Numbered from the stretch's first letter, positions 1-64,000 are shown. The stretch is DNA of 64,000 bases from an uncultured delta proteobacterium (GCA_963760795.1 CAVXEP010000008.1:1-64000), one strand, 5' to 3'. Notes: generated from the sequence alone by a model not told the origin. Program-made: numbers and translations.

Positions 1-327
1 AAGCAGGAGTCTAGAGTGATAAACTTCCTGCGCGCTTATCTCGAAGCGATCAAGATTCTCAAAACCGAACGGGAGTATTCGGTTAAGGCGTTAGGACAAT
101 TCACGCGGGTCAACAATATCAAAGCGCTGCAAGAAGGCTACGACTACTTCGTCAATAAGCTGGCGAATGTTCCCTATCCCTCGGTGGAAGCGATGCAAGC
201 GGTCGTCGCCCAGATCGCCGAGACCAATCCCAAAGCGCGCGGCATCGACGCCAAGGTTTACGTCAACGATCGTTATCTGAAGCGGTTGGAAGAAGAAGGA
301 TTCGTGAAAAAGCTTTGGGGCCGATGA
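1..327 (+). CDS. NMT1/SsuA-type ABC substrate-binding protein, C-terminal part (5' end outside window)
   Basis: C-terminus (NFLRAYLEAIKILK...YVNDRYLKRLEEEGFVKKLW) resembles the other SBP paralogs in the window. Confidence 0.75.
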   Translation, partial: KQESRVINFLRAYLEAIKILKTEREYSVKALGQFTRVNNIKALQEGYDYFVNKLANVPYPSVEAMQAVVAQIAETNPKARGIDAKVYVNDRYLKRLEEEGFVKKLWGR

Positions 328-422
328 AGTATGAGCGATCCGGTTTTACGACACCGCTCCACAAAGAGCTGATCGCACTCGCTAGGTTGTCGTCGAGATG
401 ATATGGGCGGGATTCGCAATGG

Positions 423-1641
423 CTAGCGTAAGTAATCTATCGGCTTGATCTGCCATTTCTCTGGAGACTCGCAACTGACGATGCCATAAGGATTCCCTGC
501 GTTGATTTGACCTTTAAGGACAATATCGAATGGCACAAGCCTCAATGCTTTTTTGACGTCATAAACTGCGCGTACCACCGGGTGAAGTAGGTTTTTTTCG
601 CCGTGGCCGACCACTATAGCTAATAAGGAATTTTCCAGACGAACCAGAGTGCCGATCGGATAGATGCCAATATGCGCGATAAACTTCTCGACCAGTTCGC
701 GATTCAAGTAGCTTGGGCTCCACTCATACAATTTTTTTAGCGCCGCGGTGGGCGGCAGGGCGTTTTTGTAGCACCGTTCAGAGCTCAGAGCATCGTAGAT
801 ATCGACGATTGCAGCTATATTGGCCAAATTCACTGATTTCGTCTCCCTTCAATCCTGCCGGGTAGCCAGTGCCGTCCAGCCGTTCGTGATGATGCGAGGT
901 CACGCAGGTGCAGTCCTGATCGAGGTTGGGATATTGCTCAAGCGTTGTCTCGCCATCTTTGACATGACGCTTCATGACTTCGAATTCTTTTTCGGAGAGA
1001 GGTCCCGGTTTATTGAGGATATCCAGCGGCACTTTCATTTTACCGATGTCATGCAATAAGCCGCCGATGCCGATTTGCTTGATCTGTGCGGCTTCGAAAC
1101 CAAGTCCTTGAGCGAAAGAGATGCACAGGGCGGACACCGAAATCGAGTGCACATAGGTGTACTCATCGACCTCTTTGATGCGTCGCCGACTCACCAACGC
1201 ATCTTTGTTCCACAACACCGAGCTCACCATCTGGTCGACGATGCTTTCAACTTGGTGCATCTCCATGCGCTGACCAAGCCTGACGTTATGCATGAGCTTT
1301 TGCGTAGTTAGTTTTGCCTCACTGATCAGCTGTTTCGCTCGGAAAAGTTCTTTTTTGAAGGCGCGGCTGTCGCTCGGTCCCGCGGCGGGGACGCTGAGTT
1401 GGTCAAATTCGTCTTGAATTTCCTGATCCGCTTCCCGCTGTGTCGGCGCGTCATCGATGTCCAACCCTTTGTCGGTGTCGATGTAGAGTTCGCGGATGCC
1501 GTACTTAAGAACTTTCTGAATCTGTTTGTCAGTCTTGAGCTTGGTGCGGTCGGTGAGGAACGGATGATGCAACCATCCGCAATTGAAATCGTGAACAAAT
1601 ACCCCGGGTTTTAGTTGCTCAACTTTGATTTTTTTGATCAT
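423..1641 (-). CDS. HD-GYP c-di-GMP phosphodiesterase with DUF3391-like N-terminus (frameshift near 815-830)
   Basis: LLHDIGK and HHERLDGTGYP in ORF 778-1683; the continuation IAAIVDIYDALSSERCYK...GIYPIG is in ORF 423-833; likely start MIKKIKVEQLKPG at 1641. Confidence 0.85.
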
Positions 1642-1825
1642 GACAGTGGCCGGAGATAACCTCAATAATTGTATCGGCGGCAATTAGATAAGCTTTATTG
1701 AGGCGGATGCCGGCGCTCCGGTGCCGCAACGTCATCTTGCACGATAGCGCATTCGGAATTATGGTAATTTTAAGAAAGCATGGCAGACTGATCTGAGTTG
1801 CGTAAGTGAGGTTGGGGAGGTATCG

Positions 1826-2903
1826 ATGAAGGCGTTGCGTAGACTAGGTTATTGCGGTTTCGTGCATGGATGCTTGATTGGGCTCGCGGCGCTCTTGGTC
1901 GTCGGTCAGGCGTTTGCCCAAGCCGACTTCTACAAAGGTAAAACCACCATTAAGGTCGTCCGCGGCGGCGGACCCGGCGGCTCGGGCGAGTTTCAGACCA
2001 GGGCGCTGGTGAAGTTTCTCGAAAAGTATATTCCCGGCAAACCCGCATATCATCGTTGAATTTATCGAGGGCGCGGCGGGAAGAAAAGCTGCCAACGTCA
2101 TATACAGCACGACCAAACCCGATGGACTGACCATCGGCTCCATTGGCGCGGGACTGGTGGTCGGGCCGATCTTGGGACTGCCGGGCAGCGCCTACGATCT
2201 CGATAAGTTTATTTACCTGGGCTCCACCGACGGCGGCGACCCCTATGTGTTCTACACCAAAGGGGAAATGGGTTCGGATTCTCTCGCCAAACTCCGCGCC
2301 GCCAGCGGCGTCGGATTCGGCGCCCACTCGGTCGGCCATCCGGTTTACGTCACGGGGCGCATGGCCGCATATCTGCTCGGTTTGAAGGAGCCCAAGTTCG
2401 TCACCGGCTTCACCGGACCGGAGATTTACATAGCGATCGACCGCGGCGAGCTCGACGCCCATGCCACCGGCGCGGCCCGATTCGTGATCGAGAAACCGGA
2501 GTGGATCGAAAAGAAGCAGATCCATCTCCACGCTACGCTGACGGTGCCCAAGGGGCGCCATCATCCAAGCCTTCGCGCAATTGCCGGAATTTGGCACATT
2601 CGCCAAGACCGATACCGAGCGGAAATTGCTCGACATGTTCCGCGCCTTCCAATATCCGCGCTGGCCCTACATATTCCCTCCCGGCACGCCCAAAGATCGC
2701 GTCCAGATCATCCGTGACGCAATGAACAAGTCCTTCGCCGACCCGGAATTTCCCGTCGAGTTTAAAAAATTAATGGGCGACGGCCCCGCGCCCCTCAGTG
2801 GCGAAGAGCTGGAGCGCGCAATTAAGGAATTGCCGCGCGACAAAGAGGTCGTGCAGCTGTATCAGAAGCTCGCCGGGGCGTGATCCGCTGCCGGCGTCGG
2901 TGA
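1826..2903 (+). CDS. Bug/TctC-family tricarboxylate-binding protein (several frameshifts; end approximate)
   Basis: Signal peptide, then ADFYKGKT...GPGG; later pieces KPDGLTIG, MPEFGTFA and FPPGTPKDRVQIIRDAM lie in successive frames. Confidence 0.75.
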
Positions 2904-3129
2904 TGCGGAGGGTGGGAGCCGTCTTCAGTCGAAACCTAAAAAAGTCGACACAGAAACCATGTCCTGGCCCAGCAGTGAGTGATGGTCGAGCAGACAGACA
3001 GAGATCTCGCAAAGATGCTAATGGAGCATTGTGCGAGTATGTTGTTATTTCGCGTGAATGGATTTCGCTGACAAACGGTTGTTTTAGGCCGCACGAACTC
3101 CACTGCACCGCGTCGACGTACATCTGCCA

Positions 3130-3633
3130 ATGAAACTGCTGACCCTCGCCTTCTCAATTGTCCACGGATGTATGGCGGCTCTTTTCGCTTGCGCTGCGCT
3201 CATCCTCATCATTATCGCGACGAAAGCGGCCTGGATTGCTTTTGCCGGTGGCTTGGGCCGGGCGGCCGCACAGGAGATCATAGAAGTCGTAGGACTGTTG
3301 GCTGCCGCAGTCGTGGCGCTCCAGATCGCGCAGACGATCGTTGAAGAAGAGGTCGTGCGCGATGCTCATATCAGCGGCCCCACCCGTGTACGCCGCTTCC
3401 TATCGAGGTTCCTGGTAGTCGTCGTTGTGGCAATTGCTATCGAGGGACTCGTGGCGACCTTCCGCGCAGCACATGAAGATTCGGCGCAGCTGATCTACGC
3501 GGCCAGCATTTTGGTGGCAGCTGGCGTTCTGCTCACCGCCTGGGGTATTTTTATACGTCTAAATCGCTATGCGGAAGAGCTTGAGCCCGAAGCCATGGCT
3601 GAAGCCAAACGTGAGGATAAGAAGCTTGAGTAG
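3130..3633 (+). CDS. 4-TM membrane protein (PsiE-like), probable integron cassette ORF
   Basis: Four hydrophobic segments; flanked by a cassette-like 5' end and an attC-like site. Confidence 0.65.
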   Translation: MKLLTLAFSIVHGCMAALFACAALILIIIATKAAWIAFAGGLGRAAAQEIIEVVGLLAAAVVALQIAQTIVEEEVVRDAHISGPTRVRRFLSRFLVVVVVAIAIEGLVATFRAAHEDSAQLIYAASILVAAGVLLTAWGIFIRLNRYAEELEPEAMAEAKREDKKLE

Positions 3634-3647
3634 TCCTGCCGCAGTGT

Positions 3648-3705
3648 GGTTAACCCTTCGTTCCATCGGACCGCCTATGATAGCCGCTGAACTCAAAAGT
3701 TACTT
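3648..3705 (+). mobile_element. Degenerate attC (59-base element)-like site
   Basis: GGTTAAC-ccttc-GTTCCATC...GCTGAACT-caaaa-GTTACTT, 58 bp, just after the stop codon; matching TTAGGCCGCAC at 3084-3094. Confidence 0.6.
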
Positions 3706-3762
3706 AGGATGGATTTAGTTTTCGATTCGTTAGAAAGCTCGTGAACGCGAAGCTCTGACTGT

Positions 3763-4577
3763 CTAGTTCGCAAGAAAATCCAGCACCAGCTTCGCGGTCT
3801 CTTGCGGCTTTTCCGCCGGTGCGCTGTGGCCGGCGCCGCTGACGATACTCAAATCTTCGCATTCGGTATCAGCTTGGCATAGGTCTCGCCGTGAGAGCGC
3901 GGCACGAAGCCGTCTTTTTCGCCCCAGACGACCAGCGCCGGCGCAGTGATGCGGTGCAGGCGGTTTCGCAGCGGGCGATTGTAGAAATACGGCGGCTTGA
4001 AGCCAATGCGTGAGCTGAGGCGCAGCATTTGATAGCGGCGCACTTCGTCTTCGAACTCGCCCTTGCCGTCGGGGAACATATCGAGCGCATTCGCCTGGGT
4101 CGCACTGGCGAAAAGCATTTCGCGCAGGGTCGCATAGCTCGAACCGAACTCCGGCTGGGCGTTCATGAAGATATCGCCGATCAGCGCGCCCTCGACGAAT
4201 AGGCCGGTGGCGCCGATCAGAACCAGTTTGCGGATCTTCTCTGGATGGCGCACGGCGAGTTCGGCGGCGATCCAGCCGCCGAGGCAGTGGCCGACGAGAT
4301 CGAATTTATCGAGCTTCAAGGCATCGATCACTTCGAGGTAGTGAAAGATCACGTCTTCGATGACGTCGATGTCTTTGTTCTCGTCGCTCTGGGCGCAGCC
4401 GGGATGCGCCGGGGCGATGACGCGAGCGCTTTTCGCCACCTGTTCATGAAACGGCATCCAGCTCTCTTTGAACGCATGCACGTCGGCGAAACCGTGCAGG
4501 TAAACCAGCGGCGCGCCGCTGCCGTTTTCCAGGAGCCAAACTTTTCGTCCGTTGACTGTCAAGATGCGACCGCTCAT
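3763..4577 (-). CDS. Alpha/beta hydrolase (frameshift near 3850)
   Basis: LHGF, GHCLGG nucleophile elbow, VVWGEKDG; the catalytic-His segment GAGHSAPAEKP...LAN* continues in another frame to 3763. Confidence 0.85.
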
Positions 4578-5820
4578 TAGTGCACCGCCTGTGCCGATTG
4601 CTCGATGTTCATGCCGGGAAATTCTTTAGTGAACTGTTGGCTGAATCGTGGCGCAGGATCGGCGCGACTTTTTCGGCGAACAGCTTCATGCTTTTCCGCG
4701 CCAGATGATCCGGCATGTTGCCGAACTGGAACTGAATCAGCAGATTGCCGACCTTGGCTCGTTCGATCAATGCGCGGATGCGCGCGGCAACGGTCTCCGG
4801 GCTGCCGACGATGATCGACTGGGAAGCTTCGAGCTCTTCCCAGTTTTCCACGTCGCCCAGGAGCTTGCGGCCGGGCTTATAGCCTTTCATATACTCGCGC
4901 CAGGCGGCGGCGGGGATGTAGGGCACGCCGGGACCGTAGGTCAGTTGGCGGCCTTCCTTGCGCAGGTGGCCCTTCAAACAGTTTTTCAAGAAATACCAGA
5001 CGCCTTCTTCGCATTCCTCGCGCGCCTGCTGGTCGGTGTCGGCGACGTAGATCGACATCAGGATACCGAAGCTGAAAGGATGATACTTGTCGTCGTGATC
5101 TTCCAAGACCTTGGCGAACTCTTGCTGCGCGCGATGGGTTTCGCCGCCGTGGCTGCGCGACGAGAGAAAGTAGCAGTAGCCGCGTTTGGCGACTTCGGTC
5201 ATGGTCGACGGGCTGCGCGAGCCGGGAATCCACACCGGCGGATAGGGTTTTTGCAGCGGCTTGGGCCAAAGATTGACATAGCGCAGCGGATAGTAGCGGC
5301 CTTCGTGGGCAAACGGTCCGTCGTCGGTCCACGAGCGCACGATTAAGTCCGCCGCTTCCCAGAACTTTTCCCTGGTGTTGGCCGACGGTATATCGTAGTT
5401 GAACGTCTCAGGGCCGCCGCCGGGGGCAAAACCGGCGATCAACCGGCCGTTGCTCATCTGGTCGAGCATGGCGTACTCCTCGGCGACGCGCATGGGATTC
5501 AAATGCAGCGGCAAGAGATTTCCCAGGATGACGATCTTGCCGCGGGAGGAGCATTGCGTGAGCGCCGAGGCGATCATGTTGGGCGACGGCATCAAGCCGT
5601 AAATATTTTGATGATGCTCGTTGAGCACCATGCCGTCGAAACCCAGCTCGTCGGCGAGCGCGAGCTGATCGATATACTCTTGATAGAGGCCGCGGGCCTG
5701 GTTGTTGTCCCAGAGCTTATTGGGCGTGGTCACCCAACCGCTATGACCGGACTTGTCGAAGTCTTTGTCGAGATAGGGATAGGCCATGAAATGCCAGCAG
5801 AACAACTGAACTGGTTGCAT
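4577..5820 (-). CDS. LLM-class flavin-dependent oxidoreductase (C-terminal frameshift near 4640)
   Basis: ADELGFDGMVLNEHH, PMRVAEEYAMLDQMSNGRL, PKPLQKPYPPVW; the probable true stop overlaps the next ATG (TAATG at 4575-4579). Confidence 0.9.
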
Positions 5821-5958
5821 TGTTCACCTCGCGGGAGCGTTTAGGATTCGTGGCGAAATTTTTCTCGACTATAGCGACAAAGATCGGCGCAGCGCAACTG
5901 GAATCCAGCGCCGGTTTCGTCCGGCGAGATCGGCAGTTGCCGCACTCTTGGCTCGCAA

Positions 5959-7734
5959 ATGCGCGGGTCGGAGAGTAGAATCGCAATCCGACTAGGAACG
6001 ATCGTGCAATCAGCTTTGATACTGAAACTCGTCGCGTTGTTATTCGTTGCCGTCGGCTGCTCGGGGAGCGAGGCCGACTACGCTCGCTCGTTGGCGGTCA
6101 AGACTGCCGCCGATACCGTCCTGCGCGGTGGCAAGATCATTACCGTCGATGGCGCCTTCTCGATCAAACAAGCTGTGGCGATCAGGGATGGCCGCTTCGT
6201 CGCTGTCGGCAGCGATGGCGAGATCCGTGACTACATCGGCCCCGGCACGCGCGTCATTGATTTGTTCGGGCGCTCGGTAATCCCAGGGTTGATCGATTCG
6301 CATATTCACGCGACGGTGGCGGGGTTGAACTGGGACGCGGAGCTTCACTGGGAGCTCAACCACACCCTCGCCGATGGCCTGCGGCAAATCGCCACGGCGA
6401 CCAAGCGCAAAGCGCCGGGCAATTGGATCGTGGTCGGCGGCGGTTGGGTGCCGACGCAGTTTGCCGAGAGGCGATTCCCGACACGGGACGAACTCGATAC
6501 GCTGGCGCCGGATCATCCGGTGTACATCCAATACTTGCGGCAAGGCGCGCTGCTCAATAGCGCCGCGTTGGCCGCGCTCGGCATTACGAGTAAGACGGGC
6601 GACCCGGCTGGCGGCAGGTTCGAACGCAATCCCAATACCGGAGTTCTCACCGGCTGGTTGCAGGGCGTGGCGGCATGGGAGTTTGCCTACAACAAAATCC
6701 CCCGCCTTTCCCTAGCTGAAGCGCGGCAGAGTCTGCGCAACTGTTTCCGTGAATTGAATCGATTGGCAGTGACTTCGGTGGGCGATCTCCACACCGGCGG
6801 AGTAAATTTCGCCCATCGGCGTCTGCTCGCCGACATGGCGCGCACGGGCGATCTCAGTTTGCGGGTCAACTACTACATCGCGCCCACCGAGCCCGGCGAC
6901 GAGTTGGAGCAATTGAAGTTAGGCGCCGAGGAGATTAAGAACCTCGGCCATCATGAGCTGTTCCGCTTCGCCGGATTCGCCGAGACGCTGGTGCGCGGCA
7001 GCGGCGACGGCGATGTCTTGTCGAATCCGCAAGGCGTGCAGATTTCTCCGGAAGCGAAGGAGAAATTTCGCCGTATCTTGCGCTATTTCGCCGAGGCTGG
7101 TCATAGCTTTCATTTACACACGACCCAGGACAACACGGCGCGCCAGTTGTTGGACGTGATCGAGCAGGTTCATGCGACGACGCCGTTGTCGCGCCAGCGC
7201 ATAGTTTTTGCCCATCTCGAAGACGCGACGGTGGAAACCCTCGCGCGGATCAAGCATCTCGGCGGCGGCATCGCGGTGCAGGACCGCTTGGTCCTCACCG
7301 CCGAACGCAATGTCGAGTTATGGGGCGAAGCGAAGACGCGCCAAGCGCCACCGCTGCGGACGATGCTCGACAGCGGCATTCCGGTCGGCGCCGGCACCGA
7401 CGCGTTTCGTTCGGCGAGTTATTCGCCGATGCTGTCGTTGTGGTGGCTGATCACGGGCAAAACGGTGGCGGGGTCGGCAATTCGCGATCCCAGTCAAAAT
7501 GTCAGCCGCGCCGAGGCCCTGCGGCTGTACACTATGGGCAGCGCTTGGATGACCTCGGACGAAGGACGCAAAGGCTCCATCGAAGTCGGCAAGTTCGCCG
7601 ACCTGGCGGTACTCAACGCCGATTACTTAACCGTACCGCAGGAGCAGATTCGTTCGTTGGCATCGCTGCTGACGATGGTCGGCGGACAGGTTGTCTATGG
7701 CGCCGGACCTTATGCCGCAATGGCGGCGAAATGA
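5959..7734 (+). CDS. Amidohydrolase_3 (YtcJ-like) metal-dependent hydrolase, possible lipoprotein (start may be ~6004)
   Basis: PGLIDSHIH, HLH, AHLE, GTD, KGSIEVGKFADLAVL; N-terminal LLFVAVGC. Confidence 0.88.
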   Translation: MRGSESRIAIRLGTIVQSALILKLVALLFVAVGCSGSEADYARSLAVKTAADTVLRGGKIITVDGAFSIKQAVAIRDGRFVAVGSDGEIRDYIGPGTRVIDLFGRSVIPGLIDSHIHATVAGLNWDAELHWELNHTLADGLRQIATATKRKAPGNWIVVGGGWVPTQFAERRFPTRDELDTLAPDHPVYIQYLRQGALLNSAALAALGITSKTGDPAGGRFERNPNTGVLTGWLQGVAAWEFAYNKIPRLSLAEARQSLRNCFRELNRLAVTSVGDLHTGGVNFAHRRLLADMARTGDLSLRVNYYIAPTEPGDELEQLKLGAEEIKNLGHHELFRFAGFAETLVRGSGDGDVLSNPQGVQISPEAKEKFRRILRYFAEAGHSFHLHTTQDNTARQLLDVIEQVHATTPLSRQRIVFAHLEDATVETLARIKHLGGGIAVQDRLVLTAERNVELWGEAKTRQAPPLRTMLDSGIPVGAGTDAFRSASYSPMLSLWWLITGKTVAGSAIRDPSQNVSRAEALRLYTMGSAWMTSDEGRKGSIEVGKFADLAVLNADYLTVPQEQIRSLASLLTMVGGQVVYGAGPYAAMAAK

Positions 7735-7769
7735 TTCGATGGCAAGATTTAGAAGTTAGCGGAGGTTGT

Positions 7770-8720
7770 ATGCGGCAAATTCGCTATTGGACTGTCGGTC
7801 TTTTAATTACGCTGGCACTTAGCGTAAGCCAAAGCGCATTGGCGGCGGCGCGTTTCTACATCAGCATTCCCGGTCCGACGCTGAGCTACGCGCACCTTTA
7901 CTACGGCCAGGAGCGCGGTTTCTTTAGCCAGGAAGGATTGGACTTGCAAGTTTTGGTGGTGCGCGGTGTGATTGGCTTGAGCAGCTTGATGTCCGGCGAG
8001 ATCGATGTCACTTGCCATGCCGGCAGCGGTCTGGCGGCGGCGCTGCGCGGTTTGCCGATCAAGATTGTCAATGTCACTCACGACCGGCCGGTGCATGACC
8101 TGATCGTCCACCCGTCCATCGTGACGCCGGGCGACTTGAAGGGCAAAGCGATCGCCGTCGGCTCGTTGGAGGGGACCGCCGCGGTGATCGCTCGGCGGGT
8201 CTTGCAAGCCAAAGGACTCGACGCCCAGAAAGACGTGACACTATTAAGCATGGATTCGCCGGCGCGGTTGCAGTCGCTCTTGAGCGGCCGAGTCGCCGCG
8301 GGATTGGTGACGCCGCCGACAACTTATTTAGCCATGGACCGCGGTTTTCGCACTATGGCGCGCGGCCGCGATCATATTCGCTATTTACAAACCGGCGTGG
8401 TGGCGACCGATACGGCGATCAAACAGAAACGCACCAACATCGTTCGATTCCTACGCGGCTGGAATCGCGCCTTGAAATTTTACCAGGAAAACCCGGAAGC
8501 GATGATACCCTACATTCAAAAGAAACTGGCGGTCAGCGATGCCAAAATGGCGCGGCGTATGTATGACGAGGATCGCGAAATCATTTCACTCACCGGGATT
8601 CTAAACAACGATGCGGCGCGCGAAATTCTCGACACCGCCAGAGAAGCGTTGCGTATTAAGGAGCCGGTGGCGGTGGAAAAGGTTTTTGACTTTTCCCTCG
8701 GCGCGGAAGCTCTCCGTTAA
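7770..8720 (+). CDS. NMT1/SsuA-type substrate-binding protein
   Basis: GGAGG RBS, signal peptide, GFFSQEGLDL, DLKGKAIAV, FDFS C-terminus. Confidence 0.85.
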   Translation: MRQIRYWTVGLLITLALSVSQSALAAARFYISIPGPTLSYAHLYYGQERGFFSQEGLDLQVLVVRGVIGLSSLMSGEIDVTCHAGSGLAAALRGLPIKIVNVTHDRPVHDLIVHPSIVTPGDLKGKAIAVGSLEGTAAVIARRVLQAKGLDAQKDVTLLSMDSPARLQSLLSGRVAAGLVTPPTTYLAMDRGFRTMARGRDHIRYLQTGVVATDTAIKQKRTNIVRFLRGWNRALKFYQENPEAMIPYIQKKLAVSDAKMARRMYDEDREIISLTGILNNDAAREILDTAREALRIKEPVAVEKVFDFSLGAEALR

Positions 8721-8769
8721 GGAACCGCTGGTTATCTTGCTTATGGTAAAAGCGTAGAGACTTCGGAAA

Positions 8770-9969
8770 ATGTCCGTAGACGATCATGGGTCACAACTCC
8801 ATCGGTTCCAGTCGGCGGAGCGCGTGCTCTTGGTCGGCTGTGCAGCGCTGCTGGGCTTAGTGGTGATCTTCGGCAGCTTGTTGCTGGTTCGTCATGAGCA
8901 ACAATACGTCCGGCTGGCCGAATCTTTTCTCAGCGGAAAACTCCATCTGCTTGTCGAGCTGCCCGAGCATTTGCACGACACCGCGCTCTACGGCGGTCGA
9001 TATTATTGGCCGCTGGGGCCGTTGCCCGCGGTGCTGCTGATGCCTTTTGTGCTGGTCTGTCGCTGGATCGGCGTCGAATTTTACCAGGCCTATGCGTCGC
9101 TGCCGCTTTCGCTTTGGACTGGCTGGCTAATTTTTCGGCTAGCGTCGAAGTGCGGCCGCAGTAAAGTAGAATCGGCTTGGCTAGCGCTCGCGTTCTGCGG
9201 TGCGTCATCTTATCCCAGCGTGGCGGCGATCTCGATGAGTTGGCCGTTTGCCCAGGTGGTGGCGATCCATCTGCTTTTTCTTGCCCTGCATGAGTGGCTT
9301 GGCCAGAAGCGCTGGCTGGTCATCGGACTTCTCTTGGGTTTGACGGCGGCCACCCGTTTGTCCGCTGGTTTGAACATAGGCTTATTCGCCGCCGCAGCGT
9401 TGATGACCGAGCCCCAGGCTAGAAAAAAAGCTTGGGTGTCGCTGACGCTGGGCTTCGCCGTGCCAATCGCGTTCCTGGCCTTGTACAACTTTGCTCGATT
9501 CGACTCAGTTCTAGAAACCGGATACGGTTTACAGCCGCCGGGACCGGGTGACTTCCCGTCAACATCGCTTGCCAACGTGCTGCCGCACTTGAATCTGTTT
9601 CTTTTCGGACCGCCGGCGCTGTCAGACAAATTTCCGTTTGTCATCACCCAAGCCATCGGCATGAGCGTCTTCCTGCTTTCGCCCTGGTTCTGCTATCTCG
9701 GTTCGCTGAAGCTGGACCGGGTCTCTTTCGTTGCTCTGCTGAATTGCCTGGTTGTGCTGGTGGCAGTACTTGCCTGGCGTTCCAACGGTCAGTTCCAATT
9801 GGGCTATCGATTTTCGTTGGATTTTCTACCGGTCGTGATCTTTTTGATCGCGCGCAATGGATTTCACGGCGGTCCGGTGCCGGTAGGGTTCAAGCTGCTC
9901 ACGGTTCTCGGTTTCGTGTTCACTCTGTATTTTCTGTGGAGTTTTATCGCAATAGTTCCACACAGGTGA
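8770..9969 (+). CDS. Polytopic membrane protein, GT-C glycosyltransferase-like
   Basis: About 10 TM segments; YWPLGPLPAVL, LYNFARF..GY and GYRFSLDFLP motifs. Confidence 0.55.
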   Translation: MSVDDHGSQLHRFQSAERVLLVGCAALLGLVVIFGSLLLVRHEQQYVRLAESFLSGKLHLLVELPEHLHDTALYGGRYYWPLGPLPAVLLMPFVLVCRWIGVEFYQAYASLPLSLWTGWLIFRLASKCGRSKVESAWLALAFCGASSYPSVAAISMSWPFAQVVAIHLLFLALHEWLGQKRWLVIGLLLGLTAATRLSAGLNIGLFAAAALMTEPQARKKAWVSLTLGFAVPIAFLALYNFARFDSVLETGYGLQPPGPGDFPSTSLANVLPHLNLFLFGPPALSDKFPFVITQAIGMSVFLLSPWFCYLGSLKLDRVSFVALLNCLVVLVAVLAWRSNGQFQLGYRFSLDFLPVVIFLIARNGFHGGPVPVGFKLLTVLGFVFTLYFLWSFIAIVPHR

Positions 9970-10009
9970 AAACTGTTTCTCAAAGACTCGCAGCAAAATA
10001 ATTTTTGGG

Positions 10010-10210
10010 TTACGATTTCTTAACCGCCGCGCGCAGAAAGCTGTAGTCGACGATGTCGGACTTTGGAATCGATTCGTGATCCTCGCTGGGTCTTGGCTTC
10101 GTCGATGGCGGCTTGCAACGAGCTGTCTTCGACGAAGCCGTCCTGGGCGAAGGCGTCGACCAGATTTTTTCTCGGCGAATGAGATAAAGCGGGCGCGTTC
10201 CGTAGCTCAT
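10010..10210 (-). pseudogene. Remnant C-terminus of an NMT1-type SBP
   Basis: AFAQDGFVEDSSLQAAIDEAK and IVDYSFLRAAVKKS* in two frames; no N-terminal part. Confidence 0.6.
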
Positions 10211-10302
10211 CCTTGAACGTTGGCAGGAGCAATTGCAGGCATGCTTGCAAAGCCGAATTGAAACTCGTAGTTCTGGCTGAAATGACCGGCACAGAGGTAA
10301 GC

Positions 10303-11721
10303 ATGAGCTATAAAGACGTGCGCGAGTGGATCCAAAAGGTTCAAGAAATGGGCGAGCTCAAAGTCGTCGAAGGCGCCGATTGGAATCTTGAAATCGGCGC
10401 GCTATCGGTGCTGGCCTCCAAGCACAAAGAAAACAGCCCGGCTTTGCTCTTCGATAAAATCAAAGACTACCCTGCCGGCTACCGTATCCTGGTGGGCTTT
10501 TTCGAAAGCCTCAAACGCTCGGCGTTGACGACCAATTTGCCGCTCGACATTAGCCGTGACGGTTTCATCCAAGCCTGGCGTGAGCGCTTGGCCAAGCCGG
10601 CGTCGATTCCGCCGGTGACGGTTGCCAGTGGGCCGATTCTAGAAAACGTTTTCACCGGCGACGATATCGATCTATTCAAATTCCCTGTGCCGTTTTGGCA
10701 TGAGCGCGACGGTGGGCGATATATCGGCACCGGCCACGTGGTGATTACCCGCGATCCCGATGACGGTTGGGTCAACGTCGGCTGCTACCGGGTGATGGTT
10801 CATGACCGTAACACCATGGGCATGAATATTTCTCCCGGCAAGCATGGCCGCATGCACCGGCAGAAATATTTCGATCGCGGTAAGCCCTGTCCGGTGGTGT
10901 GCTGCTTCGGCGTCGACCCGCTGCTGCATATGTTCGCCACCCGCCCCGAGCCCTATGGCCGTAGCGAGTTCGATGCCGTCGGCGGTATCAAGGGCGAGCC
11001 GATGGAAGTGATCGCCGGCGAGCTGACCGGACTGCCGATACCCGCCTACGCGGAGATCGCCATCGAAGGCGAGTTTCTGCCGGATCAGGGTAAAGAAGAA
11101 GGTCCGTTCAGCGAGTGGACCGGCTATTACGCCAGCGGTGAAAAGATGGAGCCGCTGATCAAAGTCCATCGCCTGTACCATCGCCACGATCCGATCATCA
11201 CCGCCTCGCCGGAATATCGCCCGACGGCGCGGGCGGAGCACTGTTATGAACTGCTGCGCGCGGCTTATATCCGCGATCAAGTGGAAAAAGCCGGCGTGCC
11301 GGACGTCACCGCCGTGGCCAGCTACTTTCGCCGCTTTCTCACTGTCCTGGCGATCAAGCAGCGCTATCCGGGACATGCGCGCCAGGCGGGTTTGATCGCC
11401 AGCCAATGCCAGGGTGCGGCCTATCTCGGCCGCTATATCGTCGTCGTCGACGACGATATCGATGCCTACGATATCAACGATGTGCTTTGGGCGATGTGCA
11501 GCCGCGCCGATCCAGTGGACTCCGCCGAAATCATCCGGCGCTGCTGGAGCGGCCCTCTCGATCCGATCATTCCTAAAGAGCGCAAGGGGTTCAGCTCACG
11601 CATGATCATCGACGCTTGCCGGCCCTTTGAGTGGCGCGACAAGTTTCCACCGGCGGCGCATATTAGCCCGGAACGCCAGCAGGCGGTCATTGCGAAATGG
11701 AAAAAGCAGTTGTTTAGTTAG
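10303..11721 (+). CDS. UbiD-family (prFMN-dependent) decarboxylase
   Basis: DGGRYIG, NVGCYR, EGPFSEWTGYY, VDDDIDAYDINDVLWAM; GAGG RBS before ATG 10303. Confidence 0.92.
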   Translation: MSYKDVREWIQKVQEMGELKVVEGADWNLEIGALSVLASKHKENSPALLFDKIKDYPAGYRILVGFFESLKRSALTTNLPLDISRDGFIQAWRERLAKPASIPPVTVASGPILENVFTGDDIDLFKFPVPFWHERDGGRYIGTGHVVITRDPDDGWVNVGCYRVMVHDRNTMGMNISPGKHGRMHRQKYFDRGKPCPVVCCFGVDPLLHMFATRPEPYGRSEFDAVGGIKGEPMEVIAGELTGLPIPAYAEIAIEGEFLPDQGKEEGPFSEWTGYYASGEKMEPLIKVHRLYHRHDPIITASPEYRPTARAEHCYELLRAAYIRDQVEKAGVPDVTAVASYFRRFLTVLAIKQRYPGHARQAGLIASQCQGAAYLGRYIVVVDDDIDAYDINDVLWAMCSRADPVDSAEIIRRCWSGPLDPIIPKERKGFSSRMIIDACRPFEWRDKFPPAAHISPERQQAVIAKWKKQLFS

Positions 11722-11777
11722 ATTGGTGACATCGGTTCGCCATACCAATCGTCTAAGCTCTTAGGGGAACATCGATC

Positions 11778-12231
11778 ATGAGTAGAATCCACCAGCTATT
11801 GGCGGCACCGTTGTTTGCGCTTTTATTGTCGGGCTTGGCATTTAGCGCTGAGACGCCACCGACCAAGGAGCCGGCTAATGGAAAGTGTTAAGACAGCGCC
11901 AGCGAAGAAGAAAAGCACAAAGGTTAAGAAGCCGAAAGTTCAAAAATTCGTCGGTAATATTTCTTCCGTCGATACCAAGACCGGCGCGGTATCGGTCAAG
12001 GGATCAGCCGGCGATAAGAGTTTCATGACCCAGGACGCTGCCAAAGATGCTTTGGAGCGGCTCGCGGTGGGCGACCGTGTGCGGGTTCAATATTCGGAAA
12101 AAGATGGCAAGCTTGCGGCTACCTCAGTGCGGCGAGTGAAATTGCCGCAGACTAAAACCAAGCCAAGCACGCCGAACCCGAAGGCGAAGGCGCCGGAGCA
12201 GCAAAATACAACCAAGGACACTGTGAAGTAG
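11778..12231 (+). CDS. Small secreted Lys-rich OB-fold-like protein (frameshift near 11878)
   Basis: Signal peptide MSRIHQLLAAPLFALLLSGLAFSA from ATG 11778; then GNISSVD...LAVGDRVRVQY in the next frame. Confidence 0.6.
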
Positions 12232-12364
12232 AACCCGGCTTCTCGAAGTCTCTCGCGGCAACAAAACTGTTAGGATTCTTCTCTCGACCGTGCTCTCCGC
12301 CAATCCTCCACGCCAAAGAATTTGAGCGCTGCGTCGCAGCTGAAAATTATTGCTTTTGATCGGC

Positions 12365-12401
12365 AAAAAATAAGAGGCCGGACTCTTGCGAATCCGGCCT
12401 C
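12365..12401 (-). terminator. Intrinsic terminator
   Basis: GAGGCCGGATTC-GCAA-GAGTCCGGCCTC followed by TTATTTTTT on the minus strand. Confidence 0.85.
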
Positions 12402-12403
12402 CT

Positions 12404-12480
12404 GCCACTGAGGTGACGGGGCTCAGTGGCGCCGCTGGTCCCGTGGGAGCTGTGCTGAAGGAGGCAGCGCGGGACACGGC
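12404..12480 (-). ncRNA. Candidate structured 3'-UTR RNA (two hairpins, one with a CCUCCUU loop)
   Basis: Perfect GCCACTGAG/CTCAGTGGC stem; a GTCCCG/CGGGAC stem encloses GCTG-CCTCCTT-CAGC. Confidence 0.4.
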
Positions 12481-12483
12481 AAG

Positions 12484-12678
12484 CTAATTCAAGTTACTAT
12501 TGCTTGGTTGCGACCATTTGTCGCGTTGCCGGCGGCGTTGCAGATAGGTGTCCTTGGGCCAGTCCCAATTGCGGCCTGGAAGTTCTTCGCCGAAGTACAT
12601 GGCGCCATTAACTTTGCTCTGCGCGAATACTAGTTGCCAGTAACTCGGTTTCTCCAGGTCGTTATCCATCGTTTTCAT
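12484..12678 (-). CDS. Small hypothetical protein (64 aa; alternative start 12738)
   Basis: AAGGAG RBS before ATG 12678; sigma54 promoter upstream and terminator downstream. Confidence 0.6.
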   Translation of the reverse strand: MKTMDNDLEKPSYWQLVFAQSKVNGAMYFGEELPGRNWDWPKDTYLQRRRQRDKWSQPSNSNLN

Positions 12679-12778
12679 ATTTCGGTTCTCCTTTTTACTC
12701 TTAATGCGTCGATCTAAATTTCCCAGCCGTATCTTCATGATCTCCGTCCCCGTTTGCCGCTTGTGATTACTCTCATAG

Positions 12779-12794
12779 TGCAGGAGCCGTGCCG
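12779..12794 (-). promoter_or_regulatory. sigma54 (-24/-12) promoter
   Basis: CGGCACGGCTCCTGCA = GG-N10-GC with GGCAC. Confidence 0.65.
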
Positions 12795-13151
12795 GGAATT
12801 GAAAATGACAAGTGGCTTCAGACTATCGTGAATTTTCCCAAATCAAGACCAAAACAGTGGGGCGTGGACGACCGGTGAAACTCGGCGAAACTTAAATTCG
12901 GTCACAAATGCCAGACTATTTATCCCTCAAGCACTCATTCGGATTATGGTCTAAATGAAAAACTTCTTTGGCGACAACCACTTACAACCGCAGGTGGCAA
13001 ATTAACCGCTCACTTTAGGGGAACGATTTTGCAGCTAGAGGTAGCCATGTCGCACGATCGGTGACGGTGACGCTGGATTTGCAGGTAGTTAACTTTGGTT
13101 ACGTCCGGTGTCAACGCAAGGATACACAGGAGTCTATTTGCGATTTATTAA

Positions 13152-14144
13152 TCAGACTTTGAAGGTATCGAGGCTTTGGCGCGGGAACAGCTCGTCAATC
13201 CTCAGTTTTCGCTCGGTTAGACCTTGCTCGGCGGCGTAGCGGAGAAAGGTTTCCAGAGTCTGGCGATTGGCCTCGACGCCGTAGGGCCAAAAATCTTGAC
13301 CCATCAGCTGACGCATATCTTCGGCATGATTGGCCGTCCAGGGAATGACTGAATGAATGGCGTCGTTGCGGAAAATCCCATCGATGCAATGTTGCTTGGC
13401 GTCGAGCAAGGCTTTGTAAAGGCTCTGGGCGATCCAGGGATGGCGCTGGAATAGTTCCTGGCGCAGCACCATGACATGCATGATCGGAAAGATTCCAGTG
13501 CGGCGAAAATGATCGGTCTCGACCGCACGCGGATCGGCGAATAGCCGGCGCACTTGGGCGACGCGCTTGACGTAAGGCGCCGGCACCTGGGCGGTGAGTA
13601 ACGCGTCGATCTCGCCAGTGACCAACATGTCGGAGAGATTCTTGCCGGCGGGAATATTTTCAAGCTTGATCTCCGGCGGCAGTTTCAGTGCTACTTTTTC
13701 TTTTCGTTCCGACGATTCCAGCCCGCCGGTAAACCAGTGAATATCGCTGGGTTTTACATCGTAATCGTCTTGCAGAAAGCCGCGCAGCCAAACCGTGGCG
13801 GTCATCTGCCACTCGGGAATGCCGACGCGTTTGTCTTTCATGTCTGCGGGTTTATCGATACCGGCATTGACATTGACGTAGGCGCAGGAGTGGCGGAACT
13901 TTCGATAGACGAATGCCGGAATGCCGACGAACGGATAGTCTTCCCGCGCTTTGCCGGCTACGAAGCTACCGAAGGACATTTCGGCGGCGTCGAATTCCTG
14001 GTGCATGCCCATGCGCCAGTGCACTTCCGGCGGCCTGTTGACGGTGATGAAGTTGATCTCCAGCCCTTCGGCGCGCAGGTGGCCGTCTTTCAGAGGGCGG
14101 ACGATGTCGTAGTCGCCGCAGCCGAGGTCGATCTGTAATGTCAT
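13152..14144 (-). CDS. 4,5-dihydroxyphthalate decarboxylase-like (OphC/Pht5-type, SBP fold) protein
   Basis: GDYD, EFDAAEMS, RKFRHS, GIPEWQMTATVWLRG, GIFPIMH, DFWPYGVEAN; no signal peptide. Confidence 0.82.
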   Translation of the reverse strand: MTLQIDLGCGDYDIVRPLKDGHLRAEGLEINFITVNRPPEVHWRMGMHQEFDAAEMSFGSFVAGKAREDYPFVGIPAFVYRKFRHSCAYVNVNAGIDKPADMKDKRVGIPEWQMTATVWLRGFLQDDYDVKPSDIHWFTGGLESSERKEKVALKLPPEIKLENIPAGKNLSDMLVTGEIDALLTAQVPAPYVKRVAQVRRLFADPRAVETDHFRRTGIFPIMHVMVLRQELFQRHPWIAQSLYKALLDAKQHCIDGIFRNDAIHSVIPWTANHAEDMRQLMGQDFWPYGVEANRQTLETFLRYAAEQGLTERKLRIDELFPRQSLDTFKV

Positions 14145-14211
14145 ATTTGTTCCTGGTTTGAAGTCCAGTGTCGTTCGAAAAACTTAAGACTCGGCAGGCT
14201 GGACGATACGA

Positions 14212-14880
14212 TCACGCGTAGGCATTATAGATGCCCTGAAATTTGGCGATCTTGAAGCGCACCATATGGGCGGCCGCTTCCCGCACCAGTTGTTGTTGGT
14301 GTTCGCTGTGGGTGTGCTTGGCGATCACTTCGCTGGCCATCGCCGTATGCTCCTGGTCGGCGATGGCGTGGACGGTGAAGAACTGAATTTGTTTGTCGCT
14401 CAAGCCGTAGTGTTTCTTTAGCGCGGCGATATGTTCCTCCGAGTAGCGGCAGACCATGGTCTCGTTGACGAGAGCCGACGCGCGATTTTCCGGAGCCGAG
14501 CCGAGCAACATGCCGTGGATGGTTTTACTGGTGTGCGCCAGGCACTCGAAGATCGGTGTCGCTGTGAGAAAATCTTCTTCTTGCAAGCCGATCTCTAGGC
14601 CGAATTTTTTCGCCAGGTCGGGATGATACTGTTCCTCGTTCATCTGATAGAGAAAATATTTGAACAGCTCAGGGTCGTGGCTGTTTTTGACCATGCAGAG
14701 AGCGAAGCCTTTGAGCAGCGCATGATTATGCAAGTAATGCTGCAACGCCCAGCCCTGCAATCGTTTCGTTGACAACTTGCCGGTGCGCAGCTCGGTGAAG
14801 TAGGGCAGCTCGACCAACTCGTCGACGCCGGGTTGGATGATCTCTTTGATCAATGAATTGACGAATGCTTGAGTCGCCAT
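14212..14880 (-). CDS. Heme-oxygenase-like diiron protein (CADD/PqqC/TenA superfamily)
   Basis: NEEQYH, VNE and H-x3-D-x2-H (HAIADQEH) ligand pattern. Confidence 0.78.
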   Translation of the reverse strand: MATQAFVNSLIKEIIQPGVDELVELPYFTELRTGKLSTKRLQGWALQHYLHNHALLKGFALCMVKNSHDPELFKYFLYQMNEEQYHPDLAKKFGLEIGLQEEDFLTATPIFECLAHTSKTIHGMLLGSAPENRASALVNETMVCRYSEEHIAALKKHYGLSDKQIQFFTVHAIADQEHTAMASEVIAKHTHSEHQQQLVREAAAHMVRFKIAKFQGIYNAYA

Positions 14881-14881
14881 G

Positions 14882-15868
14882 CTAATTCCTCTTTTCCTTG
14901 AATACTTCATCTGTCAGTGAGTAGTCCATGACCTGCGCGGCCGGCACGGGAGTCGGAATCAGTTTTGCCGCGAAAGCTTGATCGTAAATGTCTTGCAGCT
15001 CTTTGATCGGGATCTTGCCGTCGGTGGTGAAACCGTTGAGCCAGGATTTATAAGACTCCTCGGCGACCTTCGCCGGGATTTTCCATTTGTTCTGAATGTA
15101 GTTGACCATCCAGGCTCTTTCTTTCCGGTTGAAATCCATCGCTTCGAAGACCGCGCGAATGACCGCCTTGACTCCAGCGGGGTCTTTTTTCAGTTTGGTT
15201 TCATGGGTGGCCATGCCGCCGGAGGCGGAGCGCAGGTTGAACTCCGGCCCCGAGGCGATCTCGCGATAACCCCTTTGCACCATGACGACGTTGTGCGGCA
15301 GCGACAGCACGGCGGCAGCGACGTTGCCCTGGCTGAGCGACTGTACGCTATTCGATACCGAGCCGGTCTGAATGTAGGTCACTTGATCTGGATTGACGCC
15401 CTTCCGCTTAATCAGATCGCGGGCGACGATGTCTTGCAACGTTGCCAGGCGATCGACCGCGACGGTTTTGCCGACGAGATCTTCGGCGCGGCGGATCTCG
15501 GGATTGCCGATTAACCAGAACAGCGTGCGGTCATGGGTGACCATGATGCCTTTGAACGGCAGGCCACGCGCGGCGGCGACCAGCGGCCCGGTGATGCCGG
15601 TTAGATAGTCGATCTCGCCGGAGACCAACGCCGAAGTCTGCACCGCGCCGGCGAGCTGGACCAGATCGACATCGAGGCCATGCTTTTTGAAGATGCCGGC
15701 GTCCTTGGCGACGAAGAAAGTTAGGAAGGTCAGGCTGAAAGCCGGGTAGCCCATGCGGACTTTTTTAAGTTCTTGGGATCGGACGGATTGGACGGATAAG
15801 AACAATAGTACGAATGTTAGGAGAACTCGTGCGGCGAGATCTTTGCCGTGCGTCGGGATAGTTGTCAT
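14882..15868 (-). CDS. NMT1/SsuA-type substrate-binding protein
   Basis: Signal peptide, GIFKKHGLDVDLV, ALVSGEIDY, MDYS C-terminus. Confidence 0.87.
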   Translation of the reverse strand: MTTIPTHGKDLAARVLLTFVLLFLSVQSVRSQELKKVRMGYPAFSLTFLTFFVAKDAGIFKKHGLDVDLVQLAGAVQTSALVSGEIDYLTGITGPLVAAARGLPFKGIMVTHDRTLFWLIGNPEIRRAEDLVGKTVAVDRLATLQDIVARDLIKRKGVNPDQVTYIQTGSVSNSVQSLSQGNVAAAVLSLPHNVVMVQRGYREIASGPEFNLRSASGGMATHETKLKKDPAGVKAVIRAVFEAMDFNRKERAWMVNYIQNKWKIPAKVAEESYKSWLNGFTTDGKIPIKELQDIYDQAFAAKLIPTPVPAAQVMDYSLTDEVFKEKRN

Positions 15869-15876
15869 GGGTCCTC

Positions 15877-16017
15877 TCAGCGATAGAGCCGGTCGATGAA
15901 GCCTTCCTTTTCTATCTCGCGCACGACGCTGTCGTCAACGATATCGTCGACGCTGAGTTTGCTTGTCGGGTTGGCCGCGGAGGCTTGCTCCAGTTGGATG
16001 CTATGCCCTTGCGGGTC
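15877..16017 (-). pseudogene. Remnant C-terminus of an SBP
   Basis: Minus strand reads ...KLSVDDIVDDSVVREIEKEGFIDRLYR*, similar to the ends of the SBPs at 1-327 and 16103. Confidence 0.65.
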
Positions 16018-16094
16018 GATTCCAAATTACAGATTACAAATTCCAAATGTCGGATTCCGAACAATGTGGCATCTGGAATTTATAATTTGAAATC
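16018..16094. repeat. Imperfect palindrome built of 7-nt units
   Basis: tccaaat-tacagat-tacaaat-tccaaat ... atctgga-atttata-atttgaa. Confidence 0.65.
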
Positions 16095-16102
16095 CACCTC
16101 CG

Positions 16103-17056
16103 CTAGCGCTTGGCAAACACTTTCTCAATAAACCCTTCCTTAGCGAGTTTGTCGACAATGCTATTGTCGATCACTTTCGCTGTCAGCGATTCGGCGTCGA
16201 CGCCTTTGACGGGCTCGAATTCCAACGTGGTGGCGACGTTGCGCGGATCGACGCGCGGAATTTTTTCGATGTAGCGGACGACGATGCTGTACATTTTCTC
16301 CAGGAAGCCGGGATCGCTCCGCTTGAAATATTTTTGCAGCACCTTGAGGGTCGTTTCCTTGTCGTGATGCATCAGCGCTACCGCGTCGATGTAGGCGCGC
16401 ATGGCACGCTCGACGGTGACGGAGTTCTTACGCAGAAAGTCTTGGGTGACCGCCATGACGTTCATGGCGAAGGGGATGTCGAGATCGGCGGCATTGAGCA
16501 GGGCGCGAGCCGGCGCGCGCGGCTTGACCGCCGTCACCATGCCGGCCAGTTGTTTCTGTTCAAATGCGGCTTGGACCTCCGGTGCACCGCCGAGCGGACG
16601 CTGGGTGACGGTTTTCTCCATGCCGAACTTGCGTAGGATCAATGTTGTCACCGTGTGCGCCGTCGAATTGTATCGCGTGATGCCGAGGGACTGTCCCTTG
16701 AGCTGATCGGTCCTGGTGATTTCCGGCTGGACGTACAACGTCATCGGCGGTTTGTTGGTCATGGCGCCGATGGTCAGCACCGGCGCGCCGCGGGCGGCGG
16801 CGAGCACGACACCGCTCATGCCCGGCGCGCTCAGTTCCAAGCTGCCGCCGAGGAGCGCCTGGATATTAGTCCCGCTCGACGCGATGTAGACCAGTTGCAC
16901 GTCGAGGCCGTATTTTTTGAACATGCCGGTCTCGTGCGCCATCCAGATGCTGGCGACGGTGGGGGCGACGATGGGGTAAGAGAGACGCAAAGGCGCGGCG
17001 AACGAGTTTCTTTCCACGAGTGCGAAAAGCGCGATCACCAGCAAAACCTGTTTCAC
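16103..17056 (-). CDS. NMT1/SsuA-type substrate-binding protein (start approximate)
   Basis: Signal peptide VKQVLLVIALFAL..., GMFKKYGLDVQLV, IDNSIVDKLAKEGFI. Confidence 0.85.
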   Translation of the reverse strand: MKQVLLVIALFALVERNSFAAPLRLSYPIVAPTVASIWMAHETGMFKKYGLDVQLVYIASSGTNIQALLGGSLELSAPGMSGVVLAAARGAPVLTIGAMTNKPPMTLYVQPEITRTDQLKGQSLGITRYNSTAHTVTTLILRKFGMEKTVTQRPLGGAPEVQAAFEQKQLAGMVTAVKPRAPARALLNAADLDIPFAMNVMAVTQDFLRKNSVTVERAMRAYIDAVALMHHDKETTLKVLQKYFKRSDPGFLEKMYSIVVRYIEKIPRVDPRNVATTLEFEPVKGVDAESLTAKVIDNSIVDKLAKEGFIEKVFAKR

Positions 17057-17219
17057 GGCGGCGACTGTATCTGTGTTGACTGCGAAATTCGAGAGGGAAT
17101 AATGGCGGAATTCTGCCAAACGATCCCATGGTCGGTTGTCGTTTACGCGAATGATTGAAGCGCTTTTCCCGGGAATGAGAAAATTTCCCATGAAATTGCC
17201 GGTACGAGCCGATTTGCGA

Positions 17220-17235
17220 TGGCATCGGGGTTGCG
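17220..17235 (+). promoter_or_regulatory. sigma54 promoter of tctCBA
   Basis: TGGCATCGGGGTTGCG matches TGGCAY-N5-TTGC. Confidence 0.75.
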
Positions 17236-17329
17236 GTACTTCTTGGTAGGATTGAGGGATATTTGCTCCAAGCTCGTCTAAACCTTGTGCCGCCAAAATA
17301 GCCGGCGGCGATTCTAAGGAGGAGACATT

Positions 17330-18304
17330 ATGAGAACCAAGCTGTTTAGTATCGTTGCAGGGATTGCGCTGCTGGGTATAGCTCCGCTGAACGCCCAGGA
17401 ATACCCGAACAAGGTTATTAGCATGGTGGTACCGTTCGCCGCAGGTGGCCCGACGGATACTGTGGCGCGGCTGATCGGCGTGCCGATGACCAAGACCCTT
17501 AAGCAACAGGTCATCGTAGAGAATGTCGGCGGCGCCGGCGGAACAATCGCCGCAAACCGAGTCGCGAAAGCACCACCCGATGGCTACACGATTCTTATAC
17601 ACCATATCGGCATGTCCACCGCGCCCGCCCTCTATCGCAAGCTGCCTTATAACCCAGCGACCGACTTCGAGCCCATCGGCTTGATCAACGAAGTGCCGAT
17701 GACCCTGGTGGCGAAAAAGGACTTTCCGGCCAAGGATCTGAAGGAGCTGATCGCTTATGTTAAAGCCAACAAGGAGAAGGTCAATTACGCCAACGCTGGC
17801 CTCGGCGCCGCCTCGCATCTGTGCGGGATGATTTTCATGAGCGCGATCCAGACAGACGTCACCACCGTTCCTTATAGCGGAACGGCCCCAGCCATGAATG
17901 ATCTGCTCGGCGGCCAGGTGGACTTCATGTGCGATCAGACTACGAACACGACCAGTCAAATCAAAGCGGGAAAGATCAACGTCTATGGCGTGACTACTAA
18001 GAAACGTGTGGCTTCGTTGCCCAATGTCCCGACCATGGACGAAGCGGGGTTGAAAGGCTTCGAGGTTTCGATCTGGCATGCTCTCTACGCGCCGAAGGGT
18101 ACGCCGAAGCCGGTTATCGATAAGCTTACCAATGCGCTGCAGGATGCCATGAAAGATTCGACGGTGAAGCAGCGTTTCGCCGACCTGGGCACCGAACCCG
18201 TGGCGCTAAACCGAGCCACCCCAGCGGCGTTGAGCGCGCATCTCAAAGCAGAGATCGACAGATGGGCGCCAATTATCAAGAAGGCTGGAGTTTATGCCGA
18301 CTAA
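17330..18304 (+). CDS. tctC: Tripartite tricarboxylate transporter substrate-binding protein
   Basis: VVPFAAGGPTD, ENVGGAGG, PDGYT, VPYSG, PKGTP; AGGAG RBS. Confidence 0.93.
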   Translation: MRTKLFSIVAGIALLGIAPLNAQEYPNKVISMVVPFAAGGPTDTVARLIGVPMTKTLKQQVIVENVGGAGGTIAANRVAKAPPDGYTILIHHIGMSTAPALYRKLPYNPATDFEPIGLINEVPMTLVAKKDFPAKDLKELIAYVKANKEKVNYANAGLGAASHLCGMIFMSAIQTDVTTVPYSGTAPAMNDLLGGQVDFMCDQTTNTTSQIKAGKINVYGVTTKKRVASLPNVPTMDEAGLKGFEVSIWHALYAPKGTPKPVIDKLTNALQDAMKDSTVKQRFADLGTEPVALNRATPAALSAHLKAEIDRWAPIIKKAGVYAD

Positions 18305-18331
18305 TTCTGGCGTTGATAAAATTGCAATTTT

Positions 18332-18362
18332 AAAGGCCGGGCTTCGTCCCGGCCTTTTTTTG
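18332..18362 (+). terminator. Intrinsic terminator or stabilising hairpin after tctC
   Basis: AAAGGCCGGG-cttcgt-CCCGGCCTTT followed by a T run. Confidence 0.8.
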
Positions 18363-18435
18363 CTTCTTTTCATCGTCACTCTGTTGTACAAGGCGCATTA
18401 TCGACTTTGTCCACTAGAGATACACTGGTAGTAGT

Positions 18436-18900
18436 TTGAAAACTCTTATGACGCGCAATCCCAAAGATTTCTGGACCGGCTTGCTCTATATCTTCTTTGG
18501 CGCGAGCGCGATTATCATAGGTCGTGATTACAACATGGGAACGGCCCTCAGAATGGGCCCAGCTTTTTTCCCCACTATTCTTGGCGCGGTGCTCGCCGTC
18601 ATCGGCGCGATTGCAGTGATTCGATCCTTCATCACGCCTGGCACGCCGATCGGTGCGGTTTCGTTCAAGGGGCTGGTGCTGGTCACGCTGTCGGTCGTCG
18701 CCTTTGGCTTCCTTGTGCGCGGCGCGGGATTGGTGGTCGCCCTGCCGCTGCTCGTGATCATCAGCGCGTACGCGAGCACGCGTTTCCAATGGCGCTCGGC
18801 GCTTATCATGGCGGCGGGTCTGACGATCTTTTGCGCCTTGGTCTTTGTCATAGGCTTGGGTATACCGCTGCCGATCATCGGTCCCTGGTTGGGCAGTTGA
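18436..18900 (+). CDS. tctB: Tripartite tricarboxylate transporter small subunit
   Basis: MGPAFFP motif, 4-5 TM segments, between tctC and tctA. Confidence 0.9.
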   Translation: MKTLMTRNPKDFWTGLLYIFFGASAIIIGRDYNMGTALRMGPAFFPTILGAVLAVIGAIAVIRSFITPGTPIGAVSFKGLVLVTLSVVAFGFLVRGAGLVVALPLLVIISAYASTRFQWRSALIMAAGLTIFCALVFVIGLGIPLPIIGPWLGS

Positions 18901-18931
18901 CGGCGATCGTCAGAAACGGGGCGGACAACGA

Positions 18932-20431
18932 ATGGAATTACTCGATCATCTGCTGCTGGGGTTTCAGACCGCCGGGACACTCAGCAATTTGTTTTACTGC
19001 TTCATCGGCGTTTTTCTCGGCACAGCGATTGGCGTGCTACCTGGCCTCGGCCCTACAGCCACCATCGCCATGCTGCTGCCGGTTACTTTCGTGTTGCCGC
19101 CGGTGACCGCGCTCATCATGCTGGCGGGCATCTATTACGGTTCGCAGTACGGCGGCTCGACGACTTCGATTCTCGTCAATCTTCCGGGCGAAGCCGCGTC
19201 GGTAGTTACGACGCTGGACGGTTACCAGATGGCGAAGCAAGGCAGGGCGGGAGCGGCGCTTGCGGCGTCAGCGCTCGGGTCGTTTTTCGCCGGCACCGTC
19301 GCCACATTTCTGATTGCCGCCTTCGGCCCGCCGCTGGCCGCCGTCGCGTTGCAATTCGGACCGGCGGAATTTTTCTCGCTGATGGTCCTGGGCCTGGTGG
19401 CTTCCGTGGTGCTGGCGCAGGGCTCGTTGCTCCATGCCATCGGCATCGTCGTGCTCGGCCTGCTCTTGGGTCTCATCGGCGCCGATGTCAATTCCGGCAC
19501 CCAGCGCTTTACATTCGGTATGTATGAGCTTGCCGACGGCATCGGTTTCGTCACCGTGGCAATGGGAATGTTTGGCCTGGGCGAAATCATTCGCAATCTC
19601 GAAAACGAAGCAGGCCGCTCCGTGATGCTCACTAAAATTACCGGACTGTGGCCCACGCGTGAAGAGCTCAAGCGCATGGTTGCACCGATTCTACGCGGCA
19701 CGGTGATCGGCTCGGCATTGGGCATTCTTCCCGGCAGCGGCTCGATCTTGGGTTCCTTCGCCGCTTATTCCATCGAAAAGAAAATCTCCAAGCATCGCGC
19801 CGAGTTCGGCAAAGGCGCGATCGAAGGCGTCGCCGCGCCGGAGGCAGCTAATAATGCCGGCGCGCAAACCTCTTTTATTCCACTGCTCACTTTAGGGATT
19901 CCATCCAATCCGGTCAGCGCCCTGATGGTCGGAGCCATGATTGTTCACGGCATTCAGCCCGGACCGTCGGTGATCAACGAACAACCGGCGCTTTTTTGGG
20001 GCATGATCGTGTCGATGTGGATCGGCAACCTATTTCTAGTGGTTCTTAACTACCCGCTGATCGGCATGTGGGTGCGCATGATCATGATTCCCTACCACCT
20101 ACTATTTCCGGGAATTCTGGTCTTCTGCGCCATCGGTGTGTTCAGTCTTAAAAATGCTACCTTCGATATATATTTGATGGCCCTGTTCGGCATCATCGGC
20201 TATGTTTTCTCCAAACTCGGCGCCGAACCGGCGCCGATGTTGTTGGCATTCATCCTTGGGCCATTGATGGAAGAGTATCTGCGACGCGCCATGCTGCTCT
20301 CCCGCGGCGATCCGATGGTTTTCCTGCGCCGGCCGATCAGCGCGACCTTGTTAGCCTTATCCGCCCTCGCCATGCTTTCGGTATTGCTGCCGTCGTTCAG
20401 CAAGACCCGGGAAGAAGCCTTTAAGGAATAA
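18932..20431 (+). CDS. tctA: Tripartite tricarboxylate transporter large subunit
   Basis: [43 protein letters not shown]. Confidence 0.95.
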
Positions 20432-20514
20432 ACGCCAATCCGCTTCTGTATGTTTGACAGCGCCCGCCGCTTGCTGTTAGAGAGCAGTCGTAGTTCGGTC
20501 TGGGAAGCTTTGAA

Positions 20515-21324
20515 ATGAGACTGCGAGATAAAATCGCCTTGGTCACGAGCGCGCAACACCCCTGCGCTCGCGCCATCGCCTTGGGATTTGCCCGAGAAGG
20601 TGCAGATTGCGTCGTCGTCGATGAAGACACGAGTCGCGCGGAACAGCTCGCCGCCGAAGTTCGCGCCCTGGGGCGGCGCGCTCTACCCCTCCAGTTCGAT
20701 GTCACCCAGAAACCTCAGGTCGAGGAAGGCGTCAGGCGCGCGGTTGTTGAGTTTGGCCGCATCGATATACTACTCAACTGTTCGGGCGCGAACCATCAAA
20801 GTGATTTCTTAACTTTTACCGAAGAAGCATTCAATCGCTGCATCGATCGTGGGCCCAAAGCCTACTTTCTTAGTGCGCAGGCCGTCGGAAAGCAGATGGC
20901 CGAGCGGCGCTCCGGCAAGATTATCAATCTTTCGACCACCGACGCGCGCGTAGGATCGGGCGAGTCGACGGGCAATAGCGCTGCCTACTCCAGTATCGAT
21001 GCGATGACGCGCGCGATCGCACAGGCGCTGGGATTTTATGGCGTCAACGTGAACTCGCTGGTCTGCGGACCGATGGATTATTCTGCCGGGGTTGCCGACG
21101 AAGCCGCAGAGCGCCTGCGGCGCATTCCCTTGGGCCGATTAGGCAAGCCTGAAGATCTTGTCGGCGCGGCGATCTTTTTGGCCACGGATGATTCGAATTT
21201 TGTCGCCGGCGAGACTCTCTACGTCGACGCCGGCTATTCCAATGCCGCCGTAACCGAAGACAGTTTTCGGCCCGCATGGGGACGCACCTGGGGAAAATTC
21301 GAGGTTCCATCCGAGAACAAGTGA
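20515..21324 (+). CDS. SDR-fold protein with degenerate cofactor and catalytic motifs
   Basis: FGRIDILLN, GKIINLS, IPLGRLGKPED, YVDAG; TSAQHPCA replaces TGxxxGxG. Confidence 0.85.
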   Translation: MRLRDKIALVTSAQHPCARAIALGFAREGADCVVVDEDTSRAEQLAAEVRALGRRALPLQFDVTQKPQVEEGVRRAVVEFGRIDILLNCSGANHQSDFLTFTEEAFNRCIDRGPKAYFLSAQAVGKQMAERRSGKIINLSTTDARVGSGESTGNSAAYSSIDAMTRAIAQALGFYGVNVNSLVCGPMDYSAGVADEAAERLRRIPLGRLGKPEDLVGAAIFLATDDSNFVAGETLYVDAGYSNAAVTEDSFRPAWGRTWGKFEVPSENK

Positions 21325-21352
21325 CCGACGTGTTTTTAGGGAGATCAATTTT

Positions 21353-22231
21353 ATGGGAATTAAGTTCAAGGAAGTGAACACGTTGTCGTTTATTGGCAAT
21401 ATCGGCCCCAAGACCGAGCGCGTGTGGAAGGAAGTGGATGAGGAAATCGACATTATCGGTTGCCAAGAAAAATTCGACCGGCGTTGCCAACTGATCGCGC
21501 CGCTGAATTTATTGGCAAAGGATCTTCCCGGCGACGGCGATACCAAACAGGTGCCGATCTTTGTCAACGACGATGTGCGCATTGAGTTGATGCATTGCCG
21601 CTCGTCGAAGGGGGCCGATGGACACAGGCCGGCGGGATTTTGCGAAACGCAGATTCAAGTGCAGAACAAACGCGTGACCAAGACATCCGAAGGCGACTTC
21701 GAGCTTACCGAAGGCGACGTCCTCGTCGTGCCGCCGGAAATAAGCCATGAAAATAACGGCGACGGCCCAACCACGCGGCTGGTCGTGTATACACGAAAAC
21801 CGGTTCAGATCGCCCAAACATATCCCGTCAAAGAGAGCGTTGTGCCGAACAAACGGTGCACATTGCTGAAACCAACGACGGTGCTCGACAAAGTCGAAGA
21901 AGGCGGCTCCGGCGGCAAGCATTTCGAGCTGGTGGAGAACGCCGACATCATGATCGAAACCACGCACCGCTCGGATGCACAGAGAATCTATCACCGGGGT
22001 TTCGGCCAAGATGAAGTTGCATTCCAACTGTCCGGCCGGCGCGCGACCCTGACCAGCCAGGGAGAATATATGTTGGAGACCGGCGACTTTTTGCTGATTC
22101 CGCCGGGAACCTCGCACCGCAATATCGGCGACATGGCGACGATCCGGATCATCCTTTACGCCAGAAAGCCGTTGCGCTTGGCGGACGAGTTTGTCGAGCG
22201 TTCCAAACGGGCGGGACAGGCGATTTCGTGA
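21353..22231 (+). CDS. Bicupin protein (possible dioxygenase or lyase)
   Basis: Two internal repeats, each with H-x6-E...G-D-x4-PP-x2-SH. Confidence 0.75.
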   Translation: MGIKFKEVNTLSFIGNIGPKTERVWKEVDEEIDIIGCQEKFDRRCQLIAPLNLLAKDLPGDGDTKQVPIFVNDDVRIELMHCRSSKGADGHRPAGFCETQIQVQNKRVTKTSEGDFELTEGDVLVVPPEISHENNGDGPTTRLVVYTRKPVQIAQTYPVKESVVPNKRCTLLKPTTVLDKVEEGGSGGKHFELVENADIMIETTHRSDAQRIYHRGFGQDEVAFQLSGRRATLTSQGEYMLETGDFLLIPPGTSHRNIGDMATIRIILYARKPLRLADEFVERSKRAGQAIS

Positions 22232-22247
22232 TCCTGTTGGTTACTCA

Positions 22248-23252
22248 ATGAACGGATTTTTTTACCAGGCAATTTCGCGAACCCGAATGTCGGTATGCCT
22301 CGCCGCTTTTTTGGCGAGCGCAGCAAGTGCGTTCGCCGCCTCAGTCGACAGCATCCGAGTTTCATATGCGACGCTGAGCGCTGCTTATATGGATCATATT
22401 TGCGCCATGGACAGAGGCTACTTTCGCGAAGAGGGGCTTAATATCGAAGTCATCCGCGCCCCCGGCGGTGTGGCGACTCCAGGCCTGTTGTCGGGGCAGT
22501 TTCATTTCAGCAGCTCGGCGAGCTCAGCGGTGAGCGCGGCGGTGCGCGGCGGCCCGGTAAGGATCGTCTACACAAATCTCTCGCGTCCGAGCTACACCCT
22601 GGTTTCGATAAAACCGGAGATCACCTCGGCGAAAGAATTGATCGGAAAAAAAATCGCCATCAATAGCTTCGGTGACACCGGCCATCTATCGACGATTCTC
22701 TATCTGAAGAAGATGGGCGTTAATCCCTCGTCCGTGCTTTTCATTGCGGTTGGAAGAAACGAAGTCCGTTTTCCGGCTCTCCGTACCGGTACCATTGACG
22801 CGACTCCGCTGGTGCCGCGTGACATGGTCTTCCTAAAGGATCAAAAACACATCGTCCTCGCCGACTTGGGGAAAGAGATCCAGTTGGTGTGGAATGGTGT
22901 TGCCGTCTCCACCAAGCTTTTGGCCGAAAATCCGCAGCTCGTCGAGCGATTTCTGCGCGGCTTGGCGAAGGGCCGGGAGTTCGCCCGGCGCTACCGCGAC
23001 GAGACTATTTCGCTCATCAGCAAGCGTGATCCTTCTCCTATCGAGGCCATCAGAGTCGACTACGATGTGACCAAAGCGAGCATGACCGAAGACGGCTCGT
23101 TACCTGACGAGGTTCTAGTACAGGAAATTGCCACGCGGGCGGAACTGACTAAAGTCGCCACGCCACCTAACATATCGACCGCGTTCGATTACACTATTAC
23201 GAGAAAAAACTACGCCCAGCTTAAAGCCACAGGCTGGCAGCCGGTTCGATGA
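22248..23252 (+). CDS. NMT1/SsuA-type substrate-binding protein
   Basis: Signal peptide, GYFREEGLNIE, ELIGKKIAI, FDYT. Confidence 0.85.
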   Translation: MNGFFYQAISRTRMSVCLAAFLASAASAFAASVDSIRVSYATLSAAYMDHICAMDRGYFREEGLNIEVIRAPGGVATPGLLSGQFHFSSSASSAVSAAVRGGPVRIVYTNLSRPSYTLVSIKPEITSAKELIGKKIAINSFGDTGHLSTILYLKKMGVNPSSVLFIAVGRNEVRFPALRTGTIDATPLVPRDMVFLKDQKHIVLADLGKEIQLVWNGVAVSTKLLAENPQLVERFLRGLAKGREFARRYRDETISLISKRDPSPIEAIRVDYDVTKASMTEDGSLPDEVLVQEIATRAELTKVATPPNISTAFDYTITRKNYAQLKATGWQPVR

Positions 23253-23256
23253 AGCA

Positions 23257-24048
23257 ATGAAGCTCGAAGGAAAAATAGCCATCGTTACGGGTTGCAACGG
23301 CGAATTCGGTTCGGCCATCGTGCCCGGATTTGCCGCCGAAGGTTGTGATGTCGCATGTGTGGATTTCCAGCAGAGTGACGCCGATGCGGCGGCAGAAAAA
23401 GTGCGGCAAAAAGGCCGGCGCGCGTTAGCGATCGCCATTGATCTAAGAAAGCGCGGCGAAATTGACGCGATGGTCAAACAAGTCGTCGATCAGTTCGGGC
23501 GCATCGATATTCTTGTCAACACTACCATGGCCTCGCACAACCAGGAGTTTTTGAATTTTAAGGAAGAAGACTTTGACGATACGTTGAGCAGGGGCGTGAA
23601 GAGTTACTTTCTTACCTGCCAAGCTGCCGCCCAGCAGATGGTCAGACAGCGCTACGGCAAGATCATCAATCTAAGTTCCATCGTCGGCGTGCTCGGCCCC
23701 GGCCAGGCCGCGTCATGGACCGCGGATCGCGGCGCGGTCAACGGCCTGACCCGCGCGGCGGCGCATGCGCTGGGATTTTACGGCATCAATGTGAATGCGG
23801 TGGCGCGCGGCAACACGGCGCGCAAGCCTTACAACGCCGGCGTTCTCGAGCGAGTCCGCAGGTTGCCTCTGGGAAGGACGGAAACCGCAGAGGACATGGT
23901 CGAGCCCTGTGTCTTTCTAGCCTCCGACGGCGCCAGTTACGTCACCGGGACAATTCTTTACGTCGATGGCGGCTACACGGTCGCCGGCGTCACCGATGAC
24001 CGTTATCGCCCCGAGTGGGCACGCGCCGACGCCGAGGAAAAGGAATAA
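23257..24048 (+). CDS. SDR-fold protein with W-x3-R in place of Y-x3-K
   Basis: AIVTGCNGEFG, FGRIDILVN, GKIINLSS, YVDGG. Confidence 0.85.
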   Translation: MKLEGKIAIVTGCNGEFGSAIVPGFAAEGCDVACVDFQQSDADAAAEKVRQKGRRALAIAIDLRKRGEIDAMVKQVVDQFGRIDILVNTTMASHNQEFLNFKEEDFDDTLSRGVKSYFLTCQAAAQQMVRQRYGKIINLSSIVGVLGPGQAASWTADRGAVNGLTRAAAHALGFYGINVNAVARGNTARKPYNAGVLERVRRLPLGRTETAEDMVEPCVFLASDGASYVTGTILYVDGGYTVAGVTDDRYRPEWARADAEEKE

Positions 24049-24057
24049 TTCAGCGCA

Positions 24058-25026
24058 TCACACGGCTTCGCCGGCCAACGCGCTCTCGACAAACAGCTCC
24101 TCGACTGCAAGCTTTCTATCCGTTACGCCGACCCATTCCGCATAGCGCGTCATGGTCTCCAACACGACCCGGTTGTCTTCAATGTTGTAGGGCCACGCGT
24201 CTTCGCCGAAGAGCTCTCTCTCTTCTTCCAATTCGGCGCCGTACCAAGCGAGAAATGATCGCCGTGTATCGCTGACATGTTTGATGCCTATCTCCTTGGC
24301 CTTGGTGAAAGCTTCGACGAGATTTCGAGCGACCCAAGGATCGCGTTCGAGTATGGAATTCTTGACAACCACCACGTGGCGTATCGGGAAGATCTTAGTG
24401 CGCAGATAATATTCCTTTTCCACGTCGCGAAAATTCGGCCACAAGCGGCGCACACCGGAAATATGACGAGTGTGCTTCGGCGTGATTTCCGGCAACATGC
24501 AGGCGTCGATTTCACCGCGCGGCAAGACATCTTCTATTTTTTGTCCCTTCGGTAAACGGTCAATCTCCATCCAATCCGGTGGTTGCCAGCCGGGAACCTG
24601 CTCCAGCTGATTGGTGCGAATTTTTAGCGCGCGCGCCGGCACGCCGTATTCTTCCTGCAGCACGCCGCGCATCCAGAGCGATACCGGATTGAAGTGGGCG
24701 CGCATGCCGATAATTTTTCCAGCGAGGTCTTCGGGTTTCTGAATACCACTGGCAGCATGGACGAGCACGTTGCCGTGGCAAAACTTGCGGTGCGGAAACA
24801 CCGGGATCGCCGTGAACGGTGCGCCACGGGCCATCCAACCGAGAAACACACCCATCTGGAGCTCGCAAACGTCGAATTCCAGATCGCGGGAGAACCGTCT
24901 GTGGCGCTCTTCCGAGGGCAGAGAGATAATGTTTAAATCGATTCCTTCGGCCTTAATGGTTCCATCGACCAAAAAGCGCGTTCGATCGTATTCGTTGCAC
25001 GATAACGTGAGGCTTAGCGGTTCCAT
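24058..25026 (-). CDS. Second 4,5-dihydroxyphthalate decarboxylase-like protein
   Basis: EYDRT, EFDVCEL, PVFPHRKF, IFPIRH, DAWPY. Confidence 0.78.
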   Translation of the reverse strand: MEPLSLTLSCNEYDRTRFLVDGTIKAEGIDLNIISLPSEERHRRFSRDLEFDVCELQMGVFLGWMARGAPFTAIPVFPHRKFCHGNVLVHAASGIQKPEDLAGKIIGMRAHFNPVSLWMRGVLQEEYGVPARALKIRTNQLEQVPGWQPPDWMEIDRLPKGQKIEDVLPRGEIDACMLPEITPKHTRHISGVRRLWPNFRDVEKEYYLRTKIFPIRHVVVVKNSILERDPWVARNLVEAFTKAKEIGIKHVSDTRRSFLAWYGAELEEERELFGEDAWPYNIEDNRVVLETMTRYAEWVGVTDRKLAVEELFVESALAGEAV

Positions 25027-25027
25027 A

Positions 25028-25981
25028 TTAAAAGTCCAATTGCGGTTTGATTTCATTCAACAGCATTCGCGCCTGTCCGGGCACATCATCCGACGCGATG
25101 CGCGCGATGATCGTCGTCAGGCCGGCGTCGATGTAGCCTTTTAGCAAACCCACGCATTCTTCAGGCGTGGCGAAGATCGTGAAGAAGTGTCCAAGCTTGG
25201 TTCGCGGCACGCCAAAGAATTTCTCCATCCATTGCCAGCCTGCTACTTTCGCCTTTTCCGCGTCGTCAGAAATATTGAAAGTCACGTAGAGCGCGGTTTC
25301 GCGCAGTTTACCCACTCGGCCATAGCTTTCGGCGTGCTCAGCGATCTTTGCGCGGGCGCCGGTGAAACGTTCGAGTGTCGGCGCCAGCGTGACCCAACCG
25401 TCGCCCAAACGGGCGACGCGCTTGAAACCGGTGTCGTTGCGGTCGGCGACGATCCAGATGGGAATGCCGGGCTGCTGCGCCGGGCGGGGCAGGATGCCGA
25501 CATCGTGCAGTTTGAAGTAACGGCCTTCATAGTCGATTTTGGTCTCGCTCCACAGCCGGCGCATGATCTCGATGGTCTCGCTCAATCTTCCCGCTTTTTC
25601 CTGGGGCGGCACGCCGCAAGCGGCGAACTGGCGCTGAATGTAGTCGCGCACCGGACCGACGCTGACGCCTAAAATAATTCTGCCGTTGGAAATCACATCG
25701 ATGGTCGCCAGCGCGTGGGCGAGTAGCACCGGATTCCGCAACGCCGGCAGCATCGGCACGATTCCCAGACGAATCTTGCTGGTGCGCGCCGCCAACGCCG
25801 CCATGGTCGTCAAGCAATCGCCGCGCGCTTTGTCCAAAACCGTGACGCTGTCGCCGAGCCAGATGTGGTCGAAACCGAATTCCTCGGCTTGTTCCGCATC
25901 GGCCCAAAGGTGCCCGAAGCTTTTGCTGGCGTCTTCGGTGCGAATCAGTTGTCGGGTGTGCAATAGTAAGCCGATTTGCAT
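25028..25981 (-). CDS. LLM-class (flavin/F420-dependent) oxidoreductase
   Basis: AEEFGFDHIWLGDS, RNPVLLA, ATIDVISNGR, RVARLGDGW. Confidence 0.9.
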   Translation of the reverse strand: MQIGLLLHTRQLIRTEDASKSFGHLWADAEQAEEFGFDHIWLGDSVTVLDKARGDCLTTMAALAARTSKIRLGIVPMLPALRNPVLLAHALATIDVISNGRIILGVSVGPVRDYIQRQFAACGVPPQEKAGRLSETIEIMRRLWSETKIDYEGRYFKLHDVGILPRPAQQPGIPIWIVADRNDTGFKRVARLGDGWVTLAPTLERFTGARAKIAEHAESYGRVGKLRETALYVTFNISDDAEKAKVAGWQWMEKFFGVPRTKLGHFFTIFATPEECVGLLKGYIDAGLTTIIARIASDDVPGQARMLLNEIKPQLDF

Positions 25982-26006
25982 AGCAACCTAATGCTCCCAG
26001 GATAAT

Positions 26007-26075
26007 CGTCAGGGGTGAAGGGTAAGGGGTGAGGCGGTTCGGGAACCCCTCACCCTTTACCCCTGACGCCTTACC
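26007..26075. repeat. Imperfect palindrome built of 7-nt units
   Basis: cgtcaggggtgaagggtaaggggtgagg ... cctcaccctttacccctgacgccttacc. Confidence 0.7.
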
Positions 26076-26086
26076 GTTTTTCGCAT

Positions 26087-27100
26087 TTACTTCGATGCCT
26101 TCAACGCCCGTTCCCAGCCGAGATCCCTCAGCTCTTTGTAAACTTCGCGGGTGAAGCGGAAGTCGAAAATTTGTTCGACGGGCACGTCTTTTTGGACGTT
26201 AAGCATGCGCTTGGCGATCTCGATATCCGACTTTTGCGTGTCGGCATCTTCGGTGCCGTCGGCGGTCATCATTTCCATCGTCGCATCGTAGTCGGCGGTA
26301 CGCACGTCGTCCGGTGCTTTATCGTATTTTTTGCCCAGAGCCAGCGCTTGAGCTTTGTTGCGTTTGACGAACTCGCGGCCCTTGACGGTGGCGCGCAGAA
26401 AACGGCGCACCAGGTCCGGCCGCTTGACCACGGTTTCTTCCGCCGCGGCCAAGCCGGTGTAGAGCATTTTGATTTCTTTGCCGATGTTGACCACTTCATG
26501 CACGGGAAAGCCGCGCGTCTGCATGCGCAGCGAGTCGGCGAAGCCCAAGACCGCGGAATCTACCGCCTTTGCCGCCAGCGAGGTCACCCGGCCACCGGTG
26601 CCCAGGGCGACCCAGATGACGTCGCGCACCGGGTCCAGGTTGTATTTGCGCAGCATTAAATTGGCCGCGCCTTCCATGGTGTCGCCGCGTGAGGCGATGC
26701 CGATGCCTTTGCCGCGCAGGTCCGGCACCTTGCGAATGTCGTCGCGCCAACTGAGGATTTTATACAGCGGCCGGTCGAGATTGACGTAGACAACTTTGAG
26801 TCTGATGCCGCGCAGGCTGGCATTCAATGACGAACCCGAAGACGTGCTGAAGTGGAGATCGCCGGCGACCAAGGCCTGGGTCGCCAACCCGCCTGGCATA
26901 GCGATGACTTCGACATTCAACCCCTCGTCGCGGTAGTAGCCCAGCTCCTTGGCGACGAAATGGGGATAATAAATCACCCCGAAGCTGGCGAATGACACGC
27001 GCAGAGTTTCGAGGTTGGGCACTTGCGCCAACAGAGAACCTGGCCCAACCGCCAGAATGAGCACGGATGCCATGCCCAGGAACAAAAATTTAAACTTCAT
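26087..27100 (-). CDS. NMT1/SsuA-type substrate-binding protein
   Basis: Signal peptide MKFKFLFLG..., GYYRDEGLNVE, DLRGKGIGI, IFDF. Confidence 0.87.
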   Translation of the reverse strand: MKFKFLFLGMASVLILAVGPGSLLAQVPNLETLRVSFASFGVIYYPHFVAKELGYYRDEGLNVEVIAMPGGLATQALVAGDLHFSTSSGSSLNASLRGIRLKVVYVNLDRPLYKILSWRDDIRKVPDLRGKGIGIASRGDTMEGAANLMLRKYNLDPVRDVIWVALGTGGRVTSLAAKAVDSAVLGFADSLRMQTRGFPVHEVVNIGKEIKMLYTGLAAAEETVVKRPDLVRRFLRATVKGREFVKRNKAQALALGKKYDKAPDDVRTADYDATMEMMTADGTEDADTQKSDIEIAKRMLNVQKDVPVEQIFDFRFTREVYKELRDLGWERALKASK

Positions 27101-27208
27101 CGCAATATGATTTACATAGCTGGTGAACCCACTCAAACGCAAGGTCGCCAGCGCTGCTTGTCTCACTTGCGCGGCTGCGATATACACGCAGCTTGAGGAG
27201 TTAAACTT

Positions 27209-28108
27209 ATGACTAATTCCACCCCGATCAATTTGGAACGCATCGATCACGGCGTCTTGCCGTCCAACGATCTCGGCCGCTCGTTTCGCTTCTGGTCGTC
27301 ATTCATGGGCGGGCAGATCGGCCATCACACCAATCTGACCGTGCGCGGTCTCAACCGCGAAGTGCCGATGATTATTTTTATGACGGTTGCCAATCACCGC
27401 GGTTTTGGCCTGGCGTTACAGGATTTTCGCATCTCGCCCAACCCGGCGCGCCGCTTGGACGGCGTGGTCTGGGGCTTTGAAGTGGCCGATAACAATCTCG
27501 ATGCTGCCAGTGCGGAGGCGGAAAAGCAGAAGCTGCATTTCGAGCGCGTCGCAGATTATCCGGCGTCAAGTCCGATCAAAGAATCGCTCTTTGTCATCGA
27601 TCCCGACGGCAATACGGTGGAGTTGTGTATCCGCAAACAGCCCTCGGATCAAGCGCCACAATCTGGTCCGGTTCCGCTCCGGCGCATCAGTCATGTGCGT
27701 GTCGAGGTGACCGATCTCGAACAAGCACGTGACTGGTACGCCAACACCTTCGGGCTCGTCGTTGGCGAGCAAGTACCTGGAGAAAACCAACTGACGATGA
27801 CGGTTGCCAAGTCGAATCAGTTCGTCATATTGCGCGATGTCGACAAGGTCGCCGACCGCAGCACGCAATGTTACAAAGGGCCGCATATAGATCTGCGCTC
27901 GGATGAAGCGTCTTACCCGGAAATTCTCAAGCGCTTTAACCGCAAGGAAACCTATTGGGGGCCCGACCCAAATTTGATCCCGTGGCATGAGCCCGACACC
28001 AATACCGCCTACGGCTACGATCCGTTCGGCAATCGCATCCAGATCGGCATCATCGCGAAGCGGCCGATGCATCATGGCGACGTGGCGCGTTTTCGCCAAC
28101 AGCCATAG
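27209..28108 (+). CDS. Two-domain VOC (glyoxalase/extradiol dioxygenase) family protein
   Basis: IDHGVL...DPDGNTVEL and ISHVRVEVTDLE...DPFGNRIQI; GAGG RBS. Confidence 0.85.
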   Translation: MTNSTPINLERIDHGVLPSNDLGRSFRFWSSFMGGQIGHHTNLTVRGLNREVPMIIFMTVANHRGFGLALQDFRISPNPARRLDGVVWGFEVADNNLDAASAEAEKQKLHFERVADYPASSPIKESLFVIDPDGNTVELCIRKQPSDQAPQSGPVPLRRISHVRVEVTDLEQARDWYANTFGLVVGEQVPGENQLTMTVAKSNQFVILRDVDKVADRSTQCYKGPHIDLRSDEASYPEILKRFNRKETYWGPDPNLIPWHEPDTNTAYGYDPFGNRIQIGIIAKRPMHHGDVARFRQQP

Positions 28109-28219
28109 GGTGGCGCACTTGCCATCGGGTTGGTAGCCTCAAAGAACGCAAAGTGCTCAAAAAATGAATTCCGAAATATCGGGGTGGTTTTCAAACCCGT
28201 CCTTGCTCTTCAATTTCGA

Positions 28220-29209
28220 ATGATTTTACCAAGACTGTTATCCTTGCTCGTCGTCGCACTTGTCGTGGCCCCGTTAGGAGCGCAAGCCGTTCACGCGGCG
28301 GAGGACAAGGTCCGCTTTTCCGTCGCCGCCGTCACCGGCAGTTATATGGACGAGTTTGTCGCCATCGAGAAGGGTTATCATCGCGAAGAGGGCCTCACGG
28401 TGGAGATGATCCGAGCCGGCGGCGGTATCGCGACTCAGGCGTTGATCTCAGGGGATCTCCATTTCAGCACTTCGGCCGGTTCGGCGTTGAGCGCCATGTT
28501 GCGCGGCGCTGAGATTAAAGTCATCTACACCAATATAGACCGGCCGGGCTATCAGCTCTGGTCGGGCCACGGCGATATCAAGCAGTTGAAAGATCTACGA
28601 GGCAAGCGTGTCGGCGTCACCAGCCGCGGCGATACCCAGGAACTGTCGGTGCGTTTGTTGCTGCGCAAGTATGGCATCGACGCCAACTCGGTGTCCTATA
28701 TGCCGGTGGGCTTCGGCGCCCAGCGCTTGGCCGCTCTGCAAGCGGGCAGCGTCGACGCCGTGCCGCTGGGCGCGGGGGACTTCGCGCAGTTGAAACAGCC
28801 CAAGGGCCATATGCTCGGCGACACGGAAAAAGAGATTCGCTTCGCATACGTCGGTTTGGCAGTGGCGAGCAAACTGATCGCGCGCCAGCCGGAGTTGGTC
28901 GAGAAATATCTCCGCTCCGTGATCAAAGGCCGGGAATACGCGCGTCGTTACCGCGAGCAGACGATTACGATCCTCGGCAAGTACACCCAGCGCAAACGCG
29001 AATTCAACGAGGTCGACTACGATTCCACGCTGCCAGTGTTGACCGCCGAGGGCTGGGTCGGCGACGATATCATCAAAGAAGACGTCGCCATGCGCGCCGA
29101 GTTGGTTAACGCGCCGGCACCCAACGACTACAATAAGTTTTTCGACTATAGCATAGTCAGGAGAATTTACCGCGATCTGAAAAACGCCGGGTGGAAGCCA
29201 GCTCCGTGA
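28220..29209 (+). CDS. NMT1/SsuA-type substrate-binding protein
   Basis: Signal peptide, GYHREEGLTVE, DLRGKRVGV, FFDYS. Confidence 0.87.
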   Translation: MILPRLLSLLVVALVVAPLGAQAVHAAEDKVRFSVAAVTGSYMDEFVAIEKGYHREEGLTVEMIRAGGGIATQALISGDLHFSTSAGSALSAMLRGAEIKVIYTNIDRPGYQLWSGHGDIKQLKDLRGKRVGVTSRGDTQELSVRLLLRKYGIDANSVSYMPVGFGAQRLAALQAGSVDAVPLGAGDFAQLKQPKGHMLGDTEKEIRFAYVGLAVASKLIARQPELVEKYLRSVIKGREYARRYREQTITILGKYTQRKREFNEVDYDSTLPVLTAEGWVGDDIIKEDVAMRAELVNAPAPNDYNKFFDYSIVRRIYRDLKNAGWKPAP

Positions 29210-29230
29210 AACAACGGCAAAGCAGAATAT

Positions 29231-29360
29231 TTCACCACGAAGGACCCAGCGCGGCAACGCCGAAACCGAAACTCGAAAAATCTCGCGCTAAGCACGCAAA
29301 GGGCGGTAAGGGAAACATGTCATTTCGACCGAAGGGAGAAATCGGCGTCTTCGCGGTGAA
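29231..29360. repeat. Composite (nested) palindromic repeat
   Basis: Outer inverted repeat ttcaccacgaaggac / gtcttcgcggtgaa; inner tgtcatttcgaccgaagggagaaatc (29318-29343) and a 9-nt-period tract. Confidence 0.65.
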
Positions 29361-29391
29361 CAATCCGACCATCCGGAATCCTTGTGTGTCC

Positions 29392-30459
29392 TCACAGCCC
29401 CGGCCGATAAAATCTCATGGCGTTGCCGCCGAGCACCGCTTCTTTGTCTTCCTGGGATAGATCGTCGCGGGCGAGCAACTCATCGATCTCGTGGCGGCAT
29501 TTGGCGGCGTCGAAGACTTCGTGGGGAAAGTCGCTGCCGAAGAGAAATGACTGGCGTCCGCCTTTGGCGACCGCAGTGTTCAAGCCGTCATCGTCGCAGT
29601 CGAAGCCGACCAAGATGCGCCCTTCGCGCAGTTGGGTCTTGAAATAGTCGCTGGCTTTTTCACCCGGCGCCGGACCGCCGAGGCGATTGCCGTGGATGTC
29701 CATTTGCACGTGGCCGTCGTGATAGGAGCGGTCGAGACGGTCCATCATGAACGGCACCCAGGTGGCGCCGCCTTCGAGAAAGCCGACGCGCAGTTTGGGA
29801 AAGCGATCGAAAACTCCATGGCCGATCATGGCCGAGGCTTGAATCATCAAGCTAAATGGATGGCCCAATGCGTGCACCGGATAGTATGTCGTGAACGCAT
29901 CCATGCCCATGTGATGCAGCGCGCCGACGTGGACGGCGAGGCAACAGCCTAATTTTTCTGCTTCTTCATAGAGCGGCCAATAAACTTTGTTGCCGAAATG
30001 TCCCTGAATCGCCTCGCCGTTGGACGGCAGCATGCCGCCCAACATGCCCAGTTGTTTGACTGCGCGGCGCAATTCGACAATCGCCGCGTCGACATCCTGG
30101 AACGGAATCAGCGCGACGCCTTTGAGGCGGGGGTTCTTGGTCAAAAACTTTTCATGGAGCCATGTATTATAAGCTCGGCACGCGATCACCGCCCAGTCGG
30201 GCGCCATGATGCGGCCGACGGCGAGGCCCGCAGTGGGGTAGAGGACGGTCCAGCTGATACCGGTCTTTTCGAGAAACTCAGTCCATGCCGCAGCGTCGGG
30301 GTTGCCGGTGGCGCGGCGATTCTCTTTCAAGTAGCGAAAGTGCAGATGATCGAACTCGGGAAATAGCTTCGCCATCTGATTGCCCTTGGGCATATACTGG
30401 GCGATCTCGTCGCCGCAGATATGGTCGTTGATATGGCCGTCGGCATCGATGATTTGCAT
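29392..30459 (-). CDS. Amidohydrolase_2 family protein
   Basis: IDADGH, RAYNTWL, LAVH, FLEGGATWVP, FGSDFPH. Confidence 0.92.
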   Translation of the reverse strand: MQIIDADGHINDHICGDEIAQYMPKGNQMAKLFPEFDHLHFRYLKENRRATGNPDAAAWTEFLEKTGISWTVLYPTAGLAVGRIMAPDWAVIACRAYNTWLHEKFLTKNPRLKGVALIPFQDVDAAIVELRRAVKQLGMLGGMLPSNGEAIQGHFGNKVYWPLYEEAEKLGCCLAVHVGALHHMGMDAFTTYYPVHALGHPFSLMIQASAMIGHGVFDRFPKLRVGFLEGGATWVPFMMDRLDRSYHDGHVQMDIHGNRLGGPAPGEKASDYFKTQLREGRILVGFDCDDDGLNTAVAKGGRQSFLFGSDFPHEVFDAAKCRHEIDELLARDDLSQEDKEAVLGGNAMRFYRPGL

Positions 30460-30630
30460 CGGCTCAACTCCTTGGTGGTTGATGGTTAACGCGAAATCTA
30501 TGCTGTTTGCTCAATACTTTGCAATCTTTTCCCGGCTTCTGCTATGGTCGTGCGACTGGCGGGGATCCAGGGAGTCAGGTCGGGAGTGCAGAGCTTCTTT
30601 GCTTGTCTACAATAGAAGGGGGAGCAGACA

Positions 30631-31065
30631 GTGGACTGGATTTTTCAAACATATGATACGTACGCGTTTCTTTTTCTGCGGTTTGGCTTGGCGGTGACGT
30701 TTTTTATGCATGGGACGCAGCATGCGTTCGGTTGGCATGGCGGCAAGGGGCCGAAGGCGCAAGTGACCAACTGGCGTGATAAATATGGCATTCCGGTGCC
30801 GATGGGGGTTTTAGCATTGGTCATCGAGCTGTCCACGGTCGTGTGCATGGCGCTGGGCTTCTTCGTCCGGCCCGTGGCCTTTGGCTTGGCGGTATTTATG
30901 GCGTTCGCGACAATTCTCAGCCACTGGGAACATGGCTTTTTTCTTTCCTCGGCAGCGGGAAGAGGGAGCGGCATCGAGTACACGATGGCGTTGATGCTCA
31001 TGGCCCTGACCATAACAGTCGGCGGCGCCGGTGCCTTGTCGGTCGATATCCTGTTGAGTCGGTAA
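30631..31065 (+). CDS. DoxX family membrane protein
   Basis: LRFGLAVTFFMHGTQH...GIEY...GAGALSVD. Confidence 0.9.
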   Translation: MDWIFQTYDTYAFLFLRFGLAVTFFMHGTQHAFGWHGGKGPKAQVTNWRDKYGIPVPMGVLALVIELSTVVCMALGFFVRPVAFGLAVFMAFATILSHWEHGFFLSSAAGRGSGIEYTMALMLMALTITVGGAGALSVDILLSR

Positions 31066-31242
31066 CGCTACGACATTTGTCGATGTGCAGGGTACGGAAT
31101 CGAAGTTTGTCCTTGGTGAAATTCGTTCTCGACCGCGCTACGAGATAGCGGCGCGGCCGCAACTAATTGTTTCGGTGCGCATCAGTGCTTGCAATATCCG
31201 CGGCGGTTACGGCGTCGCGGCGCACTCATTGACGGTAATTCG

Positions 31243-31728
31243 CTACTGCAATTTTGTTCTTAGTTCTTCGGTAAGCTTAGCGAGTTCGACATCGTCTGGA
31301 TTGATTTCCAGAGCGCTGCCGAACTCTTCGAGCGCTCTCTGGATCATGCCTTTGGTGAGATAAACGCGGCCGAGATTGATATAAGGAAAGTGGCGCGGCT
31401 CGTAGCGCTTGGCGCTCTTCGCTCGCTCGAGCCAGGGGATGGCGTCGTCGAGTTTTTGCTGCTGCATCAAGTAGACGCCGATGTCGTTGTAGGGGTTGCC
31501 GAATTCGGGGTCGATCTCGATGGCAATCTCGCATTGGGCGATGGCTTCGTTCAAGCGACCCTTAAAGCTATAGGCCCAGCCCAGATAGGTATGAGCATCG
31601 GCGGTGGGGTAGAGCGCGATTGACTCTCTATAGAGCCGGATGGCGGCGTCGAACTCCTCGGCCATCTGCAGTTTCATCGCTTCGCCGATGAGCTCGATGG
31701 CGCGCTCTTGATCTTTGCTCGTGACCAT
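31243..31728 (-). CDS. Tetratricopeptide repeat protein
   Basis: AHTYLGWAYS, DPEFGNPYNDIGVYL, PYINLGRVY. Confidence 0.9.
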   Translation of the reverse strand: MVTSKDQERAIELIGEAMKLQMAEEFDAAIRLYRESIALYPTADAHTYLGWAYSFKGRLNEAIAQCEIAIEIDPEFGNPYNDIGVYLMQQQKLDDAIPWLERAKSAKRYEPRHFPYINLGRVYLTKGMIQRALEEFGSALEINPDDVELAKLTEELRTKLQ

Positions 31729-31766
31729 ATACGTGCCGCTAGCTTACTCCGATGACTCGATTCATT

Positions 31767-32501
31767 TCAAACTCCCCAGGCGCCGCTCAACTGAATATTC
31801 GCGCCGTTGACGTAGCGCGCTTCGTCGGAGAGCAGATAGCGCACTGCGGATACCGCGTCGTCGACGCTGCCGACATAACCGGCGGGAATCATCTTCACCA
31901 TCCGCTCGAGTTCTTCCTTGGGCGCGCTGCCGGAGTCGATAAATCCGGGAGCAACGCAGTTCATGGTGATGCCGTCGGGCGCGATTAACTTAGCAAACGA
32001 GCGCGACAACGCCAGCAAGCCGACCTTGGCGATGTAATGGGCGGTGAGCTGAGGTTGGGCGATGAGTTGCTCAGCGTTGGCCATGGTGAAGGACACGATG
32101 CGCCCCCACTTCTGCGCTTTCATAATCGGCACGACTGCCTGGGTCAAGTAAAAAACCGGATGGAGGTTGTTGTCGAACATGTCGTGCCAGCCGGCGTTGG
32201 TTTCCTGCAACAGCGACACACGGTGATAGGGGCCGGCGCCGTTGATCAGGGCGTCGATGCGGCCGAATTCTTGGTGCACGCGCTCGACTAATCTAACCGC
32301 GGCCTCGGCCTTGGAGACGTCGCATTGCAGTGCCATGCCGCTGCTGCCGGTTTGCTTGACGCCATCGATGACTTCGTTGCCTCCTGGGCACTGGTGCGAT
32401 AGCAAATCGCTACCGTCCAACCGCGTGTCGGCCAGGTCCAAAGCGACGGCGCGGCCGATGCCTTTGGCGCCACCGGTGATGAGTGCAACTTTGTTGTCCA
32501 T
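31767..32501 (-). CDS. SDR oxidoreductase (two compensating frameshifts near 32385-32430)
   Basis: TGGAKGIG; the expected RGWTVAICYRTS segment is in another frame while the main frame locally reads nonsense. Confidence 0.85.
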   Translation of the reverse strand: MDNKVALITGGAKGIGRAVALDLADTRLDGSDLLSHQCPGGNEVIDGVKQTGSSGMALQCDVSKAEAAVRLVERVHQEFGRIDALINGAGPYHRVSLLQETNAGWHDMFDNNLHPVFYLTQAVVPIMKAQKWGRIVSFTMANAEQLIAQPQLTAHYIAKVGLLALSRSFAKLIAPDGITMNCVAPGFIDSGSAPKEELERMVKMIPAGYVGSVDDAVSAVRYLLSDEARYVNGANIQLSGAWGV

Positions 32502-32546
32502 TGGGTCGTTCAGTCGAGAGATTTACGATTCAGCTGCTGACGAATT

Positions 32547-34824
32547 TCAATCGTCGATGGCTAGTTCCGGTTCCGGATTCGCAGCGCCATCGCCTTCGAC
32601 CCAAGGTTTGAATTTCTCGTATAGTTCGTTGAGCTTCGCTTTGTAGTGTTCGACGTTCTCATCGGGATTGTTCGCGTCCCATTCTGACGCCAGTTTGCAG
32701 TTGCCGCTGATCTTGACCTTGGCTTTGCTACCGGTGACGTAATAGGAAATCTGATCGCCCGCCTGATAGGGGCGATCGGCTTTGAGCGCCAGTTCATAGG
32801 GCGCGGCGGCGTTGCGTTTCTTGGCTTTGACTTTCGCTTGGTAATTCTCCAGTGAGTCTTGCAGCGTCTCGGTTTTCGCCAGCCAAGAAATATCTTTGCG
32901 ATGATTGGCGACGTCGTCGGCATAACGATTGTAAAGCTCGGGAATTTTTTCTTTTTCACCTTTGAGCAGCAGCGTCAGCATCTCTTCCAGCCATTCGCGC
33001 TGGAACAATTCCAAGCCGCGCGAGCGCAGCCCGGAGCCTTTGATGCGCAGCCGGCCCTGCTCGTCAAGCAGGGCGTAGTTTTTCATCTTGTAGCTGAACA
33101 TGGCCGGGTAGCGGCCGTCGAGTTCGAGCTCGATGCCTTTGGGCAGAATCTCGCCGAGATCGTCGATCAGTTTCGTCTTCGTCGCTGGCGGTCTTGACAT
33201 TTTCCGGCGGCACGAAGTAGATACCGTCGGTATCGACTTCGATGATCTTGGCGTCTTTGTCTTTCAGCCAGGCGACGGCGGACTGGATCAGTTCCCGGCC
33301 CTTGGCCGTAACCTGATTGGCCGCGCTAAAATCGTTGAAGTGGCCCATCTGAAAACCCAGGTAGCCGTAAAAGGAATTGATGAGAATTTTAAACGTCGAT
33401 TGCAAGGCGTTGAAATAGACTCGACCTTCCTCGTCCTCGGCGTCGCGGGCGAGTTCCTTGGCTTTGAGCCGGAAGGTGCGCAGGTCGGTTAACAGCCCGG
33501 GGAAGACGCCGAGCTCGTCTTTCTTCGGCAGGTATTGATAAACCAGCATGATCGACGGATAGAGCGAGGTGACGTCGCAGTGGAGCACATGATTGGCTGT
33601 GCCCTGATACTCCATGTCGGTGAAACCGCCGATGACGGCGCCGACCTCGTCGGGGAAGGGCACGGAATGGCGCTGATGCAGATATTCGCGCAGGAACAGG
33701 GCGTCGATTTTGGTGGCATTGCCGCGCAGAGGCATGTTCTGGTAGCTGAACGGGAAAATCTGCGCCTGCACGAAGTAGCTGGGCGAAAGGATCTCGGCGA
33801 TCGCCCGGGTCTCGCGCACAGCGTCCAGGGCGTTGCGAAACAAGGTGTCGGCATCATGATCGAAATACCAGCTGGTCTTGTCGCCCGGCACATAGGTGCG
33901 CTCGGCGCCGGCGACGTCAAAATGGCGCGCGACGTCTTTCAAGTCGAAGTTCTCCAGCTCGCGGGTGGCGACATCGTAATGTTGCGCGAGAATCCAGGTG
34001 TCGATGATATGGCGGCCGAAGATTTCATATTTCCGATAGGTGATCGTCCGCTCGGCCATCTGCATGCGCGAGGCATGGCCGCTTAAGCGCGAGCCGTCGC
34101 GGCCGAAGTTGAGCGCGACTTTGTGGCGCTTGGCGCGGGCTTCGATATATTCCAAATCGAAGCGGAAAATATTATGTCCCTCGATCACGTCCGGGTCGCG
34201 CCGCTGGATCTCTTGTGCCAGCTCACGCAGCATCTCGGCTTCGCTGTACTCCTTGCCGGAGATGAGCCGCTCCCAACCGGTAGAGTCGGACAGAGCGATG
34301 GCGGTGATACGGTCGCTCTCCCGCGCTGCACTGGGAAAATTAAAACCGCTCTGGCAATAGGTTTCGATGTCGAGCTGTAAGCGCTTCAACTCGCGAAAGG
34401 TCATGCCGAGAAAATGCGTCCTGCCGGAAAGTAAAAGAAATTGTTGCAGCGGGTCGCTGAAATACCAATAAGGCGCGTCGCCGGCGGAGGGTGTCTTGCC
34501 GGTCTTTTTCTGCAAATAGGCCTTGGCGTCGTCGAGCTGTTTCAAGTCGGCGAACAGCGCCAAACGGTTGAAGGCGCCGCTGCCGGCGAGCTTTTCGATT
34601 TGCGCTTCGCCGCTCCAGCCGCTGAGAGGGTCGTCGCCTTCGAGCAGCATCAACGGCTGTAATGTCGCCGCTTCGCTGCGCACCGTTTCGCCGTCGCGAA
34701 AAAAGATCTTGACACTGGCGTCACCGTCGACTTCGAATGCGATCGCTGCCGGCGTGGCGTCATGGCCAAACAGGACTTCGTTTTTTTGAAATAGCGGGAG
34801 TAGTTGTTGCCGGTGTGCTTGCAT
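32547..34824 (-). CDS. polB: Family B DNA polymerase (DNA pol II-like) with 3'-5' exonuclease domain (frameshift near 33175)
   Basis: ExoI DIET, ExoII GHNIFRFD, motif A DVTSLYPS, motif B KILINSFYG, motif C DTDG; KNYAL and KGSGL in the downstream frame. Confidence 0.9.
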
Positions 34825-34970
34825 AAGCTCAGCGCCGACTATAGCAAACTGCTCGGGGTTCTCCTAGCCGCTGGGGCCGGGTGGGTTGCGCTCCTGCCAA
34901 TAAATTATTCGGTCGAACCCCGCTTTTCCCTGGAGGGTTTGGGGTGGGATATGGTAAATTAACAATAGTT

Positions 34971-35751
34971 ATGGACCCGCTCAGTTTTGACAGTCGTCCG
35001 GCGCTGCGCAGCCCGACCCTGGTGCTGGCATTTGCCGGCTGGAGCGATGCCGGGGCATCGGCGACGACGGCGTTGCGCTATCTGGTCGACAACCTGATGG
35101 GCAAGCAAGTTCGCCAGCATCGATCCGGAAGAGTTTTACGATTTTTACCGCCAGCGGCCGGTGGTCCGGTTGAATGACGCCAAGGTTCGCGAGATCCATT
35201 GGCCGTCCTTTGATTTTTATCACGGCGCCGCTCTCGGCATCGAGAAGGATTTTATTTTCGGCATCGGCGCCGAGCCGCATCTGCGCTGGCGGACCTTCAC
35301 TGAAACCATGCTGCGTTTCGCCCGCGAGTGCGCGGTCGAGACGGTGGTCACCTTGGGCGCCTATCTCGACGAAGTGCTCTACACCCGGCCCGTGCCGCTT
35401 ACAGGATTTTCCACTGATGCTAAATTGATGGAGCAGTTGGATCTCGCGCCGTCGCGCTATCAAGGGCCGACTGGCATCGTCGGCGTCTTGACCGACGCCT
35501 GCCGCCAGAGCGGCATGGAGAACCTCAGCATCTGGGCATCGCTGCCGCACTATCTGAATGTTTCGCCTAACCCGCGCGGCAGCTTGGCGCTACTGCTGCG
35601 CATGAACCAATGGCTCGGCTTGCGTGTCGACACGACGCCGATGGAACACGCCGCCGCCGATTTTCAAGCGAAGATCAACGAAGCCGTCAACGCCGACCCT
35701 AAACTTTCCGCTTATGTGCGTGAATTGAAGAAGCGCGAATTCGAACAGTGA
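34971..35751 (+). CDS. PAC2 family (proteasome assembly chaperone-like) protein (frameshifts near 35100-35160)
   Basis: AFAGWSDAG, DPEEFYDF, EPHLRWRTF, YQGPTGIVG, WASLPHY. Confidence 0.88.
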
Positions 35752-36460
35752 AGCTTTCCGTCCTCGTCCCGGTCTACAACGAAGAGCGCACGCTGGAAGA
35801 GGTCGTGGGGCGGGTGTGCGCTTTTCCCATCGCGAAGGAAATCATTCTCGTCGACGATGGCTCGAAAGACCGCAGCCGTGAAATTCTCGAGCGGCTTGAG
35901 CAGGTCAACAAAGCGGCTGACGATCCGCTCAATCACATCCGAGTTTTCTTTCAGCCCTTCAATCAAGGCAAGGGCGCTGCACTCAAGACCGCGCTCGAGC
36001 CATGTGACCGGCGATATCGTACTGATTCAAGACGCCGACCTAGAGTATGACCCGAAGGACTATCCGGTGCTTGTTGGAACCGATTCAGTCCGGTCTGGCC
36101 GACGTGGTTTACGGCTCAAGATTCGCCGGCGGCGGTGCCCACCGGGTGCTCTTTTTTTGGCATTCGGTGGGCAATCGTGTATTGACCTTGCTGTCAAACA
36201 TGCTGACCAATCTGAATCTTTCCGACATGGAAGTCGGCTATAAAGTTTTTCGCGCCGAAGTTCTGAAAGATATCGAATTGAAATCGAAACGTTTCGGCTT
36301 CGAACCCGAGATCACCATTAAGCTCGCCAAAAAGCGTTGTCGGTTTTACGAAGTGCCAATCTCTTACTATGGTCGCACCTACGAAGAAGGCAAGAAGATC
36401 ACCTGGAAAGACGGCGTTGCGGCGCTGTATTACATGCTGCGATTCAGGTTCTCCGATTGA
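35748..36460 (+). CDS. GT2 glycosyltransferase, Dpm1-like (frameshifts near 36000 and 36070)
   Basis: PVYNEE, VDDGSKD, NQGKGAAL, QDADLEYDP, YGSRF, FGFEPE, GKKITWKDG. Confidence 0.9.
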
Positions 36461-36477
36461 GTGGTTGTGGAAAAAAT

Positions 36478-36503
36478 GAGGGCGCAGCTTGCTGCGCCCC
36501 TAC
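36478..36503. repeat. GTAG-type REP-like hairpin between convergent genes
   Basis: Minus strand reads GTAGGGGCGCAGCAAGCTGCGCCCTC. Confidence 0.65.
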
Positions 36504-36527
36504 GGGTTGTCTGTATTCTTTCTGTTG

Positions 36528-37479
36528 CTATCCTCTCGCTCCCTCGTTCCACAATTCATCCATGTAATCCGTGAGCGCTTCCTTGAGTGGGAACTTGGGC
36601 GTATAGCCGAGCTCGGCTTGGCTGACGCTGATATCCATCGGAATGCTGCGGCTCTTGTCGGCGGCGCTGCTGCCGCTGACTTTGACTTCCAGTTTGGGCG
36701 CGACTTCGCGCACTACCTGAGCTAATTGCTCGGCGCCGTGCACCGCGCCGGTGCCGGCGTTGTAAATGCGCTGCCGGGGATGTCTGCGCTTGGCAGGCGA
36801 GCAGCAACGCGAGACCGACATCTTTACCGTAGACATATTCGTTGGGACCGTAAGTCTTGGCGTCGATGGTGATCGGATCGCCTTTGATCATCGCCAGCGC
36901 CAAGTCGCGCATGACCATGCCGACGGTGGAGCCGCCGACGTAGAAGCCGCGGCCGAACACGCCGCCGGGACGGATGATGATGGTGTCCAGGTTGTACATG
37001 CTGGTGTAGGCATGGACCAAATGCTCCGAGCAAACTTTGGTGGTGGCGTAAAGGTTGTGGCCGCCGATGGGGTGAACTTCTTTGACCACGCTGTCGTTGA
37101 TCTTGCCACGCTCGTAGACGCCAAAGGTGCTGACGTAAACCACCCGGCGCAGTTTTCTTAGCCGCGCCGCTTCGAGAATATTGATCGTTCCGAGAATATT
37201 GTTGGTCGCGCCGGTGTAAGAGTTTTCTTGCACCCGCCCGCCGATCAAACCCGCGGTGTGGACCATGGTGTCGACGTTGAATTTCTCCAGCGCCGTGAGC
37301 AGTGCCGGCAAGTCGAGCATGTTGGCGGCGACGACATCGGCTTTGTCTTTGCCGACGACTTTGCCGATGTAATCGCGATTGGGCGAAAGATCGAAAAGCA
37401 CGACTTTGTGGCCGGCGTCGACCATTTGCCGCGCCGCGTGGGCGCCGATCAGTCCGGCGCCGGTGATGAGAATGTTCAT
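36528..37479 (-). CDS. NAD-dependent epimerase/dehydratase (frameshift near 36780)
   Basis: ITGAGLIG, HTAG, YATTK; IYNAGTG...ELGYTPKF in the second frame. Confidence 0.88.
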
Positions 37480-37522
37480 GTTGAGTTCCTCCTGGGAATG
37501 TTTCCATCAATGACGTGATGAA

Positions 37523-38497
37523 CTATTTGATACCCAATTCCAGATTCACTTCCCGTTGCAAACTGAAGTCAAAAATCTTCGCCGCCGGCACCGGTTCTTT
37601 GAGTTTTAGCACTCTCGGCGTCGGCGCGGAGAAAGTCTTCGACTTCTTTGTCGGTGGCGACGCTGTTGGTTGTGAATGCTGGGCGGGCGAGACGATAGGA
37701 TTCGAGCGCGACAGCCATTTCCACATTCAGATACTTTGCCAAGACCTCCGCCGTGCCGCGTTCGTTTTCCCACAGGTATCGATGCGCGCGGGTGCGGGCG
37801 CGGACAATCCGTTTGGCCAAATCGCGGCGCTCGCGCAGGAGTTTTTCCGAAAATGCCAGGCCATTCTGCAAGCTCGGCAAATCATCGAGCGTGCTGCCGT
37901 GAATTCTCAGCTTGAACTTGTCGCGCGCCAGGATCACCGTCGGCGGGGACAATGCTGCGAGTTGGATCACGCCGCTAACGAGGCTTTGCAACTGCGCCGG
38001 CACATCGCCGCCGATTAACACCGTGATGTCTTTGTCCGGGTCGAGCCCGGCGTTCCGCAGGAAACGCATCGCCGCCAAGTGCTGCGAGCCGCCCAAGGTC
38101 GTGGTGCCGAAAGTTTTTCCCTTGAGTTCCGTGACGTTCTTGATTTCCGGTTTGGTGACCAACCAAAACAAATTTTTCTTAAGGCTTTGCGACACGACTT
38201 TTGCCGGCAGATCGCTGCGCTCCATGGCGCGAACCAGCGTGCCGACGTTGTTGATCGCATGGGCGTCGCCGCTGAGCAGCGCGGTGACGCCGATATTGCC
38301 GCGCACCTGGACGACATCGGCGATGCAGCCCTTCCTGGCGGAAAAAGCCGCGCTCTTGGGCGATGTATAAGATCGACCGAAGCGATGCTGCGGCTCGGAT
38401 AGGTGATGACGATTTTTTCCGGCGCCGGTTGTCCGCGCACCTGGGAAGTAAGAATGACAAACAGGAAAAGTGTAAATGAAAGTATTCTGGTTTCCAT
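37523..38497 (-). CDS. NMT1/SsuA-type substrate-binding protein (several frameshifts)
   Basis: Signal peptide METRILSF..., AQERGFFRQEGL, ELKGKTFG and IFDFSLQRE in successive frames. Confidence 0.8.
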
Positions 38498-38679
38498 CTG
38501 GTCCTTCAGCGCTCAATGATTAGATGCGCGCACCTACGATGTCAAGTTGAGTGACGCGGCAACGCAGCGTTATTGCGTTACCCCGCTTGACGATCTACTT
38601 CACCTGCCATATATCTCTGGCTTGCGACGCTTTTTGTAAATTCTTTGCGGTTAAAGATCTTTAGAATAAAGGAGCAAAC

Positions 38680-39547
38680 ATGAGTAGACCAAAAACAATT
38701 GAATGGCCGGACAAGGCCAAGATTTGCGTGACTTTCATTGTGCCGTGGGAGGTTTGGCCGGATAACTTTGCCAGCCACGAATCGCTGCAGCGTCAAGGCG
38801 GCGCGACGATTCCACCGCCGAAGGCTGTGTTTAAACAGAACATGGCGCTGATCACCGAGCGAGAGTATGGCGACCGGGCCGGCATCTGGCGAATCTCCGA
38901 TCTCTTCGACCGCCATAATCTCAAGGTGACCTTTCTGATGAACGGCTTAAAGGTGGAGCAGTTTCCGGAGGAATGCAAAGAATTCAAGGCCAAGGGCCAT
39001 GAGTTTTCATCCGAAAGCTACGAGCATGAATATTCTTTCATGTACACCAAAGAGCAGGAGCGCGAATCGATCCAGAAGACGGTGGCGGCCTTTGAAAAAG
39101 TCCTCGGGCAAAAACCGACGGGTTATCTGTCGCCGGGACACGCTTCGACGCCGAACACGCTGGAGCTGGTCGCCGAGGCCGGCTTCGTTTGGTGGGCGGA
39201 TCCACTCAACAGCGATAATCCCTACATCGTCGAGGCGCGGGGAAAAAAAGTCGTCGTCGTTCCCTACAACGTGCCGGGATGCAATGACTACTCCACTTAC
39301 GGCACCGGGCGAACGCCGCGCGATCTATTGCAGATCATGAAGGACCAGTTCGATTATCTTTACTGGGAAGGCGAACAAGGGGCGCCGAAATACTTTGCTT
39401 TCAATATGCACCCGTTTGTCTCGGGCGTGCCGTTCCGCACCAAGATCATCGACGAGTTCATCCAAGTACGCCAAGGGCTTTTCCAAGGTGTGGTTCGCCC
39501 GGCGCATCGAAATCGCCGAGTGGTGGCTGCAAAAGGGCTATTCGTAA
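38680..39547 (+). CDS. Polysaccharide deacetylase / PuuE allantoinase-like protein (frameshift near 39465)
   Basis: WPDKAKICV, EYGDRAGIWRI, PTGYLSP, MHPFVSG; true end VWFARRIEIAEWWLQKGYS*. Confidence 0.85.
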
Positions 39548-39553
39548 GAAACG

Positions 39554-39629
39554 GTTTCGAGTTTCGGGTTGTAGGCGGTAAGGGCGACTGGCCGGTCGCG
39601 CCTCCGACCCGACACATGAAACTCGAACT
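39554..39629. repeat. REP-like hairpin nested inside 7-nt-unit arms
   Basis: gtttcgagtttcgggtt-[gtaagggcgactggccggtcgcgcctcc]-acccga...aaactcgaact. Confidence 0.6.
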
Positions 39630-39640
39630 TAATCGACGGA

Positions 39641-40462
39641 TCACGGGGCTCGGGGAATGTCTTTTTGGCCGTCGGCAAGTCGTTTGGCTGAGGTGAGAAA
39701 GCCGGTGTGGGCGACCATGCGGTGCTGCGGTCGGGCGCTCATGCCTTTGAAGTGCCAGAAGCGCATCAAGCTTTCGCTGGTCTCGATGCAGGCGAAACGT
39801 TTGTCGTCGCGCAGCGCGTCGACCAAATTTTTAACTTGCAGCACCGTCGGCAGGTAGCAGAGCAAGATGCCGCCGGGCCGAAGCACGCGCCAGGCTCGTT
39901 CGATGACATGCCAAGGCTCGGGCAGGTCTAGGACGACGCGATCGATGTCGGTTTCTTCCAAGTCGGTGGCGACATCGCCGAGCTTGATCGTCCAGTTGGG
40001 CGACGGACCGAAGTAGCGCGAAACGTTTTGCTGCGCCATCTCGGAAAAATCTTCACGCAGCTCGTAGGAAATCAGTTGCCCGTCGCTGCCGATGGCGCGC
40101 AAGAGCGCCATGCTCAGCGCGCCGGCGCCGACTCCGGCCTCGACAACCCGCGCGCCGGGGAAAAGATCGGCCCAGATCAAGATTGGTCCGATGTCCTTCG
40201 GATAGATGACTTGCGCCGTGCGCGGCAGGTTGGGAATCAGCTGCGGCAAGCTCGGTCGAAAAACCAGAAACGGTTCGTTCACCGACGAGCGCACGACGAT
40301 GCCTTCGTCGTGGCCGATGATATCCTCGACGGCGATCTTGCCGCCGCGGATCGCGATGGCGCGCCGCTGATCGAGGCGCGAGAGATATTCCCGGTCCTTG
40401 CGGTCGAGCAAGACTACCGGTTCATCGGCGGCCAATGGCCCTCTGCGATAGTTGCTGTCCAT
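39641..40462 (-). CDS. trmI: tRNA (adenine-N1)-methyltransferase (m1A58)
   Basis: PRTAQVIYPKD, VVEAGVGAGALS, YELRED, LDLPEPW, RPQHRMVAHTGFL. Confidence 0.92.
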   Translation of the reverse strand: MDSNYRRGPLAADEPVVLLDRKDREYLSRLDQRRAIAIRGGKIAVEDIIGHDEGIVVRSSVNEPFLVFRPSLPQLIPNLPRTAQVIYPKDIGPILIWADLFPGARVVEAGVGAGALSMALLRAIGSDGQLISYELREDFSEMAQQNVSRYFGPSPNWTIKLGDVATDLEETDIDRVVLDLPEPWHVIERAWRVLRPGGILLCYLPTVLQVKNLVDALRDDKRFACIETSESLMRFWHFKGMSARPQHRMVAHTGFLTSAKRLADGQKDIPRAP

Positions 40463-40498
40463 TTTTTCAGTTATTGCGGGTCGATTCGGAACAGGGTT

Positions 40499-40568
40499 TT
40501 CACCACGAAGGACGCGAAGAGCACAAAGGGATTCGGATAAATTAATTCCGAACTTCGGGTCTTCGTGA
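40499..40568. repeat. 9-nt-period palindromic intergenic element
   Basis: ttcaccacgaaggacgcgaagagcacaaagg-ttcgga..tccgaa-cttcgggtcttcgtga. Confidence 0.65.
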
Positions 40569-40613
40569 TACAAATAAAAATCTTCATCGTAAGTAAATCT
40601 AGACGTAGGCGAG

Positions 40614-41724
40614 TTATTTGACGGTATAGCTGCCCATGCCCTGGCGCTGGAGTTCGGCGACGATATCGCGCACTTCTTGGGAGCGATTGAGATCGCCGAC
40701 CAGGATGGCGTCGGGGGTATCGACCACAACAGCATTGTCGATGCCCAACAGCACGACCAGACGATCGGCGGAATGAATCAGGCAGTTTTTCGCGCCGATC
40801 TGCATCCAGCGGCCGTTGCCGGCGTTGCCGTGAACGTCCTTGTCCATCATGCGATGCACCGCGGCCCAGCTGCCGACATCGCTCCAGCCGAAGTTGGCTT
40901 CGACGGTGATGACTTTGCCTTCGGCGCCGGCTTTTTCCAAAACCGCAAAGTCGATGGAGATGCTCGGCATCCGGCCATACTCGCGGGCGATGGTTCGACG
41001 CAAGGCTGGTGCTGGGACTGGCGAGTGGTTTTCCCGCAGCGGCTTTGGCGATCCGGCTAAGCGCCGCGCCGATTTCCGGCTGATAGCGATTCAACAGACC
41101 CAGCAGCAAGGATGCTTTCCAGACAAAGATGCCGCTGTTCCACAGCGAGCCTTGGCGAATTAATTTTTTCGCCGCTGCTTCGTTAGGCTTCTCGGTAAAT
41201 TTTTTGACTTGGAACGCGCCGCCGGCAGCCGCAAGTTTGCCGCTTTTCATGATGTAGCCGTAGCCGGTTTCCGGGTAATCGGGACGGATGCCGATGGTGA
41301 CCAGCTGGTCACGTTTTTTCGCTAGCGCGACCGCCGACTTCAGAGTGCGCTGAAAGCCTTTCACGTCGGCTACCCAATGGTCGGCGGGAAGCACGACCAT
41401 CACGCCGTTGGGATCTCGGCGCAAGACTTCCAACGCGGCCAGCCCGATGCAAGGCGCGGTATTTTTCCCCAGCGGCTCGGCAAGGAAATTATTCTTCGGC
41501 AGGGCGGACAGTTCTTTTCTGAGCGCGCCGACTTGCTCGGCGACGGTGACCACTAAGGTCCGCGCGCGGCCGCCGAGGCCGTAGACGCGCTCGGCGGTTT
41601 CGTCGATCAAGCTTTTGCGGCTCAAGATTTTTAACAACTGTTTGGGTCGTTGAGCGCGGCTCAGGGGCCAGAAGCGCGTGCCTTTGCCGCCGGCGATGAT
41701 GACGTTGAAGCAGTGTTTTTCCAT
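40614..41724 (-). CDS. manC: Mannose-1-phosphate guanylyltransferase (frameshift near 41005)
   Basis: IAGGKGTRFWPLSR, PKQLL, KNTAP, PADH, ETGYGYI, FTEKP, WNSGIF; SIDFAVLEK and WSDVGSW in the next frame. Confidence 0.92.
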
Positions 41725-41786
41725 TTGTCTGCGAGTTGATGAGTGCGCCGGTTAGTGTACGGTAGCCGTGATGGGCGATCAAGTGA

Positions 41787-42744
41787 ATGGCCAAGATGAA
41801 AACAAGATTTGGCTTGTGCCCGATGATCTGCAAAGCGGTCCGGTTAGACGGCTTCTTGCGCCAATGCTTGCCGCATTTGTCGCGCCAGGAAGTTCATCGA
41901 GCCATCGCCGATAACTTATTTCTACTCAATGGCCGAGTCGCGCGAAAGGGCGATCGCGTGAACGGCGGCGATCGGATTTCCTTCGTCGGGCCGGCGGATT
42001 TGTTGTGCGACGCGCCGCTGCCGGCGCGGCAATTGGAAATCCCGATTATCTACGAGGACGAATCGATCCTCGCCGTCGACAAGCCGGCGGGGGTGGCGAC
42101 CCATGGCTTTTCCGGCCGAGATCGCGCCACGCTGGCGAATTTTCTTGCCGCCCAGCGGCCCGGACTACTAAACGTCGGCACGAGCCGGTGGGAGCCTGGA
42201 CTGGTGCATCGGCTCGACATCGAGACCTCCGGTGTTGTGCTGGTCGCCAAGACTCAAGCTGCATTTGAGTCGCTGCGTGAACAGTTTCGCCGCCGGGAGA
42301 TCAAGAAAATATATCTTGCCCTGGTTTGGGGACAGCCACTCGAACGCGGCACCATCGAGCTGGCGCTGGCCCATGATCGCGGCGATCGGCGCCGCATGGT
42401 TGCGGTGGAGCAAGCCCGAGCGTAGCCCAGACCGCCGGGTCTGGCGGGCGACGACCCATTACCATGTCGTTGCCACTGCCGGCGGCCTAAGCTTGCTGGA
42501 GGTCGAGATGGTGACCGGCGTGACGCACCAGATTCGCGTGCATCTATCGTCGAACGGCTATCCGATCGTCGGCGATACGTTATATGGTGCGGACTATCCG
42601 GAGCGTTTCGGCTTGGCGCGCCATTGTTTGCACGCCCGCAGTCTGACCTTGCGCCACCCGGCGAGTGGAAAGCTTTTCAGTGTCGTTGCGGAGCTGGCGG
42701 TGGACTTTCGAGAGGTTTTACAACGAATCGGAATACCGGTTTAG
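41787..42744 (+). CDS. RluA/RluD-family pseudouridine synthase with S4 domain (frameshift near 42410; start uncertain)
   Basis: RLDGFL, VDKPAG, VHRLDIETSG; TGVTHQIRVH and GDTLYG in the next frame. Confidence 0.9.
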
Positions 42745-43100
42745 GCGGCGCTGGGTTTGACGCCTTTGGCTTTGGCGCAGGGGCCGCAAAAGTTGTTAAG
42801 CGTAATCGCTTCTTCCATCCAGCCGTCATCGAGGTTGTGGCTGATTTTCTTGCATTCGAAACAGATAAAATACAAGCCGTCGATGCTCTTGTTGATCTTC
42901 TCGCGGTTGAGCACGCGGCCGCGCAACTTGTCGATGCGAATGCCGAGCAGCTCTTCGTAGTTCTTCTTTATCTTGCGCCGGCCGGCTTCATCACTTGGTA
43001 AATCTTCATCATCGGACTCATCATGGGTGCCGTCATCGATATAGTCGTGCGACCGATCCTTGGCTGGCCGTCCCGCGGTTTTCTTCTTAGTTCGTGGCAT
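42741..43100 (-). CDS. Small C4 zinc-finger protein, DksA/TraR-like
   Basis: IDGLYFICFEC-x21-CGPC; basic N-terminus followed by an acidic tract. Confidence 0.6.
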   Translation of the reverse strand: MPRTKKKTAGRPAKDRSHDYIDDGTHDESDDEDLPSDEAGRRKIKKNYEELLGIRIDKLRGRVLNREKINKSIDGLYFICFECKKISHNLDDGWMEEAITLNNFCGPCAKAKGVKPSAA

Positions 43101-43420
43101 TTGGCTTAGCACTCCGTGCGAATTTTATCCTGGCGGCTGTTGGCTTTGATGTCGGTAAACGACCCTAATTGATAATGAACACGACCAAGGATGTCAATAG
43201 TGTAGCGGGAACTCCTAACATCTAAATGCGCTCACTCGAGAACAGGTTTTCGGACGGCCCGCATGAACATTCGATGACAACGTTATCGAATGCTCTCAAC
43301 TCACCCGAACCTCCACCTGGTTAGGAGACGGATTTCCGGTTTGCCGCCGGGGGTGATTTTGCAGTAGGTTGAACATTGTAACTGAACTCGTAACAGATCG
43401 TTTCTTAAGAGGAGACTGAT

Positions 43421-43829
43421 ATGAAGATCGACGGCGGCTGCCATTGCGGCTATATAACCTACAGCTGCGGAAATCGATCCTGAAGACGTTGGCATATGCC
43501 ATTGCACGGATTGCCAGACCCTAACCGGTACCGCCTTTCGCATCAGTGTTCGGGCAACCAAGGAGGCATTTCATATAGACGGACAAGCGAAGATTTATAT
43601 AAAGACAGCCGAAAGCGGCGCTAAGCGCGCCCAAGCATTTTGTCCCGAGTGTGGCACGCCGATTTATTCGGCGGCGGTGAACGACCCGCAAGTGTTCAAC
43701 ATCCGTGTCGGCACGGCGCGCCAGCGAGCCGAGCTGAGGCCAAAAACACAAGGGTGGTGCCGATCGGCGCGCGACTGGGTAAACGATCTGCAATCCGTAA
43801 AGCAGTTTGCCAAACAACGGATCGGTTGA
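43421..43829 (+). CDS. GFA/CENP-V family Zn protein (+1 frameshift near 43462; absent from ORF track)
   Basis: MKIDGGCHCGYITY, then ICHCTDCQTLTG...RAQAFCPECGTPIY; AGGAG RBS. Confidence 0.88.
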
Positions 43830-43883
43830 GTCGAAAGGGCACAGCTGCAATCCGATCTTTCACCGGCGGATAAGGAGTTCTCC

Positions 43884-44720
43884 GTGACCGACGAAGGCAA
43901 TCGCAAACGCGAAGAGAGCCGGCGGGTTTTTAGCGAAGCGGCTCCCATCTACGATCGAATTGGTCCGCCAATTTTTTCTCGCTTTGGACAGCGGCTTGTT
44001 GATGTCTCGGAGATGCCACTCGGCGCGAATGTTCTCGACGTTGCGGCGGGTCGTGGCGCTGTGTTGTTCCCGGCGGCCGCGAAAGTTGGCACAAGCGGGC
44101 GCGTTATTGGCATAGATTTTACCACCGCCATGGTCAGGGAGACCGCCAAGGATATCGCTAGCCGAAAGATCGCTAACGCTGAAATCCGCCAGATGGATGC
44201 CGAGCAGATGGAGTTTGACGATGCTGCATTCGATTGCGTCACCTGCGGTTTTGCGCTCTGGATGTTTGCCGAACCGGCGCGGGTTCTGCAGGAATTTCGT
44301 CGCGTGCTGCGGCCGGGCGGACAGGTAGCTCTCAGCAGTTGGGCGGCGGATAACCCGGCCCAAACTTGGTGTCATGAAGTGCTTCGACCCTTTGTGGCGG
44401 CATCCGCGTCCAAACTCTTGGCGACGAAAGACGTGAGATTCGACACGCCGTTGCAGTTAGAAACGGTACTGCGACAGTCAGGCTTCGCAGAGATTCAAAT
44501 CACAGTCGAAGAGATGGAGTTTGTTTATCGCAGCGAGGAACAGTATTGGTCTTCCCTCTGGTCGTCCGGTTTACGGCGCCCGCTTGAAAAGATGACTGCG
44601 GATTTACTGGCACAGGCCAAGAGCGAAGTCATACGAAAATTTCAAACCTTTAGACAGCCAGATGGATTTCACAAACTGAGCCGCGCTTTATTCGCTTGCG
44701 GAAGGAAACCGACGAGGTGA
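43884..44720 (+). CDS. Class I SAM-dependent methyltransferase (UbiE-like)
   Basis: VLDVAAGRG, IGID, MDAE, FRRVLRPGG. Confidence 0.9.
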   Translation: MTDEGNRKREESRRVFSEAAPIYDRIGPPIFSRFGQRLVDVSEMPLGANVLDVAAGRGAVLFPAAAKVGTSGRVIGIDFTTAMVRETAKDIASRKIANAEIRQMDAEQMEFDDAAFDCVTCGFALWMFAEPARVLQEFRRVLRPGGQVALSSWAADNPAQTWCHEVLRPFVAASASKLLATKDVRFDTPLQLETVLRQSGFAEIQITVEEMEFVYRSEEQYWSSLWSSGLRRPLEKMTADLLAQAKSEVIRKFQTFRQPDGFHKLSRALFACGRKPTR

Positions 44721-44831
44721 CACGATGCGTTGTCAGTAATTGAAGGGGCTAGATTTGCAGAGATGCCAAGAAACCACCGGTGCCCTTGAGACCTTGGGCC
44801 GCACTATACGGTTCATCGAAAGGCTAATTCA

Positions 44832-45782
44832 ATGAAAAAAACTTTATTGGTGATGACGACTCTGTATCTGCTTCATTCATCCGTTCACGCCGCCGAAAAA
44901 ATTCGCATCGGCTTTCCGGAATTCAACTCTTCGACCTTTACGCTGCCGATGGCGCAGATCAAAGGCTTCTTTCACGAAGAAGGGCTGCAAGCCGAGCTGA
45001 TCCGAATTCGCTCCGCCGTGGCTTTGCCGGCGCTGACTAGCGGCGAAATCGACTACCACACCGTGGTCGCTCCCGCCGTCACGGCGGCGTTGCGCGGCAT
45101 TCCCGTCCGGGTTGTCGCCTGCTTTACGCCGGGACTGACCACGGCGATCATCGCCCGTCCCGAGATCAAGACGGTTCAAGATCTCAAAGGCAAGATCATC
45201 GGCCTCAACAGCATCGGCGGCGGGCTGGAAAGCACGGTGCGGCTTATGTTGAAGCACTATGGACTCGATCCCGACAAGGATGTGAAGTTTCTCGCCACGG
45301 GAGGGATCGAGACGCGCTTTGCCGCCTTGAAACAGGGCCTGACAGTGGCGACGGCGGGCTCCACGCCGGCTGATTATCTGGGCAAGAAATTCGGCTACGT
45401 GGTGCTGGCGCGGGCTTACGATCTGTTCAGTTATCCGAACACCGGGCTAGTCGCCAGCGTGAAAAGTATCAAGGAAAATCCCGATCGGCTCAAGCGCGTG
45501 ATCAGAGCCGGCATCAAGGCCAATCGTTACATACTGCAAAATCGCGAGGGCACGATTCAAGTCATGATGCAGTGGATGAGAGTCGACCGGGACACGGCGA
45601 CGGCGACCTACGACGGCTCGGTGAAGTCGTTCAATGACGATGGCAGCGTTTCCGACGCCGGTCTGCGCATCGCCCTCGACGAATCGCGCAAGGCCGCGAA
45701 TATCACCCGCGAGGTGGCCTTCAGCGAAGTTGCGGATTTTTCGATGCTGCGCGAAGCGCAGCGGGAGTTGGGGGCAAAGTAA
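44832..45782 (+). CDS. NMT1/SsuA-type substrate-binding protein
   Basis: Signal peptide, GFFHEEGLQAE, SGEIDY, DLKGKIIG, ADFS. Confidence 0.88.
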   Translation: MKKTLLVMTTLYLLHSSVHAAEKIRIGFPEFNSSTFTLPMAQIKGFFHEEGLQAELIRIRSAVALPALTSGEIDYHTVVAPAVTAALRGIPVRVVACFTPGLTTAIIARPEIKTVQDLKGKIIGLNSIGGGLESTVRLMLKHYGLDPDKDVKFLATGGIETRFAALKQGLTVATAGSTPADYLGKKFGYVVLARAYDLFSYPNTGLVASVKSIKENPDRLKRVIRAGIKANRYILQNREGTIQVMMQWMRVDRDTATATYDGSVKSFNDDGSVSDAGLRIALDESRKAANITREVAFSEVADFSMLREAQRELGAK

Positions 45783-45840
45783 TTTTGGATTTTCGATCCT
45801 TCGGCAACGCTCAGGACAGGTTTTGGATTTTGGATTGTCG
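45781..45840. repeat. 7-nt-unit tract interrupted by a REP-like insert
   Basis: attttgg-attttcg-[atccttcggcaacgctcaggacagg]-ttttgg-attttgg-attgtcg. Confidence 0.55.
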
Positions 45841-45915
45841 GTCAAACTGCGGCTGGGAACAGAAAATATGCACGACAGCTGATCTTATCGGCGATTCCGT
45901 GCAGGATTGAGGATT

Positions 45916-46874
45916 ATGGATAGGACTTTTTCTCGTTGATGCTGGTGTCTTTCACTCTCAGCGCGCCGGCTTCAGGCGGCGGATAAGATCAGAATCTCCA
46001 TGACCGGCTTCGCCGGGCAGTTCATGACCTTTCCGCTGGCGCAGAAGCGCGGCTTTCTCAAGGAAGAAGGCGTCGAGGCTGAGATCGTTCGCATCTCGGC
46101 GGCGTGCCGGCCGGGCGGCGTTGACCAACGGCGATATAGATTATTCGACGGGGATAGGCGGGACGGCGATCAATGGAGCGCTCAGCGGCATTCCGATTCG
46201 AGTCGTTGCCTGCTTTGTTCCTGCGCCGGTGCTCGGCCTGGTAGCGCGGCCGGAATTCAAAACCGTGCAGGCGCTCAAAGGCAAGACGATCGCTATTCTG
46301 ATCCCTGGCGGTGTCGCGCATTTTGCCGCGCGGGCCATGGTCAGACATGGCGGTCTCGATGCGGAAAAGGAAATGAAGTATCTCGCCGTCGGGCCGCCTG
46401 ATGCCCGTTACGCCGCGTTGACTCAGGGTTTGGTCGAGGCGGCGATACTCGGGCCGCCGTCTCGACTTCGAGGCGCGCAAGCAGGGTTACAATATTCTGT
46501 CGCGGGCCGACGAAGTGATGGTTCTCCCAGAGACCGGCTTGGTCACCGGCGTCAAGAAAATTCACGACAAGCCCGATGAGATCAAGCGCGTCATTCGCGC
46601 CGGCATCAAAGCCAATCGTTACATTCGCGCCAATCGCGATGGCACGGTTCAGTTCTTGACGGAGTGGCTCAAGCTTAATAGAGAATCTGCCGCGGCGACC
46701 TACGATAGCGTCGTTCGGGTTTATAACGAAGACGTCAACGTCTGCGACAAAGGGCTACGCGTGGTGATCGACGAGACCAAGAAAACCATGAAGCTCAGCC
46801 GCGATGTCCCTTACAGCGAAGTCGCCGACCTGTCGATTTTCCGGGACACTCAGCGGGAGTTAGCGGCCAAATAG
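45916..46874 (+). CDS. NMT1/SsuA-type substrate-binding protein, tandem paralog of 44832 (several frameshifts; start approximate)
   Basis: GFLKEEGVEAE, NGDIDY; KRVIRAGIKANRYI identical to the upstream paralog. Confidence 0.8.
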
Positions 46875-46940
46875 CAAATAGCGGAGTTTGAGCTAGGCAG
46901 TGGCAACTACCGTGCGCAGGAATTGACGAAAGGAATTAGC

Positions 46941-47765
46941 ATGATCTCGAATAACTTGATTCGATTACTAGCCGTGGTCGGGGTTTTCTTATTGTTGGCG
47001 GTCGCCAAGCCGTTCGTTATCGTGCGCGCGGGCACGGTCGGAGTGGTTTACAGCTTTGGTTCCATCGTCGGCCAAGTGGACGAGGGCTTTCACCTCATCT
47101 GGCCGTGGTGGTTCATCACCCACACGGATATCAAAGTGCAGAGAGCGGTGTTGGATAAATTGCCGTCCTTTAGCGCAGAGACTCAAGATGTCTTCGTTAG
47201 AGCCAGCCTGAACTATCAGGTGTCCCCGAAGGCGGTTCAGACTTTGTTCCGCACCGTTGGTCCGGATTATTTTCATGTGCTGATCGAGCCGCGCGTAGCG
47301 CAAAATTTCAAGGACGAAACCGTGAAGTATAAGAGCGTCGACATTGCACCCAACCGAGAAAAGATCCGGCAGGCGGTGCGGCAACGACTCGAAGCTGAAC
47401 TTTCACCGTACTCGATCCATATTATCGACTTGCTGCTCGATAACGTGGATTTTAGCGCCGCCTTCAAACAATCCATTGAGAACAAACAAATCGCCACGCA
47501 GAAGGCGCTTGAGCAAGAGCAGTTGGTCTCTGCGGCTAAATTTTCCGCGCAACAACGCGTCGAGACCGAAAAGGGCGAAGGCGAGGCTAAGCTGGCACGG
47601 GCTGAGAAAGAAGCGCTGGCCAACCAAAGATTGTCGGCGTCGCTGACGCCGTTGCTTGTCCAGCACGAGATGATCGACAAGTTGTCTGAGAAAATCCAAA
47701 TCATGGTTGTGCCGCAAGGATCGAACTTTCTTATGCAGTTGCCCAATGTCGCGGCAGTGAAATGA
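46941..47765 (+). CDS. SPFH/prohibitin (band 7) family protein
   Basis: N-terminal TM, AGTVGVV, EGFHLIWPW, FSAAFKQSIENKQIA. Confidence 0.9.
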   Translation: MISNNLIRLLAVVGVFLLLAVAKPFVIVRAGTVGVVYSFGSIVGQVDEGFHLIWPWWFITHTDIKVQRAVLDKLPSFSAETQDVFVRASLNYQVSPKAVQTLFRTVGPDYFHVLIEPRVAQNFKDETVKYKSVDIAPNREKIRQAVRQRLEAELSPYSIHIIDLLLDNVDFSAAFKQSIENKQIATQKALEQEQLVSAAKFSAQQRVETEKGEGEAKLARAEKEALANQRLSASLTPLLVQHEMIDKLSEKIQIMVVPQGSNFLMQLPNVAAVK

Positions 47766-47782
47766 ATAAATAAGGAGACGCG

Positions 47783-48572
<790 letters not shown>

Positions 48573-48614
48573 CTGCGGGTCCCATTGATACCGGGCAAAT
48601 TGGGAGGCGAACAC

Positions 48615-49061
48615 ATGAGAGACAAAGCGATCGTTTTCCAGACTGGCGAAGGCAAGTCGCTGAGCGCGCGCGGCAGCGCGATGTTTTTCAAAGCAACCCA
48701 CGCGAGCACGAACGGAACGTTTTCACTTATGGAGCGCACTCTGCCGCCTGGCGGCAGGAAACCGCCGCCACATATTCACACCAATTGCGAAGAGGCCTTT
48801 TACGTCCTCGACGGCGAGGTAGAATTCTTTCTCGGCGACGAAACCGTTCTTGGTCGGCCCGGGTCATTCGTGCATGTACCCGGCGGCGTCTCCCATACTT
48901 TCGGCAATGCAGTGAATATTCCGTCGCGGCTGCTGATCATTCACGCACCGGCGATGGACTCATATTTTGAAGAGTTACAAGCATTGTGGTCCGGGCAAGT
49001 TCCACCTGGCGCGGAAGATGAAAAGGCTTTGATGAAGCGGCATGGAATGGAGCCGAGGTGA
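48615..49061 (+). CDS. Cupin domain protein (quercetinase-like monocupin)
   Basis: PPHIHTNCEEAFYVLDG...VPGGVSHTF. Confidence 0.88.
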   Translation: MRDKAIVFQTGEGKSLSARGSAMFFKATHASTNGTFSLMERTLPPGGRKPPPHIHTNCEEAFYVLDGEVEFFLGDETVLGRPGSFVHVPGGVSHTFGNAVNIPSRLLIIHAPAMDSYFEELQALWSGQVPPGAEDEKALMKRHGMEPR

Positions 49062-49152
49062 GTCAAGGGTTCTTAGTCAGGGTCTGTTGATCTCCCGCAA
49101 TAGGCGCATAGGGCGTCAAGAGAATCATTCGAATATTGGAGCAGATTCGGCC

Positions 49153-49359
49153 ATGGCCAAAAACGGTTTTCAGGCTTTCGACAGTGACATGCATGTGTTC
49201 GAGCCGGCGGATTTGTATACGAAGTACATGAGACCGAAGTGGGGCGAACGGATTCCGCTCGGGAATCCACGCAATAAGCATGGCATGACACGCTACTTTC
49301 TCGGTGATGGCAAGCCGATCCGGCCGCCAAACCGCAGTCGTTGTTGCGTTTGCCGCTGA
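49153..49359 (+). pseudogene. Truncated amidohydrolase_2 N-terminus
   Basis: MAKNGFQAFDSDMHVFEPADLY; homology ends after ~60 aa. Confidence 0.7.
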
Positions 49360-49449
49360 TCATGTGCAGGTCATGGGCCAATGGGGCTATTTGGCGCGCC
49401 TCTCGACCGGCGACTATCAAGAGATTCAAGTCACCCGGCGTCGGCACGC

Positions 49450-49567
49450 ACACCGGACTGGGCGCGCGCTTTTTGATGCCCGGGTCCTTGAATCTTTCCC
49501 ATAGTCCAGCGGTTCCATGATATGCATGTCGGAATCGATGATCTTAAAGCCGGTGTTTATGATTCAA
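49450..49567 (-). pseudogene. Second truncated amidohydrolase_2 N-terminus
   Basis: Minus strand GFKIIDSDMHIMEPLD... with frameshifts. Confidence 0.65.
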
Positions 49568-49886
49568 CTTCGCTCCGATCCTGGTCAAGACTGGCCTGGA
49601 ACGACGTAGGGACTACAACTGTTGATAATGCCTTGTCAATAATCCAACCGGGAGTCTTGGACGGTCAGTCCTTAACTTGACAAGGCTAGGGGTGGGTATT
49701 ACAGTTTGATGCGAGTTTTACGTCTGAATCGTAACTGTCTTGCAAGCCAGTTTGATGATCAATTTTACCGTGACAAGACTCAAATAGGTAGAGTAGTTCA
49801 GCAGTTCGCCTGGAATTCCGCGTTTATTTTATGTCCGCGGGTTTGGTTTCCAGGTTTTTTTCTCTAAGGGTTGCGGGAGTAGAGGC

Positions 49887-50321
49887 ATGGCGCCAGAAGA
49901 AGAAAAACAAGAAGGCAAAGGATTCACGGTCCAGGATCGACGGCGATTTTCGCCGGAGACCGGCGAAGCGCGAGAGGACGGGGCAGAGGCGCAGGAGGCG
50001 GCCAATCAAGCTTCGCAGCAGACCACTGCCGCGCAGGAGCGTGTGGAAAGTGCCGCTCAAGCCAATGCTCTACCTGAAATCGATTTTTCTACCTTTGTCA
50101 TTAGCTTGAGCACTCAGGTGTTGATGCACTTGGGCGAAATTTCCAACCCGATCAGCGGCAAAGTTGAAGGCGACATTAGCGTGGCCAAGCAAATGATCGA
50201 TATCTTGGGCATGTTGTGTGAAAAAACCCGCGGCAACTTGAACGCTAACGAGGCACAGTTGATGGAAGGCATTCTTTTCGATTTGCGCATGAAGTATGTC
50301 GAAGCGGTGAAGAAGCGATAG
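49887..50321 (+). CDS. DUF1844 domain protein
   Basis: GFTVQDRRRF, IDFSTFVISL, HLGEISNP, AKQMIDILGML..KTRGNL. Confidence 0.85.
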   Translation: MAPEEEKQEGKGFTVQDRRRFSPETGEAREDGAEAQEAANQASQQTTAAQERVESAAQANALPEIDFSTFVISLSTQVLMHLGEISNPISGKVEGDISVAKQMIDILGMLCEKTRGNLNANEAQLMEGILFDLRMKYVEAVKKR

Positions 50322-50329
50322 GAGTGGGG

Positions 50330-51826
50330 ATGGAACCGGAAAGTAAGTGGGGCGGCAGCATTAGTTTCAAGGGCGCGATTTTAGTCGCCCTGGTTTCGCT
50401 AGTGGTTGGACTCGGCATCAGCGGCAGCCTCGACTGGTTAGCGCCTGGCCGTGCGGTTAATTTTTTGGGCGACGCGGGTTCTCCTGAATCGCGCCTATCG
50501 GGTGGCCTGCCGGACTTCGTCTCACTAGCAAAAATGATGAAGCCCCTGGTGGTCAACATTTCCACGACGCAAGTCAGCGAAGGCCGTGGTGGCGGCCAGG
50601 AGTTTGGCAGCCCCTTTGGCGATGACGATCAGTTCAACGATTTCTGGAAACGTTTTTTCGGCGGGCCGCAGCCGCGCGGGCCGCAGCGCCAACGCAGCCT
50701 CGGCTCGGGATTCATCATTGATGGCGACGGTTCGATATTGACCAATAATCATGTGGTCGAGAATGCTTCGAAGATCGTCGTGAAACTTTCCGACGATCAA
50801 GAATACGAAGCTAAAGTCATCGGTAGAGATGCCAAGACCGACATCGCGGTGATCAAGATCAACGTCAAGTCGTCATTGCCGGCGGCAAATTTTGGCGATT
50901 CCGATAAGCTCGAAGTGGGCGAGTGGGTGGTTGCCATCGGCAACCCATTCGGCTTGGACAGCACCGTGACCTCAGGCATCGTCAGCGCCAAAGGCCGGCA
51001 TATCGGCCAGGGGCCTTACGACAATTTTATTCAGACCGATGCTTCGATCAATCCGGGAAACTCCGGCGGACCCTTGATCAACTTGCGCGGCGAGATTGTC
51101 GGTATCAATACCGCGATTTTCAGCCGCACCGGCGGCAACATGGGCATTGGCTTCGCCATCCCGATCAATTTGGTCAAAGAGCTGCTGCCGCAGCTGCGTG
51201 GCAAAGGCAAAGTCACCCGCGGCTTCTTGGGCGTGTTGATCCAAAAGGTCACTCCGGAGATCGCCGATAGTCTCGCCTTAGAGAAAGCTCAAGGCGCCTT
51301 GGTCGCCAATGTCTCGAAGGATGGGCCGGCCGATAAGGCCGGCGTCAAAGTTGGCGATGTCATCGTCGAGTTCGACGGCAAGGAAGTGAAAGACTCGGGC
51401 GATTTGCCGATCATCGTCGCGCGCACACAGGTAGATAAAAAAGTGCGCATGAAAGTGGTGCGCGACAAGAAGGAAATGGTGCTCGGCGTCGCCGTCGGCG
51501 AGCTTAAGGATGAAGAAGTGGTCGCCGCGGCGCCGGAGAAGGGTGAGCTCGGCCTCACCGTGCAACGGCTGACGCCGCCAATGGCGGAAAGCTTGGGTTT
51601 GGAAAAATCCGATGGTGTGGTGGTTTCGGCGGTTGAGCCGGGTAGCGCTGCCGATGACGCCGGGATTCGGCGTGGCGATGTGCTGATGGAGATCGACCGC
51701 CGGCCGGTCCGTAATCTCGATGAATATCGTAAAATGGTCGCCGCGATCAAAAAGGGCCGAGGGGTCTTGTTCCTGGTGCGGCGCGGCGAAAGCACCTTGT
51801 TCTTGGCCTTGAAACCGCAGCGTTGA
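50330..51826 (+). CDS. degP: DegP/DegQ (HtrA) serine protease with two PDZ domains
   Basis: TNNHVV, DIAV, QTDASINPGNSGGPL. Confidence 0.93.
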   Translation: MEPESKWGGSISFKGAILVALVSLVVGLGISGSLDWLAPGRAVNFLGDAGSPESRLSGGLPDFVSLAKMMKPLVVNISTTQVSEGRGGGQEFGSPFGDDDQFNDFWKRFFGGPQPRGPQRQRSLGSGFIIDGDGSILTNNHVVENASKIVVKLSDDQEYEAKVIGRDAKTDIAVIKINVKSSLPAANFGDSDKLEVGEWVVAIGNPFGLDSTVTSGIVSAKGRHIGQGPYDNFIQTDASINPGNSGGPLINLRGEIVGINTAIFSRTGGNMGIGFAIPINLVKELLPQLRGKGKVTRGFLGVLIQKVTPEIADSLALEKAQGALVANVSKDGPADKAGVKVGDVIVEFDGKEVKDSGDLPIIVARTQVDKKVRMKVVRDKKEMVLGVAVGELKDEEVVAAAPEKGELGLTVQRLTPPMAESLGLEKSDGVVVSAVEPGSAADDAGIRRGDVLMEIDRRPVRNLDEYRKMVAAIKKGRGVLFLVRRGESTLFLALKPQR

Positions 51827-51861
51827 GTAAATTTGTCAGCGTTGGATAACTTTCTGAGTGC

Positions 51862-54225
51862 GTGGCTTGTCGCCGGCCCTCATTTCATTGCTTTTGCCGA
51901 TCGTCTGCGCCAAGATTCAAGGGTGAATTGGGAGCATTGGATTTGAAGAAGTTTCAGCTTCGAATCTTCAGCATCGGCCTCATCGTTCTTTTGGTCATCA
52001 CCACTACGGGTCTAGTCGCTGGCGCGTGGTTTCTCAAGGACTGGGAAGACAAGGTCACCAAGAAATTCGAAGGGCGTAAATGGGATTTCGCGTCGAAAAT
52101 CTATTCCGACAGCTACCATCTTTACGTCGGCGTCAATTTGCCGCTGGCCGATTTCACCGACAAGTTGCGCCGTTTGGGTTACTATGAAGCCGCGGTTCCG
52201 CCCAAGACGCAGGGCGCTTACCGGGTTAACTCCGCCAACGGTTCCGTCGAGCTTTTCCTGCATGATTTCGAATTCCCCACTGAAAAGGTCAAAGGTTATC
52301 CGGTTCGTCTGTGGTTTCAGGGCAACGTCTTAACCCGTATCGAGAAGCTGTCTGATAAAAGCGAGAAGTTCGATCTCGAACTCGAACCGGAAGTGGTGAC
52401 CGGCCTGTATCAGCGGATTTGGCAGGAGCGGCGGGTTGTCAAGTTGACTGAAGTCCCACCGCTGCTGATCAAATCGATCCTCGCCATCGAAGACGAACGT
52501 TTTTTTAGCCATATGGGTGTCGATCCCGTCGGTATTCTGCGCGCGATGTTGGTCAATGTGCGCTATTTGAGCCTGCAACAGGGCGGCAGCACCTTGACCC
52601 AACAGCTGATGAAAAATTTTCTGCTCAGCGACGAGCGGACACTGAGCCGTAAGTTCCCGGAAGCGGTGATGGCGCTTATCGCCGAGCGCAAGTACTCCAA
52701 AGAAACCATTTTGGAAAATTACTTAAACGAGATCTACCTGGGCCAGCGCGGTTCGCAGGGCGTATTCGGAGTCTGGGAAGCGGCGCAATTTTATTATTCC
52801 AAGCCGCTCGCGGAACTTTCCGTGGGCGAAACCGCATTGCTTGCCGGTCTGATTCGCGCGCCCAATCGTTTGTCGCCCTATCGTAACGCCGAGGCCGCCA
52901 CCAAGCGGCGCAATGTGGTTTTGGCTAAATTGCTCGACGATAATATCATCACCAAGAAACAGTATGACGCGGCGCATAAAGAGAAATTACCGCAGCGGGC
53001 TTTAGTGAAGGTGACTAACGAAGCGCCGTTCTACGTCGATTATCTGCGCCGGGAACTCGACCAAAATTATCCGAAAGATGTCTTGGAAAAGGATGGACTG
53101 CGGATTTTCACCGGTCTCGATTTGCGCCTGCAGAAGATCGCCGAGAAGGCTTTAAGCGAAGGTTTGACCAAGCTGGAATCGTCCCATCCGGCGCTGAAAA
53201 AGAAAAGCGCTGAAGAAGGTTTGGAAGGGGCCATCGTCGTGATTCGCCCGCAGACCGGCGAAATCAAAGCAATGGTCGGCGGGCGCAACTATCAGAAATC
53301 GCAGTTCAACCGAGTCTTTCAAGCCAAGCGCCAGGCCGGCTCGGTATTCAAACCGTTCGTTTTTCTCGCCGCGTTTATGCACGGCGGGCAAAGCGGCATG
53401 CAGTACTTTTCCGATACGGTGGTGAATGACAGCCAGTTTACCTGGTCCTATGATGGCGGGCAGTCGTGGCAGCCGCATAATTACAATAACGATTATTATG
53501 GCGCTGTCACGGTGCGCCGGGCATTGGAGAGTTCGCTCAATTCCGCCACCGCACGGGTCGCTCAAGATGTCGGTATCCGGCGCGTGCGCGATGTCGCGCG
53601 GCGTTTGGGCATCGAGAGTTCGTTGCCGGCGGTGCCCTCGCTTTCCCTCGGTTCCGCCGAAGTGACGCCCCTCGAAGTCGCCGTGGCGTTTTCGACATTG
53701 GCCAACGGTGGCGTGCGGGCGCGTTCCGTGGCGGTGAAACATGTCATGGATCAAAACACCAAGGTCCTGGAGAAGCGTGACGTCAAATTGGAACAGGTAA
53801 TTACCCCGAGTTTGGCCTACACGATGAATCAACTTCTAATGGGTGTGATGGACCGCGGCACCGGCGCACAGGCCCGTCGCTGGGGATTCACCCGTCCGGC
53901 GGCGGGTAAAACCGGGACAACCAATGACTACAAAGATGCCTGGTTCGTCGGCTACACGCCGGAGCTACTCGCGGTGGTTTGGGTCGGTTACGATGGTCCG
54001 GCGAAGATCGGTCTCTCTGGCGCCGAGGCGGCGCTGCCGATTTGGACGGAATTCATGAAGGCCGCCACCGCCAGCATGCCGGTGACCGATTTCGTGCCGC
54101 CGCCGGCGTCGCGCAACGAAACCCCTGAGGGGACGCCCACGGAAAAATGCGGCCCCTTGACCCGCGAAGGTGAGCCGCCGGGCGAGCCCTGTCCTACGCC
54201 AGCGAAGCCCGCGGAGCCGGCATAG
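51862..54225 (+). CDS. mrcB: Penicillin-binding protein 1B (true start probably ~51940)
   Basis: UB2H-like region, EDERFFSH, GGSTLTQQ, SVFK, SLN, KTGT. Confidence 0.88.
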   Translation: MACRRPSFHCFCRSSAPRFKGELGALDLKKFQLRIFSIGLIVLLVITTTGLVAGAWFLKDWEDKVTKKFEGRKWDFASKIYSDSYHLYVGVNLPLADFTDKLRRLGYYEAAVPPKTQGAYRVNSANGSVELFLHDFEFPTEKVKGYPVRLWFQGNVLTRIEKLSDKSEKFDLELEPEVVTGLYQRIWQERRVVKLTEVPPLLIKSILAIEDERFFSHMGVDPVGILRAMLVNVRYLSLQQGGSTLTQQLMKNFLLSDERTLSRKFPEAVMALIAERKYSKETILENYLNEIYLGQRGSQGVFGVWEAAQFYYSKPLAELSVGETALLAGLIRAPNRLSPYRNAEAATKRRNVVLAKLLDDNIITKKQYDAAHKEKLPQRALVKVTNEAPFYVDYLRRELDQNYPKDVLEKDGLRIFTGLDLRLQKIAEKALSEGLTKLESSHPALKKKSAEEGLEGAIVVIRPQTGEIKAMVGGRNYQKSQFNRVFQAKRQAGSVFKPFVFLAAFMHGGQSGMQYFSDTVVNDSQFTWSYDGGQSWQPHNYNNDYYGAVTVRRALESSLNSATARVAQDVGIRRVRDVARRLGIESSLPAVPSLSLGSAEVTPLEVAVAFSTLANGGVRARSVAVKHVMDQNTKVLEKRDVKLEQVITPSLAYTMNQLLMGVMDRGTGAQARRWGFTRPAAGKTGTTNDYKDAWFVGYTPELLAVVWVGYDGPAKIGLSGAEAALPIWTEFMKAATASMPVTDFVPPPASRNETPEGTPTEKCGPLTREGEPPGEPCPTPAKPAEPA

Positions 54226-54249
54226 GAGCTATTCGCGCCGATAACATTC

Positions 54250-54999
54250 ATGCAGCCGAGTAAATATTGCAAGTTTGCGCTGGTGATTGCCGTGACGGCG
54301 AGCTGCGCCCCGCAGCGACCTTATCGTGTGCCGATACCGCCAAGCAGCGCTCCGCCATCGACTGCTCGGATTCCGCCACCGGCTCCGGCCGCGCCGCCGG
54401 CGCCGCCCATTGAAACCGTACTCAAACCGGTGCCACAGGAGGGGAAAATCCGCGAGCAAGATATTCGCGCTAAACCCCCTACGCCGGCGCCGGCGTCCAA
54501 GGACGCGAAGGATCCCCGCAGTGCCAGCGAAGCTACCTCCGCGCCAACCGCGCCGCCGCTTGCCGACGATAGTTCTTTGCTGGCGAAAATTACCCCAGGG
54601 GTGTCGCCGCAACGGGCCGCCTCTTTGCGGGTTACCGATGAGGGACGCAAGCTGCTCGACGCCGGCGAGCCAGCGAAGGCGATAAGCCGTTTAGAGCGGA
54701 CCATCGTGATCGATTCGACCAACGGTTACGGCTACTTTTATTTGGCCAAGGCGCAGTATCGCCTGGGCCATTATCAGGAATCGCTTAACCTCCTCGAAGT
54801 GGCCCAGTCGCGTCTCAGTGGCGAGCTGTTTTGGCTCGCCGAAGTCCACGCCCTGCGCGGTGAGAATTATCGCGCCCTCGGCCAGGCGCCGAGAGCGGAA
54901 GCGAGCTACCATCAGTCTTTGCGACTCAATTCCGGTAATCGAACCGCTAACGATGGGCTCGCCCGCATGACCGCCGAGACTCCGGCCGCTGCGAGGTAG
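54250..54999 (+). CDS. LpoP-like lipoprotein (Pro-rich linker plus TPR), probable PBP1B activator
   Basis: Lipobox TASC, Pro-rich tether, C-terminal TPRs, directly after mrcB. Confidence 0.7.
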   Translation: MQPSKYCKFALVIAVTASCAPQRPYRVPIPPSSAPPSTARIPPPAPAAPPAPPIETVLKPVPQEGKIREQDIRAKPPTPAPASKDAKDPRSASEATSAPTAPPLADDSSLLAKITPGVSPQRAASLRVTDEGRKLLDAGEPAKAISRLERTIVIDSTNGYGYFYLAKAQYRLGHYQESLNLLEVAQSRLSGELFWLAEVHALRGENYRALGQAPRAEASYHQSLRLNSGNRTANDGLARMTAETPAAAR

Positions 55000-55011
55000 G
55001 GACAATCATTT

Positions 55012-56010
55012 ATGTTGGTTCTAGGGGTGGAAACCTCTTGCGACGACACCGCCGCCGCGCTCTTACAAGATGGTAAGACGATCCTCGCCAATGTTGTCTC
55101 GTCGCAGGATAGCATCCATGGGCCCTATGGCGGCGTGGTGCCGGAACTGGCGTCGCGCCAGCATATGCAAAATATACTACCGATCATCGACGGCGCCTTG
55201 AAAAACGCCGGCGCGACCTTGGCCGATGTCGATGGCTTTGCGGTGACCTACGGCCCGGGGCTGGTGGGATCTTTGCTGGTCGGCATGTCGCTGGTCAAAG
55301 GCCTGTCGTTTCGCAGCGGGGTTCCGTTCGTCGGCGTCAATCATCTTGAAGCCCATCTGCTGGCGATCCACTTAGAACATGACGTGGCATTCCCCTACAT
55401 CGCGCTGCTCGCCTCCGGCGGCCATACGCTGCTGTACTATGTCAAGGATGTTGGCCGGTACATGCATCTAGGCGGCACCCGCGACGACGCCGCCGGGGAG
55501 GCCTTCGACAAGGTGGCGAAAATCATGGGGCTGGGTTATCCCGGCGGCCGGATCATCGACAACTTGGCAAAAACAGGCAATCCCAAGGCGGTGCGATTTC
55601 CGCGGGCGCGACTCAAGAACAGCCCCTATGAGTTTAGTTTCAGCGGCATCAAAACAGCGGCCTGGCATTATCTCAAAGAGCAGGGGCCGGCGCAGTGGCA
55701 ACCGCGCCAGGCCGATATCGCTGCCAGTTTCCAGGAAGCGGTTGTCGATATGTTGGTCAATCCGACTATCAGAGCGGCGACCGCCAACGGCGCGGCGCGC
55801 ATCGTCCTGTCGGGCGGGGTTGCCGCCAATAGCCGGCTGCGCGCCAAGATGACCGAAATAGCCGTTAGCGAAAACATGCAAGTCTTCTGTCCCGCGCCGA
55901 AGTTTTGCACCGACAACGGTGCGATGATCGCGCTCGCCGGCTATCACTGGCTTCAGCGTGGCCGGCGCGACGCATACGACCTAAACGCCGACGCCGATCT
56001 GACGCTGTAA
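55012..56010 (+). CDS. tsaD: tRNA N6-adenosine threonylcarbamoyltransferase
   Basis: GVETSCDDT, GGVVPELASRQH, NHLEAH, SGGHT, DDAAGEAFDK, TDNGAMI. Confidence 0.97.
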   Translation: MLVLGVETSCDDTAAALLQDGKTILANVVSSQDSIHGPYGGVVPELASRQHMQNILPIIDGALKNAGATLADVDGFAVTYGPGLVGSLLVGMSLVKGLSFRSGVPFVGVNHLEAHLLAIHLEHDVAFPYIALLASGGHTLLYYVKDVGRYMHLGGTRDDAAGEAFDKVAKIMGLGYPGGRIIDNLAKTGNPKAVRFPRARLKNSPYEFSFSGIKTAAWHYLKEQGPAQWQPRQADIAASFQEAVVDMLVNPTIRAATANGAARIVLSGGVAANSRLRAKMTEIAVSENMQVFCPAPKFCTDNGAMIALAGYHWLQRGRRDAYDLNADADLTL

Positions 56011-56045
56011 TACCGCCCAGCATTAAGTTCTGAAAATTGCCGAGG

Positions 56046-56909
56046 ATGCCGACCCTCTATGAAGAAGTGCGCGCCATGCTGCGCGATAGCGAGTTTCGTC
56101 CACGCAAGAGCCGCGGGCAGAACTTTCTGATTCATGAACATGTCGTCGAAGCGATCCTGCGCTTGCTCGATTTGCAGCCGTATGACGAAGTCGTCGAGGT
56201 CGGCCCGGGGTTGGGATTTCTCACGCGGCGCCTGGTCGAGCGCGCGCAAGCCGTGTGGGCGGTGGAGATCGACGAGGTTTTGGCGCAACGCTTGCGCGCC
56301 GGCGAGCTCGGCACAAGTTCCAGGTTTCATCTGATTTATGGCGATATTCTCAATGTGGCATTGCCGGACCTATTGCCAAATGTAAAAATGAAGCTCGCTG
56401 GCAATCTTCCCTACAACATAGCCACCGAGGTGCTGTTTCGGATCTTCGATTGGCATGAGCATTTCAGTTCCCTCGTGTTAATGGTGCAAAAGGAAGTCGC
56501 CGACCGCATCGCCAGCGCTCCAGGTTCGAAATCCTACGGCACGCTGTCGGTGTGGTGCCAGGTGTACGGCCGTGTCAGCGAGAAAATAAACGTCTCGCCG
56601 GAGGCCTTTTATCCACGTCCCAAGGTGCGCTCGACGATACTAAAAATCGAGCTGTTGCCCGAGCCGCTAGTGACCGATGACAATCTGCCGGTGCTCAAAG
56701 GTTTGGTGCGCGCCGCCTTCGGCCAACGTCGTAAGACACTGAGCAACGCCGTCGGCGCTTGGCTCATGCGCGAACGCGATGCTGTCGATGGCCTCCTGGC
56801 GGCCCACGATGTCGATCCCATACGGCGCGGCGAAACCCTCAGCGTCGATGAATTCATCAAACTGGCCGAAGCGATTCGCGTCAGCGGATTGCTGCCGGCT
56901 AGCAATTGA
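56046..56909 (+). CDS. rsmA: 16S rRNA adenine dimethyltransferase
   Basis: KSRGQNFL, EVGPGLG, GNLPYNI, MVQKEVADR, FGQRRKTL. Confidence 0.96.
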   Translation: MPTLYEEVRAMLRDSEFRPRKSRGQNFLIHEHVVEAILRLLDLQPYDEVVEVGPGLGFLTRRLVERAQAVWAVEIDEVLAQRLRAGELGTSSRFHLIYGDILNVALPDLLPNVKMKLAGNLPYNIATEVLFRIFDWHEHFSSLVLMVQKEVADRIASAPGSKSYGTLSVWCQVYGRVSEKINVSPEAFYPRPKVRSTILKIELLPEPLVTDDNLPVLKGLVRAAFGQRRKTLSNAVGAWLMRERDAVDGLLAAHDVDPIRRGETLSVDEFIKLAEAIRVSGLLPASN

Positions 56910-56957
56910 AGTTTTACCGGTTCTTGTATGCATAATAGTTTCCGTCATTTTGTCTTA

Positions 56958-57041
56958 TTCATCACGAAGGGCACGAAGGGTTGGGACAATTCGGATCATT
57001 TTAGCTCCGACCTTCATGCTCTTCGTGTCCTTCGCGGTGCA
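56958..57041. repeat. 9-nt-period palindromic intergenic element (same family as 40499 and 29231)
   Basis: ttcatcacgaagggcacgaaggg-ttcgga..tccga-cttcatgctcttcgtgtccttcgcggtgca. Confidence 0.65.
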
Positions 57042-57148
57042 CCATTTATTTCCTATTCGGTTGCGGCATCGCTGTCCTATGGACTTCATGGTAAAAGTCC
57101 CAGCACTGTAAACTCGGACTCATAACTAAATCCTAGCGACTCACTGCC

Positions 57149-57971
57149 ATGCCCGAACTCCCCGAAGTAGAAACCGTCTGCCGCAGTTTGCGGCCCCATC
57201 TCCTCGGCCGACGGATCGAGGGGGTCGACGTGCGCGAGCACCGTCTGCGTGTGCCGGTGGATATTCAACGAGTCGAGCGCTTGGCCGGTAAACGGATCGA
57301 GTCGGTTGACTAGAGTAGCCAAATATATTTTGCTGCATCTGACCGGCGCATCCGTGTGGCTGTTTCATCTGGGTATGTCGGGTAAGCTGATCTGCGCCGC
57401 CAATAACACCCCACGCCAGAAGCACGATCATATCGTCGTCGATTTAGATGACGGCGGGCAGCTGCGTTACCATGACCCGCGCCGATTCGGACTTGCCATC
57501 GTGACTCATGCGGATGAGCTTAGCGAATTGTCCCAGTTGCGCCGTCTCGGTGTGGATCCCTTCGATGAGACGCTCACCGGCGAGTATCTGTTCAGTTTCA
57601 CGCGCACCTCCGAGCGGCGCATTCGCGATCTCTTGCTCGATCAGCAGATCGTCGCCGGGCTCGGCAATATTTACGCTAACGAAGTGCTGGCGATGGTGCG
57701 GGTCAAGCCGACGACGCGCGCCTGGCGGCTGACGCGCATGCAGGTGGGGATGATCGCCGCGGCGATTCCGGAACTACTCCATAATGCGATTCAATGGTGC
57801 GGCACATCGTTCTCGGACTATCGCGACGCCGACGATAAGTCCGGCGAATTTCAGAATCATCTGCGTGTCTACGACCGCCATGGCGAACCCTGCCGGATTT
57901 GCCCCGCCACGATCAAACGAGTCGCTATCGGCAACCGCAGTGCTTTTTATTGTCCGACCTGTCAAAAATAA
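57149..57971 (+). CDS. mutM: Formamidopyrimidine-DNA glycosylase (frameshift near 57265-57305)
   Basis: MPELPEVE start, HLGMSG, DPRRFG, GLGNIYANE, C-terminal CxxC...CPTCQ finger. Confidence 0.93.
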
Positions 57972-58038
57972 ATTGTCTCAATTTAACTCCACGCTCGGGG
58001 ATGGTCGAAATCCCCCGCGATCAGTTGCCAAGAAAATT

Positions 58039-58150
58039 CGTCATACCGGCGCAAGCCGGTATCCAGACCCATCATCCACCTGGATACCGTTTTTCAACGG
58101 TCTAACGGACGCTGTCGGTCAGCTGGATTCCGGCTTTCGTCGGAATGACG
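58039..58150. repeat. Three copies of a GTCAT(T/A)CCGG-N4-CCGG(A/T)ATCCAG palindromic repeat
   Basis: Forward copy 58039-58066; reverse copies 58080-58107 and 58123-58150. Confidence 0.7.
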
Positions 58151-58195
58151 GAAAGTTTAAAGCGTTCTGTAAATTCAGACTCCGTACATTGTTGC

Positions 58196-59440
58196 ATGAG
58201 TAACTCCCCGACAACTTCACTCAAACTCCTATCGCCACTGCGCCATCGCGATTTCCGATTATTTTGGATCGGCCTGTTGCTCTCCAGCGTTGGCAGCCAG
58301 TTCACCACCGTGGCGATGGCTTGGCAGATCTACGAACTCACCAACTCGCCGTTGCAGATCGGCTTGATCGGTCTGGTGCGCGCGGTGCCGCAGGTGGTGA
58401 TGCTGCTGTTCGGCGGCTTGCTCGCCGACGCCATGGACCGGCGCAGATTGATGATAGCGACGCAAGCTAGTTTGTTTGTGGTTTCCGGAACTCTCGCGTT
58501 TCTCACCATAACGGGGAGCGTTACCTCGCTGACGCTCTACGGGATTACGGTGTTTCTCGCGTTATTTAGCTCACTCGAAGCGCCGTCGCGCCACGCCATC
58601 GTGACTAATCTTGTCCCCGCCGAAGATTTGCCGCGCGCCATGGCGATCTTCAGCACGCAACGCCAGATCGCCACCATCGCCGGTCCTTCGATCGCCGGTC
58701 TAATCTTAGCCGTCGCCGATCCCGCGCTCTGTTACGCCATCGATGCGATCTCCTGGCTCGTCATGTGCGCTGTGCTGCTATTGATCCGTGCCGAACTGCC
58801 GCAGCGCGGCGGCTGGCGCACGGTTTCTTTCAGCGCTCTCGGCGTCGGTTTCCGTTTCGTCTGGGGCCACGCGGTGATTTTTCCGTTCTTGATGATGGAT
58901 CTGGGCGTTAATATTTTTGGCACAGTGCGCTCGCTCTATCCGATATACGCCCGCGATATTCTCGCCGTCGGGCCGCAAGGTTTGGGTGTGCTCTACGCCG
59001 CCAGCGCCGCCGGGGCGCTGATCGGCGCTCTCAGTCTCGGCCTGTTCGGCCAGATTCGCCAGGCCGGCCGCTGGATTCTCTTCGGCGTGACGGTTTACGG
59101 AGTGTGTCTCCTGGGCTTTGCGTATTCCCGCTGGTTCTGGTTGTCGGGGGTACTCTTGCTAGGCTCCGGCATCGGCGACACCATCAGCGCGATCCTACGC
59201 TCGACGATCAACCAGCTGAGCACCCCCGACGAACTGCGCGGCCGCATGTCGTCGATCAACAGCATCTTCACCAACAGCGGGCCGCAGTTGGGCCAATTCC
59301 AAGCCGGCGCACTGGCGGCCATCATCGGCGCCGAAATGGCTGCCGGCGCCGGCGCGGTTATTATTCTATTGATTGTTGGGATTCTGGTTGCCGGTTTCCC
59401 GCATGTGCGCGATTATCGAATCACGCGCGGGGGTGGGTAG
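58196..59440 (+). CDS. MFS transporter (EntS/MFS_3-like)
   Basis: LRHRDFRLFW, GGLLADAMDRRR, PDELRGR; about 12 TM segments. Confidence 0.9.
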   Translation: MSNSPTTSLKLLSPLRHRDFRLFWIGLLLSSVGSQFTTVAMAWQIYELTNSPLQIGLIGLVRAVPQVVMLLFGGLLADAMDRRRLMIATQASLFVVSGTLAFLTITGSVTSLTLYGITVFLALFSSLEAPSRHAIVTNLVPAEDLPRAMAIFSTQRQIATIAGPSIAGLILAVADPALCYAIDAISWLVMCAVLLLIRAELPQRGGWRTVSFSALGVGFRFVWGHAVIFPFLMMDLGVNIFGTVRSLYPIYARDILAVGPQGLGVLYAASAAGALIGALSLGLFGQIRQAGRWILFGVTVYGVCLLGFAYSRWFWLSGVLLLGSGIGDTISAILRSTINQLSTPDELRGRMSSINSIFTNSGPQLGQFQAGALAAIIGAEMAAGAGAVIILLIVGILVAGFPHVRDYRITRGGG

Positions 59441-59620
59441 CGGGTCGAATGGCGCAGGACGAAGGCCTTCGTCGGGAGATTGAGCGGTAGTGTATGAAAG
59501 TCGAGACGTCAAAGTCTGAAGCTCGCGCTTCACGTCGCGCCGGAGAATGAAGGCGATGCTCGCACGCTATAAACTAATGGTCGACCCGTATTCCCCGTGG
59601 ATCTTTTGAACGATTGAGTC

Positions 59621-60994
59621 ATGAACACGCAACCACAAATCTCACCGGTCATGCGTGGGCTGAGCGCTTACGTCGCAGCTGCGCTGCGGCGGCCATTACC
59701 GCCACCGGTTAACGAAAAAACAAAACACCACATCCTCGATACCATCGCCGCGATGATTTCCGGTTCGCGGCTCGCGCCGGGGATCAAAGCGATCTCGTAT
59801 GTGACGACACTCGGCGGCGTCAAAGAAGCTAGCGTCATTGGAAGCAGCGTTGTGACCACGGCAGTAAACGCCGCACTGGCCAACGGCATGCTCGCCCACG
59901 CCGACGAGACGGATGACTCCCACGCGCCTTCGCTGACTCATCCGGGATGTGGCATTGTGCCGGCGGCGCTGGCGATGGCCGAGCGGGAGAAGCGTCATGG
60001 CGCGGCGCTGCTCCGCGCCGTCGCGCTCGGCTATGACGTGGGCTGCCGGTTGACGCAGTCTCTGAACGCCCACCAGTTCCGCGAGGACGGCCATTCAACG
60101 CATAGTTTTGGGCCGATGTTCGGAGCCGCCGCGGCGGCCGGCGCGCTGGCGGGATTGCGTGAGCATCAGGTTCGCTATCTGCTTTCATTCACGGCCCAGC
60201 AGGCGTCGGGTGTATCGTGTTGGATGCGCGACGGCGACCATATCGAAAAGTCTTTCGACTTCGGCGGCATGCCGGCGCGCAACGGCGTCGCCGCGGCGAC
60301 GATGGTCGCTCATGGTTTTACCGGCGTCGATGATGTATTCGCCGGCGAGCGCAATTTTTTTGTCGCCTACGGCCGCAAGCCGGAGCCGGCGCTGCTGGTG
60401 AGCGGCCTCGGCGTCGAGTTTGAAATCATGAATACCAACATCAAGCGCTGGTCGGTGGGCTCGCCGATCCAGGCGCCGCTCGATGCGCTGCACGAACTGA
60501 TTCGCGAGCACAGAATTACTGCCGCCGATATTGACAGGGTTGTCGTGCGAGTTTCCCATCAAGGCGCCAATACCGTCGACAACCGCGACATGCCCGACAT
60601 CTGCATGCAGCATATGTGCGCCCTCATGTTGGTCGACGGTAAGGTCACCTTCCGATCGTCGCACGATGAAAAGCGCATGCGCGATCGCGCGGTTCTAGCG
60701 CTGCGGAGCCGGATCGAACTTCGCGGCGACGACGCGCTAACCGCAGCGATGCCGAGCCGAGAAGGCATCGTCGAGATTGCTCTGCGAGATGGCCGCAAGT
60801 TCGGCCATCACACCAAAGCCGTCCGCGGCGCCGCGAACAATCCGATGACACGCGCCGAAGTGGACGAGAAAAGCTACGATCTAATCGGGCCGGTGATCGG
60901 CAAGTTAAAAGCGCGCAAACTGTGCGACGCGATCTGGCAGCTGGAGAAATTGTCCGACGTGCGCGGCCTGCGGCCGCTGCTGCGCGCTCGATGA
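59621..60994 (+). CDS. MmgE/PrpD family protein
   Basis: ALANGMLAHADETDDSH..SLTHPG, ARNGVAAA, RGAANNPM. Confidence 0.92.
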   Translation: MNTQPQISPVMRGLSAYVAAALRRPLPPPVNEKTKHHILDTIAAMISGSRLAPGIKAISYVTTLGGVKEASVIGSSVVTTAVNAALANGMLAHADETDDSHAPSLTHPGCGIVPAALAMAEREKRHGAALLRAVALGYDVGCRLTQSLNAHQFREDGHSTHSFGPMFGAAAAAGALAGLREHQVRYLLSFTAQQASGVSCWMRDGDHIEKSFDFGGMPARNGVAAATMVAHGFTGVDDVFAGERNFFVAYGRKPEPALLVSGLGVEFEIMNTNIKRWSVGSPIQAPLDALHELIREHRITAADIDRVVVRVSHQGANTVDNRDMPDICMQHMCALMLVDGKVTFRSSHDEKRMRDRAVLALRSRIELRGDDALTAAMPSREGIVEIALRDGRKFGHHTKAVRGAANNPMTRAEVDEKSYDLIGPVIGKLKARKLCDAIWQLEKLSDVRGLRPLLRAR

Positions 60995-61319
60995 CCGCAT
61001 CGGTTGAATCACGCCTGACGTCAATCCTGCTACATCAAATCTAGGTCCGTTCAGAATTAATTCCCGGCGAGCAATGGCGGCGACCAAAATTAACTAGAAT
61101 TTCGCGACGGAATTGTTGAACTTATAATCGTCCGTCTGAACAGAAATAAGTCCCGAATCAGTCGTGACTATCAGTCGATAACTCGCCGTACGCTTTATCA
61201 TAAACTTAACCGGCAGGGGCTTCGGTTGTGCTGTTAACAAATTACACGCCCTCAGCAAACCAGAATTCAATAATTCTCGCATTTTTCGTTGATAGCTCGA
61301 CCCTTAACGCCGTCCGATC

Positions 61320-61377
61320 TGTGCACTAGTTTCACACCGGCATCTAGTTCTTTCGCGATATGTGAGATTCCTTCACA
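61320..61377. promoter_or_regulatory. Tandem palindromic enhancer-like boxes TGTG(C/A)-N7-TCACA
   Basis: TGTGCACTAGTTTCACA (61320-61336) and TGTGAGATTCCTTCACA (61361-61377), 41 bp apart. Confidence 0.6.
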
Positions 61378-61452
61378 CTGATTGAACAATACCTTCTCCG
61401 CGATCGCCGGAAAAGTTAGCCAAGCAATGGTTATTTAACGATAACCAGCGGT

Positions 61453-61467
61453 TGGACTGGGAGTTGC
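61453..61467 (+). promoter_or_regulatory. Probable sigma54 promoter
   Basis: TGGACTGGGAGTTGC = GG-N10-GC ending in TTGC, just upstream of a GAGGAGG RBS. Confidence 0.55.
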
Positions 61468-61493
61468 TGGTTCACGTTGCGAGGAGGACGATA

Positions 61494-61952
61494 ATGGCAA
61501 GCGAAAAAAAAGAACATCGTTCGGAGCTGGCGTGGGTATGGCTTTTTCATGTGGACGACCTTGCCGCGTATCAATTTCGTCAAACGTTTTGTCGCCAGCT
61601 TCCCCTCTTCCCTGAACTAGCTCTTGTGATTGCCGTTCTGGAAGACGCCCTCGTTACCTTCAAAGAGAAGCTGTTGGCGAGCGGTGGAAAACACCAGAAG
61701 TTGTTTGAGGACGCTGAAGATTGGATCTGGAGTAGCGATGGCGAGGGATTTTTTTCATTCGAGAATGTTTGCGCGGAACTTGACATCTCGCCGGGCTATT
61801 TAAGGCGGCAGCTATTGCGCTGGAAGAATCACGCGATGGCCGAACGGCGCGAAAGGGTGCCGCAGTCTAGGCTTCCTAAAAAGCCAGGGCGCCGCCGTTA
61901 CCAGCGCGCTCTCGTACGCCATGCGCGGCAGAGCCAACCCAGTGACGGTTAA
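61494..61952 (+). CDS. Hypothetical helical protein with basic C-terminus
   Basis: Strong RBS; motif AVLEDA...AEDWI...FSFENVCAELDISPGYLRR. Confidence 0.7.
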   Translation: MASEKKEHRSELAWVWLFHVDDLAAYQFRQTFCRQLPLFPELALVIAVLEDALVTFKEKLLASGGKHQKLFEDAEDWIWSSDGEGFFSFENVCAELDISPGYLRRQLLRWKNHAMAERRERVPQSRLPKKPGRRRYQRALVRHARQSQPSDG

Positions 61953-62108
61953 AATGGAAGCGTATTTATAGCGCAATCCCTGGATTCAGCCGGTGAGCGA
62001 ATTTTACGCGTATCGGCTCATGAAACGGCACGACCGCATCTGGGCTAGGGTGATTCAACTCCATGCCGATGCGCGGCAACTAACCGCCGATGATTTCTTC
62101 AGACGTCA

Positions 62109-62293
62109 TTAACGTCGCGTAGACCCGCATCGCCAAATAATATTTTGCAAGCCTTTAGCCGAAAACCCCTTCGGCTGATATCCCGGCACTATTATCGTCT
62201 CGACGTTCCTGTGGGTCGTTTCATCGGGGGTCACTCGAACCAGATTGACCACCAGATCGTAGCGGCTCGGATCGCGCCAGTCGGTGTCGAGGT
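62109..62293 (-). pseudogene. Remnant of a cytidylate-kinase-like family C-terminus
   Basis: DWRDPSRYDLVVNL motif with no N-terminal part. Confidence 0.5.
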
Positions 62294-62815
62294 TTATGGC
62301 GCTATCGCCAGCTTCGAATGACGGCGCCAAAAGTACACTGCCATCGTGCCCGCTGCGAGTAGATTGCCGACCAGGACTGCCGGCAATGCCAAAGCCCGGA
62401 GTATGGGTTCGGCAAAAGCCATTGCCGCGGCGACAAAGCCAAACTCAAAGATGACGAACAGCAATAAGATTCCGAAACCAACTTCAAAATCGTGTTCCGC
62501 CAGCGCGAGAAGTTTCGCGGCCACGCCGCCGATCACGCAGAATATCAACGCGTGAACCCAGGTATAGAACACGACTAAATCCAGCGAGATCGGAGCTGTG
62601 GCAGGGTCAGGGATGGTGCGGGAAAGAGACAGCGCGGCGCCCAAAACGTTGGGGGTGTAAAAGGGTCTGCCGTTATAAAGATCGACAATGAAAAACCAGA
62701 TGGCAATCGTTGCCGCGCCAATCAGACCGCCGACCACTCCTTCGACGTACACTCCGGAAAGTTCTGCTTCAGAAACCACGGCAGGCACGCTCGTGGTATG
62801 AGATTGAAGCGCCAT
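62294..62815 (-). CDS. 4-TM hypothetical membrane protein
   Basis: AAGGAGG RBS; hydrophobic segments; GRPFYTP..LG and YTWVH motifs. Confidence 0.75.
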   Translation of the reverse strand: MALQSHTTSVPAVVSEAELSGVYVEGVVGGLIGAATIAIWFFIVDLYNGRPFYTPNVLGAALSLSRTIPDPATAPISLDLVVFYTWVHALIFCVIGGVAAKLLALAEHDFEVGFGILLLFVIFEFGFVAAAMAFAEPILRALALPAVLVGNLLAAGTMAVYFWRRHSKLAIAP

Positions 62816-62852
62816 AAACCCTCCTTGCCGGGCTGGAGATCGCCCCGTTTGC

Positions 62853-62868
62853 AGCATCGCAACCGCCA
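62853..62868 (-). promoter_or_regulatory. Possible sigma54 promoter
   Basis: TGGCGGTTGCGATGCT (GG-N10-GC); 9-bp inverted repeat CTACCTGTT/AACAGGTAG at 62874-62920. Confidence 0.45.
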
Positions 62869-63024
62869 ATCCTCTACCTGTTAAAACGCTAGCACCTACT
62901 TTCCGGCTGTCAACAGGTAGTTTCTAGATCTACCGCCCGTAGCCTATAGTGCGGATTGAAACCAACTTATAGTGACCGGTTCCCTTGCAACATGAGGTCA
63001 ATAATTCTAAATGACACAAATAAT

Positions 63025-64000
63025 ATGACCAAAGTCCTAGTCATCGCGAAAGATCCGGCTATCGCTAACTTACTGGCGACTCGACTGCCCAACGAGCTGG
63101 TAACCGAAGCCGTGAGTTCGTCAGACCAGGCCAAGGAGAAACTACATGCGCGCAAGTTCGATCTGGTAATCTATGATGCCGACTCAGTGGCGTCGCAACG
63201 GGCAAAAACCTTACAGCTCTTGGCGAAACTGGCTCGCAAACGGCCCGAGACTAGAGCCATTGTCATATCGGATAGCGAAGAACTCCACGCTTCCGGCGCC
63301 GGCTTGAACGAGTTCGAATGGCTCGAGCGGCCGCTCGACGAATCCCATATGTTGACGATCGTCAGCGCCGGATTACCCGGCAAGTCGCAATCGGAAACGG
63401 CTATGAGCGACTCATCCGCCTTATTTTCGCCAACGGACTTTGAAGGCATCATGGCGATCAGCTTGCCGATGCGCTTTGTCCTCCAGCAAGCGATTGAGAC
63501 GGCGGCTGTGGACGCTCCAGTACTGATCACCGGGGAAACCGGCACCGGCAAGGACATGGTGGCCGCGGCGATTCACAAACGCAGCAAGCGCCAACACCGT
63601 CCTTACGTACCGGTAAACATGGGGGCGATCCCCCATGAGCTTATCGCGAGCGAACTTTTTGGCCATGAAAAAGGCTCGTTCACCGGCGCGGCCGATGGCC
63701 ACTTGGGAGTCTTCGAGCAAGCCCGAGGGGGAACTATCTTCCTCGATGAGATTGTGACCATGGATGAGAAAACCCAGGTCAGCCTGCTAAGAGTCCTGGA
63801 AACCAAGACCATGCGCAGGGTCGGTGGCACTAAGGATATCGATGTCGATGCCCGAGTGATCGCCGCGACCAATGAAAATATCGAGGAAACCGTCAAGGCG
63901 CGGCGTTTCCGCGAAGACCTGTATTATCGTCTTGATGTCTTCCGAATCCACCTGCCGCCCTTGCGGGAGCGTCCCGGCGACGTAACTTTTTTGACCAATC
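63025..64000 (+). CDS. sigma54-dependent enhancer-binding protein with atypical receiver domain (runs off window; absent from ORF track)
   Basis: Open frame from ATG 63025: GETGTGKD, ELFGHEKGSFTGA, FLDEI, RVIAATN, FREDLYYRL. Confidence 0.93.
   Translation, partial: MTKVLVIAKDPAIANLLATRLPNELVTEAVSSSDQAKEKLHARKFDLVIYDADSVASQRAKTLQLLAKLARKRPETRAIVISDSEELHASGAGLNEFEWLERPLDESHMLTIVSAGLPGKSQSETAMSDSSALFSPTDFEGIMAISLPMRFVLQQAIETAAVDAPVLITGETGTGKDMVAAAIHKRSKRQHRPYVPVNMGAIPHELIASELFGHEKGSFTGAADGHLGVFEQARGGTIFLDEIVTMDEKTQVSLLRVLETKTMRRVGGTKDIDVDARVIAATNENIEETVKARRFREDLYYRLDVFRIHLPPLRERPGDVTFLTN

Follow-up and report, generated by a model that had tools for sequence, protein, structure and literature searches.

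SDRs are among the largest enzyme superfamilies, and the locus analysed here, from an uncultured soil bacterium, raises the question of what two SDR-fold paralogs encoded in one gene cluster do when the Asn, Tyr and Lys of the classical catalytic machinery are missing from both. The strong conservation of the pair suggests a two-subunit enzyme that has not been described before, is probably non-redox and takes part in breaking down an imported organic acid. The genes lie in the following order in the window (i.e. the whole stretch of 64,000 nucleotides that was analysed):

17330-18304, + strand: TctC-type solute receptor of a tripartite tricarboxylate transporter (Pfam TctC, E 8e-73)
18436-18900, + strand: TctB, transporter membrane part (Pfam TctB, E 6e-16)
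18932-20431, + strand: TctA, transporter membrane part (Pfam TctA, E 4e-159)
20515-21324, + strand: SDR-A, 269 aa, SDR-fold paralog, proposed supporting (pseudo) subunit
21353-22231, + strand: bicupin, 292 aa, Cupin_2/JmjC_2, optional cluster member
22248-23252, + strand: SBP1, NMT1/SsuA-type solute-binding protein (Pfam NMT1, E 1e-24)
23257-24048, + strand: SDR-B, 263 aa, SDR-fold paralog, proposed working subunit
24058-25056, - strand: 4,5-dihydroxyphthalate decarboxylase homolog, cytoplasmic PBP fold (PDB 9jp7, E 8.6e-45)
25028-25981, - strand: luciferase-like (LLM) oxidoreductase, F420-type subfamily (Bac_luciferase, E 3e-50)
26087-27250, - strand: SBP2, second NMT1-type solute-binding protein (Pfam NMT1, E 1e-23)
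27209-28108, + strand: two-domain VOC (glyoxalase/extradiol-dioxygenase fold) protein (Pfam Glyoxalase, two stretches)

The ORF check agrees with the four-gene arrangement of the original prediction, in which SDR-A, bicupin, SBP1 and SDR-B are separated by gaps of 28, 16 and 4 bp; in the SBP1 frame the longest ORF begins at 22191. TctA and SDR-A are 83 bp apart, with no terminator-like site within this gap, and a terminator-like hairpin is found 3' of the TctC gene (18332-18357). TctC also lies upstream of the cluster in loci L007, L020, L021 and L022.

Residues and descent of SDR-A and SDR-B

SDR-A and SDR-B are 45% identical. Both match the Pfam adh_short/adh_short_C2 models (E 1e-37 to 1e-48), and no NCBIfam model reaches its cut-off for either. 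Residues were placed by HMMER alignments to KduD (4z9y) and BbsD (7pcs_B) and by aligning both proteins to 129 canonical SDRs in MAFFT, where the columns of the Asn-Ser-Tyr-Lys tetrad hold N in 105, S in 125, Y in 123 and K in all 129 sequences. The same columns are Gly113, Thr141, Asn154 and Tyr158 in SDR-A (none of the four canonical residues kept), and Gly113, Ser141, Trp154 and Arg158 in SDR-B (one of four kept). Neither protein has the classical tetrad, and the catalytic stretch reads T-X12-N-X3-Y in SDR-A and S-X12-W-X3-R (S-W-R) in SDR-B. The classical cofactor motifs TGxxxGxG, NNAG and PG...T are also absent from both, the corresponding stretches being TSAQHPCA (the Gly-rich loop), NCSG and CG in SDR-A, and TGCNGEFG (with Gly16 replaced by Glu), NTTM and RG...R in SDR-B. 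The SDR-B loop is of the form TGxxGxxG, the pattern of extended SDRs, which is a point against the two-subunit, non-redox reading given below. Common to the two proteins are RGxKxYFL, Hx3FLxFxEExF, ALGFYGxNVN and a C-terminal tail, VT[ED]DxxRPxW, which adds 10-25 residues in a region that is gapped in most of the 129 canonical SDRs. The tetrad loss, shared motifs and tail that had been read from the two proteins earlier were all present on re-alignment.

The substitutions are fixed in 104 homologs of SDR-B and 121 homologs of SDR-A, and the pattern is therefore not due to chance. In SDR-B, the former active-site positions are the most strictly conserved of the protein: S141, W154, D157 and R158 are each found in 104 of 104 homologs, R184 in 99% and R189 in 97%. 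W154, D157, R158, R184 and R189 stand where the canonical sequences carry Y, S/A, K, P (120/129) and T (111/129), respectively; the invariant D157 is specific to the family. Position 16 is Glu in 103 of the 104 homologs, versus Gly in 126 of the 129 canonical SDRs. On the adenosine side of the dinucleotide site, G12, G18, D36, D62 and N88 are kept at 99-100%. Among the SDR-A homologs, N154 is found in 115 of 121 and Y158 in 114, and position 141 is Thr in 104 and Ser in 17. The tail of SDR-A (V246, T247, E248, F251, R252, P253, W255, W259 and F262) is conserved to 99% or more, compared with a mean of 0.87 over the alignment columns.

All genes measured are under purifying selection, with dN/dS of 0.06 to 0.11; the pairwise values of about 0.06 for SDR-B and about 0.11 for SDR-A are rough, because dS is saturated (about 1.3-1.5). 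dN is approximately twice as high in SDR-A (0.162) as in SDR-B (0.073), which, with the looser residues of SDR-A, fits a less constrained supporting subunit. A scenario of relaxed selection in this genome only, with a normal YxxxK in the homologs, is contradicted by the shared replacements and the purifying selection. The idea that these proteins form a conserved family with the SDR fold but no Tyr/Lys redox machinery, outside the curated models, has held up, with fixed replacements and NCBIfam scores below cut-offs.

Phylogenetic analysis splits the tail-bearing proteins from the canonical SDRs with 100/100 support. SDR-A groups with the A-like proteins of a second (sister) genus, g10 (90/76), which retain S-W-R. 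This is the commonest state in the tail-bearing clade and probably the older one. Since the sister-genus orthologs of SDR-A keep S-W-R, SDR-A is a further degenerated branch, derived from an S-W-R ancestor. The two paralogs had been described as both catalytically rewired; this stands insofar as both are without Asn, Tyr and Lys, but they are not equivalent, SDR-A being the degenerated one.

The SDR-B cleft and a proposed two-subunit enzyme

We give a probability of roughly 45% to the reading that SDR-A and SDR-B make up a hetero-oligomeric SDR-fold enzyme without classical Tyr/Lys NAD(P) redox chemistry, in which SDR-B is the working and SDR-A the supporting subunit. Five canonical cofactor-contact positions of SDR-B are replaced by E, W, R, R and R, resulting in an arginine-rich pocket. 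The cleft would have become an anion pocket formed by Ser141, Trp154, Asp157, Arg158, Arg184, Asn186, Thr187 and Arg189. SDR-A would be a degenerated partner that has retained the fold, the dimer helices and the very conserved aromatic C-terminal tail, and this tail probably enters the active site of the partner, as is the case for the inactive-subunit tails of BbsCD and of petunia benzaldehyde synthase (PhBS). The substrate would be an imported anion, for which a di- or tricarboxylate with an aromatic or alicyclic skeleton is the likeliest candidate, and the chemistry is probably non-redox, i.e. of the isomerase, tautomerase, lyase or decarboxylase type. SDR-A and SDR-B may form a catabolic module with the NMT1-type binding protein, the 4,5-dihydroxyphthalate decarboxylase homolog and the F420-type LLM. 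Residues, conservation, tree and linkage are observations, whereas heteromer, tail role, nicotinamide-site loss, substrate class and reaction type are predictions.

The closest parallels are BbsCD of Thauera aromatica and PhBS, both SDR heterotetramers (alpha2beta2) in which one kind of subunit is inactive. Like these, SDR-A and SDR-B are encoded by two paralogous SDR genes that are neighbours and inherited together, one of the subunits being without catalytic residues. Inactive PhBS-type beta subunits carry Tyr-to-Asn and Ser-to-Thr changes, according to PMC13418739, and these are exactly the replacements of SDR-A, of which the top PDB sequence match is BbsD (7pcs_B, E 6.5e-35). However, the other subunit of BbsCD and PhBS is a canonical SDR that depends on NAD(P) and retains Tyr and Lys, whereas SDR-B is without Tyr, Lys and Asn, and both the Pro of its PG motif and the Thr that would bind the carboxamide are replaced by Arg; the heteromer proposed here is a prediction from gene order.

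A related proposal, which we make tentatively and regard as somewhat doubtful, is that the tail-bearing S-W-R proteins are a new, cofactor-independent class of SDR-fold enzymes with non-redox chemistry. Here Ser141, Trp154, Asp157, Arg158, Arg184 and Arg189 would form an Arg-lined carboxylate pocket in the former nicotinamide site, to which the VT[ED]DxxRPxW tail of the partner would contribute, in trans, residues for acid/base catalysis or for a lid. The reaction would be a tautomerisation, isomerisation, decarboxylation or C-O/C-C lyase step on an aromatic or dearomatised polycarboxylate that the F420-type LLM and the decarboxylase homolog either produce or use up. A bolder version, in which F420, an anionic deazaflavin, takes the place of NAD(P) in the rebuilt cleft, is much less likely.

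NAD(P) or another ADP-containing ligand may bind SDR-B, because the adenosine-half residues are kept. Going further, SDR-B, with or without SDR-A, could be an NAD(P)-dependent oxidoreductase with a non-canonical catalytic set, where Asp157/Arg158 or a tail residue acts as acid/base, Trp154 stacks on the substrate and the arginines hold its carboxylates. The acidic D36 is typical of NAD preference, and the invariant, family-specific D157 could serve such a reaction. In the AF2 model of SDR-B, pLDDT is about 93-98 over residues 1-90 of the Rossmann N-terminal half and drops under 50 in most of the last 35 residues (229-263), so that the tail is poorly placed; the closest structural matches of the model are FabG and KduD with NAD(P) bound (TM 0.71-0.74). 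SDRs of the FabG/KduD type are also the best sequence matches to both paralogs (30-36% identity, E down to 6e-42), but unlike them SDR-A and SDR-B have lost NNAG and PG, altered the Gly-rich loop and added the tail. We consider this oxidoreductase unlikely given that the pyrophosphate-facing Gly16 is Glu, that the PG-motif Pro and carboxamide-binding Thr are both Arg, and that Tyr and Lys are gone from all 104 SDR-B sequences. In addition, the Gly-rich loop varies across the clade (TGVGGRIG, TGAR--VG, TGAGSAGA, TSAQHPCA), which is not expected under selection for dinucleotide binding.

Gene linkage of the pair

The predicted co-occurrence of SDR-A and SDR-B is very tight in gene order, as would be expected of a heteromer. 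SDR-A is upstream of SDR-B in all 29 informative metagenome loci, SBP1 is directly upstream of SDR-B in 55 of 55, and the g10 counterparts B' and A' are directly adjacent in 8 of 8 loci. Loci anchored on the bicupin carry both SDRs in 14 of 19 cases. A match to the A/B clade at E <=1e-67 was found in 13 of the 301 genomes searched, with both types in 11 of the 13, and the four genomes whose loci are without A/B have no SDR-B homolog anywhere. The decarboxylase homolog lies within 500 bp downstream of SDR-B in 44 of 47 loci, and where it is missing in loci L016 and L019-L021, A/B are missing too. An F420-type LLM is near A/B in 31 of 35 loci and also near the g10 cluster (62% identity), the VOC protein directly follows A' in 8 of 8 g10 loci (44-47% identity), and SBP2 is kept in most related loci. 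The g10 version of the cluster is without the decarboxylase homolog and without SBP1, and the pathway partners are therefore not fixed.

These distributions bear on two further explanations. The joint loss of A/B and the decarboxylase homolog would fit non-catalytic pseudoenzymes, with SDR-A and SDR-B binding a ligand for, holding together or regulating enzymes encoded nearby, for instance the decarboxylase homolog, the LLM or the bicupin; the catalytic set is missing from both, and PMC13418739 describes SDR subunits that are inactive but have a structural or allosteric role. We find this improbable, as a mere scaffold should drift in the former active site, as SDR-A does in part, whereas this is the strictest-conserved region of SDR-B. 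Moreover, A' and B' occur without the decarboxylase homolog in g10, and A/B without the bicupin in 15 of 37 loci, leaving no single constant enzyme partner except perhaps the LLM. Alternatively, SDR-A and SDR-B may be independent homo-oligomeric enzymes for two steps of one pathway, linked by co-regulation only. Most bacterial SDRs are homo-oligomers, and one or two other genes stand between SDR-A and SDR-B in loci of the window type. There is little probability in this either, since SDR-A and SDR-B are strictly co-present and directly adjacent in g10, and both proteins keep the helix E/F interface motifs ALGFYGxNVN and RGxKxYFL. SDR-A, having lost S-W-R, the Gly-rich loop and the Arg pocket, is left with no obvious site of its own.

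Halohydrin dehalogenases (HHDHs, HheA-G) had been brought in for comparison, and serve as an analogy only. They have an SDR fold without redox chemistry and Ser...Arg for Ser...Lys, as does SDR-B, and their cofactor site has become an anion pocket lined by Gly-loop residues including an aromatic one, with which the SDR-B pocket can be compared. As described in PMC4989007, they are defined by a catalytic S-X12-Y-X3-R and a nucleophile-pocket T-X4-F/Y-X-G motif, and a Trp in the C-terminal extension of HheC enters the active site of the opposing monomer; the conserved tail of SDR-A and SDR-B likewise ends in Trp. Identity with HHDHs was rejected on both of these motifs, the catalytic Tyr being Trp in SDR-B and Asn in SDR-A, and the second motif reading T-GCNG-E-F-G in SDR-B (the aromatic residue one position later) and T-SAQH-P-C-A in SDR-A. 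HHDHs are homotetramers, and none was among the matches listed in the sequence or fold searches.

Should the proposed two-subunit enzyme be confirmed, it would be the second SDR-fold kind without the catalytic Tyr/Lys machinery, after HHDHs, which still use Tyr, and the first heteromeric SDR with neither subunit canonical. In the tail-bearing clade the Tyr/Lys/Asn machinery has been wholly exchanged for a different, equally conserved set of residues, and automatic annotation labels all of its members either "SDR family NAD(P)-dependent oxidoreductase" or else "FabG/KduD". The clade is abundant in soil metagenomes, with hundreds of 90%-identity clusters, and is found in Binatia and at least one Chloroflexota MAG. 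The pair marks a conserved uncharacterised catabolic module in an uncultured phylum, comprising binding protein, decarboxylase homolog, F420-type LLM, VOC protein and an optional bicupin, and the analysis specifies precisely which residues to mutate and which genes to bring together in a heterologous host.

The bicupin, transporter and other neighbours

The bicupin had been seen as a metal protein with which the two SDRs possibly work. It is not an obligate partner, being present in 22 of the 37 informative A-SBP-B loci, and four genomes have bicupin and SBP without any A/B homolog. The predicted H-x6-E...H is present in both domains of the window protein (H92-x6-E99...H133 and H214-x6-E221...H255), but of the two triads just the C-terminal one never varies across an alignment of 19 sequences, the 52%-identical orthologs among them. 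Those orthologs do not keep the N-domain triad, and H92 is Arg in several close homologs. The AF2 model (pLDDT 82.5, pTM 0.84) has two cupin barrels, for which Foldseek finds generic bicupins only (TM 0.5-0.6, E down to 3e-12). NCBIfam assigns it to no characterised dioxygenase family (nbaC 22.7 bits, cut-off 146), and a profile search finds no sequence relative in the PDB (best E 0.005). The two-barrel fold is shared with YxaG quercetinase, salicylate/gentisate 1,2-dioxygenase, 3-HAO, BacB and ureidoglycine aminohydrolase, and the C-terminal His...Glu...His triad resembles that of 2-His-1-carboxylate Fe(II) enzymes. It differs from known bicupin dioxygenases and isomerases in its low similarity (9-19% identity, TM 0.4-0.6) and in the N-terminal site, which is not conserved. 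The bicupin is thus an optional member, and probably an Fe(II) dioxygenase or isomerase.

SBP1 scores 69.5 bits against SsuA_fam, under the cut-off. Read by eye, the window protein and six homologs have a signal-peptide-like N-terminus, which in the homologs is hydrophobic with AxA just before a conserved IRVSYATLSAAY. A Pfam scan of 61 ORFs of the window gave no BPD_transp or ABC_tran match, and TctCBA is the only transporter beside SBP1. The VOC protein matches HpaD weakly, with no match in a PDB sequence search. The gene at 24058-25056 aligns to 9jp7_A over near full length (residues 10-325 of 332) and is on this basis a homolog of 4,5-dihydroxyphthalate decarboxylase. The LLM scores 157.9 bits against TIGR03619 (cut-off 166.9) and has Mer and FGD as best PDB matches; the same genome encodes CofE above cut-off, with a CofD-like gene adjoining. 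TctCBA upstream, the adjacent decarboxylase homolog and the F420-type LLM with CofE/CofD in the organism are the context that was counted in favour of the two-subunit enzyme.

Residues and conservation of SDR-A and SDR-B

The genes considered here belong to a metagenome-assembled genome (MAG) of 6.58 Mb in 35 contigs, assigned to Binatia from the names that homologs bear, and are positioned in the window as follows.

17330-20431: tctC, tctB and tctA, upstream of SDR-A
20515-21324: SDR-A
21353-22231: bicupin
22248-23252: SBP1, an NMT1-type solute-binding protein (longest ORF from 22191)
23257-24048: SDR-B
24058-25056, minus strand: PBP-fold protein (decarboxylase homolog), downstream of SDR-B
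25028-25981, minus strand: luciferase-like oxidoreductase (LLM)
26087-27250, minus strand: second NMT1 protein
27209-28108, plus strand: two-domain VOC protein
28130-29209, plus strand: third NMT1 protein

ORF calls bear out the four-gene arrangement from SDR-A to SDR-B, with gaps of 28, 16 and 4 bp. A promoter/terminator scan returned counts no higher than those of shuffles (8 versus 4.6 +/- 1.9; 17 versus 14.1 +/- 3.6), and the sole operon boundary it defined is a hairpin after tctC. The 658-aa minus-strand ORF that overlaps tctC (16103-18079) is an ORF-calling artefact with an NMT1 match limited to its C-terminal part (~16103-17200); the real gene across 17330-18304 is tctC, on the plus strand.

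SDR-A and SDR-B (hereafter A and B) are 45% identical and have strong matches to the Pfam families adh_short and adh_short_C2, while no curated family captures either protein at NCBIfam cut-offs. Residues were placed by HMMER alignment to the solved structures of KduD (4z9y) and BbsD (7pcs_B), and by MAFFT alignment to a set of 129 canonical SDRs, drawn from the nearest 50%-identity representatives. At the columns where these canonical proteins carry the tetrad residues Asn (105 of 129), Ser (125), Tyr (123) and Lys (129), A has Gly113, Thr141, Asn154 and Tyr158, and B has Gly113, Ser141, Trp154 and Arg158. At the Gly-rich loop A reads TSAQHPCA and B reads TGCNGEFG, and at the NNAG position they read NCSG and NTTM, respectively. 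All motifs that the original prediction listed as common to A and B were recovered by sequence comparison, including the C-terminal tail VT[ED]DxxRPxW.

The replacements in B extend beyond Trp for Tyr at 154 and Arg for Lys at 158. Glu16 takes the place of the pyrophosphate-facing Gly (Gly in 126 of 129 canonical SDRs), Asp157 that of the residue preceding Lys, Arg184 that of the PG-motif Pro (120 of 129) and Arg189 that of the carboxamide-binding Thr (111 of 129). Together, the six positions turn the nicotinamide/substrate side of the cleft into an arginine-rich pocket, and we infer from the alignments that B has lost nicotinamide chemistry and gained an anion (carboxylate) site. The adenosine side of the same cleft is kept, with G12, G18, D36, D62 and N88 conserved at 99-100%, and B may still bind an ADP-containing ligand.

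The replacements are fixed among homologs. S141, W154, R158, G113 and D36 are each present in all 104 full-length B homologs (60-92% identical), and E16 and F17 in 103 of them; Asn186 and Thr187 are likewise invariant. In the A family (121 sequences, 77-96% identical), N154 is found in 115, Y158 in 114 and T141 in 104, with Ser in the other 17, and G113, P114 and K115 are universal. The tail residues V246, T247, E248, F251, R252, P253, W255, W259 and F262 of A are at least 99% conserved in the same set. As judged from these alignments, the replacements in both proteins are fixed states, not decay. Pairwise Nei-Gojobori estimates with 7-16 orthologs per gene give dN/dS values of 0.11 for A, 0.06 for B, 0.08 for the bicupin, 0.07 for SBP1 and 0.085-0.10 for other neighbouring genes, ratios that are rough because dS is saturated (~1.3-1.5). 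Amino-acid change in A is about twice that in B (dN 0.162 versus 0.073).

Short metatranscriptome contigs from four RNA-library runs (three studies) fall on parts of all four genes, with depth in 23, 23, 15 and 10 of 30 bins, and over half the pieces are less than 90% alike. This is a weak hint that relatives of the four genes are expressed, given that DNA carry-over is possible and such contigs cannot show one transcript.

Relatives and precedents

In a search among 1.84 billion representatives at 50% identity, the A family forms a single cluster, followed by a few clusters at 42-48% identity, of which the full-length ones examined all bear the tail. Canonical SDRs come next, at no more than 40% identity. 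The source annotations of A and B relatives are generic SDR, FabG or KduD. Among tail-bearing clusters, the Ser-Trp-Arg (S-W-R) set of B is found in the B type and in P0250, P0256 and P0269, with S-F-K in P0243 (seen in a Chloroflexota MAG) and S-S-C in P0246. A second genus within the same order, g10, has adjoining A-like and B-like genes, and its A-like protein (56-57% identity with A) carries TGVGGRIG and S-x12-W-x3-R. An IQ-TREE phylogeny of 49 sequences hand-picked from the match lists (24 tail-bearing, 25 canonical) separates tail-bearing from canonical SDRs with support of 100/100, and recovers A with g10 A (90/76) and B with g10 B (100/100). With canonical SDRs as the outgroup, S-W-R is probably the older state of the A and B group; the A lineage of the window lost it on a long branch (0.55). 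A metagenome scan with a clade-wide alignment, aimed at distant S-W-R members, retrieved close B relatives only (84-97% identity), an ESM Atlas search with B only generic SDR clusters, and Foldseek with the B model only classical SDRs.

By fold A and B are members of the SDR superfamily, yet both depart from the residues that define classical SDR oxidoreductases and halohydrin dehalogenases (HHDHs). HHDHs are SDR-fold lyases with Ser-Tyr-Arg and an anion pocket replacing the cofactor; HheC also has a C-terminal Trp that reaches into the opposing monomer (PMC4989007). Membership of A and B in this group was dropped, as both motifs fail. The closest precedents are two alpha2beta2 SDRs, BbsCD and petunia benzaldehyde synthase, where the complex is stabilised by an inactive paralog whose C-terminus runs along the active groove of the subunit diagonal to it; the inactive subunits have Tyr-to-Asn and Ser-to-Thr changes, as in A (PMC13418739). 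A and B follow this pattern only in part, because the "active" partner, B, is not canonical. In full-text literature that includes few subscription journals, we found no SDR with Trp at the catalytic Tyr position and no heteromeric SDR with both subunits non-canonical, and BbsCD and the petunia enzyme were the only relevant entries on heteromeric or pseudoenzyme SDRs.

On the model of these precedents and of HHDHs, A and B would form a hetero-oligomer. B would bear a rebuilt, anion-binding active site that has lost its cofactor, and A would be a supporting subunit with a conserved aromatic tail that completes or caps the B site. The reaction would be a non-redox step on an imported substrate, putatively of the polycarboxylate class. 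Prediction of the A-B complex with each chain as an alignment, run without controls, gave scores of 0.29 and 0.25, the mark being 0.32, and carries no weight either way on binding. In the B monomer model the Rossmann half scores ~93-98 and most of residues 229-263 fall below 50, which fits a tail needing a partner.

Linkage of A, B and the bicupin

Of 80 B-anchored metagenome loci, counted for each neighbour only where the flank suffices, SBP1 lies directly upstream of B in 55 of 55 and A further upstream in 29 of 29. The decarboxylase homolog is within 500 bp downstream in 44 of 47 (two of the three misses are slightly further off), and the LLM is present in 31 of 35. In reference genomes, 19 loci were anchored on the bicupin, every one in a Binatia or "delta proteobacterium" MAG, and 14 of them have both A and B. 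A match to the A/B clade at E <=1e-67 occurs in 13 of 301 sampled genomes of the class, 11 of which have both types and the other two of which are fragmented assemblies.

The bicupin is not a fixed partner of A and B. It lies between A and SBP1 in 22 of 37 metagenome loci, the other 15 having the order A-SBP1-B. Four of the 19 bicupin-anchored loci (L016, L019, L020 and L021) have the bicupin and SBP1 without A, B or the decarboxylase homolog, and a genome-wide search of these genomes with B found no homolog (best 33-36% identity); the remaining locus is a fragment. From these counts A and B are inseparable, and the bicupin, though often beside them, is dispensable and also occurs where both are absent.

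In all eight g10 loci one strand carries the bicupin together with a second cupin, followed on the other by the B-like gene, the A-like gene and a VOC gene, with no NMT1 protein, Tct system or decarboxylase homolog; the g10 LLM is ~6 kb from the cluster. Neighbours in one of them (L026, G209:C1:1084000-1103999) are an M24 creatinase-like protein, ornithine cyclodeaminase/mu-crystallin, an ABC binding protein and permease, a 377-aa HgmA_N-like cupin, two small VOC proteins and hydantoinase A/B, which hints at a differing or nitrogen-containing substrate.

Neighbouring proteins and the wider window

An H-x6-E...H pattern had been noted in both bicupin domains; only the C-terminal triad (His214/Glu221/His255) is conserved in the alignment. 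The bicupin model is confident (pLDDT 82.5), and Foldseek matches it to generic bicupins and to no particular family; alignment against PDB profiles gives only weak quercetinase matches (E 0.005). A KduI/KduD analogy was dropped, since none of the searches matched the bicupin to KduI.

Over its full length the PBP-fold protein is homologous to 4,5-dihydroxyphthalate decarboxylase (9jp7, E 8.6e-45). For the LLM, the nearest subfamily is the F420-dependent TIGR03619 (157.9 bits versus a cut-off of 166.9), and the nearest structures are Mer and FGD. Elsewhere in the genome of the window (G000, contig C5, 40478-42857, minus strand), a CofE match exceeds its cut-off at 283.7 bits, beside a CofD-like gene matched in three pieces, which may reflect frameshifts. 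Given these two genes, the organism probably makes coenzyme F420, which would thus be available.

SBP1 homologs have signal-peptide-like N-termini, and no ABC permease or ATPase is found among the 61 window ORFs scanned. In addition to the PBP-fold decarboxylase homolog, the window holds nine NMT1/THI5-type genes or fragments (7320-8720, 14882-15868, 16103-17200, 22191-23252, 26087-27250, 28130-29209, 37569-38516, 44832-45782 and 46121-46579), a pattern that resembles the Bug/TctC expansions, here of orphan NMT1-type receptors. Many catabolic enzymes are encoded at 4609-15868, including a second LLM, Amidohydro_3 and a UbiD-family decarboxylase (10213-11721), along with a haem-oxygenase-like/TenA protein (14212-14910); an Amidohydro_2 gene is at 29392-30459. 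As a whole, the region from 4 to 30 kb resembles a catabolic island for aromatic or heterocyclic acids.

A family-B DNA polymerase is spread over two overlapping minus-strand ORFs (32547-33200 and 33064-34824), both with Pfam DNA_pol_B, which suggests a frameshift or assembly error. Another SDR and cupin pair lies at 47783-49061, where a further SDR (229 aa, 47783-48472) adjoins a single-domain Cupin_2 protein (158 aa, 48585-49061).
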